Source: Podarcis liolepis
Lineage: Eukaryota
NCBI GenBank assembly: GCA_965112155.1
Contig: OZ218107.1
DNA length: 64,000 nt
Reading direction: 5' to 3' (one strand)
Below the pieces are notes generated by a model. That model worked only from the letters and a program-made list of their open reading frames with translations, searched no databases and was not told the origin of the DNA. The translations under genes and the position numbers were made by a program. Of this stretch, positions 1 to 64,000 are shown piece after piece. Numbering within the stretch: position 1 is the stretch's first letter; each line of letters opens with the position of its first letter.

Positions 1-1718
1 CTTGGCTCTCTGCCCACAGGGCGAAGGCAGGCAGCAATGTTTGGGGACATAGGGCTCCCAGGATTCTCCACTAACACTCCTCTACTAGAAATATGCAGAG
101 CTGCCACCTGGGCCTCTCCCAGCACCTTTACAGGACACTATTGCATAGATGCCTTCACTTCAATGGAAGCCACCCTCAGTTGGAAGGTCCTACTTCCTGA
201 ACACTGCAGCCTCTCTCCCACCTGAGATTGGGACATAGTAAAGCTATCCCAAACTGCTGACCTTTCATTGCAGAAATTGGAAAAAGTACTTGAATCATAC
301 TTTTCCATTGCCAATGAAAGGTCAGCTGGGCCCACCCTTAAGACCGGCTGCAGTACATCTGCTCTTCACTTCACTTTTTCTTAATCCTACATCCCAGATA
401 TATATAGAATAGAGTTTTTCTTTCTATAAGTCCTGATCTGTCTTGAGCTTGGTGAGTTCACAAACTGAATCCTGGGAGCTCTACGCCCTAAATGTTGCTG
501 CCTGCCTCCGACCTGTGGGCAGAGAGCCAAGACCCAATCTGCTGACCTTTCATTGGGAATGGAAAACTACAATTCAGGTAGGTACAATCATACTTTCTCT
601 TTATAATCAGCATGCTAGGGGCATGAGCAGTATTCCATTCGCTCATCTTTCTAAAGGCAGCTGTAGAAATTCAGTATAGTTACTAGCTCTTGGGCACACA
701 AAATTCATTATGCAAAACAGTACTGGAGGGATTCCTAGGCATGCTAAGGAAGCCACCTGTAATTAAACATCAATTTCACTTATGTATCTGTGGTTCAGTT
801 TTTCCTCTGTGGCCCATTCTCTGCTTAATAGCAACACTAATACTGTAGATCAAACATAGCTTCTTGTGATCTTTAGTTTATATTTACATTATAAAGGCAA
901 TACTTTTCTAGAAGCTCTTACCAGCAGTTCTCACCTTCAACTACCAGACCAGAACATAATCAGGTAGGTGTCCAGAGACAGACAGCTTTTTAAAGAAAAT
1001 GTAAATATGTATTGGACAGAAAAGGCAAAAGCTAATTGGCATTATCATATGCTAATAAATCCATCAATTCTTAACACTGTTAAACAACTTATGTAGGTTA
1101 GTATACAATTTCTATGTGCACCTCTAGCCAAATGAAGAATTACATAAACAAATGAGTGCTGTGTACTCAGTTTCTCCTCCAAGTTGTCCAGGGTGTGCAT
1201 GGTTAGCTGTTAGGAAAATCAGTGACAATGTAGATTAGCTGGGTAGGACTAAACCCAGCCAAACAGCCAATTGGTGTGTTTGCTGATTGTTTTACAAGCT
1301 GCACACACACATACTTGGAGCAGCGTTATTAGCAAGAGAGAGAGAAAGAAAAGCAATTTTGGCAACCTGATCTTCAAGGCAAGTTGTTGAGCATGAGTTC
1401 CTTGTGTTACTGAGAACAAAACAGCATACATACAGTTGATAAAATTATAGTTATATACCTATAACTTCAGATTTTATGTAGATACATCTCTTGTTGCACT
1501 GGACTCATTCTGTGAGAGCAGTGAAACCAATGAATCAATATCCTCTTGGATTATCATGATAAAATAGAATATAGACTGTAGCCTCAGGAAAGCAATCCAT
1601 GGTGCATGCCGTGTGGATAATGATGTGCTACTGTGTGACCCAGTTTGAGCACTGTTTTAATGCTCAGCAATTAGAGTAGATAAAGCATCATTGTGTTTCT
1701 TTTGTATTTGTTTCAAAG

Positions 1719-1829
1719 CAGATAGATCCCACTGAACAAAAGACTCTTGCCAACCTACCATGGATTGTAGAACCAGGACAAGAAGCTAAAAGAGGAATTA
1801 ATACCAAGTATGAAACCACAATTTTCTGA
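1719..1829 (+). CDS. ANKS1B: ANKS1B (AIDA-1) last coding exon, QIDPTEQKTLANLPWIVEPGQEAKRGINTKYETTIF*
   Basis: Pyrimidine tract plus AG acceptor at 1717-1718. Translation matches the recalled C-terminus of mammalian ANKS1B/AIDA-1 (QIDPSEQKTLANLPWIVEPGQEAKRGINTKYETTIF). Convergent with APAF1 as in the human locus. Too short for the ORF track. Confidence 0.93.
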   Translation, partial: QIDPTEQKTLANLPWIVEPGQEAKRGINTKYETTIF

Positions 1830-3620
1830 TAGTGAACTGTCCTCTTGTTTCTTGTTGTGCCTTGCACTCAAAGCAGTCATAGCACAGCCTTTCCTTGACG
1901 GCAACTCTTCAGTCTAGTAGAGGGGAAGACTGCACTATATGAGTGGCCTTGAAACTAGCAAAAACATACAAACAAAAACAAAAGGCTGCTGGTCATTTCT
2001 GGTGATTGTTCTTCCTGCAGCACTGATAGAAGAATGACATGGGATGAAGACTTTTCAATTACAGCCCACAAGAGGAGTGGGAGATTGTTTCACGCACGCT
2101 CTTCTCTTAGGACTTTGCCACAGTGCTTTCTTTTGATTTCGTATTTTAACGTTCTACTTTCACAAAGGTCTCTAACGGTAATGCTGCTTAGTAATACAAC
2201 GTTCAGTTGTGGTTGGGTTTTTATTTTCACACATGGCAGTTTTTAAATTGAAACAAACCCAGATTAGTTAACAAAATATTTGAGATATGTTTGTGAAAAC
2301 ATGGGGATCTATATAAGTTAATTCTACTGTTTAATATGCTTTTCAAAATTAGTAATGGCAAGACATTAGCTTCCTTGACTTCTGTATTTGCTGGTCTATG
2401 TATTCTTCATGCCATTTAATCCTCTAGAGAAATGAGGTTATATATGTCAGTGTGAAACAGAATCAGAGTTTATTAATGGCTTAAAAAAAAAGAGGAATTA
2501 ATAATGCATGAAAATGCACCTTGTATTAAATATTTTTGTGGGAGAGAAGAAAACTATAAGAGCAAGTATGATATTTATGATAAAGGAGGTCATTAATTAT
2601 GAAGAGAGTCTGGCTTTATTTTAAAGTTAAATAAACTGCTGCTGTACTATCTAACAGTAGTAACAGTGGGGCCATCAGTATGCTGGATGCTTCACTTCAT
2701 GGGGTAAAACGGAAGCTGCCCAGCAATTGCACTACAGGCACATGCAACTATACACAGTTTTTCAAGTTATTATAGCCATGAGTTTCGGTTTTTAAAAATC
2801 TGAAAGATGGTTTTAAACAAAACTAGGAATTTTATCAAATTTTCTGTCTCAGAAAGCTGGTTTTAATGAAAAAGTTCAACTCAAAAGGTTTTTTCCTAAA
2901 TGAAGTAAACCATTCCAAAGTAATAATTCTTTCCACAAATCAGTTGAGCATTGGCTTGACAGTTGACTTAATGAAATTTGCTTACCATTTTCTTTGAAGT
3001 ATTTTAATTTTTTAATGTCTTTGTGGAGTATTTGTATAATAACATTATGTATTTCAGTGAAACTGAATGAATTATAACAGTAAAAATATCAATCATAGGC
3101 AAAAAATGACATTTTAATGTATGTTCTATCCAGTCAAATTGTGAATCATTTTGAACTTCATTATAGAGATATTGATGAATAGTGTGGTTGACTTAAATGT
3201 TTTTTATTATTCTTTCATATTTAACTGAAAGGTTTCAGTTACATTCAACAACTGAATTTTTAACAAAATTGATAATTGAACTTGATTTAAAATTCAAAAT
3301 TGTATATGGTTTAGTTGAACCTAATCATAGCGCTGAATGACAAAAAACCTTTTAATACAGTATTCAATTTACTTGAACCAATCAGCTCCTTGTACATATT
3401 ATGCCTATTCATTGTTGATATGTATGTAGTAGGCTGACAGTAAACACTGAAAAATATAGTACCAAAAGGAATATTGTATAGGAGAAAAGTAAATAGTAGC
3501 CTCACTGCAACAAATACTTCTGTGTAAATATGCTTGGGCTTCCAGTTATAAATTTTGTAATTTTTGTCATTATTTATATCCTATAAAAGCACACAAAATA
3601 AATTGAAGTTGTACAGTCAG
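1830..3620 (+). other. ANKS1B: ANKS1B 3' UTR (end approximate)
   Basis: AT-rich, repeat-free stretch after the stop codon, with AATAAA at 2630-2635 and 3597-3602. Confidence 0.6.
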
Positions 3621-4403
3621 CATTAGTTTCTGGAAAATTTAGTATTGATAATATTGAACATTAAGCTGTTGTTAAGTGATGGATCAGTCTTAAGTGTCAA
3701 AGAGACAATGGTATGATCCTATGAACCATTTCACTTCCACCCTAAGCTATCTAAAGAATATCTAATACTCTGCTATATCTCTCTACTGGGAGTACCTCTC
3801 ATGCCACCTGTAAGATACTTGGGTCTCATTCTTCAAACAGCCCCTTCAAAGTTTACTCTGAAAATATTGAAAGTAAGAAAACCAAACACTACCTCAACAT
3901 GGTCTTCAGGTACGTGGCAGCAGAGTCCTCTAAAAGAAATGGTAGCAATGGTGGGGGGACGAGAACCAAGTTCCCAAGAGAAAAAGCTTGTGATCCAAAT
4001 GGTAGCTGCCAAAAACTCTCTCTCTCTGCCCTTGCTGCTATAGTTGACTTAGGGAAACAAAAGCAAAAGTCATGAAGGAAGGCAAAAAGCATTTTCTGAG
4101 TCCAGTGACACAAATGAGGCACCAGAGCTGAAAATATCACAAAATATAATACTTCGCTCCTCCTTCCTTGAAACCATAAAGCTTATTTGCACATATTTGG
4201 TGAAGCTGGCACAAGAGGACCTGAAACAGATGCATCTAATTCACCCATAATACGGCTTATGCCCCCAAAAGTGCTTTTGTTCTCAAGAGTAGCAGTCAAT
4301 GGTGTATTTTTTCTTCAAAAAATTAATTTCAATTTAGTAAGTTTGCAATCAACTCACCCCACATTCTGGCAGAGGAAGGGCATTATATATTGAGCTTTTA
4401 GTT

Positions 4404-4539
4404 CAGGCTTCCTCAAACTCGGCCTTCCAGATGTTTTTGGCCTACAACTCCCATGATCCCTAGCTAGCAGGACCAGTGGTAAGGGATGATGGGAATTATA
4501 GTCTTAAAACATCTGAAGGGCCGAGTTTGAGGAAGCCTG
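4404..4539. mobile_element. hAT-type MITE
   Basis: TIR CAGGCTTCCTCAAACTCGGCC at both ends; 8-bp TSD TTTTAGTT at 4396-4403 and 4540-4547. Confidence 0.9.
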
Positions 4540-6300
4540 TTTTAGTTAGATCTGAGGGCTTCAAACCCTACAACAAGCATTCACTTGAAAGGGCTAAAAA
4601 TTATTGGCTATCCACTAGATACAGAATGGCAGTGCAGAACTTAGAATCTGTCACAAAGTGATGGCAAATGAAGGCCAAGTGAACATAATCAGCTGGCAGT
4701 TAGGGATACTTTCTACAAAGAAAATCCCTTTTATATTCGTCTCCCTGCTATAGGGCCACATACATCTCAGAGTACTTTTTATTCACTTCCTTTCATTTCT
4801 AAAATAAACTGAAAAGCATATCATAAATTCTCTCATCCATCCCCTGGGCTGCTGTTACATTCACTTCTTCCTCTTATAATGGCTTAATTTCCCGAAATTA
4901 AAACAAATTTCTGCCAAAAAACAACAACCGATTATCTCTTTTTATATTCCTTCAGTGCACCCTTTGGTGCTTTCCCCTCAGAGAAGAGAGGATTTATTTC
5001 CTTCCCCTACCCCCAAAGTCTCCAATTCTCAGTCACATTCACATACTTCCACCTTTGTTTCTTTAGCCCTACATGGGCAGAAGCACACACCTCAGATAGT
5101 TCTGAGGTGGAGACACCAGCTTCCATCTCAGATTTGGGGCAGGAGAGACGTCCTGACTTGGAAGGAGGACTGAAGTAAGGGGTAAGAGTTTGAGCATGTG
5201 TGGTGCTGGGGAGATGCGGAGGCACCACAGCAACTCTGGCTGCTGCTTCTTTTTCTCTTCCCTCTGCTCCCCACCCCTTTTTTGCCCCTCTCCCTCCCCC
5301 AGTTGGTTTGCCCATCTGCCTGCTGTCAGTTTTCTCTCCTCCAGCCTTGCATGCTATAGCCTCACTTTCATAACTCACATTCTCACATATGCCTATGCAC
5401 TGAGCTTGCAGGGAGCTGATGCTGGGGCAGTTGGGAGCATGGTGAGTGAGGAAGGAGGCACTGGGGTGGCTGCACTTTTGAGGCCCACTGGCTATCCCTG
5501 GCCCACAGTTTGAGAAACCCTCTTTGAGGCAGTTCTCATAGAAAAAGAAAAGCACACAAAAAACCAGTTAAGCTCATGGAAGGCATAGCTATTGTATATC
5601 ATTACTTGCCAATCAATAAATTCCCAAGACAAATGACAGTCTCCGCATCAGGTTGTGAAGAAGTTAATTCCCCCATCAACAATCACATTCTTTTTGATTT
5701 CCACAATCCAATCAGTTTGACAGCAGCCACTTCCCAACAGCAATTTAAGGTACTGCAGTACTCAGTAATATTTACATTGTTATGTCAAAGGTTTGAAAAC
5801 AGCATTGCTTCTAGTGGCTAGTTTGCAAGCATGACATGCCTAAAATGTGCAATGCTACAGAAACAGTTTTGCTTAATGAATGAAAAAGAAAACACTCCAG
5901 CTCATATCGAAGAGTTTTAAATTTAAGATATTTGATATCCTAACGAACAGAAAACCCAAAGAAGTGTTATGTCTGTGTATAACACATCCAAATCACAATG
6001 CTTTTCAAAATCTCAAGGGCTCTACGATAATGGAAATTAAAAATAATTGAGACTTACCTGAACACGCATGGTAGTTTTTCATTTAGCAAAGCTGGGAACA
6101 CCATCTAAAAATAATCTGAGATTTCTAAATTAAGAACTGCTGTATTTCTCTTTACTTCTGCTCTCAGCCTACCCAGGAACTGTGTTTTTCATTTAAGGTT
6201 GGGTACAATTCTGGGATACAAGCTAAACTCAGAATGAGGAGCAGTCATTGTTTTTTAATCCTGAAATCCTAGGTGTGTCATCTGATAATTGTAGCTATTA

Positions 6301-6542
6301 CAGTGGTACCTCAGGTTAAGTACTTAATTTGTTCCGGAGGTCTGTTCTTAATCTGAAACTGTTCTTAACCTGAAGCACCGCTTTAGCTAATGGGACCTCC
6401 TGCTGTTGCCGCGCTGCTGGAGCATGATTTCTGTTCTCATCCTGAAGCAACGTTCTTAACCTGAAGCACTATTTCTGGATCAGCAGAGTCTGTAACCTGA
6501 GGTGTATGTAACCGGAAGCGTATGTAACCTGAGGTACCACTG
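6301..6542. mobile_element. Tc1/mariner (Tigger-like) MITE, family A
   Basis: TIR CAGTGGTACCTCAGGTTA; TA on both flanks; second copy at 38228-38449. Confidence 0.88.
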
Positions 6543-6870
6543 TATATCCAGTCTCTCTCCCTCTCCCTTTTTACTTTTTAACTGAAACTTACACAGGGGC
6601 TTATGTTCTAGGGATAAAGTCAAAATCACGTATAGTCAAAACCCATTGATTACATGGCAGGTGGCATTGCCAAAGTATTTTTTACTGCCGTGGCTCTATG
6701 TATACAATTTCCACACTGCATACTCTTTACTAGAGTTGGATATGCCATTTGGAAAAAAAGCCACTGAAAGCCTTCTCCTCCATAGATTTGTCAAATCCTC
6801 CTTCAGTCATCTCAACTGGTGGCCATCACTGCTTCCTGTGGGTGTGAGTTCCATAGTTTAACTATGTGTA

Positions 6871-7285
6871 CAGTGGTACCTCGCAAGACGAATGCCTCGC
6901 AAGACAAAAAACTCGCTAGACGAAAGGTTTTTCCGTTTTCGATTTGCCTCGCAAGACGAATTTCCCTATGGGCTTGCTTCGCAAGACGAAAACGTCTCGC
7001 GACTTTGTTTTCTTTGTCTAAAAACAAAGACATGTTTTGTTTATAAAGTTAATTTATTTTCCCTTCAATTTTTGAACTGCTCTTTACAGTATGTGTGACT
7101 TTAAAGAGCAGTTAATAAACTGTTGTTGTACCAAATTTGGCTTTGTTTGGACTTTTTTTGACCATAGGAATGCATTAATTGATTTTCAATGCATTCCTAT
7201 GGGATTTCGTGCTTCGCAAGACGAAAAATTCTCTAGACGACAAAAATTGCGGAACGAATTAATTTCGTCTTGCGGGGCACCACTG
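6871..7285. mobile_element. Tc1/mariner (Tigger-like) MITE, family B
   Basis: TIR CAGTGGT(A/G)CC(T/C)CGCAAGACGAA; TA flanks; internal GCAAGACGAA repeats. Confidence 0.88.
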
Positions 7286-10200
7286 TACTTACTTTATCTG
7301 CAATACCCCACCCTGATTTTATGAGAAAAGAGATGAAACTATAGTTACTTACCCGGACTACCTTGCCATGGTGGCCTTTTAATTATGGAGACACAAATAC
7401 CAAAGAGGCTGTGAGGAAGAAACTGTTAAACAATGCCCCTGCCCAGCCCAAGGAAGCCATTCACAGTAGCACAGCAGAGGGGTTTGTGCTGTCCCATGAT
7501 GATATCAGAAAGCAGCCACTAGATGCCATAACACTGTTTCACTACTTTGCCCACACTGGAGGCTGCGCTTGTCACTAAGCAACAGAGAAAGGGAATTCAG
7601 ATATAATTAGAAGATCAAGCTTTCAAAGCAACAAATTTCTCCACCAGACAATTTCCCTTATGCTCACAAGGACATAACTTACCATTTTTAATACAGTGAG
7701 ACACAATGACACTTTGAACTGAGCCAACTGTGAGTCATGGTTTTGTCCTCTACAGATGAATCATGGAAAACACTCCTTCACCTGCAATTCTGCCTTTCTT
7801 TGGTTTGCATTATCCCAGATCACCTTTGCATCCAAACTGGCAAACTCTGGTTTGAACCTGCACAGCAGACCAGGACTGCAAACCAGATTGGATACTGGTT
7901 TGAATTGCAAGCACAAGTAAAAGTTTACCAGTTTGTATGTAAGGGCACACTAGGAATACAAAAACCAGGGATGGATAGAGGCGATTACAATATACAAATG
8001 AAGTGACCATTTTATACTGATTTACAGAGTTTCACAAATGATCTTCCTACAACTGACTCCACTTGCAAAGCTACTGAGCTTTGGCACAGAGAAAACATCG
8101 TCTTTCCACAAAAGACAAGATCTAGATGCTTGTTCTATTCTTCCAACACAATCTATGCCTCTTTACTTGGAAGTAAGCCTTGCTAAGTTCTAATGGGGCT
8201 TACTTCTATGCACCCTTGTATTCTATATGAGAAAAGAAAATTCTCATATGGAGAAGACTTTGAACTTTGGAGAAAAGGAAGAAAATGTATGGACTAAGAT
8301 AGAAAAAATACACCACATGCTGCAATATATTAAAATATTTATTGCTTTCAAATGCACAAACTTGTTTAATTAAAACCCAGCAACTTTGCTAATGCAAAGT
8401 TTTAGAAACATTAAAAAAATCAGCAGTCAGCAAAATCAGCAATTTCCCTTGATGCACAGATATATTCCAATTAACACCAACACAGTACAGTATAGCTAAA
8501 AGCAAAAGTTGAGCTGCTATTAGTACTCCGATTATCTCTTGTAATGCCAGATAAACCGGAAACAATTCCTTTCTCCTAATGTAATAGACCAATGAGCCTC
8601 ATTTTAATTATCTAGCTTTATCTTAAGTTCCAATAGATAACGCCAGCGGAAAATTTAGACAATCTCATTTGATGAATGTTACCTTAAAATATTGTCCACA
8701 AGCCACTAAAATCTAAATTAAACCTTTTTAAAAACCCAACTAAATCCTTGTTTCTTCAACATCCTTCATTGAATCTTAATGAGCCCCCATAACACAATAA
8801 TTCTCCGCTCCAGCTGCTGCACAGCCATTCAGTGGAACACTGTGTCAAAGAGTAAGGGTTTCCTTTACATCCCTTTGAATTGTGTTATTCTCTTAATGGG
8901 AAGACTTCCTAGCAAGGGATGCACAGGTGAGAATAGGGTCACAGTTCACTGAAGCTAGCCCAAAGGATCACATTTCCAGATACAGCATTGAGGGTACTGC
9001 TAATTAAAACACAACATTTTTTAAAAAAAATAATGCAGAAAATGCAGAAAGGCAATAATTAAATTTAACCTGAAACATAAACACAAGAAGTACTGAAATG
9101 GAGATGGCAAAAACTTTGAAACAAGTGTAACTAATTGGTTGCTAAAATTATTAGAGATTGCTTATGCATTGGAAATAATTTCTATTCCTAACCTGCTCAT
9201 AAACTCCTTAGACGTTAATGGTGAAAATCCTAGATTTGTGGTGTGTACTCACAGTCGGTGACACCAACATGGGAAAGAGCCACATTGCAGACTCTTCCCT
9301 TTTGGCCTGAAGTCCTGACATCACTGGACTGGCTCCCATTCCATTAAGATGATGACGGGAGGAGTCCCAAGTATGACTAGAATTTGACCCGAAGGGGGAC
9401 AATATATTTTGGTTAAAGATTATATTCAACATGAATTATTTTATGTTGTCCTTTTCAATTAAATATCTGCTGACACAAGAGTGAAGAAATTCAGTTGAGA
9501 TAAAACTGAGATATGCTATGTTAAAATAAAAAATAAAGCTACATTGTGATTTTGCAATCAGAAAACTTCATTTAAAATAATACTATCTACTTCAGTAGAT
9601 CTGACACTGACATTTTGGTTTTATCCAAAAACAAACAGATAAGCCAGCTTCCAATAACTTCAGGGAAACTTTACCTTCAGAAAATTGCACCTGCTTTATT
9701 CTTAGGGCATATGGAGACAGAGTTCTGCGCCTTTACCACACTGGCCCAGTTTGCATAAACAATGGCTTAAATGTGAAAGTATGTGATACTCACGGAGCAA
9801 ATTACAGCTGCTTTGTTGCAGCACTACGCAGAACTAAGCCACTGTTTGACTTAGTGTTATGTCTGAGCCAGTGTTCATGGGTTGTCTCATCCAGACAACT
9901 ATACTCACATTTTGATGTAATGCCAAGTCAAACCATGGTTTGGCTTACCTGTGTGGACCATGGCAGCAGCAGAGTCACAATTTTTCCTGCGAATACTCAA
10001 ACACTTGTAAATTCAATTGACCATGGTTTGGCCTAGATTTATGTGCAAACCAAGGTTATGTTTGAGAAGCATGAATCTGCTACTCCTAAAAACATAATAG
10101 TACCATTTGGAATTTAATTTTCTCCTACTGGAGTTTTTAGTCACATTGTGTATCATGGCTCTTAAAATTCTTTTTAAATATTAAAGTGGTTTTTTTAAGA

Positions 10201-10681
10201 ACAACCACACCCCTACTTTTGTCTCAAGACAAAATTGCATTAGTAAAACAGAAGTTTATGGTATTTTATGAAAATGTACTTATGGCTTAGAAACATTTGC
10301 CACTAGATCAGTGAAAATATTTCAGTTATCATAGGGCTGGTAATTCACCTTCCAATTACCATTAGTATACTACTTAGTATACATATTGGGTCAGGGCAAC
10401 TTTAGTCCTCAATAATTAGTCCCAATGATTTCAGGGGGACTAAAGTTGGGCTAAAGCTTAATCTGGATGTAACTAACCATGGGAAAAGCCACATATAAAA
10501 TGCATATCATCCTGCTGATCAAAACACAACATATAAAATGTATGCTGATTTAGGAACGTTTACAAATTTACCATACAGGTAATTTATGCCAGAGTAAAAA
10601 TGACTTCACAGTTTAAAGAAAGTTTTTTGGGAATATGCTTCCGGCTCAAAACACTGCAGTTACAATCAGTTTTAAACAGAT

Positions 10682-10828
10682 TTATTTCATAATCTGTAGC
10701 ACGTAAAGAATGCCAAGATTATCAACAGTCACACATACTTTAAAATCTGGAGAAACGTGTAATGATTTAAGGTTTGTTCCATTGGTATAGAATGTTTGTA
10801 GGAGTTGCCCAGTAGCTACATTCCACCA
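10682..10828 (-). CDS. APAF1: APAF1 exon 27 (last coding), WWNVATGQLLQTFYTNGTNLK...LYVLQIMK*
   Basis: AG acceptor 10829-10830; stop TAA 10682-10684; matches the APAF1 C-terminus. Confidence 0.95.
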   Translation of the reverse strand, partial: WWNVATGQLLQTFYTNGTNLKSLHVSPDFKVCVTVDNLGILYVLQIMK

Positions 10829-13800
10829 CTAGGAGGAAGAGAAAACAAGTTTTCAATTAGGAAGCAATAAATCTGAATGTAGCATGTTACAGATATGATA
10901 CCAATAACTTGGGAGTCACACTATAGATCTGCACATTAAGTGCACACTATTAATTTCTCCGATGTCAGTTTCAGAAAACAATGGTTGAGGACAACTGACT
11001 GATACAACATTTTAACATCTTTAAACCTTTGGGATATATTTTCTATTTGCAACAAAACACTAATGAAATCCTGACAATTTACTATGTATTTAGAGTTATT
11101 TAACATTTTCACATTTGTTAATAAATTGCAAAATAATTCTCCTTTTGTACCCATTCTTGTTGAACTTACCTGAATGTATCCCCCAGAAGAAACAAGTATC
11201 TGCGTATCAGGGGAAAAGTGAAGGTCTGTTACCCAGCCTCCATAGGCTGATTCTCCCTCACTTTTTGAAGCCTGGGAATAGAGGTGAAGCAGTTCTCCTC
11301 TCAAGACATTCCAAACCTGAGACACAAGCAGTACAAAAACAGACAAAAACAGGATAAGGTTGCAGTGTAACTGTAGTTATGTTCCTAGTCCCTTAAAATC
11401 ATAAAATAGTATAATTATCTAGTCCAATCCCCTGCAATGCAGGAATCTCAACTAGATAAAATGACCCTGGCAAAGAAAATTTCTACAAACCACAAGGAAA
11501 CCTATCCCACACCAGAGGTCAAGGCAGGAAACATTTTTAACTCCATGGGGTCGACTTTGACAGGTGGATGACTTTACCCACCTGTCAATCATATAACATC
11601 ACATGTCAAAATCACTTGTGCCCCCTTTTTTAAATCCGCCAGTCTCAGAAGCTTAAAAGGGGAGTGTGGGAAAACCCACAAAAAGCCCTTTAAGTCCCTA
11701 ATCTTGGAGCCTTAAAAGGGGGAGATGGAACTCACAAAATCTTTTGCAAGTCTCCCAGTGCTTCCCTTTTAAGCCTCTGAAATTGGAGGCGGCGGCGAGA
11801 GGCTTACAAATGGCTTTAAGGAAGCCCCCATGCTCCTGTTTGATCCTCAGGTGCTGTCTCCACGAGCTGCTTCAAAGGGTGCTTTGGCACAGAGCTTTCA
11901 TCCCAATTTAGCTGGTGGTTTTATAATATGAAAACTAATAATTAAAAAATCCTGCTGCCTTTGCTGTGCAATCTTGTTTTTGGCTGGGAAAAGAATTGCA
12001 TAGCTAATACAGGATTAAACCATATCTGCTTATGAGCACAGTTTGAGGGAAATGGCCTCAAGGGTCAAACGGGATCCCATGGCATGCCAAGACCAGCCAC
12101 AGGCCAGAGATTCCCCACCCCTGCCACAGGTGTTTCTGACATATCTGTCAACCCTGTTCTCTGAAACATCCTCAACTTAACAAACATTTCTGAGCCATGC
12201 TATATGTACTTTTCTGCCATTTAAACTCATTACCTCATGTGCTAGCCTTCATAAAATTATAGATTTAAAGAACTGTTTAAGAAGTCTCTCACAATTCACT
12301 TGTGCATGAAAAGTATGAAAATTGTAAATAAAGGCTACCACCTTTTCTTCCACACCATCTAAGAAGTAATGACTAATTTTAGAGTGTCACATACTGTGCT
12401 TACAACCAAGGCTCGATGCATACATTTCTCTGCACTGTCAGCCCTAATCCTCTACAAGTTTGGGGCAACACTGAAGCCCCAGTGGCACAATGGGCGTTCA
12501 AAGGGACCACTCCATACTGCATTCTCTATGTGCTCTCATTAGGTTTGGAGAGACAAATCACATGTTAGAAATGAATGGCTGCATGGGACAGAAGGGAAAG
12601 ATTAATCAATGCAGAAAGACATAAAAATGTATGCAATTATCAAGATGCAACACATATTAACAACAAAACAGAGGAGGAAAGTAAGTCCCACATTTATATG
12701 TAAATATGTTTATGATCTATAATGAAAATTTGCCTTCCTTTCCCCAATACCCTTTAATCCTACTTTCCTTTGGATTTAATGCAGCCTTTCCATTTCTAAT
12801 CATCTTTTTGTTATCAGAACTGCACCTGACATCCTTCTCCACCTCTGTTAATATTCTTGTTGCATAAAACCTGTGCGTGGTCATCCAAACCAGCTCTTAC
12901 AGTACCAAAGAGCCACCACCTAATTTGTGAGTAACTCATGTGTCCACTTAACTAGTGGATAACTGCTGCAATAACTTTTTATGGTAAATTTTTTAATAAA
13001 TCAATTAAAAACAAAATGGAGTACCCGTATTTCCCCATTGTCATCTCCTGTGGCCAACAATTCATTGTCAAGGGAGAAGGCACAGCACCTCACACAGCCG
13101 TCGTGACCATTCAGCTTATGAAGAACCGATGAACTTTCAAAACTCCATACCTAAAGATTTAAAACATGAAACACGTTGTTAAATTATATCCCAGTATTTT
13201 TAGGTTCATTTTGAGCTTCCTACCTGTAAAAGATATTTGGACTTCGATGACTCAGATATGAAAATTGGTTAAGGTACTCCCACAATAGAAAGCAAGCTAA
13301 TTTTTTCTACACAGATGGTTTAGGATAGAGCAAAGTGCAGAAGGTATATAAAGGGACAACCAAAATGAGAACTTAGGTGGTGCACCCTACAAATGAAAGT
13401 TGACGTGTTTTAGGTTTTTGTTTCGTTTTAGATTAAACAAGACAGCTAAGGGAGAACACAGGGGTTTCTAAGTATGCCTGGCGCTGAGAAAGTGGACAAA
13501 ACCTTTTCTCTCCCTCATCAACCAGTAAAATTATTGGAAGCAGATTCAGGACAGACAAAGGAAAGTACTTCTTCATGCATCACGTAATTAATGGAACTCA
13601 ATGCAAGAAGATGTGGAGATGGCCATGAGCTTGTTTAAAAACATGAGATGGTTTTAAAAGAAGACGAATGCACAGAAGTCAGATCTACAAAGGCTATGAT
13701 TGCCATGGAGGCTACACAGAAATTCCGAGGCAGTATGCTATTGAATCTCAACTACTGGGGAGCAACAGCAGGAGAGGACTTTTGCCTTCAGCCCTGCCTC

Positions 13801-16800
13801 TGGGCTAGGAGGCATATGGTCTGCCACTGAGTGAAGCAGCTTACAAGACTAGAAAGACCTTTTCTCTGCTCCAGTGAGGCTCTCCATATTACTGATCTTT
13901 TGACTGAGGATCTCCTAGGTAAACTTGTAAATATTTCTTGGAAAGTAGCTTTCCTACACTGCCCTGCACAAGAGAACTGTCCAGGGAGCTGCATCTAAAT
14001 CCTTAATTTAGATGATTTATTTCTGAAATGGGAGAAACAGAATTGTAGTAAGCCCCTGTCATATACCATACCTGGCTAACTGTATTCAACTGAAGTTAAA
14101 AGAAGAGAAAGCTGACGTGTATTTGCAATTTGCAATTGTTTGTACTTCATATTTCCCTTGCCATTGTTAGAAACTACTTGTTTCAGAATAATGATGACAA
14201 TTTAAATTACAAAAGCCCAATACTGCTTTGGCCAAGCTCCTAAAAAGATAGTTGCAAGGCTTGGAGGACAGGTTTTATCAGTCCAAGATTTACTCCTACT
14301 TGATGTTTCTCCCATTTACCTGGTAATCTGGAACAGGTGAATAATTTACGTGGTAAAGGTAACCCAAAAAAAGAGAAGTAGCAAGTGGAAAATCTTCTCT
14401 GAGCCACTTAAAATAGAATGGAATGGGTTAGGGTATAAATAACTATGGAATCAAAGGATCAGTGACAGGAAGTGATTTGAATCAAATACATGTTTGACAG
14501 TGCACACAAGATACAGGGACTCATTCCCTCTAAAGGCATTTGTGTGCATGTCATCCCTACCCCCGTGAACGTGTGCATTCCATCAAATCCATTTCCAAAG
14601 AGGCTGGATGAGGATGCACGGTGTGTATGGAGGCCTCAAATTCCTTGTAACAACATGGCACAGTGTTCAACAATATGTCATTTCACAGAGGGAAAGAAGA
14701 GGAGGGAAAGAGGGGGGAAAGAGTTCTGTCATGCCCTTAGGTGCTGCATCTGGAGTGGATAGGATTATGTCCATTGGATCTCATTGTATTTAGAAGAGGG
14801 GCCAGGACTAAACTCATAGGTCATGATTAAGTTAAGAGTTGACAACTTTTAAGATCTTTCTGATTATCAGCAAAATACCATCAAGCATTTATGTAACTCT
14901 TCTACTGAATTAGGATAAAAAAGTGCTAAACTCAGAGTAGATGGTGCTTTATGTTTTAGCATTCATTTGTAAACCTGTACTGACCTTGGCTGTCTTGTCA
15001 GCAGAGGTAGTGGAAAACATAGTGGTATTGGGTGAAATTACACAAGAAAGAATGGTGTCTTCATGGCAAATGATATCTCTCTCAAGTTCTCCTGTAACTG
15101 TGTTCCAGAGCTGTAATATTAAAATGTGCCAGTGAACAATAGTGCAGGTAGAAGGGCTTATAAACAGTACACAGGTGTTTGGTGTTTTTGTCTTTCAAAA
15201 TACTTAGCAGCAGATGCTTTTTAAAAAAGTACGTACTTTAACCACTGAGTATTTTGCAGTCAAAACAAGACTCAAAAATAGTGTTATCTAACTTTGAAAA
15301 CACAACAAATATGATGTTCACATGATGTGCATTCCTTTAAGGTTTAGCTACAGGCACCAATCTAAGTTGTCAATGCTTAGGTTTTTTTATTTACCTTAAC
15401 TGTCCCATCAAATGACCATGAAAGAAGCCCTGAGTGTTTTAGAAGGTGAAAATTCTTGACAGGTTCCTTGTGACCTTTCAGGAGAATAAATTCCTCTGTT
15501 TGCCAATTCCACACCTAATAAAGCAGAAATTAGAATAGAGTATGTGAATTTGAGTTCAACTCTGGCTCGCTTTTATGGTGAAAACAAGACTGATTTCTTT
15601 AGTAAAACAAAAAAACCCCTCAACTTTTCTTTACAAGACAATACTCCTCCTCCCACAAGGTCTTTAAACCCCCCCTCCAAATGAATTATTTGATCTCTAA
15701 GAAGCATTTTCATCTTACCCTCACAAAGTACCCCAAAAATAAATAAACAGCAAGTTTTAAACAAAACATAAACTTTGCTGGACTGCACCTAGCTTCTTCA
15801 GAAATATATATTCTCAAGCAATAGTTTAAAATGTTCCGCACCTGTATAGTTGAGTCATCAGAGCTTGAAATGAGTGTTTTCCCATCAGAAGTAAACTGGC
15901 AGTGTTGCACAGCTTCCTTGTGTCCAGTTCTGGATTTTAAAATATTCCCACTTGACAAATTTAATACCTTTTAAAAATGGGATCAGACAACAGACAGTTG
16001 TGAGTTCACATTGATTACAGATTGAAAGGAAATAGAGATGCAAACCCACAAGTATATTTTTAAAAAGGAGTATAATGAATGAGATTGTGTTATAAAAAAG
16101 CTACTTCTTTAAAGCAATGTTTCTTCCTTCATTAAAGGTAAAGGTACCCCTGCCCGTACGGGCCAGTCGTGTCCGACTCTAGGGTTGTGCGCCCATCTCA
16201 CTTAAGAGGCCGGGGGCCAGCGCTGTCCGGAGACACTTCCGGATCACGTGGCCAGCGTGACGAAGCTGCTCTGGCGAGCCGGCACCAGCGCAGCACACGG
16301 AAACGTCGTTTACCTTCCCACTATAAAGCGGTACCTATTTATCTACTTGCACTTAGGGGTGCTTTTGAACTGCTAGGTGGGCAGGAGCTGGGACCGCAGA
16401 CGGGAGCTCACCCCGCCGTGGGGATTCGAACCGCCAACCATGCGATCGGCAAGCCCTAGGCGCTGAGGATTTACCCACAGCGCCACCCGCGTCCCATTAT
16501 CTTCCTTCATTATTTTAACCTAAAACAACTAAAAGGAGAAATTATACAGTGGTGCCTCGCAAGACAAAATTAATTCGTTCCGCGAGTTTTTTCATCTAGC
16601 GAATTTTTTGTCTTGCGAAGCACGGTGTCGGAAAAGTTTTGGAAAAGATTCAAAAATCACCAAAAACCTCAAAAAAGGCTACCACACCGCGTTCTATGAG
16701 TTGCTCCTCGAAGTCAAGTCGCAACTGTATTAACGGTGTTAAGAAAAAGGAAACAAACTTGCAAGACATTTTCGTCTTGTGAAGCAAGCCCATAGGGAAA

Positions 16801-19800
16801 TTCGTCTTGCGAAACAGCTCAAAAACCGCAAAACCCTTTCGTCTAGTGAGTTTTCCGTCTTGCGGGGCATTCGTCTTGCGGGGCACCACTGTAAATGAAA
16901 CATGCAACAAAAGCTTCCTGCATGATCTATGGCCAGACATATGCATAGCAATTCATATGGACAGCAGCTATTCTTCTTTCTACTTCATTAGCATGGCTAT
17001 TAAAAGGTATCTTTTTTAAAATGCATTCTTACTGAAAAAATTACACATTTATAGTAAGTATTGTATTTATAAAGTGCTTGATTATTTATTAGAGAGCACA
17101 ACCAACAGGCACTTTATAATAGGTAGGTATACATAAAAAATACATGATGCAACAAGGAAATTAATGCATTCATCATCTGTGATGCTTCATAACTGGATTT
17201 GAGAATACCAGAAAACATACCAAGAGAACCTTAAAAACAAAGTACAATTCAGTTCTAAATACAATATTCTTTGTATATTTGACTCACAACATGTAAAGGA
17301 ATCTGGGCAAACTAGTTTCAAGGAAGCGGGAAGTCTATTAAGGGACCTCAGTGCTCTACTGTAGCCTTTTATAAGTACAGATATTGCAAACCATTACATC
17401 TTGGGACAGAGAAATTCAATTAGGGAATTCCGTCCTTTTCCTTGGGTAAATTTTCAGGAAGAGGACCTGTTTAATTATAACGAAACAGAAAATTATTTTG
17501 CTTTTATATTTATTATATTGCAAAACTAATATATTTTTTCTGCAACAATATAGTAAAGCATGAGCTGAACACGAGAAAGGATAGCTCAGCTGGTACAGCA
17601 TGAGACTCTTAATCTCAGGGTCATTGATTCGAGCCCCACAATGGGCAAAAGATTCCTGTGCTGCAGGGTGTTGGACTAGATTATCCTTGTGGCCCCTTCC
17701 TACTCTACAATTCTATGATTCTAAGGAGATGATCATCAGCTTGACTTGGTGAATAAATCTCTCGTCCAATCCCAATGTCATAATCTAAAGTGGCAGGCAA
17801 TTTGAGGAGAACTGAATATTAGGTGCTTGATGGACCTAAATTATCCCAGAATAGAGTATTTTCCAACTGATTCCCGGCTAGTGTTTTGGTTGTGAGATTC
17901 TGAGTGACAGTTTATCATTTTTTGTATAACAGCTGAAATGATCACAATCAGAGAAGCCAATGCCTAACTAATCTCAACTACTTTACCTTTACTGTTCCAT
18001 TCTTCTCCCCAAATGCTGCAGTCTGAAGGTCTTCATATAGGCAACAGCAGCTAATGAAAGGCTCCTGTTCTTCAGTCTGATAAACAGTATGGCCTGTGAA
18101 GCCATTAATTAGCTGAAATGCAATGGCATAATTGGAAATTATTATTGTACAACACACACACACCTTTCACATAAAAAAGCATCTGACCCTCTCCTCTACT
18201 TCAGTAGTGATTTTTAAGATTACTGGCATATTTATTACAATTTTATCTGCCCTCCAAACCAAGAAACTCCAAAATACATGGTTCTATGATCAGAAGTACC
18301 AGAAGAATTTACACTAAATAAGAAAGATAGGTAGTAAATGTGTATGATGGCACAACTGCTCTTTGTTGTTGCTTTGCTAAGAGTGTGCCTGCTTATCATA
18401 TTCTTGTAGGTCTGAGTCTTCTGACGACTACATAGAAACAGTAAGAGCTTTGTATTAAGGGCAAACCACCCACAATTTCACTTTAGAAGGAGTTCTTCCG
18501 TATCTAAAAAAAGCTTGCAATTATTTTTCACAAATGCTTTAACTATTCAGCGGTAGGCAGACATGAACACCGCCATTGCACAGCTGCAACCTTCCCCCCC
18601 CTGCTTCACAAATATCCATAGCAACGCTAACAGCAAACACTAACTGAAGAACAAAAAAGAACATCACCACTTTGATCCTTATTTATAAGTCTGTTACAAA
18701 AAGGGTGGCCAAATTGGATAATTTTGCTCTTCAAAACAGTTGCCTAATGGCATTTCGTTTCTTCAAACAGGCAAAAAAACCACCAGTTTATGACATTTCA
18801 GTCTCATAGCCCTTTGACAGGTTAGAGAAGGGTTTATAGAAGACCCTAGAAGAGTCCTAGAAGAACCACATGCAAAAACAGTTTTTCTTTACCACTTTCT
18901 ACTAAGATAGTTGACTGGGAGATTGCAAGAAGGGACAGAGAACTTATGAATGTGCCCTTTCTTCTTTTCTCCAAGCCTGCTTCCTGTGCTGAGGTGGGAG
19001 TTATAGCCCATATATTCTGAACATCACAGGAGATACGCTAGTGAATAGGGTGGTCCACAGGAGCTCTCAAAGTTCCATGGGAGAATAAGTGGAATAGAAA
19101 TGTGTAAAACAGAGGCATCTGTATTGTTCTAGTACACACATTTCCACAAACATTTCCAAGGAAGTTTCAATGAGAGATTATAAATGGAGATAGAATTTCT
19201 TAACACCTATTGAATTGAGAACATCTCTTCTTCTGATGCTCTTTTTCTATTAATAGTTCCGGTTCTTACATGCACCGTTACTGAAGAGCTCAGCCTTTCT
19301 GCCAGTTTGAGTATTCCCCCAAATTCATACTTTTCAAATCTTCCTTTTGCCTTGGATGGTGAACTAGGCAGAGGCTTGGGAAACCACAGCAAGAGCATCG
19401 GTTAGCTACTTCAACTCCAGTGACTCTTACTCATTATGCAGAGGAATTCCATAAAATGCAAATGTCTTCCTACCTGCCTGGTCCCTTACAGGATCATGCT
19501 ATTCAGGAGTGTCTGCTAACTGGCTGTCTGAGAACCCTGAGGAAGAGCAACTCCACACCCTGAGGCACTGTGAAGCCTAATGGTACAATCAATACCACTG
19601 GTATGTAGCCAGACATCAGCACCCATTGGCATTCATCAAGATTAGGGATCCAATCAACACAACTTGATTTATGCGCCACACATTTTGTACCCAGCAGACA
19701 TGGTTGGAAAACTCAGATCCTGCTAGTGACATTAGATGCAGGTTTTTTCCTCTTCAATCTGGGAAGCTACTCTTCTCACTTAACATTTTTTGTCTGAGGG

Positions 19801-22800
19801 CTGCTTTCCCTTATGGACAACTTTCAGGGGTGGGGATGGCACATGCCAATGTTGGCCAGAGGAAAAGGCAGAAGGAGCAAGAGGGGCATCTATTATCTTG
19901 GGTACAGTAGGCTACATTCAAGTCATACAAGCCAAAGCTTTTTAAATGTTCCATATGCAACATACAAAACATACTTACTTGCAGGTGCTTCATATTGTCA
20001 ATAGCCAAGATGAAAACTTCATTAACAGGAAACAAAACATCTATTTCACGTTTCAACACAACAGCAGAGGACTCACAAACCTTCTTTGTCTCCCATATCT
20101 GTTGAAGAGAAGAATATAGCAGAAGTTCTGCAATGTCAAAAATTTAAGACTTTAGGGCACAAATTGGAAGTTTGAATTTAGAACTGTATTTACTCTTTTA
20201 AAAATATACTTTAAAAAATATTGCTTTCATGTATGAAGTTACTTAATGCAGGCAGGCATTTTAGTTTTCAGTCACTTAATCAAACTACAATTTTCTCATA
20301 TGGTCCTCAGTCCAAGTGATTTTTAAAAAAGAGGTTCCATCATTTGCAGAGTTAGGATCAGTGCATTCTCCACTGTGGCACTTAGACTATTCCAATTTCC
20401 TGCCAAAGACAACTTACCAGCCCCCATCACTAGCCACGTTCCACTGGCAAGTGTACACCGTGAGCAGCCAGTGCAGATGTTGCTGGAATGCACTCAATGG
20501 GCAGGGATGATGGGAGTTCAAATGTAGCATCTGGAGGGCACCTTGCTAGCTACCCATGATGCAGACCCTCCTGTTTTAAAAGGTCTTTACCAGCAGTTAA
20601 CAATGCATGTTTCTATTTGCTGAGTCTATTTCCAACCTGTGGTGTTGCTTTTTTCTACTTTTAGGGGGAAAGGGGAGATATTTATGATACTATGGTTTAG
20701 TGTTTTTATTGCCCATGTGTACTGCTTTGCAATTATGGACTAGTGCCTTCTGATTCACAGAACAATCCTAACTATAGAAAGTCAACTTAAGTTTTACCTC
20801 TTCTAAACGCTGTTCAGAAGGAATTTGATTCACACCACCCTTTTTTTGCCAGCTAGGTTCTGCCGGGCTGCTAGATCACATAACCAAGGTAAAGTGGGAG
20901 TAAGTGTCTCCCCTTGCTGTCAGCTGCCCCCCCCCCGGAAAACCCCTTTGGGGGGACTTGCCTCAGCTTACGTTCTGCCAGCTGAACCAGGGTGAAGGAG
21001 TTATGCCAGCGTAACTCTTGCTTAGGCAAGACTCAACCAGAAAAGTACAAGGTCTACCAAATCCAAACTCATCCTGGCAATCTGAATTGTGCTAATAAGG
21101 TTTTTAATTTTAGTGTTTCTATTATATTAATTATTAATACTGCATTTTAAATCAGATATCTTTGTTCAGGAGCAGCGGCGAAGCTTCATGCTCTGGCACC
21201 AGGGGGCGGAGAGCAGGCAGGGGCGTGGCTGGCACGCATTCCGGGGCGGGGTGCACGTCCTGGGGGCATGGTGCGCCGCTCACAGGGGTGTGGCGCCCAG
21301 TGTGGGCGGGGGGGAGCCACAATGGCACCCCACCAGGATCGCACTGCCGGGGGCGGTGTGCTCCCCTGCACTCCTCTTCCTCCGCCAGTGTTCAGGAGAG
21401 AATGATAATAAATGTATATAGAGTATTTTATTTTCAAAATCTTTTTCAGTAATAAGGAATTTAATAAATGGTGCAGGTGACATTTCCCCAAATATGCCAA
21501 AGTTTCATGAATGCTTTGATTGTTACAATTCGTCATTTGACTCAACTCATAATAAATAAATACACAGATCTTGGGAGTCTATGACTGGATGGGAAAGGTA
21601 AAGCTTGCTTTATTAAAGAAACACAATTCCCAGCAAATATTTGAAAAAGAATAAGCTCACCCTTATTGTCTGGTCATCCGAAGAAGTGAGAAATAATGAC
21701 CCATCAAGTGAAAATGTCACAGAATGGACCCAACTCATATGTCCTCGGCAGTCAGCAATTTTGGAAGAGGATTCAATATTCCATATCTAAATCAAATTCA
21801 GAACAAACTAGTTATTTGTAGTTTTGGTAGCAGTTTGGGACATCTGTTCACTTTTAATCAAAGTGTGCTTAGTTTAGAGTTAGTGTCTTTATCCATTTGT
21901 GAATGAGACTTCATTTGGGAAAATCCGCATTAACATACATATATGAGATTTTCAAAAGAGAAACAAAATATTCCTGCTATCTGACTCACAATTTCAAAGT
22001 TGCTATATTAAGACATGATTACAAGCTGTATCTCATGGCCACTATTGAATACCCCATATTACATGACCAAGCGGACAGAAGCAAATTAGCTCTGAATTGT
22101 TTTGGTATTTGTTTGCAGAAACATAGTGAATGAAGAGTGCAGTGGCTGACCATTTTTCATGAATGACTCTGACCATTTTTCTAGAAGATGATTCTATGAA
22201 ATGTCACTGTTTTGATTTAAGATATTGCAGACTAATTCATTTTATTGTTAAAATATGCAGATTACTGGTTTAAACTGGCACTCTTACATGATGATTATAT
22301 AAATGTTTAATTTTCTTTTGCTGAAATTGGTAAAGGATTCGGAACACTGATAAAAGATCACTGAGATAAATGAGAAAAAGATGTGACCAGTAAAACCCAG
22401 TTAACTATTGATTAGCCTCAACTAGATGGACACATAGCTGAATCAAGTGAAATTATTGTGTTACCTGAGTATCCCACGAAGTAAATCAGTGGAATCCTAT
22501 GCATGATTTCTCAGAAGTCAACCCCACTGTGTTCAATGTGCTTTACTTATAGGATTGCATGGTATTTTTATGCATACACAGCTATATAGAGGCAACAGGA
22601 ATTTCCTGCTCTTAAAAATGTTCAATTCAAGGTTGATTGCCGAACTTTAAAATGGGACTGAGCTCACCGACCAGATGAGCCTTTGAAAAATGCAGACTAT
22701 ACTAGAAAAATCCATACTCAAAAAGATTCCATTAAGCAGCGATAGAGGGATTCTTTCATCATTCTATGCTAAGGGGGTGATTCAGAAAGGTCAAACTCAC

Positions 22801-25800
22801 TTGCTGAACAGTGAGACTTTAGAACACGGACAATACATATGGCTTTTCCTGTGAGTACTGCCATAACTCCCAGGGCTCTACTGGAAATGGATTAGGAAGG
22901 CGACACTGAGGCATATTACAGATCTTTGATCAAAATTTAACAGCAGTCATGTGTGTCTTGGTTTTGATGAAAGTAACTCTTTGATAGAAGGTAGTGCTTA
23001 AGTGATATCCTTAACAGCAGAACAGCAGTAGCTTTTGGCAAAAAGATGATCAATTTGAATTAGCTCAAATTGGCTAGATGAGCCCAATTCCACACAAAGG
23101 TTAACATTATAGCTTCCTAATATTGCCGTGGGTCACCTAGCTCAATTCCATTTGTTCTGATGGGCAGCTGCTCTGTTTTTCCCAGGTCTTTCTAGAGGCA
23201 AGTAAAGGTAAAGGGACCCCTGACCATTAGGTCCAGTCGTGGTCGACTCTGGGGTTGCGGCGCTCATCTCGCTTTATTGGCCGTGGGAGCCGGCGTACAG
23301 CTTCTGGGTCATGTGGCCAGCATGACTAAGCCACTTCTGGCGAACCAGAGCAGCGCACGGAAACGCCGTTTACCTTCCCAATGGGGCGGTACCTATTTAT
23401 CTACTTGCACTTTGATGTGCTTTCAAACTGCTAGGTTGGCAGGAGCAGGGACCGAGCAACAGGAGCTCACCCCATCACGGGGATTTGAATCGCCGACCTT
23501 CTGATCGGCAAGTCCTAGGCTCTGTGGTTTAACCCACAGCGCCACCTGCGTCCCCTTTCTAGAGGTGCCAGGGATTAAACCTGGGATCTTCTGCATGCAA
23601 AACCTGTAATCTACCACTAAGCAATGACCTCTTCCCATTCTGAAGCTAACCACCAGAGCAAGAGGAAATATGAAGAATGGAAAGGATGTACTTACATCTT
23701 CTTAAATATAGCGACTTACCTCAACAGAATAATGTGATAAAGCAACTGCAACCATCTGGCTGTTGGGACAAAAGTCACAGTACTGAATAGTGCTGTGGTG
23801 GCTTATAAGAACCTCTGTCAACAAATCACTGGTCTTAACGTCAAAAAGCTGTAAACATAATAGCCATATTAAACAGCAATCTTAAATGTCACATGATTTT
23901 ACATAAATATGTCTTTATACAACAACATCATTGACAAGAGTTTAAATACCAAAAATATAGTTACTTATTTCTTTCAACAGTATATAGACTGCTAGAGAAC
24001 AAATTTTACTTTATTAAATTTTTATCCGCCCTTCCCCATAAGGTGCCAAGGTGTCTTGCAGCAATAAAATATACAATTATAGAACAAATAGAACAATTAA
24101 CAAAACAACTACATATATAACAAGTAAAAATGTACTTCCAATACAGATGCAGACTGACATCTTAGCATTCCCCAGAGTGGCTGGGGAAACCCAACCAGAT
24201 GGGTGGGGTATAAATAAATTATTATTATTATTGTTATTAATGGAAAATTGATAGCCAATTATATAATAGAATGTTTAACAAATTCAGTGTTTTACAACTA
24301 TCCTCAAAAATAACACTATTTCTGTAAACTATAATTAAAAGGCTGAATGATGAAAACTTGAATAAAAAGTATTATTACACCAATATTATCTCCAAACCAG
24401 TTTAGGAATTTGAGTGTATGTTCTTCAAAACACTGCTTACAATTTTATGTGTGTTATATTTAAAAATCATTAAAATACTATCTTCTAACCTACAACAATT
24501 CCACTCCCTATGTTCATGGAACTTGATGGAACACTACCAAAATCTTTTGGAGTTATTTTCCTAACTCCAACTTATACTCTGCTCAAAGAGGATTTAACAT
24601 TCTATAAATCAATACAATTTAGTCATGCCTTCTTACTGATAACTTAACAAAAATAGAATGATCCTTTCGAAGTCTGTGAATGCGCTATTACTATATGATA
24701 TATGTTCTCTGAGCAATTTAGAAGAACTACGGCAAAAATTGTATTTGACCATTTCCAACATAACAAAAATCATCTCTTGACTGCAGTTCAGAGTCTGTGA
24801 GATGGCAGGACTGTACACTCGCTTGTTGACATCAAAACTACAATAGGGAAGAGAACCGGTGCAAAAGAGCCATTCCTTGTGGGACAAAACTGCAGCTCAG
24901 CAGAGGCAACTTGGAAAAGTCCTTTGATAAGTCCCTTTGAATAAGTGAGAAAGTGTGTGCACAGAGAAAGTGTGTGTGAGAAAGTGTGTGCACAGAACAT
25001 AGGATGCTGCACTGCACTGAAATAACTTCTGGTCGGAGACCAGTGCTTGGTTGAAGGCTCTGCACCATGAAGTCTAAGCACAAATGATGTGTTCCCTATG
25101 TTTCTGTTGTTCTCCTCTCTTTCACTATTGCTCTCCCGCTCAATTTTAAAAATAAACACAAATGGAAAACAAGATGGTGACTCAGAGGAAAGAAGTCATT
25201 ACTGACATACTTAAGTACTTACAAAAAGCCTGTTTTTCGCTGCCACCAACACTGTAGTTCCATTAGATGACCAGGAGCAACACTTCACTAAGACTTCCAC
25301 ATCATCCTGGTAGTCATCCACATTTCTAAAGCAGTCTCCTATGTCAATAGTTTTCAGTTCATTTGCCGAATGTGCATACCAAAGCTTTAAAAATAAATAC
25401 AATATATTAAGCATTTAAAAAATGAATGTGAGTAGAAGACAAAATTAATGCTAACTAGTGATTTGTAAAATTTCATTTTGCAAAGGTATTTATTCATATC
25501 CAATTATAGCTGCTAACAAAAATTTTTACTGTCTCCAGTGATCTATAGACATTAAAGTCAACTGTCTGCTTGTGGAATTAGAAGTATATTTTTAAAAATC
25601 GCAGCATATTAAAATCAAGCAACTAAATTAATGTCAGACATTTTCTATTTGGGCTGATTTATATCTGAAATATTGCCAAATAATTAACAGAGCTCATAAA
25701 TGCTTTTTGTTTGAGAATACCTAATACTATTTTTTTCAAGTGCAAGGTATTTGTGAATAACAGGGACATCTATATTTATAAGCTTTTCAATGTAAATTTC

Positions 25801-28800
25801 AAATGTCTTTTAGTTATAAAATGCCATCATTATCTCTCAAAGTAATCTGCTTCAGAAACATAAACAAGGCAAGAATGAAAAATGAAGAATGCTATAGTGA
25901 CACATGTGTATGAGACTACATGAGGGTAATGCAGAGCTCCTACCATGAGCAAAGTCTCTCCCCCACAGGAATACAACAAGAGATATTCAGAGTAGACTTC
26001 AATAAATTAATGGACATGACTAACTTAGGCTCATTAATTTCAATGGGCCTACTCTGAGTAGAACTTATCTTGACTACCATTCCATGACTTGCTGTTAACA
26101 CGCAGGCTCCTGAGGACAATGTGGCTGTTTCACTCCTCCCCAGTTACTTTTACTGCAATACCACACTAAGCTGGCTTAGCATGTTGTCAAAACCTGGGCT
26201 TGTGGTTTTGCTCTATCCAGACAAGCCACAAGCTGCAAATCAGTAACAAATCTTGTTTACAGCTTATGGTTAGCCTGTTTGTTGGAAGAGAAAAGGAGGG
26301 TGAACTGGTCCTTTATCTCAACCAGTAATACCTGCTTTAGCACTTAACTGTCTTAGTTTCTCTCCAGCTGGGTTTTCTTATAAGTGTGTAACAGAGAGTG
26401 AAACTATGCCCCCATTGGCTAAGAATGCATGGGCACTGTGCAGGATTGCAATCTCTGCTTTTGAAAAGCATTTAATTCCTGGACTACAAAATCAAAAGGT
26501 TATTGAATCTGGCTTTAAGTACTATAAGTCAAAGTTTCCAAAGCATACCTTTAAAGTTCCATCTGCTGAGCAACTAGCCACATACTTATCATCCGGTGAA
26601 AATCTGCAGTGAGTAACAGAACTACTGTGACCAAACAGTGTATTACGACACTGTTTCTTGTTCAAATCCCAGAGCTGCATATAAGAATTGGGGTTTGGGG
26701 GGGAGGGAATAGAGTAAAAAACATTTGAGTTTCTGCATAAAAAAAGTGGTTGATTCAGTTTCTATCCTCAAAATAGCCACCAGTACGAATTTCCTTTTTT
26801 GGGGGGGGGGGATGCTGCTTACAATTTTCAGTATGAACTTTCCGAATTTCCTTACCACAAACTGTTCTGCAATTTTAGAGTACAGTATTTTGTTTCGGAG
26901 AGTAAAGTTACAGACCCTATTCTATTAGTGCATTTCATTCCTTTAAATCTGTCTGCCTGCCCTTATATACAGCACCTGGACTATACAGTATACAGTATTA
27001 TGTACATATACAGTACATAAAAAACAATGACAGTTATATAAAAAGAAGTCTCAAAATATGAGATAGATTTGCAGATAAGATAGGAAGCAGTGTGGGAGTT
27101 CCTTAAAGCCCATCGAACATGAATTAAGGATTGCTGGAGCAAGCAGCAAGAAAGTAAGATGTTCAGAAGCATCAATATGCATATGCATGCATGCACGTAT
27201 TTAATAAAGCATCCTTTTCTCCCTAATTGAACCCTAAAGGCCAGCAGCAAAGTATATATGTGAAACATTTTACAAACAGTAATATAGGACAGACACTATT
27301 AAATCAATGAAAGTATATACAAATCAAATACAGAAGCCGAGCTACTTCATTTTATTACCTTCATTGTTTTAGAGAATGCCTTGAACAAACACATTATCTG
27401 ACCAATACTGTTTTTAACCTGATATCTGAAGTCAAGAAGTATTTGTGTGTCCTCAGGCAGAGTTCTATAGCCTGTGTGCCACTGCTAATAAGTTCTCTTC
27501 CCAGGTGTTTCACCACTGCAAATGGGAGAGCAGCCTGGAGTAGCCTCCCCTGACAATCAATGAGAACAGGTAGGCTCATATACGAGAGATCCTTCAGATA
27601 TCCTGGTTGAAAACAATTTATTACAAAAGTATACATGGCAAGCAGGAAGAAACTGGATATGTAATTAATGTGCAGTCCAAGCATGAAAGCCTATCAGTGA
27701 CTTCTACCGGAAACTTGGAACCGGAGAGTAATGGACATAAGGAAGCAAGTCTGTAATTCCTTCTCCTACTCTAACAAAGCCAGCAATCATGCAGAATCCA
27801 GGTGGCCTCCAGTGGCTAAGGTGAGGGATACCAAGTCTGCAGATCTGAGATAAATTTCCATGGATACTCTCACCACTACAGAGTAAGAAAGTGTACAAAT
27901 TACAACTGTAAAGTAAGTGTAACTATAAATATGAATTCTGTATTTTTTACTTACTTACTTTGACAAAAGTGTCATTTGAACATGTAGCCAATAGAAATGG
28001 GCGGTGATTTGTATTGTTAAACTGGCAGCAGTTGACCTGCTCTGCATGTTCTTCAAACACACACACAAGCTGGCCTGTTCTTGAATTCCAGACCTACAAG
28101 TAATTTTAAATAATAAAAAATAAGTGTTTGTGCCAAGTGTTTAAATAAGTGTTTTGAAATATTTTTCAAATATATATACTCTAATCAAACACTCATCTGG
28201 ACACTTGGCAAAGCTTTCTAAAACATTTTTTCTGCATGAAGTACATTTCCTGAGATCTTCACATTTCAATGATAGTGGAGAATAGTTGAAAAAAACAGTT
28301 TTAAGCATGCTACTGTGATTTGGATAACCGAGAGTTACCATAGAGTAATCAGAATGAGTTGCAGAACCTGCTTACTGGTTTGACAGGCAGCAGCGGTTGT
28401 AGCCCGGTGTGGCCGTGGGCAATGGCGGGGGGTGAGATCCTTTTGCTCTTGCACAACCAAAATATCTCCCTCATTGGCTTTGTGGGATGCTGGGAAAGTC
28501 CATGAAATTCAAATTGGCTTGGCCAATCGCAGACCACGTTTAAATTTAAACGGCCCAATCATGGGATGGTTTGGGGGTGGGTCATTCAAGGTAGACCTGA
28601 GTGAAGCCTTTTCTTGCCTAGCTTTCAAACAGGCTCATATCCTTTCTATTCAACAGCACAGTCTGCAATGAATGTCTCTCCCTCCCACCCTAAAGTTTGC
28701 CCCTTCCTGAAGGAGATGTACAGGAATTGTACAGATGGAATTTGCAGAGAACCTAGAAAGCATTATAAATATAAATAATACACTGAAATACAAATGGAAT

Positions 28801-31800
28801 GAAAGTCCAAAGCACTAAGAGTAAAAACAAAACAATTTTGTTATTTTCTAGGTGTGGGAAATAACAGCGATGTATTTAGACAGGGGAGATCTTGATTCAA
28901 ATCCTGGCTTCAATCAGTCATGAAGCTCAATGGGTTACCCTTGATCCAGTCATATCTCACCACCTAAGCTATCCTCATGGGGTTGTGGTAAGAATAAGAT
29001 GGGAATGGGTGGAAGAAGGACCATGTATCCCAACTAAACTTTCTTAGAGGGAGGGAAAGGGAGTATAAAAATGTAGTAAATGCCAGCATAAAATAAACTA
29101 CAAAGGGGGAGCAATATCTTATTATATTTGTTGATCACAAACTAACTGTGGGCAAAATGCAGCCACAAACAGGGCAAATTAAGTTCCTACATATATTAGT
29201 GTAACTAGATGTGACAGCAGCATGACTTGTTGGAACACATCATGTTGATTTAACACAGAGAAATGTGATGGCTGGGAACAGAACACCCTCACGCCCCATC
29301 ACCTCATCATACTTTCTTTTCTCTCAGAGAAGAAAGGACCTCCAGTCTGAGAAATCACCAGAACAAAGCAATAGAGAGTTTGGGGAGAAAAGCCACATCT
29401 TGTATGCTATCTTTCGACATGAAAATGCCAACCTGTACTCTAAAGGTATACATCTGTCACCATCATGTCTAAGCTGAAGCTCAGGCAAAACATGTCTAGT
29501 AGAGACAGGGAAGTGTCAATGTGATTTTAAAAATTTGGAGCACCAGTATATACTATTTGTTTAAAGATTTGTCTTGTAAACTACCATGTGAGGGTAGATA
29601 AGCCTGAAGGAAAAGTTAAAATAAATTTAAATACATTAAGCACTGATACCTTTCCGTAAGTTCCTGATTTCTTCTAAAATGCTGCACATGGCTTTACTTA
29701 TCCATGTTTCAAAAGGATCCATTCATGCTAGAACAAATTCAAAGAGCAGCAACTAAAGTTCCAATCCTAAGCACGCTGACTTGGAAGCCAGTCTCACTTG
29801 TGATCCTCCATTATCTCTTACTATTAGTCATGCTGTCTGTTGCTCATGAAAGTTGGGTGTCCAAAAGCATCTGGTGGGCCACAGGTTCCTCCTGCCTCAT
29901 CTAATGCTTCCCTTTTGGAAAGACAGAAGGACCTATAGTTCTGTTTTCTGCAGTGGCTCCCTGTTTGTGGAATGCTGTCCCCAGGCTCTGGGTGAAAAAG
30001 TTCTTCTTCAACCAGGCCTTTGGCTGATTAATATTCTGTGCCCTTTTAAATGTGTTTGTGGGAGTGGGGTTATTGTTTTGTTTTTGTTTTAACTATTTTG
30101 TGCTTTTAGTCTATACTTTTATTTTGTGAACTGCCATAAGATCTTCAGATGAAGGGCAATAGATAAATATAATAAATAATAATATAGAAGTTTCTATATA
30201 TAGAAGATACAATAAAAATACTGGGCTAATTTCAAACTTAGCGTTCCATTCATGGAAGAAATCTTTGTAAAAGACGTTTGAGCTAACCCATCCAAGTTAT
30301 TTTAAATGTATGAATTTCTCTGTTAACTACAGCCAGAAATGTAAATAGCTGTATAGGTTCAAAGGAGGATAACTGATATGTCATTTGCTTACTTTTACTT
30401 TTCTATCTGCTGAACAAGTGGCAACAAATCTGTCATCTGCTGAAAAAGTGCAACACAGCACTTCATCGTCATGAGCTTTGACTTCCAAAAGTTTTTCTCC
30501 ACTTCCAGCTTTAAACACCTACAAATGCAAATCACAGATACATTAAGTTTAAGCTATTTTAAACATAGATATTAAGGCTGTTGTGTTATTCTTTTACCAG
30601 CTGCGCTGTCCGCATAACTGAAATTTTATTAGTTTAAAAGGAAAAGGGTGGAAAGAAGAGGAAAGATGACCAGCAATATTAAATGTACACCAATATATGC
30701 CATAGAGATTTCTCCTTTTTTCAAAAATGGTTGTATTGTGTGGCTGGAAAAACTCATTGGCATGGGTAATAGTGCCACCCTGTGGTCAAAGGCAGGAAAG
30801 AAAACTAGAGGGAAGCAGGCAACTCCATGAATCCAGTTTGCATCCTTGCCAGGCTTGAACAGGTTGTTTCAACAAGCCCCAGAAAGACAAAGAGAAAAAA
30901 ATATTTATTTCCCTAACAAGAAACAATTATGTACACACCTAGAATAAATTTAAGTAATTGGAAAGCAGCCAAGAAGCTAGATGTGAGGGCCTGAGGAGCT
31001 TTGTCAATTAACACAGAATTACCATTCAGATGTGGGTGGCGCTGTGGGTTAAACCACAGAGCTTAGGACTTGTCGATCAGAAGGTTGGCGGTTTGAATCC
31101 CCACGCCGAGGTGAGGTCCCATTGCTCAGTCCCTGCTCCTGCCAACCTAGCAGTTCGAAAGCACCTCAAAGTGCAAGTAGATAAATAGTACGCTTTGGTG
31201 GGAAGGTAAATGACGTTTCCGTGTACTGCTCTGGTTTGTCAGAAGCGGCTTAGTCATGCTGGCCACATGACCCGGAAGCTGTACGCCGGCTCCCTAAGCC
31301 AATAAAGCGAGATGAGCGCTGCAACCCCAGAGTTGGCCACGACTGGACCTAATGATCAGGGGTCCCTTTACCTTTTACCATTCAGATAGGAACCAACAGT
31401 TCTTTCTCATATTGCTGGAGGACTTCATCAACATGGAGTGTACGAAAGCTCCTCAAACTTGGGTGGAATACGTGGCTACTGGAGGAAGCAAACAGCCAAA
31501 GCTTAAGTGAAGCAGGCTACGTCCTTCTCCCAGCCAGGTGGAAGGAGAGGGGAGAACATATGATTCCCAGCAAAGCCTGTGTGTAGTACACACTGGCTGT
31601 GTTTACATGTCATGCTGAACCATAGTTTAGCACTGGGGAGGCTAACCTGCAGCTCTCCAGATGTCGCTGAATTACAATTCCTATCAGGCTTTGCCAGTAT
31701 TGTCAATGACCAAGAATTATAGGAGTTGTAGTCCAGCAGCTTCTGGAAGGCCACAGGGTAAGGTACTGCTAATTTAGCAGCAATTAAACTAGAGCTTGCA

Positions 31801-33134
31801 TGCTCAAGATAGAGTTCAGAAGCGTTCACTTCTGTTTTAGCTTAACAATAGCTTGCTGTGTCATCCAAACCAAAAAATCATGGCTAATCTTAATTGTGGT
31901 TCATTTTAAGCAAACCAGCTAAAAATATACCCATATGTATCTTACCTGCAGCATTTTATCAGCTCCACATGAAGCTATTCTTTGTCTATCCTGGGAAAAA
32001 CAAGCATGGTAAACAGCATCTGTATGTGGACGCACAACCAAACGGTACATGTTCTTCATGGATTTTTTATTTCTATATTATAAAAAACACACAATATTTT
32101 AGTTTGTATATTTCTGGGGGGAAATTTAAAACATATTTCAGGCAACAATATATATTACCAAATTTTGTTTTTGGAAGAACAGTCACTCACTGAAATATTT
32201 ATTGTTCTTTTAACACATATATTGTTTCTTCATCAACAGGTTATTATTTCAAAACTGCCTTGCAAATTTCATCAATTTCCAACATAACTTTAATTTCCTT
32301 CCACATCATCATCATCTAGTTGCTCTTTTAAGTTCACAAGTGGACATTGTTATTTGAATTATATTTGTTTGCATTTTAACTAAGAGCCCAGCTGACACAA
32401 TACCAAAAGATGCATGTTTCATCGCCACACACAGGAGTATTGTAAGCTGCCTTGTACTCAGTTAAATCCTTGGTGCATCTAGCTACGTATACCTTAACAG
32501 GCAGTGGCTCCCTAGGAGTTTCAAACAGAGGTCTTTCCCAGCCCTACCTGGCAGTAACAGGGATTGAACTGAGACCTTTTGCACATCAAAAGGCAAACAC
32601 TGCTGGTTTCTGCTCAACTTTTATAAATCATGCATGCACAAACACTTCTGTACAGCACTGGGGTAAAAATTGTATAGACATTTATATTTTGGGGGACTGA
32701 TTCGGACAGAATATTATTCATAGGTAAAAATGCATCTGCTTACATCCATTCCACATAAAACGCTCCTTTCTCAACTTCTTGCTGAGCTTTTAGTTTTGCT
32801 TGCCGATAGACTTCTGAACTTTCTGGCTGACATAGACCCAGCTGTACAATGTCTGGAAATGGTTGCCGCCCAAGGAGGTGCCCATTTAAGGATAGAAATT
32901 CCTGGAAGTTTTCACGTGCAATGGCATCCTGTGAACAATATATATCTTATCATAAAGAAAAGTGAACCTGGACAGTATATAAAAAGAGAGGCTGCTGGAA
33001 GTAGCAAGCATCATCCTGTAATAAGGAGGAAGCTAGACTAGATGAGGCCCCTCAAACATTTTCTGACTCTTACCCTTTGCCTCTTTCCTCACTCCTAGTT
33101 CTGTTTTCTAACATTGCTGAAATTCTGATTGCAA

Positions 33135-33201
<67 letters not shown>

Positions 33202-35966
33202 ATATAGTTTGTAAAAATTTGCAAAGCACCATGTCAACTGCATAAAACAATAATCTATATTGTGATCAGCTTCTAGCAAGATGCCTTGAAGCATTTAAAT
33301 ACCGTATTTTTCGCTCTATAGGGCGCCCCGGACCATAGGGCGCACCTAGGTTTTTTTTTGGGGGGGGGGATAAAGAAAAAAAAAATATTTTCCCCCTGAG
33401 CCCCGAAGACCAAAGAAGCCAAGACAGCCAGCTCTTTAGCTGCGCACAACCTCTCCAGCCAGGAGAGGCTGCGCGTGGCTTTGGCACGCTGTCTTGGCTT
33501 TGTTTTTAGCCGCGGGGCTAGGGCGGGGGAAGCCCGAGCTTCCCCCAACCACAGCCCCCAGAACGGGTCCGGGAGCGAGGTTGCGGGCAACCTCGCCTTC
33601 GCTCCCGGAGCTTGCTGATATCCGCAAGCCTTCAGCCGAAGGCTTGCGAATAGCTGCCCAAAGCCCGGGGTGCGCAGCGCTGCACTCCCTGGGCTTCGGG
33701 CCACAGGCTGCTATTTGCAAGCCTTCAAAGCCCAGCGGGCACTCCCGCTGCGCTCCGAAGGCTTGTGGATAGCTTCCTGAAGCCTGCATTCGCTCCATAG
33801 GGTGCACACACATTTGCCCTTCATTTTTGGAGGGGGAAAAGTGCATCCTATAGAGCGAAAAATACGGTACCTTATGTTCAGGAATGAAGCAAATCACACT
33901 AATTCTGCTAAACAAAACTAGATTAGTGGGAGTCTAGTGGAGCTAGCTGATCAGAAGGGTAAATGGGACAAATGTTTAAACTGGGATGTTAGACACTTGA
34001 CAATATAAATGGAATGCATCAGATCCTCCAAACTCTTTCTGTTACCTCAGTTACTAATATAATCAGAATCGGTTTCTTTTCACAAATGCAGATATACTAT
34101 CTCTAAAGTCTTTAAAATGTCACCTGTTCCACACAAGGCAGAATTATCAAATATGCCAAAACTTGGATAAGTTATCACAACAAACTTATCTTTAAGTGAA
34201 AGAAGAAGTGCAAGTCATGCGAAGTATAGTTGCTAATTTCTCACAGTATACCTTTTCATCCAATATTTGACTGTATTCAGCATATTCATGAATTAAATGA
34301 GCAGGTCCTACCAATTCTGTTTTGGTTTTAATCCAGTCTAGTGAAAACATGAGAGCACAGAGTTCCTAGAATAAGAAAAATTCTGTAAGTAAATAGTCCT
34401 GTTTGTAAGCTACACTTATTGCTATTTGAAACTGTTACTTAGCTTTGCATTTTCAGAAGAATAAACTTCCTTTCTATTATAATGTTCCAAAATTTCTTTA
34501 TAAAGTGATAACACTTTGGAAACATTAACAACCATGCACTGTTGCACATTCTTTCATTATTTAACAGATTAGCTAATGCTTTTTCAGATCAATCTCTTAC
34601 ACATCTAAAAATGAATATTTTTCTTGGCATGCTTTTTCCTATTTCCACAAAACAAGATGAATTGTTACCATTCAATTCACCATGTAATTATGGTAAGATC
34701 TTCGAACACCTGTATTGTGTTTCTGCTGCCATTTTATTTAAGGAGCGCATTCTTTAAGGAATGCAAACCAGACCACTAAGCAAAACCATGTCTAAGTGTA
34801 AACAAGCAGTGGTGAGGGTACTGAAGAGGAGAAATGTGACTGCTTTGCTCATCTCCCAGTCCTACTGCTGCTGTGTAACCCAGACTAAGCCATGGTTTGT
34901 CTAGTGGAGACATAACACAAAGCCAAAAACATTGCAAGGAGGAGCAAAGCAAATAGAGTTTTCCTCTGAGCACCTGCAAACTTGCTTATTCATGCATAGC
35001 AATAGTTTGACTTACTGTTACCTGAAAGAATTTGCAGTTATATATCCTTTTTCATTAAATTAAGCTTTTTTAGTGTTCAATGAGAAAAAAAGAATTGAGA
35101 ATTTAAAAATACCTTATGCTGTTTTATGTATATTATTGTATTTTAGGTAATTTTTATCATTGTTTTATATCTATTTTAACCTTTGTTTTGGGAGTTGCTT
35201 TGAATTCAGTTTTTGAAAGAAGCAACTAAATAATAATAAACAACCACACTTCCCTTATATGCAGAAGATTAATATAAGTGCAGACTTACATTGTGCATAT
35301 TGGCACTTGCCATATGGTAAGCCAGAAAATTATACCAGTACATGCAGTCTTCTTGTGATGGTATATACTGTTTATAACATTTCTTGTATTGATCAACTAC
35401 TTTTTTATGTAGTGCCTGAAAAACACAATGCAATTGTTAATCTTGGTCTGAATTTATCCTTTATGTAGTCATTTTATTGAATTAAAATAACTGAAGCTGT
35501 CCTATTGCTACAAGTATACACAGGGTTGATAATTTCACCCTCGTACCTGTGGGACTGCCTCTCCTGGTATGCCCCACAGAGAAACTTACAGTCTTCAAAT
35601 AAAAACATCTTGAAGGTCCCAGGCCACAGAGAAGTTAGGCTGGCCTCAACTAGAGCCAGGGCTTTTTCGGCTGTGGCTCCGATCTGGTGGAACACTCTGT
35701 CACAAGAGACCACGGCGCTGCAGGACTTGACATCTTTCTGCCTGCAAGACACAGCTGTTCCACCAGGCCTTTGGCCAGGGCACAGCCTGACTCCCTCCCT
35801 TGGCAATCTTCACGGAGCTCTGGCCCAATGGTTGCCAGTGGCTTGAATTAATTAATTTCATAATGAATTATTTTAGAGTGTTGGTTATGCTGTACTTTTG
35901 TACTGTTTTATTGTTGTTAGCCGCCCTGAGCCCGGCTTCGGCTGGGGAGGGCGGGATATAAATAAA

Positions 35967-36023
<57 letters not shown>

Positions 36024-39000
36024 TGCCCCGCTCACCATGATGATAGGGGAGCCAGGATCTGGTCAATGTACAAGAAGACACTGAAGTTGGAGCTATAAGC
36101 ATACTGATATGCTGCCTCTTTCCACCTTAAGCTCAGATCTGAGAAGGAAAATGTTCGGGTTTCCCTCCTTGCCCAAATGGTACTCCAAGCGTGCACAAAC
36201 CACTGCAGCTCCAACCTTCCTACAGCGAAGAATTGGAGACAGGAGGATCTGAACCTGAAGGGTGCTCTGGGCTCAGTGTGTCCATTAGCTGCGTAGGTTG
36301 AGCAAGCTGATACACTTCCATCTCCCCCTTCAGTTTTGTAGCAATATATTCAATGTCAAAATCAAATTAAAGAATTAGAATTGTAGAGTTGGAAGGGACT
36401 CTGCTGGTCATCTAGTTCAACCCTCTGCAATGCAGAAAATCCGCAATCCTAGACAGCCATAGAATTGGACAGAGGGCAAAAGGGCAAACAGCCAACCACA
36501 TTTTAGAAGGTGTTTTGTTTTTTTACTACAGTTGATTACTCAGCAGAACTGACAAGCCACTCACCCATCCTTCCTGCACATGGCTGTCAAAGGGCCAACC
36601 TAGTTGATATGTTAAATGAATGCACTGGACATATGTGGTTTTTGTTATTTCAATAGCAGCTACCAGAGAGGGGGTTGATACACCATGACGGCACAACAAA
36701 GCATACCCACCCTGCTGCTGAATTGCAGCCAAAGGCTTCAATCCAATACAATAGCATACTCCAAGTTTCTAGGTAACCTAGTCTCTCAAATGACTACAAT
36801 GTGAGAAGCAGCTTGTGTAGTGAGGGATGAATAATCAGAAAGACCTGTCCCAACATTGAAATCAACAAAGGATCCACAAAGTTTTCTCCCAAGCATATAA
36901 AGCCACTAGACCGAGCTTTTAAAATCCATCTTCCCCCACCCATTTTAGTATCATTTCCCAATATTTCTGAAATATTAAGTGCTTTCACAAAACAAGCTAA
37001 AAATATGCTCCAAAGATAACATAGTACTTTCCCCTATAAGGAAGACAATTTTTAATAACCCTAAAAAGCAAATAAAACACTTTTTTCATTTCAAACACTT
37101 GAGGAAATTCAGAAGAATTTAATTTTTAGATACTTCGGTTTGATTATTAGCAAATATAAATAGATTCCTCAAGATACTCCCTCCTCTTGGACTTTGCTCT
37201 GCTAAGGAATGGGAAGCATGCAAATTATTGTGTCATACAATAAACCTGCCAATGTCATATAGTGCCACTATTAATCTAACTAAGCATTTTACGTTGTGCT
37301 GTATCAAAATAGCTTTAAAAGTTGAATTAGTATTCAATTAAGAAATTAGTACTGATGGATATCTAACTGTACAACTAGCAATTTAAATAAGAAGATTTTG
37401 AACACTGCGTAAGTACATTTTTAAGCTATGTCTAATTCTTATATAAGTCACCATTAGAAATTCAGAAGCATACTTGAAGCTGAGAGCGATTCTTCTCTGT
37501 TAGAAAGTCAAGCTGGAGATCATGCAAGTAATACTGGAATGATTTTCCATTCCGATCACAGAACAGGAGAGATTTGTTAACAAATTCTTGCAGTATGTCT
37601 TCAGCTTCCTCTGTCTCCAGATCCCAAAGAATACAGAATACCTGAAGTGCATTTTGAAACAAATAATTGGTCAAGTAGCAAATACTTTTGCTGATAATCT
37701 AATTCAGAATTTAAAATATGCAAATGAATCAAATTTCTATGCAACCAAAGAAAACCAATGAAATCCATAAAGTTTTCCTACGTATCAATGGGAAGAGCCA
37801 TTTTCAGCAAGGGGAGCACATTCCATCATAAGGAAACCTCTGGAGGCTGTATGTCAGTGGTAGATGGGACCAGAGGCAGAAATTGGTAGAGCAACTGTTA
37901 AGAGTCTTACCTTTGTACACTAGACTACATTCCAAGCATGAAAAATAAGGTTTCTTTCTCTCTCCCCCCGCCCTGCCCCAATCCTCCATCAGGCAAACAA
38001 AAGGCATCATCACAGTTCTAAGGTCAATTCCAAGTCAGGTAGAAACACCAGTGCGAGGCTCAGAAAGCGTCCTTCAGATGGCATTCAATGCAGCAGTCAG
38101 GCAAAAATGTTTCCGTAAAGGATAATTCCCCACGCCTCCTCCCTAGTGAAGGCCCCTAATGAAGTTTCTTCTGAGGGTCCTGGATCTTGCTAATATCAGT
38201 AGAAGCCTTAAGCACGTACTTCTACTACAGTGGTACCTCGGGTTAAGAACTTAATTCGTTCCGGAGGTCCGTTCTTAACCTGAAACTGTTCTTAACCTGA
38301 GGTACCACTTAAGCCAATGGGGCCTCCAGCATGATTTCTGTTCTCATCCTGAAGCAAAGTTCTTAACCCGAGGTACTATTTTTGAGTTAACGGAGTCTGT
38401 AACCTGAAGCATCTGTAACCTGAAGCATCTGTAACCTGAGGTACCACTGTACTAATTTTATTATTTATACCCTGCCCATCTGACTGGGATGCCTGGGTCC
38501 CAGCATATATAAAAACATAGTAGAACATTAAACCTTAAAAAGCTTCCCTATACAGGCCTGCCTTCAGATGTTTCCTAAATGTTATATAATTACTCATCTC
38601 CTTAAATCTGATGGAAGGGTGTTCCACAGGGTGGGCGCCACTACTGAGAAGGCTCTCTGCTTTAACTCTCTCAATTATATTTAAAATTAGTATGAATTGT
38701 TCCCACTACATAGAAACAAAATTGTACAAATATACATATAATTTTTATGAGAATCTGTGAGCTATTTTTCCAACTGCTTTTTCCAAGTACTAATATTTAA
38801 TTATAAAATTTGGTATTATTAAGAAAATATATGTACGGTACTACTTTTGACATCTTTATCCTAATGTTTAACTAGTGCTCCACTCTATATCAATGCAGAA
38901 GCAATTTTAAGAACTGTTCCAACAGTTGATACCCCTAGCAGCTGCATAATGCCCACCACCCTGTGAGCAAACAGGCAAGCACTTCTGAAACAATCCGACC

Positions 39001-42000
39001 TCTGAGTCTTCTTTGGCTAGTGAGGAAGGGAACAAGACCAAACATTACATATTGCTCTGGTTCGCCAGAAGCAGCTTAGTCATGCTGGCCACATGACCCG
39101 GAAGCTGTACGCCGGCTCCCTCAGCCAATAAAGCGAGATGAGCGCCGCAACCCCAGAGTCGGCCACCACTGGACCTAATCGTCAGGGGTCCTTTTACCTT
39201 TACCTTTACCATGGCATTGAGAGAAATGGGGAGAAATTATGCTCAAGGATGGGTCAGTTCTAATGTCACACTCATTACAACATCAGTTTTCTGCAAGATG
39301 TCATGGTCACAATTTGTTTTTATGATTCAAAAGTCACAATCTCCATAACCTCCACCAGTGTTTCTTTAAAACGGGTTTTACCTTTGAAGGCACTTTAACA
39401 TCCTTTTGAAGGACAGAAAGATCTCTGTAATAGTCTTTGAAATCTTTTGGCAACATTTCAACACTTATGGACATGGCTTCATCAAGTGCTTCATAATCAT
39501 AAGATGATGATTTCCTTATTCTTTTAAATTGCTTATTTTGAAGTTGTTTAAGGTAGTATTCCCAGCGATTGGGGAAATCTCTTAATAATGCTCCTATCAA
39601 AGATACCACAAGAGGAGAACCTGAAAAACAGGAATGGATGAAATTACTAAATGAAAATTAAACTTTTGATAAAAGAATAGCAAATTGCAAAGAGAATGCT
39701 GTGAAGGAAATGTAATTTTTACATTGAGTTGCTCACTGGTCTAGCTTAGACATCAAAGTTAAATGTAGCTAATTGTTTACTATGCACATATAGTGGTACC
39801 TCTGGTTGTGAACGGGATCCATTCCAGAGCCCTGTTTGCAACCTGAACAGAACGCAACTTGCATTTGAGGGTCACGATTCGCCGCTTCTGCGCATGCATG
39901 TGACATCATTTTGAGCATCTGCGCATGCACAAGCGGCAAAACCCGGAAGTAACCCGTTCTGTTACTTCCGGGTCACCGCGGGACGCAACCTGAAAAGATT
40001 TAACCTGAAGCAAATGTAACAAGAGGTATGACTGTACTGATCTTACCCACTTTGCTTCTCTGTACTAGCACATGGGAGAAGAAACCATGATACCTCGGCT
40101 TAGCATTATGTCCAAACTGTGGGTTTTGCTTTGTTTTCTCTGAAGCAATGCATGATCTGTCAGTCAAGAGCAAACCTTAGATACAGATTGTAGATTGTTC
40201 AAAGTGAAAAAAACCACAATGCTCAGTTTGAAAACAGCAAGGGATTGTGGTTTCTTTCTCCTACATTTTTGCAAAGGAGAAACAAATGCTGCATTTTCAG
40301 TAAATCATTAAATATGGTTTATCATGACATGTGAATGAGGTCACAGTCTAGTAAACAGCATATATAAGATGAAAGTTAAAAATGGTTTCTTTCAAAATGC
40401 AGAGAAAAGGAGCGTTCTTACCTTTGCATTCTTTTACAATACAATCAGCTTTTTCTGGTAGTTCTGTTATTTCTATATTAACAAACCGAGATAATATTTC
40501 AAGTGATTTTTCATGTGTTAGTCCACTTTCCACAGGAATTTCATATTTCTTGCCTGTGTTTAGAGTTTAGATTCAAATAAAAAAGGAAATATTTAATTTA
40601 ATGCATGCTACGTATGAATTTACACTGTAATTAGGATTTAAGTTACAAACATGGGAATTTTAACTGGGCTTGCTTAAATGTGCTGTATTTATTTATTTTA
40701 ATTATTTAATTATTGTTGTTCATGGTATATATGCATGGTATATTCCATAGAATTGTAGAGTTGCAAGGCACCACAAGGATCATCTAGTCCAACCCTGTGC
40801 AATGCAAGAATCTTTTGCCCAATGTGAGATTAAGAGTCACATGCTGTACCATCTAAGGTATTATTATTTAATTTCCTCTATTGTTGTCTATCGCTTCCCT
40901 AATACAGTTGTCTGAATCAACTATTTACAGTTTTCTCAAATTTTGTATGCTCTTCAGTGATCTCACTATACTGGGTCATTCTGTGAAATTCAATAAGAAG
41001 CAGTATTACTAAAAGCTCAAATCCTGTCTTTCTACATCTCTGTCTTCCTAGCTACATAATAGAGATTATGAGCTATTTTTCAAGGACAGTGCAGTTTTTC
41101 TCCTCTGAACAATGCCTACATTACTGTTGCACTTAGTAAGTGTTAATGGTAGTCATGGCAACACAATTAAAAAAACCACACTGTACATGAGTAACCTTAA
41201 ATACTTAAAAGGAGGAAGACGACGCAATCCTTACCAGCTACAGAATCTGTTACACTCCTATCTCTACTGGTGATAAGAACCTGGCAATGACTGTCAAAGG
41301 ATTTTAATACCCAGGAATCCCAAATGTCATCAAGCACCAAGAGAGACCTATTAGGAAAAAAGATACGTCAAGCTTGGAGGCACTGTACACCTGCTTTGAA
41401 GATTCCTCAATATGTTAAGAACCAATAGACTTTTCATTTCACTTCATTTTTCAAAAGTGCTCCCTTTTAAATATTTATTCTAAACAAAAATTTGAGTCTC
41501 ATGTGCTTTATATCCACAACAACTAAAATTGCCCAGAAGGAAGAATTATTGTCTGGGACAATTCTCAAGAGCTTGACTGGACTAAACCATAGCAGTTCTA
41601 TACTTAATGAACAGCATTTTCTATGTATTTTACATTTATTAAACATTTGCAGAGTTAAAGGACATGCTAATACTGTATTCAGTGTTAGCCACATTTGAAC
41701 ATATTTGTTAAAAGATAGTTGTTTTCCAAAAACAGCTAGCTACGTTACAAGAAGCACAATAGAAAAAGCTAAATACTGCTAAATTCCGAATCTGGATGAG
41801 TTGAGATCAGCCAGTAATAGCGGGTGACTGTGGAGAAACCATAGCCTAGAACTTGTAAGACTGAATCAATTCAGGAAGTCTTTTGGACATATGTTCAACA
41901 TATTGCTCATTACAACTAGAATCAAATGGGAGTAAGGAGTTCTATTAACGACAGCTAACAAATCTGGCTCATGCTTTAGGTCGAAGTGGTTTAACACGAA

Positions 42001-45000
42001 GCCTGCAGGGCAGCCTTTTTTTGGCAGCCCTTGCCAAGTACTAAAGGAGTGTTGCTAGTGCTAACGACCATTCCATTCCATTTTCAATTAAATATATTAA
42101 TTGTGTATATTAAATAATATAAACTATATTGTGAACACTTCAATTTATGACCTGGAAATTTAATTCAGTGTGCGTCCTGCAGGTTCTGTCTAGAAGCACT
42201 CTTGCAGCCCACTTGGTCTGAGAGGCTGGATCACCCTGCTCTAGATGAACCAAGCATGCAATCTAGAATTCTTTTCAAGCCAGTAAACGTGCAAAAAATT
42301 CACCAGTGGTAAGGAACTTAAAATTCACATGCTAGAAGACACAGCATTGCTAATTGTGACTTGGGCTGGATCTAGACGCATCAAAGAAGCATTTCAATTT
42401 AAAGTGTTGTAAATTTAAACAAGGGAAACAGGTAGAGAAAAACAATGTTATATCGCACATGCAACGCATAAAAATCTCCTTTTCTTTACCAGTCTAACCG
42501 AGTCCTTGGAAAAGTCTTGATTAAGCCATTGGGTACATACATGAAACAAAGACAACACAAGTCTAGTAGCTGACTTGAAATGTTCAGATATTTCTTTACA
42601 CTATTGACAGTACCTTGGGTATTTGCGCAAAAATAGCAAACGAAGGCGATCTTTAGCTTCCTCTATATTAAGTGGTGGCCTCTGAGAGTAAGTGAAATCC
42701 TGGTCTAATCTTAGACAGAGATTTTGGAGTTTCATTAACAGACCTGCTTTGTCTTGTTTCCCAACAGAAACCCAATGTACTCCTCCTGGGAAACAATCTA
42801 GCAAAAAGATATAAAGTTGAATTTATAATACAGATAGATACAGTTACATGTATGTCTAAACATAAACAAATTTGTTTATTTTAAAAAGCAACAAAGCTAA
42901 CTGAAAAAGATTCTAAATGTTTATATTTAAGAACTTGTGCCTAAGTTGGCTTGATTTCCTCTTCTCTGCCATGCAATTTACTTTTGTGACATATTTTCTT
43001 GATTGTAAGCCTGAGCTCAAGGACTGTCTTGTTTGCTATTGATATTATGTAAACTGCTCTGAGAATCTTTTGGCTGCCAAACAGTGTAAAATGCTTAAAA
43101 TAATAAATAAAATCAAGCTATAATTAAGAGAAACAAATGAGAACAGGATGTTTACATTCAGCACAAATAGGTATAGGACACATATATTGCATCATTCAAA
43201 GAGGGCATATAGGGCTCAGTTCTCAAAGCTCAAAATACTGTTATTCACACCAGATACAGTGGTGCCCCGCAAGACGAATGCCTCGCAAGACGGAAAACTT
43301 GCTAGACGAAAGAGTTTTCCGTTTTGGAGGTGCTTCGCAAAACGAATTTCCAATGGGCTTGCTTCGCAAGACGACAATGTCTTGCGAGTTCCTGCTGGTT
43401 CCCCCCCCCTTTTTTCTAAGCCGCTAAGCCGCTTATCAGCTGATCCAATCAGCAGATAAGCCGCTAAAAGCCGCTAAAAGCCGCTAATAGCGCTAATCCG
43501 TCAATGGGCTTGCTTCGCAAGATGAAAAAACCGCTAGACGAAGAGAATCACAGAACAGATTCTTTTCGTCTTGCGAGGCACCACTGTATGCTCTTTTGCT
43601 GCTATAGCTGTTGAATATAATACCCTTCACTTTTACAGTGATACCAGTATTACATGAAAGGTTAGTGTACCAATTGTGTTATAAAAAGAATGTAATTAGT
43701 TAATATGGTTGCAGCAACAAAGCCATCTTCATGAGATCCAAAATACGTTTTCAGCTTACTGCAAGTCATAGCTTATTTCATAACTACAGTATTTGCTTCT
43801 GTGAGTCAAACCGCACTACTCCTCATGTGATTTTCTAGTATTCACAAATTTAAAAAATACATGGTTTAGGCAAGCTATTTTCACCACTATTGCCTCTTGT
43901 CTGGAGGTAAACTATCCCTTGCAATAACCTCTAGGCAGCAGAACATTGCTTATTGATACAAAGCAGCTAGAAATACCTTTCAAAAGACTGTGGTCACGTA
44001 ATGCTTCTGCCGCCAAAACAGTCTTTCCACAGCCTGCCATGCCATAAACAATAACCCATCCTGGATCGTTTTTTAATTTATACAATTTCTGTTGAATTCT
44101 ATTTGCTAGTTCTGGACGAGTGACGAACACTACTGGTCGCTGTGGAACACCACCTTCACAGAGAATTGTCTTAACTTAAATTCAAAAGGAGAAGATACAA
44201 AAAAATAGAAATAATGTAGACAATATAACTTGCAGAGTTTTAAAGTATTAAATAGAAATACTGCATCACCACTCCTAATACACAGAATAGCATCATCACT
44301 CATGATAATTATTCTATTTAGAGGCCAACTAAAAGAAATTTGGCTTCAAATCACCTAGGTTGTAGGTGTAGCAGCCAGCCCTTTAAAAGAAGCACAAATT
44401 GCATTCCTCAGCTGTTTGGTATGGAGACAATGCTGGAAGGGAAAATCAATTTAACCTTAGCCCCAATATGTAATAGTATGAAAAGTAAACTCCTACACAC
44501 AAGCCACAAAAACTAACGCAACCCTATTGTTGACTTACTTTAGTGGATTTGTATATTGTAGATTAAATCACTTGGAAATGAAGGGACCATAGAAATTAAA
44601 TATATCCTGAAATACTTTTTTCAAAAAAAAGCAGAGTACAGAATATTTTCATGCAATGAAGAATAGTTTGTCATACTGACCATATGAAGTTACTCCATCC
44701 ATAGAATTCTTTCCATTATAAGGGGAAAGAATAGGGATGCCATCCTGGAGAAGGGCAGCAAGATCTTTGTATCCCTCATGAAGCAGCGCATTATAGAAGG
44801 ATACGTAAGCATAATTATCTTTGGCAAGAATTATTTTTACTAACATCGCTGCTCGTTCTCTCTGTGTAGTCTAATAAGGGAACAAAAAGACAATACATAT
44901 TTGATACAATCCACCCAACCTTCAGCACTTTTAAGCCCCATTTCAGGCGCAAGGACAAGTATACAGAGGTTCCGCGATTGGAACACAATGCACTGCCAGG

Positions 45001-47201
45001 AAATTGTTCATTAGGCGAGCTGATGATTTCCATTATTTCCTTAGGAAACATTTCTAATCCATGCTTTCTGTGTGAAACTGCTGCAGCCAATCAGCAAAAG
45101 CCAAACAAAGGAAAATCTGATTTGTCCAGTTTCTCCTGCTCCCCGATATGTCCAATCTTTATTCCTCCACAGTTTCTGCCCGAAATGACTGCTGCAAACT
45201 AGTAAAACCCAAACAAGTAAGGAAGTGGGCAAACTCTGGCTGTTTGAATATCCGAATCAACCATTTGTGTAGCAAGGTTTGGGTGTAATTCTGTGTGTTT
45301 GGATAACTGAGATTTCAAGTGCTCTGATAGTGGGACCTTGCGTTTAAATCTTTTCGACTGAAATCAATTAAGTTTGGATTTAGGTGGATTATGTCCCATA
45401 CAACAATTGCTAGGTTACTTAGCAAACAATCCAGGCAGTTGTGCACTTTTGCAGTCCAATATGATGCATGTCTATTCCAAAATAAGTCTCAATGGCAGTT
45501 TTTGAATGCCATCCTAAACCACAGTTTGGTTGAATAACCCTGGTTTCCTTCTGCACTTTCTGAGCTTCCTCCCAGATGGCCAAGAGTCGTTTAGCAACTG
45601 TTGCTTTTAGTTAAGCAGGATTTATCATATTATCTGATAACAACACAGTAGTTAAGAGTAAAACAGTTTAGCTTAAATTTCAAGTCATGGTTTATAAAAT
45701 TTGCTTGTATTAAACTACCTGTGGCCCTCCAGATATTGTTGTATTCTATCAGTCCCAACCACCATGGTCAGGGAAGATGGGAATTTGAGTTCAACATCAT
45801 CTGGAGTTCTCAGATTGCCCACCCAGATTTAAATTAACTGTACTTAATGTTAACCACGGTTCTAAGTTCAGATGACACAGAAAGCTGTAGTTAACTAAAA
45901 ACAGAAGTGAAAGCTTCTTTTGGCCACCTGGTAGCAGAGCACAAGCGCCTAGAAGAATAGGTTTATTCACATTGTGCTAAACCATGATTTAGGATGACTT
46001 CCAAATGCGAGCACTATGACTTACTTCCAGGTAAGCATGTGGCAGGTGGCGCTGTGGGTTAAACCACAGAGCCTAGGGCTTGCCGATCAGAAGGTCAGTG
46101 GTTCGAATCCACATGACAGGGTGAGCTCCCGTTGCTCGGTCCCTGCTCCTGCCAACCTAGCAGTTCGAAAGCACGTCAAAATGCAAGTAGATAAATAGGT
46201 ACTGCTCCAGCGGGAAGGTAAACGGTGTTTCCGTGTGCTGCTCTGGTTCACCAGAAGCGGCTTAGTCATGCTGGCCACATGACCCGGAAGCTGTACGCCG
46301 GCTCCCTCAGCCAATAAAGTGAGATGAGCGCCGCAACCCCAGAGTCAGTCACGACTGGACCTAATGGTCAGGGGTCCCTTTACCTTTAAGCATGTGTACA
46401 TTTGCAGCCTTGATACCATGTACATACCACAGGCACACATCTATAAAGTATTAATTCAACAAACATACATTCATATGAAAAACCATGTCTAAGATACTCA
46501 GGGAGACAATTGCTCAAACCTATGAAAGAATGACACCCCTCTTCTCAAATTTGGAAACCATTTTTATAGGATATAGTCTGAGTGCAACCAGATCTTCTAG
46601 AAGATGAAGACAGTAACATTTTATTTGACGTAAATTGAGCATGTCTATTTTGCTATGTTTCCTATTAACATTATTAAATTACTGTTTTTAGTCACAGAAT
46701 AAGTTATTTTCAGTTAACGGCCACTGAAATAAAGGGGAGAGTCCCACTGATTTCAAAGCCATCTGTCTCCAGATGAAGCTAGTTGCAATTAGTTTCCATG
46801 GATAGGTAGTCACATGTTAATTTAATGACTAACTTTCCATGGGATCTAATTGCAACTAGCTTCATCTGGAGCCAATCCAGGTTTTCATTTAGCTAAAATA
46901 TTTCTACTTTTTTCTGTTAAAGGTATCAACTTTACAACTTCAATGTTCAACTTTGTATTGCACTAATGTCCATGAGAACCTGAAGAGCACTGCATTTATA
47001 AGAGAGTCTGTAGGTGCTTAAATATTACAGCAGCATAAAATACAAAAACTGCAAATAGTTTACCTGGGCTTTTACTTTCTCCTCTTCCAGCAATGTTAAT
47101 GCTTCATCCGCAATCATATGATCCATTATGTAAGAAGTCTTGATATCTCTTTCCAATGCCTCGCAATTCTGAAGCAAATAACTTCGAGCCATCATATCCA
47201 T
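10682..47201 (-). CDS. APAF1: Apoptotic protease-activating factor 1, complete spliced CDS (26 coding exons, 3756 nt, 1251 aa; CARD - NB-ARC - WD40)
   Basis: Exons (minus strand): 47064-47201, 44681-44870, 43977-44174, 42614-42797, 41235-41347, 40422-40553, 39382-39620, 37474-37641, 35290-35415, 34252-34365, 32744-32928, 31946-32072, 30393-30518, 27959-28093, 26549-26674, 25223-25384, 23720-23848, 21661-21786, 19979-20098, 17987-18112, 15842-15967, 15395-15514, 14985-15110, 13025-13150, 11170-11316, 10682-10828. All introns are GT-AG with consistent phases and no in-frame stops. Walker A GMAGCGKT, Walker B LLVLDD and LHD motif are present. Colinear with recalled human APAF1. Confidence 0.97.
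11170..11316 (-). CDS. APAF1: APAF1 exon 26 (WD40), VWNVLRGELL...SSGGYIQ
   Basis: AG/GTAAGT boundaries; 147 nt; phase 0. Confidence 0.95.
11512..12123. mobile_element. Degenerate hAT-like non-autonomous DNA element (boundaries approximate)
   Basis: 3' end GGCCAGAGATTCCCCACCCCTG resembles hAT-Charlie termini; internal imperfect inverted repeats; no clean TSD. Confidence 0.4.
13025..13150 (-). CDS. APAF1: APAF1 exon 25 (WD40), VWSFESSSVLHKLNGHDGCVRCCAFS...GEIR
   Basis: AG/GT boundaries; 126 nt. Confidence 0.95.
13430..13880 (+). mobile_element. CR1 LINE 3' fragment, degenerate (boundaries approximate)
   Basis: AGATTCAGGACAGACAAAGGAAAGTACTTCTTC...TGGAACTCA...GATGTGGAGATGGCCA resembles the CR1 ORF2 C-terminal region. 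Confidence 0.6.
14985..15110 (-). CDS. APAF1: APAF1 exon 24 (WD40), LWNTVTGELERDIICHEDT...SADKTAK
   Basis: AG/GTCAGT boundaries; 126 nt. Confidence 0.95.
15395..15514 (-). CDS. APAF1: APAF1 exon 23 (WD40), VWNWQTEEFILLKGHKEP...SFDGTVK
   Basis: AG/GT boundaries; 120 nt. Confidence 0.95.
15842..15967 (-). CDS. APAF1: APAF1 exon 22 (WD40), VLNLSSGNILKSRTGHKEAV...SSDDSTIQ
   Basis: AG/GT boundaries; 126 nt. Confidence 0.95.
16135..16495 (-). mobile_element. Sauria SINE, full length
   Basis: Head GGGACGCGGGTGGCGCTGTGG and (ACCTTT)n tail on the minus strand; 13-bp TSD TCTTCCTTCATTA at 16122-16134 and 16500-16512. Confidence 0.9.
16547..16891. mobile_element. Tc1/mariner (Tigger-like) MITE, family B
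   Basis: TIR CAGTGGTGCC(T/C)CGCAAGAC; TA flanks. Confidence 0.88.
17575..17722 (+). mobile_element. tRNA-Lys(CTT)-derived SINE with CR1-type 3' tail
   Basis: TAGCTCAG..GGTA.AGCATGAGACTCTTAATCTCAGGGTC...TTCGAGCCCCAC is a tRNA-Lys-like head with a broken acceptor stem, followed by a CR1-like end TTGGACTAGAT...ATTCTATGATTCT. Related fragments at about 36375-36440 and 40745-40840 (-). Confidence 0.8.
17987..18112 (-). CDS. APAF1: APAF1 exon 21, LINGFTGHTVYQTEEQEPFISCCCL...NGTVK
   Basis: AG/GT boundaries; 126 nt. Confidence 0.93.
19979..20098 (-). CDS. APAF1: APAF1 exon 20, IWETKKVCESSAVVLKREIDV...KHLQ
   Basis: AG/GTAAGT boundaries; 120 nt. Confidence 0.95.
21173..21390. mobile_element. GC-rich hAT-type MITE
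   Basis: Imperfect TIR CAGCGGCG.AG / CTCCGCCAGTG; 8-bp TSD TTCAGGAG at 21165-21172 and 21391-21398. Confidence 0.8.
21661..21786 (-). CDS. APAF1: APAF1 exon 19 (WD40), IWNIESSSKIADCRGHMSWVH...SDDQTIR
   Basis: AG/GTGAG boundaries; 126 nt. Confidence 0.95.
23199..23554 (-). mobile_element. Sauria SINE, full length
   Basis: Same head and tail as the other copies; TSD CTTTCTAGAGG at 23188-23198 and 23555-23565. Confidence 0.9.
23720..23848 (-). CDS. APAF1: APAF1 exon 18 (extra WD40 repeat cassette), LFDVKTSDLLTEVLISHHSTIQYCDFCP...YSVE
   Basis: AG/GTAAGT boundaries; 129 nt (43 aa); corresponds to the alternatively spliced WD40 exon of mammalian APAF1-XL. Confidence 0.94.
25223..25384 (-). CDS. 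APAF1: APAF1 exon 17, LWYAHSANELKTID...AAKNRLF
   Basis: AG/GTAAGT boundaries; 162 nt. Confidence 0.95.
26549..26674 (-). CDS. APAF1: APAF1 exon 16 (WD40), LWDLNKKQCRNTLFGHSSSVTHCRFSPDD...DGTLK
   Basis: AG/GT boundaries; 126 nt. Confidence 0.95.
27959..28093 (-). CDS. APAF1: APAF1 exon 15 (WD40), VWNSRTGQLVCVFEEHAEQVNCC...NDTFVK
   Basis: AG/GTAAGT boundaries; 135 nt. Confidence 0.94.
29925..30180 (+). mobile_element. L2-like LINE 3' fragment, degenerate (boundaries approximate)
   Basis: Resembles the L2-like ends at 35538 and 49550; AATAAATAAT tail. Confidence 0.5.
30393..30518 (-). CDS. APAF1: APAF1 exon 14 (WD40), VFKAGSGEKLLEVKAHDDEVLCC...DRKVK
   Basis: AG/GTAAG boundaries; 126 nt. Confidence 0.95.
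31032..31374 (+). mobile_element. Sauria SINE
   Basis: Head GGGTGGCGCTGTGGGTTAAACC; tail CCTTTACCTT; 13-bp TSD TTACCATTCAGAT at 31019-31031 and 31375-31387. Confidence 0.9.
31946..32072 (-). CDS. APAF1: APAF1 exon 13, NKKSMKNMYRLVVRPHTDAVYHACFS...MLQ
   Basis: AG/GTAAG boundaries; 127 nt. Confidence 0.95.
32744..32928 (-). CDS. APAF1: APAF1 exon 12, DAIARENFQEFLSLNGHLLGRQPFPDIVQLGL...VEW
   Basis: AG/GTAAG boundaries; 185 nt. Confidence 0.95.
33138..33202. repeat. Compound microsatellite (CT)n(CA)n
   Basis: Directly visible. Confidence 0.97.
33302..33867. mobile_element. Tc1/mariner-type non-autonomous DNA transposon with GC-rich core
   Basis: TIR CCGTATTTTTCGCTCTATAGG at both ends; TA flanks. 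Confidence 0.9.
34252..34365 (-). CDS. APAF1: APAF1 exon 11, ELCALMFSLDWIKTKTELVGPAHLIHEY...LDEK
   Basis: AG/GT boundaries; 114 nt. Confidence 0.95.
35290..35415 (-). CDS. APAF1: APAF1 exon 10, ALHKKVVDQY...QEDCMYWYNFLAYHMASANMHN
   Basis: AG/GTAAGT boundaries; 126 nt. Confidence 0.95.
35538..36022 (+). mobile_element. L2-like LINE 3' end with (TTA)n tail
   Basis: Translates ...RAFSAVAPIWWNTL, an L2-type ORF2 C-terminal motif; followed by AATAAA and (TTA)n at 35969-36022. Confidence 0.75.
37474..37641 (-). CDS. APAF1: APAF1 exon 9, VFCILWDLETEEAEDILQEFVNKSLL...LHDLQ...QLQ
   Basis: AG/GT boundaries; 168 nt. Confidence 0.96.
38228..38449. mobile_element. Tc1/mariner (Tigger-like) MITE, family A
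   Basis: TIR CAGTGGTACCTC.GGTTA; TA flanks; homologous to 6301-6542. Confidence 0.88.
38455..38660 (-). mobile_element. L2-like LINE 3' fragment (boundaries approximate)
   Basis: Reverse complement resembles 49660-49860. Confidence 0.6.
39053..39210 (+). mobile_element. Sauria SINE, 5'-truncated
   Basis: 3' half of the SINE with repeated ACCTTT tail. Confidence 0.85.
39382..39620 (-). CDS. APAF1: APAF1 exon 8, GSPLVVSLIGALLRDFPNRWEYYLKQLQNKQFKRIRKSSSYDY...VPSK
   Basis: AG/GT boundaries; 239 nt. Confidence 0.97.
39791..40034. mobile_element. Tc1/mariner (Tigger-like) MITE, family C
   Basis: Degenerate TIRs (C/T)AGTGGTACCTC / GAGGTATGACTG; TA flanks. Confidence 0.7.
40422..40553 (-). CDS. 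APAF1: APAF1 exon 7, KKYEIPVESGLTHEKSLEILS...VKECK
   Basis: AG/GTAAG boundaries; 132 nt. Confidence 0.95.
41235..41347 (-). CDS. APAF1: APAF1 exon 6 (Walker B), SLLVLDDIWDSWVLKSFD...DSVA
   Basis: AG/GTAAG boundaries; 113 nt. Confidence 0.96.
42614..42797 (-). CDS. APAF1: APAF1 exon 5, CFPGGVHWVSVGKQDKAGLLMKLQNLC...KYPR
   Basis: AG/GT boundaries; 184 nt. Confidence 0.96.
43257..43586. mobile_element. Tc1/mariner (Tigger-like) MITE, family B
   Basis: TIR CAGTGGTGCC(C/T)CGCAAGACGAA; TA flanks; internal AAGCCGCT repeats. Confidence 0.88.
43977..44174 (-). CDS. APAF1: APAF1 exon 4 (Walker A), KTILCEGGVPQRPVVFVTR...GMAGCGKT...SLLK
   Basis: AG/GT boundaries; 198 nt. Confidence 0.97.
44681..44870 (-). 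CDS. APAF1: APAF1 exon 3 (CARD), TTQRERAAMLVKIILAKDNYAYVSFYNALLHEGYKDLAALL...TSY
   Basis: AG/GTCAGT boundaries; 190 nt. Confidence 0.96.
46042..46386 (+). mobile_element. Sauria SINE
   Basis: TSD TAAGCATGTG at 46032-46041 and 46387-46396. Confidence 0.9.
46767..46871. repeat. Near-perfect inverted repeat (about 46-bp arms, outer 26 bp perfect)
   Basis: CTCCAGATGAAGCTAGTTGCAATTAG ... CTAATTGCAACTAGCTTCATCTGGAG. Confidence 0.92.
47064..47201 (-). CDS. APAF1: APAF1 exon 2 (first coding, CARD), MDMMARSYLLQNCEALERDIKTSYIMDHMI...KAQ
   Basis: ATG at 47199-47201; GT donor 47062-47063; probable acceptor gives exon start 47244. Confidence 0.95.
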
Positions 47202-48649
47202 TTTTATTCCAACTTGTTTCTTCCTTGCTGAATGGTAACATGAGCTAGCCAAGACAATATAAAATTAGTAGATTTTTTAAAAATACCCTTAAAGTGTGTA
47301 AAAATTACCATTACATTATTTCAAGAAAAACTAAAACTGCCAATCAAGTATCAATCTTCTTTACAGTACTGGCATAAAAAGTGCATTGTATACATGGATC
47401 AGAACACAACTGTTAATCAGGTAAAGATTGCTATGGATTCTATGGATTCTTATTAGACATACAACACTTACCAGTATTTCAATCTGCAACTGATTCTGGA
47501 GGCATCAGTATGTAGGTAGTTTTTAAATTATTCATGAACCAGGGGTTCACTGAAGTTTATAATACACCATTCCAAACAGTATTCTGAATGTAACAAAATA
47601 AAGAAATCCTTAGAAAACTTTATCAGAAGGTAATTCAATAATGCAAAGGAATGATGATCTGAGGTAGGCAAGCAGATATGTGAATAAAAATGTTATTTAA
47701 TGATCTTGGGAAATATAGATACCAATACTAAAGAAGCACAATATTAATTAATTGAATCTACAGTAATTTACAGAAAAGAAGTGCAGTCAAATATGCAGAT
47801 ATTAAAAGTTTTTATACACTTGGGGAAAAAAACTGTACATGACCTATATAGAGTCTTAAAAACTCTATTAAAGCTACTGGAAGCTTGAGATTATAAAATT
47901 AATGTTGACGAAACACTCTACAGGTTTAAAAACTACTTGATCAAAGTGCTCTCCAAGCAATGGACAAATGAAATTGTACATAAAACACAGCTGAATCCAC
48001 ATGACAATTAAAAAACACACACATCATTAGAACACAGATAAAGTTAACAGAAGACTTTCCAGTAGAAGTCGCTGCTAGACTAATGTAGAACATCCATTAC
48101 AAACTTCTGTAGTACAGTGCAACACACACTAGGAGACTATTGTTTACCTCTTTATACTTTATTGGTTCATACAATTACTAAGAAACTGCTGGCAACAGCA
48201 ACGTAGCTTCCAAGTATAGAATAAGTTATTTAAAGCACACACTCAGTTATCTTGTCTACCCATCTGAATACACACACAAACAAAAAACAAACTTGCAAAA
48301 TAATGTTAAGTCTCGAGACTGCACCAACTGAAGCCATTCTGCTCCAGATATGCAAGGACAATCTACCACCTAGACAAAAGGCAAATAGAGGGATGACATA
48401 TGATCTTGGATATTTGCCCACATAAGCCATCAGAATTATGCAGAACAAAAGACTTGAGGAAGTGCATAATAATAATCTATTGTTACTGGGATTTGCGCTG
48501 TCAGGTGCATCAAACTGCGTCTTCAGGCAACAGATTACCACCAGAATTTAGTGACTGCCCCGGGGATATATGTGCATATTAATCTATCAGCTATGTGATA
48601 ATACCCAAGCCCAGCCCCTCATTTGCCTTAATCAAGAAATACAGTACAG

Positions 48650-49420
48650 GAGCGGGCTTTTGAAAAGTCAATAGGCAGGCGGCCCACTCCCCCGCCCCGG
48701 GTAATTTAGCAACGCGAAGCTCTTCCATCTAAATGCGCCCCTCCTATGTGTGACCCCCACCCAAACCGTCTCTCATCCCCTTCTTCCCCACCCCCCTCTC
48801 TCGCGCCTGTTCGTGTCTTTCTTATTTTCTCCTCACAAGGCTACGCCCCCTCTGCCCCCCCCACCTCACGGCTGCTGGAAGGGTTACCTGAGGAACACAA
48901 GCAGCACCGTGCGCGCTTTGAGGGGAGCGGGCAGGGGCGCAGCTTCCCTGACGGGGTCTGCTTCTTCTCACCCCGGGTGGGGCACCCAGGAAATAGCGGC
49001 CACTTCCTCCTCCCCGGGGAAAGGCGAATGGCTGAGCGGAGGCGGGGCGCGTCCGCACCGCACCTTCCGAGGGGAGGCGCCTAGTTCGACGGAGCCCCCG
49101 CCTCTCAAGAAGCCCCCGCGAGGCGCTGGGCGAAACAAAGCCGCGGAGGCTCGTGGACCCGAGTTGGCCGCGGGTGCGCGCGCTGCCGTGTGCTCGGCAC
49201 CCGCCAGCCAACCAGAAAGGAAGAAAGGAAGCGCGCGCGCCTTTCGCCGTCGTCGCTCGTGAATTCCATTCGACCGCCCCTCTCGCGCCCGCGAAGTTAG
49301 GCGGGTGGGGTAAGTATTGGCGAGCATGCGCTTTGACGTGGCGCCGAGAAGTGGATGTCTGCGCTTGAAGACCCGGGGGCCGAGGGAAAAGTTGGGAGAA
49401 CTTCCGCTCCCTCCTTGGTA
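48650..49420. promoter_or_regulatory. CpG island / bidirectional APAF1-IKBIP promoter
   Basis: Sharp GC and CpG enrichment between the head-to-head genes. GC boxes at about 48689 and 49041, ETS-like ACTTCC at about 49002 and 49400, GCATGCGC at 49324, TGACGT at 49334. Candidate first-exon donors: minus strand CAG|GTAACC (exon end 48888) and plus strand GGG|GTAAGT (exon end 49309). Confidence 0.85.
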
Positions 49421-49549
49421 ACGGGGGTGTGTGGGGTGCTAAACTAGGGAGCAAGGAGAAAAGGGAACGGGTTGAATGAGGGATTATGAGCATGAAGGGT
49501 GCAACCCCAAACATCCTGGCTAGGGAGCAAAGATGTTTGGGGTTGCACC

Positions 49550-49900
49550 CCAAACGGCCTCGGTCCAGTATACTTGAAGGAGCGTCTCCACCTCCATCAT
49601 TTTGGCTGGACACTGAGGTGGTTCTGGTGGTTCCCTCGCTACGAGAAGCCAAGTTACAGGGAACCAGGCAGAGGGCCTTCTCGGTAGTGGCTCCCGCCCT
49701 GTGGAACGCCCTCCCATCAGATGTCAAAGAGAAAAATAACTATCAGACTTTTAGAAGACATCTGAAGGCAGCCCTGTTTAGGGAAGCTTTTAATGTTTAA
49801 TAGGTTATTGTATTTTAGTGTTCTGTTGGAAGCTGCCCAGAGTGGTGGGGTATAAATAATAAATTATTATTATTATTATTAGTAGTAGTAGTAGTAGTAG
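49550..49900 (+). mobile_element. L2-like LINE 3' end with (TTA)n(GTA)n tail
   Basis: Translates ...RAFSVVAPALWNALPSDV...FRRHLKAALFREAF, an L2-type ORF2 end, followed by a microsatellite tail. Confidence 0.75.
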
Positions 49901-50104
49901 TTCTGCACTTGCGTTCCTTAGGGGGCAGGCTTAAGATGCCTCTGCAAGGCTAACGCTCCACTGACTTGCTTCCTAATGAAACATGCATACGATGGGGGGG
50001 GGGGCACAGTCCATTTTTGAAAAGATTTGTAAGTAGCAGGTTGTCATCCCCCACCCCACCCCTGCTTGATCTATGCAGGCATTCCCATATAAGAGGTTGG
50101 AAAC

Positions 50105-50274
50105 ATGGCTGAAGTTAAGCAAAGAAGGAAAGCTAACCTTTCAGGCAAATCAACTGAAGATCAAGGGAAGACAGCACCGATGTTGAGGACTACTGGTGAT
50201 GAAAAGTCCAGCTGGTGGGACCCACGAACAGCCTCAAGTTTACTGTCCCTTATAGCTTGCCTAGGGCTGACATG
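50105..50274 (+). CDS. IKBIP: IKBIP first coding exon, MAEVKQRRKANLSGK...WWDPRTASSLLSLIACLGLTW
   Basis: ATG in good context (AACATGG); matches the recalled IKBIP N-terminus (MSEVKSRKK...DPRTCLSLLSL..CLGLAW); donor TG|GTAAGC; upstream acceptor at 50077-50078. Confidence 0.9.
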
Positions 50275-50731
50275 GTAAGCAAAATGACTGGAAAGTTTGT
50301 CTTTACACTGATGTCTTCTGCAAATGATAACCCCAAACCCGTTTTTTCATCTTCAGCTGCTTGGCAGGTTCAGCTTTTGGGCTCAAGTCATCTGTCTATA
50401 CTGTTAAGTATAAACATCATGCCCTAACGGAATCCTTAACATTTGCTCTTTACTTATGGCATATATTTGTAACTAAATTATAAAATCAAGGCTAAGCTGA
50501 AATCGTACATGCAATTATTTGAGAATAAATCCCATTCAACTCAACTTACTGCTAACTAAACATGTATAGGATTGGGCTACCCAAGAAATTGCAGAGAGTC
50601 AGTTCATCCCAATATTTATGCAGCCATATTTTTGGATTGCAAGTTGTGCTGAAGTAGGTGATTCAGTAACGTGGAAAAAGTCTATTGCTTTTGTAAGTTG
50701 TTTGCTGATTCTGTTTTTCTACATTCCCCAG

Positions 50732-50849
50732 GTTTCTTTTTCAGCAGTCAGCTCAGCTGGCTGAAGTGGAAGAGAAATACTATTTATTAAAGCAGGAAGC
50801 TGCCAAGATTCAAGATACAGAAAATAAGATTAACTTAATATCTGAAAAG
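50732..50849 (+). CDS. IKBIP: IKBIP second coding exon, FLFQQSAQLAEVEEKYYLLKQE...NLISEK
   Basis: AG/GT boundaries; 118 nt; in phase with the flanking exons. Confidence 0.93.
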
Positions 50850-52490
50850 GTAATTCGAAAGGGTGTCATTTTAATGGTGTGGGTGTTTCTCAACTTCTCT
50901 AAAGTCTGAGATATTTTTCATTAACTAGTATTAACTGTACCTTGCTAGATAAACTACACTCAGGTGCAAAATCAAGTTTAGTAATTACATTTGCCATCCC
51001 TATATTAAGTCAGTTTCTTTTCTCAAAACCAGATGCTTAAAGTTGCAATCTTATACAAACTTCCTGGAAGTAACACTGAACTTTTTTCTGAGTAGATTAC
51101 ACTTTAAATTGATTTGAGCTGCTAAACATACTTGCTGAGAAATAAGTCTGTCATATTTCAGCCACTATTTTACCTTTTGAAACAGTTATAGAGCATAATA
51201 CTGAATACAGTAAATGCTAATTAAGAATGTATTCAGAAATTATTATCAGTAACCCTACCAGACGCATTTATGCTGTCTGAAATTGTATTCATTTAGATGG
51301 CTTTTAAGTTTTACTTTGTATAGTGCAATTACTTATGAAAAATATTCTAATATTTATTGTGTAAGTCTTGTAATCACGAGACTGTAGCTTAAATGGATGG
51401 TCTTTTTTCTTTCTGATGTTACTTTTTTTTTAAAAAAACATTCATTTTGCTGCAGATTGCTCTTCTGAATGACACAGCTATAGAAGTGTCAGGATTAAAG
51501 TCTGGTTTTTTTGCACAGCCCTGCTTCCTTAGTGTCTGCTCATGGCACTTACATAAGTGCTTATAGGATTGCCGCCTTGGCTTCAGCTTTAGAAAAATGT
51601 CATTTATCTAGGATGACATTTCATTTCTTGTATATTTCATTCTAATGTTGCAATTCTAATCACGCCATAAATGGAAGTATGCCCTTTTCAACACTGGATT
51701 TTTCTACCAAGCAGAGGATCAGGCTGTACAAAGACAGCCAAAAGGTTGGAAACTGAGTGACCAGTGTCACACTAGAAGATACAACAGGAATGTCCTTTAC
51801 TCTCCCCCCCCCGTACCCTCCAATCTGTTCTGAAGGGTCCTCCAACTTCCCAGAGCAAATCGGGGGGGGGGGGAGTGTGGTCTGCAGAGGGGAGACCCAT
51901 TTGCACAATTGGGCTATGGGTTGGATGTCAGCCATAGACTTGAGGCTATGTATGCATGTGGATTTACAAAAGCAACTAAAAGTCTTGCTATCCAGTGCCA
52001 AATAAGAATTATGTCATGTGCCAGAACAAAGTTTGTTTTAAAACTGCAAAATAATCCAATTTTTGAAATACTTCAGAACAGTCAATATCTGAGCATACTG
52101 TTTTGTAGGAAATTACTGCCTCCAGGCTACCTTGTAATGCAATTCATTCCTCCCTATGGCAACATATTGAAGTACATTTGGCCAACTCAAAACACGTTTC
52201 TGGAATTTTAATTCTAAAGTGAAATTTGTTTAGTTTTTTTCTAAATAAAGCTATGCAGAGTTTTGAAAGTATGCATAGAACAGATTAATATGAATCAACA
52301 AACTGTTAGTTGCCAAACGCATGTGGACTCATTCTCTCATATATACAGACACACCCACGCACACATGAACGACTTATTTGGAATATGTATCTTAAAACTT
52401 ACGTTTATCGAAACCTTTGTTTTATATTTTTTAAAAAGTGCAAAATCTGTATTAAGTGAAGATGGACATTGTTTTGTGTTACAAATGCAG

Positions 52491-53309
52491 TTTGAATCAT
52501 CTTCGGGTATCCTGCAGGAAGCCTCTTTCTTTCTCTCCATGGTGACCAAGTTTGAACAAGAAGTAGCTAACCTCCGTAACATAATAAATGACATTCAGAA
52601 CAGTGAGCAGGCACTCTCTAAAAGGATGCAGACCACTGGTGCAAAATTTCAAAATATAATCAAGTCCTGGGAAAAGAGCCAGACTGAACTGGATACAAAT
52701 ACTAGCAGTTTAAAATCGGAAGCCAGGCTTTTACATATCGAAGTGACTTCTCAAATCAATGCCGCAGATCAAAAACTAAAATCCCTTTCTGAAAGGCTGA
52801 AAGATCTTGAAGACAGTACTGTAAGAAACCTCAAAACATTAAGTAGGCAAGAGGAAGATGAACTGGCTAAAGTTGAGCAGCAGCTGCAGTCTGATACCAA
52901 GGCAGTTGGAAAATTAGAAGAACAGCAGAACAGTATATTAGCCAGAAATAATGATCTGAGACAAAAGCTTGCAGGCTATGAACCCAAACTGGAAGAGTGC
53001 AAAACTCATTTACCAGCAATAGAGAATGCCATTCACTCTGTTGTTAGAATATCAAGGGATCTGATGGCTGTAGAGAAGAAAATGGAAGACATGACTACAA
53101 AGGTGTTCAGTGTGGAAGATGAAATGATGAAAGCTGTATCTGATATAATGGACATACAAAAAACTCTTGAAGGCATGCAGTATGATAACCGCCTACTAAA
53201 ACTGCAGAATGAAGTGCTTGTGTTAAAGGAGAAAGTCCATGACTTTGCTGAATCTACAACAGAAACACAAAAAAATACAGAAAAGTACCGCAGTGTGAAT
53301 GATGAGTGA
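52491..53309 (+). CDS. IKBIP: IKBIP alternative terminal exon A (coiled coil; 368-aa isoform), FESSSGILQEA...VNDE*
   Basis: Acceptor TGCAG| ending at 52490; matches the recalled IKBIP isoform (RLKDLEDST..., YEPK.EECKTHLP.IE.AIHSV). Confidence 0.93.
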   Translation, partial: FESSSGILQEASFFLSMVTKFEQEVANLRNIINDIQNSEQALSKRMQTTGAKFQNIIKSWEKSQTELDTNTSSLKSEARLLHIEVTSQINAADQKLKSLSERLKDLEDSTVRNLKTLSRQEEDELAKVEQQLQSDTKAVGKLEEQQNSILARNNDLRQKLAGYEPKLEECKTHLPAIENAIHSVVRISRDLMAVEKKMEDMTTKVFSVEDEMMKAVSDIMDIQKTLEGMQYDNRLLKLQNEVLVLKEKVHDFAESTTETQKNTEKYRSVNDE

Positions 53310-53719
53310 ACTAGTCACAATGAACAGTACAGTATTGCTGAAGAAATTGCAACTTCAGTTAGCTGACTGATATTCACTGAAATAAGCAAAGTTTTTCCCT
53401 TTACATGAGAAGACTTTGAAAAGGTGAAAATACGTTTGCATTCCTGTGTGGGGTTTTTATTGGAATATGTATTTGCATGTTTGTTGTACTTTACCCCTCA
53501 AATATGACATTGTATTAGGAAGACATACAATATCTGTTATTGTGTTAAGCTGTATTATTCAAGTTAATGTACTTAGACTAATTTCAGCTTAAAAGGTTGT
53601 TTTAAATGCCTTTGCAGGATTAACTCTTACAAAGTTTGAACACCATGCTTTCAGAGAAAGCAGGTATGGATTCAGATGTAAGATTACAATTGGATTCTCA
53701 CAAAGCTAAGAGGTATAAG

Positions 53720-53801
53720 CATAGCTGTCAACATTTCCCTTTTTTAAGGGAAATTCCCTTATTCCGACTAGGATTCCTTACAAGAAAAGTTGACAGCTAT
53801 G
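53720..53801. mobile_element. Short MITE
   Basis: Perfect 13-bp TIR CATAGCTGTCAAC / GTTGACAGCTATG. Confidence 0.75.
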
Positions 53802-54424
53802 TAAATAAGGGCTTTATGAAGTAAAGGCAGGGGAAACTATAGATATTTAATTGATATGGAAAGAAATGTAATAAAGCCACAGGCATATTGTCATATGAAA
53901 GGTATTCCCACTTCACCACTTGCATATGCTGCACGGAATCAGGCAAGTCAGAAAAATAATAGTTATTTAGAACGAGATGGTACAATTGGGTGTGATTGGT
54001 AGAAAGGAAACCATTTTCCTTTGAACATGACTTTGAAAAACCAACCATTCTCACAAACACATTTGTTTTGCTTTAACAGTAACTAAAATGCAGCAACACC
54101 ATTTTTTCTGGATAGTAGAACCTATTAAAGTACTATATGCTAGTTTTGTATGCATTCGCCTGTGTGCCATTTTTTTTGGAAAATTGCCACCCAAAGTGTA
54201 TTTTATTAGAAAGAACATCAGTTGTAATGATAACAAGCTATTATATTTATTATATTATTAATAAATTAATCAGGAACATATGTATGAGTTGCACATCCTT
54301 TCTCTCTTTAAAGTTTGAGGGAAACACTAAAGAACATATTGTACACTAATGTTTTAATTAAATTTCAAGACAGCTGGTATAAAATTAAAATGCAATTTTC
54401 TTATGATTTTTTTCAAATTCTTAG

Positions 54425-55180
54425 TGTGAGAAGACATTAAGCTTAATGGAGCAACTGGAAGATCTTCATATAATTGCTCAGATGAAGCACCTGCAGGAGG
54501 AAGTGAACACCATGCAGATCTGGTCTAGTAAGTTAAGTCAAGAAGAAGAGGAGCTTCAGCAGAACTTAACATCTCTCTTTCTTGCAGTTACTAAGTATGA
54601 GGAGATTATAACTTCAGTAACTAATAACTTCTCTGCAAAGATTGCTGCTGTGAAGACTGATATTAGACGCATTTCAGGTCTTGAAGCAGATGTAACCTCA
54701 CTGGTAGAGAATCTGCATACTCTAGAAGACAAAGTTGATAAAGCTGAAAAGACTACAATAAAAAGTATAGGGACTCTCCTTACAAACAGCATTGACAGGA
54801 CTACAATACTACGGAGTTCTGCATCTGAAAATGCCAGACAAATAGAACACATTAAGACAAAATCATCTGAGCTGAATGCTGAACTTAACAAGCAATTAAA
54901 TAAGCTTTTAGATTTGGAAAGTGATAGAGCCAAAGTTCTTACAACAGTAGCCTTTGCAAATGACTTAAAACCAAAAGTACACAACTTAAAGATGGATTTG
55001 GCACACTTGGAACCAATGCTAGATGAACTAACATTAAGAATAGGAAGACTGCTTGGGGATCTAATGGAAAGACAGAAAGAAATTTCTTTCCTGAATAAGA
55101 AACTCGTCAATTTGACTTCTGCTCAGAGTGATGTTAAGACTATGAGTGATGAGCTAAGTGAAGTTTCAGATTTGAAATAG
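54425..55180 (+). CDS. IKBIP: IKBIP alternative terminal exon B (coiled coil; 347-aa isoform), CEKTLSLMEQLE...SDLK*
   Basis: Acceptor TTCTTAG| ending at 54424; matches the recalled IKBIP isoform (VKTDIRRISGL, DRAKVL.TV.FANDLKPKV, LTLRIGRL); AATAAA at 55900-55905. Confidence 0.93.
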   Translation, partial: CEKTLSLMEQLEDLHIIAQMKHLQEEVNTMQIWSSKLSQEEEELQQNLTSLFLAVTKYEEIITSVTNNFSAKIAAVKTDIRRISGLEADVTSLVENLHTLEDKVDKAEKTTIKSIGTLLTNSIDRTTILRSSASENARQIEHIKTKSSELNAELNKQLNKLLDLESDRAKVLTTVAFANDLKPKVHNLKMDLAHLEPMLDELTLRIGRLLGDLMERQKEISFLNKKLVNLTSAQSDVKTMSDELSEVSDLK

Positions 55181-56622
55181 TCCTATCACATCAAGCCTCA
55201 GTTCTGGCACTGCTTGAGGTTGCTGGGTTACTCTTCAAGATTTAAGTTTTGGGGTTGAAGCAGTAGTGAATTTACGATTATCTGCTTACAGCAAATTGAA
55301 TTCATAGAGTAAAATGTGCATAAGATGGTGCTGTCATGTTCACTACAACTTACACCCAAGGAACTATTGAGGACTACAGTCTTGCAAGTAGGAGTGTCAC
55401 ATATAATTGAGTTACATTCAATCAATGATAACTAGATCAAAAATTCTTTTATAAACCACAAAGTTGTGTTTGTAAAACATGTTTCAGTAAGTCTTGAATG
55501 GTATTAGATGTTAAAAAGATGATTGCAGACCAAAAATAGATTAAACCAAAAGAATAATGCAAGCAGAATTCTCAATGTTTCCACACATTGAAGTGCAGTA
55601 AGGAAATCTCTCCTTCCACATTAGGGGCAGGCTCTGCCGGATCAGCAGCCCTCCCATTTTTCAGGAAAGCTATTCTGGAGGCAAGTTACGATGATTTGTC
55701 TCAATCTATAGACTGACTGTAAAAGGGGGGGAAACAATCCTCCATATTTAGAGTTGAGAACTGACATCAACTGGGTAATACATGAACGCACTTACAAGGT
55801 ATTAAAAAAGTTGTCTAATACCTTTTATAGGTGGATTGTAGAGCCATGTTTAGAGTAGTACTGTATACAATTTCAGTCGCTCCATCTCAAATGAGAGCTA
55901 ATAAAGTTATATAAAAACTCGACTAAATGAGTGCGTAGGAGAAAAATTACTAGGGACATTAGTATACCTGTTGGAAATGATTTTTCTTCTTTCTTGAAAT
56001 AGAATTCTGGGTCCCCTAATCAATTCAGTGGCAGAAAAATCTTTTGAGGTAACAGCATTCTTAAGTATTTGTAGATGGCTGATAACATATCAGCATGCAT
56101 ATATAACTATTGATTTTAGTGCATCTACGTGAGAGTATGACTCACCTTGATTACTGCCCACTGCTTTCTATTTCGGCCTCTGACCACTTGGAACTCCTTC
56201 AGGCTGGGCATCCATAGCTATGGCTATGTGTCCAGTTTGCAAAAGGGCTCTAAACCAGCATATATCCCTATAGCTGTTTCACACACCAATGGACACTCCA
56301 GAACAGCATCAGGGTACTGCGGGCCCTATTTAGCAATGGATTTATGACCAGGTACTGATCTGGAGGGTGGCAACACCAGAACAAGCCTTGTCAATGGTGG
56401 CTCCCCACTTGTGGAATGCTCTTCCAGGAAAGGCTTGCCTGACACCATCATTGTATATCTTCAGGCACATTCCTTTTTAACCAGGCCTCCAGCTTTTAAC
56501 TACTGCCATTTTGCATGGGTAGGGTGTTTTAATAGCGTGTTTATTTTTGGCTTTAAAATAGTTAACTTGTTTTTATTTGCCATGGCAAAAAAGCAACAAA
56601 TAATAACATATCCTTGCTGATA

Positions 56623-57348
56623 CAGTGGTGCCTCACAAGACGAAATTAATTCGTTCCGCAAGTCTCTTCGTCTTGCGGTTTTTTCGTCTTGCGATGCACG
56701 GTTTCCCATAGGAATGCATTGAAAATCAATTAATGCGTTCCTAGGGAAACCGCCTTCAGACCAGGTCCGGGGACAGTCTGTCCCCGGACCTCTTCTGAAG
56801 GCTGGGGGGGGGGAGGACAAGGGCTTTTCTTCCCACCCCCAGCATTTTAAAAAACCCTGGGACAGCGGAGGACTTCTCTGCTGTCCGGGGCGATTTAAAA
56901 GCCCCTGGGAAGGCAGGCAGGGGGGACAAAGACTTTCGCCCCCTGCCCGCCTTCAGAAGGTGTTCCCGCCCCCCCCCCCCCCCCGCTTCGGAACAGCGTT
57001 CCGAAGTGGGGCGGCTGGGGCAGGTGTCCCCGCCCCCCCTCCCCGCTTCGGAACAGATTTTAAAATGCTGGGGGTCGGCAGCGAACGCTTCGCTCCCGCC
57101 CGCCAGCATTTTAAGATCGCCCGGGGCAGGTGGGGGGGGGGGGAAGGCAGGTGGGGGGGAGCAAAGACTTTTGCCCCCCGCCGGCCTTCAGAAGAGGTCC
57201 TCTTCTGAAGGCCGGCTGTGGGCGAAAGTCTTTGCTCCCGACCGCCAGCATTTCCCTATGGGCTTTCGTCTTGCGATGCAAGCCCATAGGGAAATTCGTC
57301 TTGCGGGTTTTCCGTCTTGCGAGGCATTCGTCTTGCGGGGTACCACTG
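56623..57348. mobile_element. Tc1/mariner (Tigger-like) MITE, family B, long GC-rich variant
   Basis: TIR CAGTGGT.CC.C.CAAGACGAA; TA flanks; internal inverted GC-rich repeats. Confidence 0.88.
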
Positions 57349-57865
57349 TAGATATGTCAAGACCTTTCAATAATAATGGCTGCAGCAGTATTTACTGGTC
57401 ATACATATACTTTGAATACATACGTCTCTCACTGGGTTAGTGATAAACATTTGTAAACATAATTACCTAACCTACCACTAAAGTGAAAAGATATAAAGCA
57501 AGAACCTGATTACCTAATTTATAGAACTGCCTTCACAGACACTCAAGTGAACCCACGTTAAGGCAAAGCAGTTTGGTAGATCATACTTGTAAAATACTCG
57601 ATATTCATTATTTTCTTCTCTGCTTTAACCAACTGTCAGTAGCAACACATGAGGGGTCCTTTTTCAGGAGGAGACCAGTTCCCTTAGCCACCATGAAACC
57701 ATTTTTTTCCAACAGGCTGAAAACTAAGGCAAACACTTGTCAATCTAGTACTTTATTTTGACCAACAGCAACAGTGAGGCCTGAGCAAACAAATACTTTA
57801 TTCTCCTACATTGCCATGTGTATAAAGTTTTGTGATGTTATTTAGCCATTCAGTCCATGATCCAT

Positions 57866-58026
57866 CTACTCAGAAAGACCAAGCTTTTTCTTCAGAGATT
57901 CTGGCATCTCTGGTGGAGGTGGGCGGGGAAGTCTGAAATAAACTTTCACGGAGTCATAGATGAACCACTGTAGTGCTGTCAGAGTACCAATCATAATAAT
58001 ACGGGCGAACAGACCCTTCCATACAC
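57866..58026 (-). CDS. SLC25A3: SLC25A3 exon 8 (last coding)
   Basis: [52 protein letters not shown]; stop TAG 57866-57868. Confidence 0.96.
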
Positions 58027-61000
58027 CTGTTGGAACATAACATTATTAGTATCTGGAATTATTCATGCACTTTCACAGTTCAGTATCAGTTTAAATCCTC
58101 ACCTTTAAATCCCAGCCTCTTCAGTACTTGAGCAGCTGAACTGCCTTTTTCTTTGTTCAACACGGATACCACAGAATCAGCAGGATGTGAAACGATGGCA
58201 CAGAAGACCCCAGCTGAAAAGCAAGTAGTCACCATTAATTTAAAATATTCATTAATATGTTTATACATATTCCAGAAAGATCCTATGTCAACAGGAGACT
58301 GACTCACAACTGCTATAGGGAGATGAGATCTCCACAACTAATTACATAACATACTTGCATCATTAGATGCCCCTGTCACTTTAAAAGCAGTTAGATAATT
58401 CAATAATCCTGCAGAACCTACTAAAGACATTGGCCAATTTTGTGTGCAACATCCACAAATCTGAATGCGACTTCTGTGATTCAGGGCAGTAGCTTCCTGG
58501 TGCTTGTCAAACAGGTCAGTTTCAAAACAAGCCCACTAAACCATAGTTTATAAAGCTGGCTTTTAAAGCTGGAGTTTCAAGGTAAAGGACCCCTGACAGT
58601 TAAGTCCAGTAGCGAACGACTCTGGGGTTGTGGTGCTCATCTTACTTTACTGGCTGAGGGAGCCGGCGTACAGCTTCCGGGTCATGTGGCCAGCATGACT
58701 AAGCCACTTCTGGCGAACCAGAGCAGCGCACGGAAACGCAGTTTACCTTCCTGCCGGAGCGGTACCTATTTATCTACTTGCACTTTGACGTGCTTTCAAA
58801 CTGCTAGGTTGGCAGGCGCTGAGACTGAACAACAGCTCACCCTGCCGTGGGGATTCGAACCGCCGACCTTCTGATCAGCAAGCCCTAGGCTCAGTGGTTT
58901 AGACCACAACACCACCTGCGTTCCATAAAGCTGGAGTTTATTATACTATTATTTATCATCTGTATGCAAGGGCAAACCAAGATCCTATGAAAGTGAAATA
59001 AAATGCTGCTGAAGGCATTTTAATCTGCCTACGTGGGAGAATACAGGAAAGCATGCAAGCCAGACTCTTCTTCGGACTTGCTCATGAATACTAAACTGTT
59101 ACTATATTCCAAAAAGTTAGTATTTCCTTACCTATATAACCTGCTACAAATGTAACAACCAGCTGTTCTCCTTTTGAACATTCGCTCCTTGGTTTCGGGA
59201 CAACGTACTTGTAAAGCGCTTCCACAGTTCTTTCAAAGCAGGCAAATTTCATCATGGTGTATGGAATCTGCCTCATCCATAATGGAACAACACCTTTGTA
59301 GAAACTTCAAAGTAGACAAAACAATTAGAAATCCCAAATTTAAGCGCTTCTGATTTGGAATTAATTCTGGAAGACATGGGAATTCAAATCAGTTACGCTA
59401 CCTGAATGCAACAAATGAATCTCAATGGCAGAGCACATAGTTTTAATATAGTAGGTCCCAGGCTCAAAACCTGGCACTATTAGGCAGAACAGGGAAAGAC
59501 ACCTGTGTGAGACCCCAGGAAACACAGGCGTGACTAACATTTTGCCCTAAACAACCATGTCATTTATGCCATGGGTCGGCAAACTAAGGCCCGCGGGCCG
59601 GATCAGGCCCAACTGCCTTCTGGATCTGGCCCATGGACAGTCTGGGAATTGCCACGTGGATCGCCAGCGCACACTTTCTTTTCCCTCTCCCTCACACGGT
59701 AGCAGCACCTCCTCCCTCCCTCCTGGTTTCTCCCCACTCTGCCTAGAAGAGGAAGGGGGCTGGGCTTTGTTGGTGGCGGCAGCAGCAGCAGAACTCGAGT
59801 GGTTGCCATTTTAAGCCGCCCCTCTCCAGAGCCCTTTCGCATGCCGATCACTGTTCTGCCACCACCACCGCTAGCCCCTGCTGCTCGTAAGACACAGGTA
59901 AGCAGCCACTGCAACTCGTGGTACTCTTGCATAATTTTTTTTTTCAAAATATAGCCCGCCCCCCCAAGATCTGAGGGACAGTGGACTGACCCCCTGCTGA
60001 AAAGGTTTGCTGACCCCCGATTTATGCACACACTAGAAATACCAGTATTAGCAAAGACTGAATTAAGTTTAGTGATGCCTTGCCTTGTGAAAACACAGTT
60101 GCATTGAAGTGTTTCTTTCAAACTAGTCATATCAGAAACAACCTAAACCTCTAGCCTCGCTCTTAAAAGAACAATGGATATATAGTCCCTTTTGCCTTTA
60201 ATCTTGGAATTGATTGATAATTGTCCACAATCCAGCCAAATCCTGATAGTGGAAAATGACATGTATTGTATTACAGCCATTGCTATCAGAACATAAAAGA
60301 CCAGAGTGAAGGTATATTATTCTCACATGCCAATGACTCAAGCATCTTTGACTGTACAACCATAAAGTTGTTGATCCCTCTTGGCTGGAACTACTCAAAA
60401 CCAAAGCTGTAAGCAGAACTCAGCACAAGAGACATCTAACAAAGATGGATCTAAGGGAGCATGTTGGCTCATATTGCTTAAGAACTCAGAACTCTGCTGC
60501 ATGTCTAAAGCAATAATATCCATGATCAAAGCTAAACAGTTCATAAACAAGGAGCTGTGCAGGATCATCAAGAGCCACTTTAGGGCCATGACTTAACTGC
60601 TGTAATACTTACGCCCAAACACCTTCTTCGGCAAACATTTTTGGAGCAGCTTGTCTCAGTGTATTTGCATACCCAGGCTGTGTCTGAATGCGCACCTTAG
60701 CAGCTTCCATTGGAGCCAGAGCAATATCAGCAAAGAACTCTGCACTGGCAGATGCAGCCAAGTATAGTGATGTACGCCACAGATATGTATTTTCCTGAAA
60801 TAAAATTTAACAGACCAGAAAATATGTTCATATGATATTCCTTGGACAAATTCACAATAAAGGGGTGCTGAACTGCAGGATAAATAAACTTACCTCTCCC
60901 AACATGTTGCTATACATGATTTTGAAGACTTCATAGAAACCAAATTTGCAGAGCCCTTGCATGGAATATCCAATAAATGTTGGAGCCCATCCTTTTGCCA

Positions 61001-63537
61001 AACCACGAACACCATCCTCTTTGACAGTAACTGAAAAGCCGTTGAAGATGCTCTTATATTTTTGTGGATCCACCTAAACAAGTTTTGAGAAGTCAGCAGT
61101 TAATAATTTTTTTTAACCTTTCTCACATTCACAGCAACAACCAATATACTCCAAACATATAGACATCGTACTTAATGATTGTTTTAAAGAGTTTAGGATT
61201 TTTACCAAGTGAAGAAGAATGCAGTGAAGAGAAAGATTAAAAATGACAAGTCAACTGACAGTGGCAAGATGATTGCAGAATTTCATGAAAGGTTTTGTGG
61301 AAGTAATTTTTGAAAGGGGAAAAAATTCTGTGACAAGTAGTAAGATAAAGAACAAATATAGGCTGCAAGTATAAGATTCCTGGGTTTTGACACAACTTAA
61401 ATATATATGCATATATAAGATATACGCAACTGGCCAAACCAGCTCTACTCATCAATTTGGAAATTTAATCAAAGAAACATCCAGTTCTAACAGTGTATCA
61501 TTCTACAAGGTACACTGGAAGCTGTGATGCACCATATAACTAAGTTAATTCTACAACCGAAGAATTGTAATCATCCAATATTGAAATGTTCAATTAAGCA
61601 ACGTATTATGAATGTGCTTCAGTTGGGAGGAAGATTTTGAAGGATTAAGGCAGTAGCAAATACGACTTGCATTAATCAAGATAAAAAATTCCTTCCAGTA
61701 GCACCTTAAAGACCAACTAAGTTAGTTCTTGGTATGAGCTTTCGTGTGCATGCACACTTCTTCAGATACCACGAAATATGCACAGACTATGGCAGACCAA
61801 CACGGCTACCTATCTGTGACTTGCATTAAGTGAAAGAAGACGGGATTTGGGTTGAACTGCAAGAATATGTGAAAGCAAAAAGGGACAGTATCAGTATGCA
61901 GATATTCAAACTTTAATATCACAAAAACTAACAGCGCATTGGGGTGGGGTGAACTGTTACTCTTCATGGTAAGAACACCAGTACTGTCTCAACTGAATAA
62001 ATGGGTAATTAACAAGTGTCCACTTATTAGGGTTTTTGTATTGTTTTAAATGTATTAGCTTTTGTGTTCAAGTGTTTCATTATCTTATGTGTAAATGCAT
62101 CTGAAACGATGGCTTAGAAAGCAATTAATAAATCAATTGTAAAAAGAAGTACTCAGAAAAGTTCTGCATAAATGTTCTGAAAAAGGCTGCAATTTGTTAC
62201 AGTTATTTAAGGTTTGCCTAGATATGTGCAATCTCAGTAAAAACTGTTCAATATAACAAAAATATTTTATGCAGAAATTGGCAATATGCTATTTTGTTTA
62301 AAAAAATTGACTTTATAAGATGTTAATACTCTCTGGTCCTACCTTCCTACCTCATGTCGCCCTCTACTGACTTGTTCCATTTCACCTTTCATCTTACTTC
62401 CTGGCCTCTGACTTCTGCATGAACAGGATTACATTTTCTGTATTTGGATCATACACAGCTCAAGCATATTTCCTCAATACTTTTAGCTGCTTTAGAGGAA
62501 TATAATATTTGAATCAACTTTGTGAAATAAATATCTAAAATATCTAAAATAAAAGCACTCTTTTTAATATATTACAAATATAAGCAAAGGGTTAACTTCA
62601 GATTCTTCATTCCACCTAACCAACTTCCTTCTGCCATAAAGCTAGAGGTTGGTTCATTATATGGCTAAAATCCTATGTACACTTCCTTGGGAGTGATTCC
62701 CACTGAACTGAGTGCAACTTCTAAGCTAATTTGCAAAGGATCATACTGTTTCTCATTGACTACATCCTCACATATTCAAGCTTCCATTGTCGAAGTTTCC
62801 ATTGTCAAATGCATGGATCATTGTTATCTTTTCTTCAAATTATAACTCCACAACAAAGAAATGAGACATGCATGAAGTCATTCAGCCTTTATGCTACATG
62901 CATTATAAAGATTCTGAATGTTTAGTATTCAAATATATTAGGCTCAAATATTTTAGATGTATTTGTGCTCATTAACTCATGAAGCTTTCAAACACAAATA
63001 TCTGCCATTACTGCTTATTTGTCAAATGCCAGTTACATAGTTCCTAACTAAATCTGGCTCAATTTAAAATTTGTCCAATTATTTCATCCCAAATGATGGG
63101 GGGGGGAATCCATATTTGGCAGCATACAAACCTGGATGCGACACTTCACTAAATCCAAAGGTACCACTGCTGTATGTGTCAGACCACAACTTAGGACCCC
63201 ACCAAAGCCACAGAGAGCGTAAAACTTGAGAGAGCCATATTCACAACTGTGTTCTTCTGCAGCAAAGAAAAGACACACCATGCTGTTAAATAAACTACAT
63301 GCAACGATATAAAAAACTTTATTTGGGTGAAATCCAAGCCTTGTTTCCTTTTGATTAGTAAGATTTCACACTGTTATCATGCTATGATAACCAACTTGAC
63401 ATGCAATCAAACCTGAATTCGGCATTTAACGAGATCTAAAGGAACCAATGCTGTGTGCGTGGTACCACAGCTAATAATCCCACCAAAGCCACAAAGGATG
63501 AAGAATCTGCCAGACCCATATGCACAGCTATAGTCGT
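57866..63537 (-). CDS. SLC25A3: Mitochondrial phosphate carrier SLC25A3 (PiC), partial: exons 3A/3B-8, 5' exons outside the window
   Basis: Exons: 3A 63413-63537, 3B 63132-63256, 4 60894-61073, 5 60613-60794, 6 59132-59304, 7 58103-58213, 8 57866-58026. Carrier signature motifs PLDLVK, PMEAAK and PADSVV. C-terminus [28 protein letters not shown] at 57752-57757 and 57797-57802. Confidence 0.97.
58103..58213 (-). CDS. SLC25A3: SLC25A3 exon 7
   Basis: [36 protein letters not shown]; 111 nt; AG/GTGAG boundaries. Confidence 0.96.
58578..58925 (-). mobile_element. Sauria SINE
   Basis: 14-bp TSD TAAAGCTGGAGTTT at 58564-58577 and 58926-58939. Confidence 0.9.
59132..59304 (-). CDS. SLC25A3: SLC25A3 exon 6
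   Basis: [31 protein letters not shown]...AGYI; 173 nt. Confidence 0.96.
59570..60019. mobile_element. hAT-type non-autonomous DNA transposon
   Basis: Imperfect TIR CATGGGTCGGCAAAC / GTTTGCTGACCCCCG; 8-bp TSD ATTTATGC at 59562-59569 and 60020-60027. Confidence 0.85.
60219..60465 (-). ncRNA. SNORA53: H/ACA box snoRNA SNORA53 (ACA53)
   Basis: Lies in SLC25A3 intron 5, the known host gene. Starts AACATGCTCCCTTAGATCCATCTTTG and contains GTCAAAGATGCTTGAGTCATTGGCATG, matching recalled human SNORA53. H box AGAATA at 60318-60323; ACA 3 nt from the 3' end at 60222-60224. Confidence 0.9.
60613..60794 (-). CDS. SLC25A3: SLC25A3 exon 5
   Basis: [46 protein letters not shown]...EEGVW; 182 nt. Confidence 0.96.
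60894..61073 (-). CDS. SLC25A3: SLC25A3 exon 4
   Basis: [33 protein letters not shown]...MLGE; 180 nt. Confidence 0.96.
61676..61817. mobile_element. Penelope-like element terminal (pLTR) fragment
   Basis: CCTTCCAGTAGCACCTTAAAGACCAAC...GCTTTCGTGTGCATGCACACTTCTTCAG resembles reptile Penelope pLTRs, followed by an inverted piece (GACTATGGCAGACCAACACGGCTACC). Flanked by 12-bp direct repeats GACTTGCATTAA at 61664-61675 and 61818-61829. Confidence 0.75.
61730..61771 (-). ncRNA. Minimal type I hammerhead ribozyme motif
   Basis: Minus strand reads UGGUAU-CUGAAGA-A-GUGUGCAUGCACAC-GAAA-GC-UC^AUACCA: intact CUGANGA/GAAA/UH core, 6-bp stem I, hairpin stem II, and palindromic AGCU in place of stem III. 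Confidence 0.8.
63132..63256 (-). CDS. SLC25A3: SLC25A3 exon 3B (ubiquitous isoform)
   Basis: [42 protein letters not shown]; NAGNAG acceptor, so the start is 63256 or 63253. Confidence 0.95.
63413..63537 (-). CDS. SLC25A3: SLC25A3 exon 3A (muscle/heart-type isoform), mutually exclusive with 3B
   Basis: [42 protein letters not shown] matches recalled mammalian exon 3A ([31 protein letters not shown]); 125 nt; not in the ORF track. Confidence 0.93.
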
Positions 63538-64000
63538 CTGCTTAAAAAGAGATAAGTACAAGTTGACAAACTACAGAATATGGCATTTGAAGTTAGCATT
63601 AACTTATGTAAGCTCAATCAAGAAATTTCACTTTTCTCCTAAAACAAGTTTGTCTTCCAAAATTTATGAAGTGGTAGTATGTCAACTAAAAGCATTTATT
63701 GTTTTTACCAAGACTGCCTGAAAACATTCTCAAAGTAATTAAAATGGATCTTAATTTACTTTCAAATAACCATGTTCAAGGACCAGTATCAATATCAACA
63801 CATAGGTTGGTATGCTACTTGACAAAGATGTCTATGCTAACAATGAATGGGATTCAAAATAATATAGTTACTGCACGTGTCATAGGAATGACCAAAATAT
63901 AGGTATTTACAAGGTGCATTCTGCTTAAGGCAACACTTTCTTCCAAGAGATGTGCTGTGCAGCTATTAAAAGCCACATAAATATTAGATAAGGGTAAATC

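What the first reader, a model, noticed from the sequence alone, without database searches (positions are those of the whole stretch)
61664..61829. Intact hammerhead ribozyme core, delivered by a Penelope-like insertion, on the sense strand of SLC25A3 intron 3
Seen: a 142-bp insert flanked by 12-bp direct repeats (GACTTGCATTAA). On the SLC25A3 (minus) strand it reads UGGUAU CUGAAGA A GUGUGCAUGCACAC GAAA GC UC^ AUACCA (61771 to 61730). All catalytic-core nucleotides are present, stem I is a perfect 6 bp, and stem II is a 14-nt perfect palindrome. There is an extra A between A9 and G10.1, and stem III is reduced to the palindrome AGCU. Predicted cleavage is between 61736 and 61735, about 660 nt upstream of exon 4. 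Established: Penelope-like retroelements carry minimal type I hammerheads that usually need to dimerise through the palindromic stem III to cleave. Inference: SLC25A3 is a highly expressed housekeeping gene, so this motif would be transcribed in its pre-mRNA downstream of the mutually exclusive exons 3A/3B. It could cleave in trans-dimers, with other SLC25A3 transcripts or other genomic Penelope copies, and so affect intron turnover or splicing. Stem II also contains a UGCAUG RBFOX motif. As a single copy it may be inactive.
Basis: partly seen in the sequence, partly recalled or inferred. Interest (0 to 1): 0.8.

Follow-up and report, generated by a model that had tools for sequence, protein, structure and literature searches.

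The report
Young Penelope insert carrying hammerhead motif
The hammerhead-ribozyme motif in this lizard SLC25A3 intron is real, but it is the standard minimal ribozyme of a very abundant Penelope-type jumping gene that landed here recently (three related species still have the empty site), and nothing shows that it cuts or regulates the host RNA.

Summary
A 142-nt insert (61676-61817) lies between perfect 12-nt direct repeats. On the minus strand, sense to SLC25A3, it carries a complete minimal type-I hammerhead (61771-61730), 660 nt upstream of exon 4.

It is ordinary for its kind. The layout matches the published "min-HHR" of Penelope-like elements: an extra base between A9 and G10.1, a G10.1-C11.1 pair, a long helix II, and a helix III reduced to the palindrome AGCU.

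Contigs of three related species show the precise empty site. One close relative has the insert. Each genomic run holds about 5,800 to 12,800 contigs matching the insert, many at 99% or more. The intact core therefore reflects youth, not selection.

The insert is composite:
- an 89-nt piece from the hammerhead to the element's 3' end;
- a 13-nt filler;
- a 37-nt "tail" module, inverted relative to its usual orientation.

This is the known signature of Penelope insertions.

No second copy lies in the 64-kb window, and folding disfavours the catalytic dimer. Published work finds single min-HHRs inactive without a partner or the element's protein. Rfam hammerhead models do not score the motif. 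No RNA evidence could be obtained. The scan has noted the same element at many other places in this genome.

The parts
61664..61675 (.). Left copy of the 12-nt target-site duplication (GACTTGCATTAA). Its AT-rich end ATTAA abuts the 3' end of the hammerhead-sense element copy.
   Evidence: Perfect direct repeat with spacing 154. In the empty-site contigs of three species the 12 letters fit either side of the joint.
61818..61829 (.). Right copy of the target-site duplication. Its first 4 letters (GACT, 61818-61821) also match the end of the element's tail module, so the true duplication may be 8-12 nt with 4 nt of microhomology.
   Evidence: Many family copies run on to 61821 and then into unrelated AT-rich flanks (table 7).
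61676..61817 (-). The 142-nt insert as a whole. It is absent from the orthologous site in organisms F, G and I and present in the window's genome and in organism B.
   Evidence: The joint 61663->61818 'skips 154' occurs in one contig each of X9, X12 and X16. X2 contigs enter the insert from both sides (61300-61702 and 61793-62200).
61676..61682 (-). Seven junction letters at the element's 3' end that other family copies do not share. Probably extra or untemplated letters at the start of reverse transcription.
Evidence: Family contigs stop matching at 61683 (or 61694) and continue with other letters (tables 7 and 8).
61683..61771 (-). Main family-homologous piece (89 nt): the hammerhead plus about 47 nt downstream, to the element's proximal 3' end. 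It is a 5'-truncated copy in hammerhead-sense orientation.
   Evidence: The longest pieces of family contigs in all four runs span 61681/61694 to 61760/61771, most of them 61683-61769/71 (table 8). Summed depth is highest in bins 61703-61764.
61730..61771 (-). Minimal type-I hammerhead motif: helix I 61771-61766 with 61735-61730; C3-A9 61765-61759; extra A 61758; helix II 61757-61744; G12-A14 61743-61741; A15.1-G-C-U16.1 61740-61737; C17 61736. The predicted cut is between 61736 and 61735.
   Evidence: The layout matches the published PLE min-HHR. There is no Rfam hit.
61772..61784 (-). A 13-nt filler between the two element pieces, rare or unique among family copies. In the predicted fold of the insert it pairs with the 5' strand of helix II and competes with the ribozyme fold.
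   Evidence: This is the lowest-depth bin of the insert, and matches break at 61769-71 and at 61785. Minimum-free-energy fold of the 142-mer.
61785..61817 (+). 'Tail' module, 37 nt if counted to 61821. In most family copies it follows the element's 3' region in hammerhead-sense orientation. Here it sits upstream of the hammerhead and is inverted, so it is a very short inverted second copy.
   Evidence: There are 'opposite strands' joints 61686<->61785 in X2, X9 and X12. The loose-end consensus before 61785 is the reverse complement of 61683-61698 plus about 6 nt. Copies end at 61821. It matches the 30-40-nt PLE tail and the inverted 5' copies described in PMC8557442, PMC3846280 and PMC11167929.
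60897..61073 (-). SLC25A3 exon 4 (context): the first exon downstream of the motif, 660 nt from the predicted cut.
   Evidence: Translation. Pfam Mito_carr E = 3.7e-12, profile positions 38-94.
63132..63263 (-). SLC25A3 exon 3B (context): the last exon upstream of the motif. Its alternative, exon 3A, lies at 63413-63538. Bounds are approximate.
   Evidence: Translation. Both exons hit Mito_carr profile positions 5/8-34.

Best explanation
[quoted passage not shown] It derives either from the pseudo-LTR end of an autonomous element or from a short non-autonomous derivative of one.

How it arose (inferred). The element's endonuclease nicked both strands of an AT-rich site about 12 nt apart. Each 3'-OH primed reverse transcription of element RNA.
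- One cDNA started at the proximal start site and ran through the hammerhead before stopping (61683-61771).
- The other started at the distal start site and stopped after only the 37-nt tail (61785-61821).
- The two were joined through 13 nt of filler.
- Gap repair produced the 12-nt duplication.

What the hammerhead is. It is the element's own standard min-HHR. In the element's life cycle it lies in tandem pseudo-LTR transcripts, and it needs a second copy and/or the element's protein to cleave.

What it does here. It is a solo copy inside the SLC25A3 pre-mRNA with no partner in reach. It is most likely catalytically silent and is removed with the intron, with no effect on the host gene.

Shown: the insertion, the duplication, the empty sites, the abundance of the family, the composite structure and the motif. 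Inferred: two-ended priming and catalytic silence.
For: - Precise empty site in three species, and occupied junctions in a close relative. Flank divergence from the window is about 0.5% for the carrier (B). It is about 1.5%, 2.8% and 4.3% for the non-carriers F, I and G (table 8). The insertion is therefore recent.
- Between 5,782 and 12,797 contigs per genomic run match the insert at 85% or more. About a third match at 99% or more. Only one site in the insert (61724) appears among the listed variants at 10% or more, though 8 rows of that table were not shown.
- Composite structure: inverted 37-nt tail, filler and two alternative left ends (61683 and 61694). This fits published PLE insertion features: 5' truncation, an adjacent inverted truncated copy, a 30-40-nt tail between two reverse-transcription start sites, cleavage and extension of both DNA strands at ATT-like sites, and short TSDs.
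- The motif has every min-HHR trait listed by Cervera and de la Pena 2014. It has the same layout as the Anolis Poseidon_Ac ribozyme, compared by eye over about 40 nt.
- Published inactivity: a single min-HHR gave no detectable cleavage and dimers cleaved poorly. The Anolis ribozyme cleaved only with the element's protein, and the authors failed to detect RNA-seq reads beginning or ending at the cut site.
- No second copy in the window.
- Folding: the double-hammerhead dimer is -20.9 kcal/mol, two monomers are -23.4 and the extended duplex is -40.4. Helix III adds only 0.5 kcal/mol. Helix I has a probability of 1-18% in native context.
- The reading frame after the hammerhead closes after 17 codons, so the insert has no coding capacity (read).
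Against: - No RNA data could be laid on the site. Silence is therefore inferred, not observed.
- The copy is fully intact, lies on the sense strand of a highly expressed gene, and has a longer helix I (6 bp) than many family copies.
- Element protein and many other element transcripts may be present in cells of this species, so protein-assisted or trans cleavage is not excluded.
- Direct homology to an annotated PLE was not shown. The insert has no RT or endonuclease coding sequence, and no repeat library was available. The Poseidon_Ac consensus could not be aligned because it has no reference id here.
- Thermodynamic folding ignores tertiary contacts and proteins.
- The gene's 5' part beyond 64000 was not visible, so a partner copy in introns 1-2 cannot be excluded.
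Confidence: 0.87

Rival explanations
1. The motif is active in the host transcript. It pairs with a second copy, from another SLC25A3 pre-mRNA or another element transcript, or it is helped by the element's protein. It then cleaves the SLC25A3 pre-mRNA in the intron and so affects intron turnover, splicing or gene output.
For: - The catalytic core is intact, on the sense strand, with a 6-bp helix I.
- The family is abundant and apparently recently active, so partner RNAs and protein may exist.
- The Anolis ribozyme is protein-assisted.
- Conserved intronic hammerheads exist in amniotes (RECK, CTCL, DTNB; PMC6155905).
Against: - The insert is absent in three related species, so no conserved role is possible.
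- It is one of thousands of like copies.
- There is no cis partner in the window.
- The catalytic dimer is disfavoured by about 2.5 kcal/mol against monomers and by about 20 against the extended duplex. Helix I is mostly unformed in context.
- Single min-HHRs are inactive in vitro and dimers cleave poorly.
- The authors of the Anolis study failed to detect RNA-seq reads beginning or ending at the cut site of the element itself.
- The conserved amniote intronic hammerheads are canonical motifs with a real helix III and loop-loop contacts, unlike this one.
Confidence: 0.05
2. The insert is not a fragment of an autonomous Penelope element. It is a copy of a short non-autonomous hammerhead-bearing family mobilised in trans by Penelope enzymes: a 'mini-PLE', or a monomer of an animal non-LTR retrozyme. 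This rival concerns classification and is compatible with the passive-relic reading.
For: - The frame after the hammerhead closes after 17 codons, and there is no AUG at the A9/10.1 position where Poseidon_Ac starts its ORF.
- Family copies are short, and most matching pieces are 80-90 nt.
- A 2026 preprint derives animal non-LTR retrozymes from PLE pseudo-LTRs. It reports reptile families averaging 176 bp and many monomers, with about 44% of Xenopus copies in introns.
Against: - Contigs of short-read assemblies break in repeats, so short pieces say little about element length.
- No tandem copies were seen here.
- The motif is the helix-III-less min-HHR typical of PLE pseudo-LTRs. It is not the canonical type-I hammerhead, with loop contacts, of retrozymes.
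- A stop in one young copy's frame does not define the family.
Confidence: 0.35
3. The insert was co-opted as a splicing-regulatory element, for example as an RBFOX site (UGCAUG) near the mutually exclusive exons.
For: UGCAUG occurs at 61754 on the sense strand.
Against: - The hexamer is part of the element's helix II palindrome and is partly base-paired.
- Two other UGCAUG occur in the same intron, much nearer exon 3B (62902 and 62872).
- The insert is lineage-specific.
- It lies 1.4 kb from exon 3B and 0.66 kb from exon 4.
Confidence: 0.02
4. The hammerhead-like string is a chance match.
For: No Rfam hammerhead family scores it.
Against: - 0 of 100 shuffles gave a match to either descriptor.
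- The motif is shared by thousands of copies in four species.
- It has all the extra, non-descriptor traits of PLE min-HHRs.
- The Rfam models include a helix III that this class lacks (from my own knowledge of the models).
Confidence: 0.01

Closest known systems
Minimal hammerhead ribozymes (min-HHR) of Penelope-like elements (Cervera and de la Pena 2014, PMC4209133; dimer cleavage by Lunse et al. 2016, as cited in PMC6765202)
   Same: Type-I topology. Full C3-A9 and G12-A14 boxes. One unpaired base between A9 and G10.1. A G10.1-C11.1 pair. A long helix II and a short helix I. No helix III hairpin, only a palindromic 15.x-16.x tetranucleotide, so cleavage is expected only in dimers. Massive copy number, mostly as solo truncated copies. 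Already reported in reptiles.
   Different: Helix letters are specific to this lizard family. Helix I is 6 bp here against the usual 4-5, partly through junction letters. Activity was not tested.
Poseidon_Ac (PAc) of Anolis carolinensis and its protein-assisted hammerhead (Frangieh et al. 2024, PMC11167929)
   Same: Squamate PLE with the same ribozyme layout: CUGAGGA-U-G...C-GAA-ACGU-C against CUGAAGA-A-G...C-GAA-AGCU-C here. Both DNA strands are nicked and extended at AT-rich ATT-like sites. There are two reverse-transcription start sites downstream of the hammerhead, which define a 30-40-nt tail. Copies are 5'-truncated.
   Different: There is no evident sequence similarity outside the core. 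This was compared by eye over the ribozyme only, because a full alignment could not be run. In PAc the ORF starts at the extra base (A9-U-G10.1), whereas here that position reads AAG and the frame closes after 17 codons. Here the proximal 3' end lies about 53 nt after the cut, against about 85-92 nt in PAc.
Animal non-LTR retrozymes (Cervera and de la Pena 2020, PMC7229834; Li et al. 2026 preprint, 10.64898/2026.07.22.740005)
   Same: Short non-coding hammerhead-bearing repeats related to PLE pseudo-LTRs. Monomer copies are dispersed, and many lie in introns.
   Different: Retrozymes are tandem arrays with canonical type-I hammerheads and give circular RNAs. Here there is a solo copy with a helix-III-less motif, and there is no evidence of circles.
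[quoted passage not shown]
   Same: A type-I hammerhead on the sense strand of an intron of a protein-coding gene, thought to derive from retroelements.
   Different: Those are conserved across birds, mammals or reptiles, and they have a real helix III and loop-loop tertiary contacts. Rfam has models for them (from my own knowledge). This motif is lineage-specific, lacks helix III and gets no Rfam score.

Membership tests
Hammerhead ribozyme, PLE min-HHR subclass | Catalytic boxes C3-U4-G5-A6-N7-G8-A9 and G12-A13-A14, an A15.1-U16.1 pair, and H17 before the cut | tested here: met
   CUGAAGA at 61765-61759, GAA at 61743-61741, A at 61740 and U at 61737, C at 61736.
Hammerhead ribozyme, PLE min-HHR subclass | Helices I and II flank the core in type-I order, with a G10.1-C11.1 closing pair | tested here: met
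   The minimum-free-energy fold of the 42-mer gives a 6-bp helix I and a 5-bp helix II that starts with G-C, z = -2.2. In native context, however, helix I has a probability of only 0.01-0.18.
Hammerhead ribozyme, PLE min-HHR subclass | One unpaired base between A9 and G10.1, palindromic 15.2-16.2, and no helix III hairpin (Cervera and de la Pena 2014) | tested here: met
   Extra A at 61758 and AGCU at 61740-61737. The criteria were read.
Hammerhead ribozyme, PLE min-HHR subclass | Match to a curated covariance model (Rfam hammerhead families) | tested here: not met
   No hammerhead hit at the gathering threshold on the whole window, nor at E up to 10 on 61400-62100. These models include a helix III that this subclass lacks (own knowledge), so the failure bears on the canonical families and not on the min-HHR subclass.
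Hammerhead ribozyme, PLE min-HHR subclass | Site-specific self-cleavage after H17 | not testable with these tools
   It needs in vitro transcription or end-specific RNA sequencing. Only contigs were available.
Penelope-like element (PLE) insertion | ORF with a telomerase-like RT and a GIY-YIG endonuclease | tested here: not met
   The insert is 142 nt and the frame after the hammerhead stops after 17 codons. There are no other element pieces in the window. This is expected for a 5'-truncated or non-autonomous copy, but the enzyme link is not shown here.
Penelope-like element (PLE) insertion | Hammerhead motif inside the terminal (pseudo-LTR) region, upstream of the 3' end used for reverse transcription | tested here: met
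   The hammerhead lies 47-53 nt upstream of the shared 3' ends at 61683 and 61694. The published pattern was read.
Penelope-like element (PLE) insertion | Optional 30-40-nt tail and an adjacent inverted 5'-truncated copy | tested here: met
   The 37-nt module 61785-61821 normally follows the 3' region in sense orientation. Here it is inverted and upstream (opposite-strand joints and loose-end consensus).
Penelope-like element (PLE) insertion | Short target-site duplication at an AT-rich site | tested here: met
   A 12-nt duplication ending in ATTAA. The empty site is seen in three species. The flanks are 66% A+T. Published PLE duplications are 8-10 nt, with nicking at ATT.
Penelope-like element (PLE) insertion | Sequence homology to an annotated PLE consensus (Repbase/Dfam) | not tested
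   No repeat library is among the tools. The Poseidon_Ac consensus has no reference id, so it was not aligned. Only the roughly 40-nt ribozyme was compared by eye, and it shows the same layout with different letters.
Animal non-LTR retrozyme | Tandem head-to-tail units, each with a canonical type-I hammerhead | tested here: not met
   A single copy, with no tandem in the window. The motif lacks the helix III loop.
Conserved (domesticated) intronic hammerhead | Orthologous conservation across species | tested here: not met
   The site is empty in organisms F, G and I.

The most novel reading that the evidence does not exclude
Penelope elements appear recently active in this lizard and its close relatives. 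Element protein and abundant element transcripts might therefore assist cleavage of solo sense-strand min-HHRs inside highly expressed pre-mRNAs such as SLC25A3. That would impose a low-level, lineage-specific cut in the intron: a transposon-borne cost, or raw material for regulation. The hypothesis could be tested directly by comparing carriers with the empty-site relatives.
Probability: 0.04. Interest if true: 0.6.

Novelty: new member of a known kind. Interest (0 to 1): 0.12.

Why it matters
As it stands it matters little. It is one more copy of a known class: Penelope-type minimal hammerheads have been reported in reptiles since 2014 and were studied biochemically in Anolis in 2024. The useful points are practical.

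1. Rfam hammerhead models miss this whole class. Genome annotation of squamates will therefore not flag thousands of such motifs.
2. This locus gives a clean natural experiment. The site is occupied in two taxa and precisely empty in three. It could be used to ask whether a sense-strand min-HHR in a highly expressed intron has any effect in vivo.
3. The composite anatomy is a compact genomic illustration of the two-strand priming and two start sites seen in vitro for the Anolis element. It consists of a truncated copy, a filler and an inverted tail, with two alternative 3' ends across the family.

Tried and rejected
- Rfam at the gathering threshold on the whole window, and at E up to 10 on 701 nt, gave no hammerhead hit. 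I did not take this as evidence against the motif, because the min-HHR class lacks the helix III of those models.
- A search of the window for further copies used a 20-mer with 3 mismatches, two descriptors, and blastn with word size 7. It found none. The 15-nt near-repeat at 61538 scores at chance level (E = 3).
- A metagenome scan with a relaxed descriptor gave 9 loci. None is from this lizard family. L004-L006 show the same layout with compensating helices. L005 and L006 have only short ORFs, so I could draw no link to PLE enzymes from them. I dropped this line.
- The scan's own index, searched by sequence, gave nothing.
- Lunse et al. 2016 (PMC5785218) is not held. It is cited only through the review PMC6765202.
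- Alignment of the insert to the Poseidon_Ac consensus was left out, because that sequence has no reference id here.
- RNA evidence: no listed run is on record as RNA, and all holders are kept as contigs. RNA ends, strand and level could therefore not be examined.
- A shared 9-mer (CTGCCATAG) between the insert's upstream piece and Poseidon_Ac helix II was considered. About 3 such matches are expected by chance for these lengths, so I rejected it.
- Exons were first located with short peptide motifs recalled from memory. That was only a lead. The exon identities rest on the Pfam Mito_carr hits by reference and on SNORA53.


Full report

- GACTTGCATTAA occurs at 61664-61675 and again at 61818-61829, bracketing 142 nt (61676-61817).
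- On the minus strand the motif runs from 61771 to 61730.
  - Helix I: UGGUAU (61771-61766) pairs with AUACCA (61735-61730).
  - Core and extra base: CUGAAGA (61765-61759), then one extra A (61758).
  - Helix II: the palindrome GUGUGCAUGCACAC (61757-61744).
  - GAA (61743-61741), AGCU (61740-61737) and C17 (61736).
  - The predicted cut falls between 61736 and 61735.
- Two descriptor searches found only this site in 64 kb. None of 100 dinucleotide-preserving shuffles gave a match.
- The isolated 42-mer folds as expected: a 6-bp helix I and a 5-bp helix II with a CAUG loop, at -11.7 kcal/mol, z = -2.2.

**2. Host-gene context.** Confirmed.

Minus-strand translations give consecutive mitochondrial-carrier exons.
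- By reference, 63413-63538 and 63132-63263 both hit Pfam Mito_carr profile positions 5/8-34. These are the two alternative exons 3A and 3B.
- 60897-61073 continues at profile positions 38-94 (exon 4), and 60612-60788 is the next exon.
- SNORA53 lies at 60220-60465 on the same strand (183.6 bits). To my knowledge SLC25A3 hosts this snoRNA in human.

The motif is therefore on the sense strand of the intron between exon 3B and exon 4, 660 nt upstream of exon 4.

**3. Is it a true, recent insertion?** Yes.

Logan contigs of four public runs from four coded organisms were laid on 61300-62200.
- In X9 (organism F), X12 (G) and X16 (I), one long contig each covers both flanks. Each jumps from 61663 to 61818, skipping 154 nt, with 12 letters fitting either side. 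That is the exact empty site with one copy of the duplicated target.
- In X2 (organism B) one contig runs 61300-61702 and another 61793-62200. Both junctions are occupied and no skipping contig was seen.
- Flank differences from the window are about 0.5% for B, 1.5% for F, 2.8% for I and 4.3% for G (table 8).

The insertion postdates the split from F. It is shared with, or segregates across, the closest relative.

**4. It belongs to a very abundant, young family.**
- The same call laid 6,683 (X2), 12,797 (X9), 5,782 (X12) and 459 (X16) contigs. Nearly all fall on the insert alone.
- About a third are 99% or more alike. Summed depth in the insert is four to five orders of magnitude above the single-copy flanks.
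- Only one position inside the insert (61724, outside the ribozyme) appears among the listed alternative letters at 10% or more. Eight further rows of that table were not shown.

The intact catalytic core is what a young copy of a recently amplified family looks like. It is not evidence of selection at this locus.

The scan's own index holds 115 notes on hammerhead plus Penelope in this genome. Several concern sense-strand intronic copies (HYOU1-like, PKP3-like, AGBL4, SLC25A21), and two follow-ups reached the same verdict. These are unchecked AI notes. I use them only to show that the element is common.

**5. Anatomy of the insert.** Matches of the family contigs break at fixed places (tables 5, 7, 8).
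- The main shared piece is 61683 (or 61694) to 61769/61771. It holds the hammerhead plus about 47 nt downstream.
- A second shared module is 61785-61821.
- In other copies this module is joined to the first in the opposite relative orientation (joints 61686<->61785, 'opposite strands'). The letters preceding 61785 in those copies are the reverse complement of 61683-61698 plus about 6 nt.
- The usual element RNA therefore reads hammerhead, 3' region, then the 37-nt module. Some copies end before the module and some after it.

This is the optional 30-40-nt 'tail' lying between two reverse-transcription start sites (PMC11167929; PMC8557442; PMC3846280).

In this insert the tail lies upstream of the hammerhead and is inverted. 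It is separated by 13 nt (61772-61784) that the family does not share. Another 7 unshared nt (61676-61682) lie at the other junction.

The literature reports the following for Penelope-like elements:
- heavy 5' truncation;
- an inverted 5'-truncated copy next to the 5' end;
- short duplications at AT-rich targets (8-10 nt in rotifer elements);
- for the Anolis enzyme, nicking and extension of both strands at ATT-like sites.

My reading is inference. Two cDNAs were primed from the two nicked strands. One is 89 nt long and the other is only the tail. They were joined with filler, and gap repair gave the 12-nt duplication. The first four letters of the right repeat (GACT) also match the tail's end, so the duplication may be 8-12 nt with microhomology.

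**6. What kind of hammerhead is it?**

Cervera and de la Pena (PMC4209133) defined the min-HHR of Penelope-like elements by these traits:
- no helix III;
- a palindromic 15.2-16.2;
- a conserved extra base between positions 9 and 10.1;
- a conserved G10.1-C11.1 pair;
- a long helix II and a short helix I.

They found such motifs in thousands of mostly solo copies, including in reptiles. This motif has every trait.

The Anolis Poseidon_Ac consensus shows the same layout across its tandem junction (CUGAGGA-U-G...C-GAA-ACGU-C). There the extra U and G10.1 complete the ORF's start codon. Here the same position reads AAG and the frame closes after 17 codons. This copy is non-coding and not of the Poseidon_Ac sequence family.

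I could not align the full consensus because it has no reference id. That step is left out.

No Rfam hammerhead family scores the motif. To my knowledge those models include helix III. The failure therefore excludes membership in the canonical families, not in the min-HHR class.

Metagenome contigs L004-L006 carry the same layout with different, compensating helix letters. This is weak independent support for the class design.

**7. Would it work here?** Probably not.

Published tests:
- A single min-HHR gave no detectable self-cleavage, and dimers or trimers cleaved poorly.
- PLE hammerheads are thought to need the tandem layout (PMC6765202).
- The Anolis ribozyme cleaved only when the element's protein was added, and the authors failed to detect RNA-seq reads beginning or ending at its cut site.

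At this locus:
- There is no second copy in the 64-kb window, which covers the whole gene downstream of exon 3A. The 5' part of the gene beyond 64000 is unseen.
- The classical double-hammerhead dimer has swapped helix I, an intramolecular helix II and a 4-bp AGCU/AGCU helix III. It evaluates to -20.9 kcal/mol, against -23.4 for two separate monomers. Helix III contributes only 0.5 kcal/mol.
- The favoured dimer is an extended duplex driven by the 14-nt palindrome (-40.4). In it the two AGCU segments cannot meet.
- In native context helix I has a pairing probability of 0.01-0.18. In the best fold of the insert, the filler pairs with the 5' strand of helix II.

These are thermodynamic predictions without tertiary contacts or proteins. 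They lower the odds of activity but do not exclude it.

**8. The RBFOX suggestion.** UGCAUG at 61754 is part of the element's helix II. It is one of three such hexamers in the intron. The other two (62902 and 62872) are native and much closer to exon 3B. Nothing singles it out.

**9. Comparison with known systems.**
- It works like a PLE min-HHR and passes that class's sequence tests.
- It resembles the Anolis PAc system in insertion signature.
- It differs from animal non-LTR retrozymes, which are tandem, have canonical hammerheads and form circular RNAs.
- It differs from the conserved intronic hammerheads of amniotes (RECK, CTCL, DTNB). Those are orthologously conserved and have helix III.

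A 2026 preprint reports that about 44% of hammerhead-bearing retrozyme copies in Xenopus lie in introns. An intronic location is therefore commonplace.

Whether this lizard family is the end of an autonomous element or a non-autonomous derivative is open. I put the latter at about 0.35.

**10. Limits.**
- No RNA evidence could be obtained.
- No repeat library was available.
- Run and organism names are coded, so the species cannot be named.

**Verdict.** The Penelope and min-HHR origin is supported. A host function is not supported. It is a new member of a known kind and of low interest. The locus offers a clean occupied-versus-empty comparison if anyone wishes to test in vivo activity of solo min-HHRs.

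Noticed in passing
window 60220-60465 (-): Full-length SNORA53 H/ACA snoRNA (183.6 bits, E = 1.6e-44), in the SLC25A3 intron between the exon at about 60612-60788 and the one near 59300. To my knowledge SLC25A3 also hosts this snoRNA in human.
   Followed up: partly
window 23300-23550, 46042-46291 (-), 58673-58921, 31035-31279 (-), 16236-16502, 39053-39105 (-): A SINE-like repeat of about 250 nt is present in five to six copies at 81-94% identity. One copy lies inside an SLC25A3 intron. Its family was not identified.
   Followed up: partly
window 62013-62167: The flank about 200 nt from the insert is moderately repeated. Summed contig depth is roughly 10-50 times the single-copy level in the three DNA runs, and there is a shared variant at 62113. 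This is probably an older repeat fragment, and there is no second copy in the window.
   Followed up: partly
L004 31-61 (-), L005 277-304 (+), L006 1357-1384 (+) and 277-304 (-): Unrelated metagenome contigs carry the same minimal hammerhead layout (CUGANGA-A-G...C-GAAAGCUC), with different, compensating helix I and II letters. L006 has two copies in opposite orientation about 1 kb apart, like inverted Penelope ends. Only short ORFs lie nearby.
   Followed up: partly
window 63413-63538 (-) and 63132-63263 (-): Both mutually exclusive exons 3A and 3B of the phosphate carrier are intact. Both match the same part of the Mito_carr profile (positions 5/8-34).
   Followed up: yes
window 61321 and 61891-61894: Small species-specific indels occur in the intron flanks of the related species. 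A 7-8-nt A/G-rich insertion follows 61321 in three runs. Insertions of 9-10 nt near 61891-61894 occur in organism G only. This is ordinary intron divergence.
   Followed up: no
run X16 (organism I), contig 13, on window 61687-61771: In a run guessed to be RNA, a 664-nt contig holding the element's hammerhead piece has depth 202, against about 11 for the SLC25A3 intron contig. If the run really is RNA, some element-bearing transcript is well expressed in that species. The run's type is only a guess.
   Followed up: no
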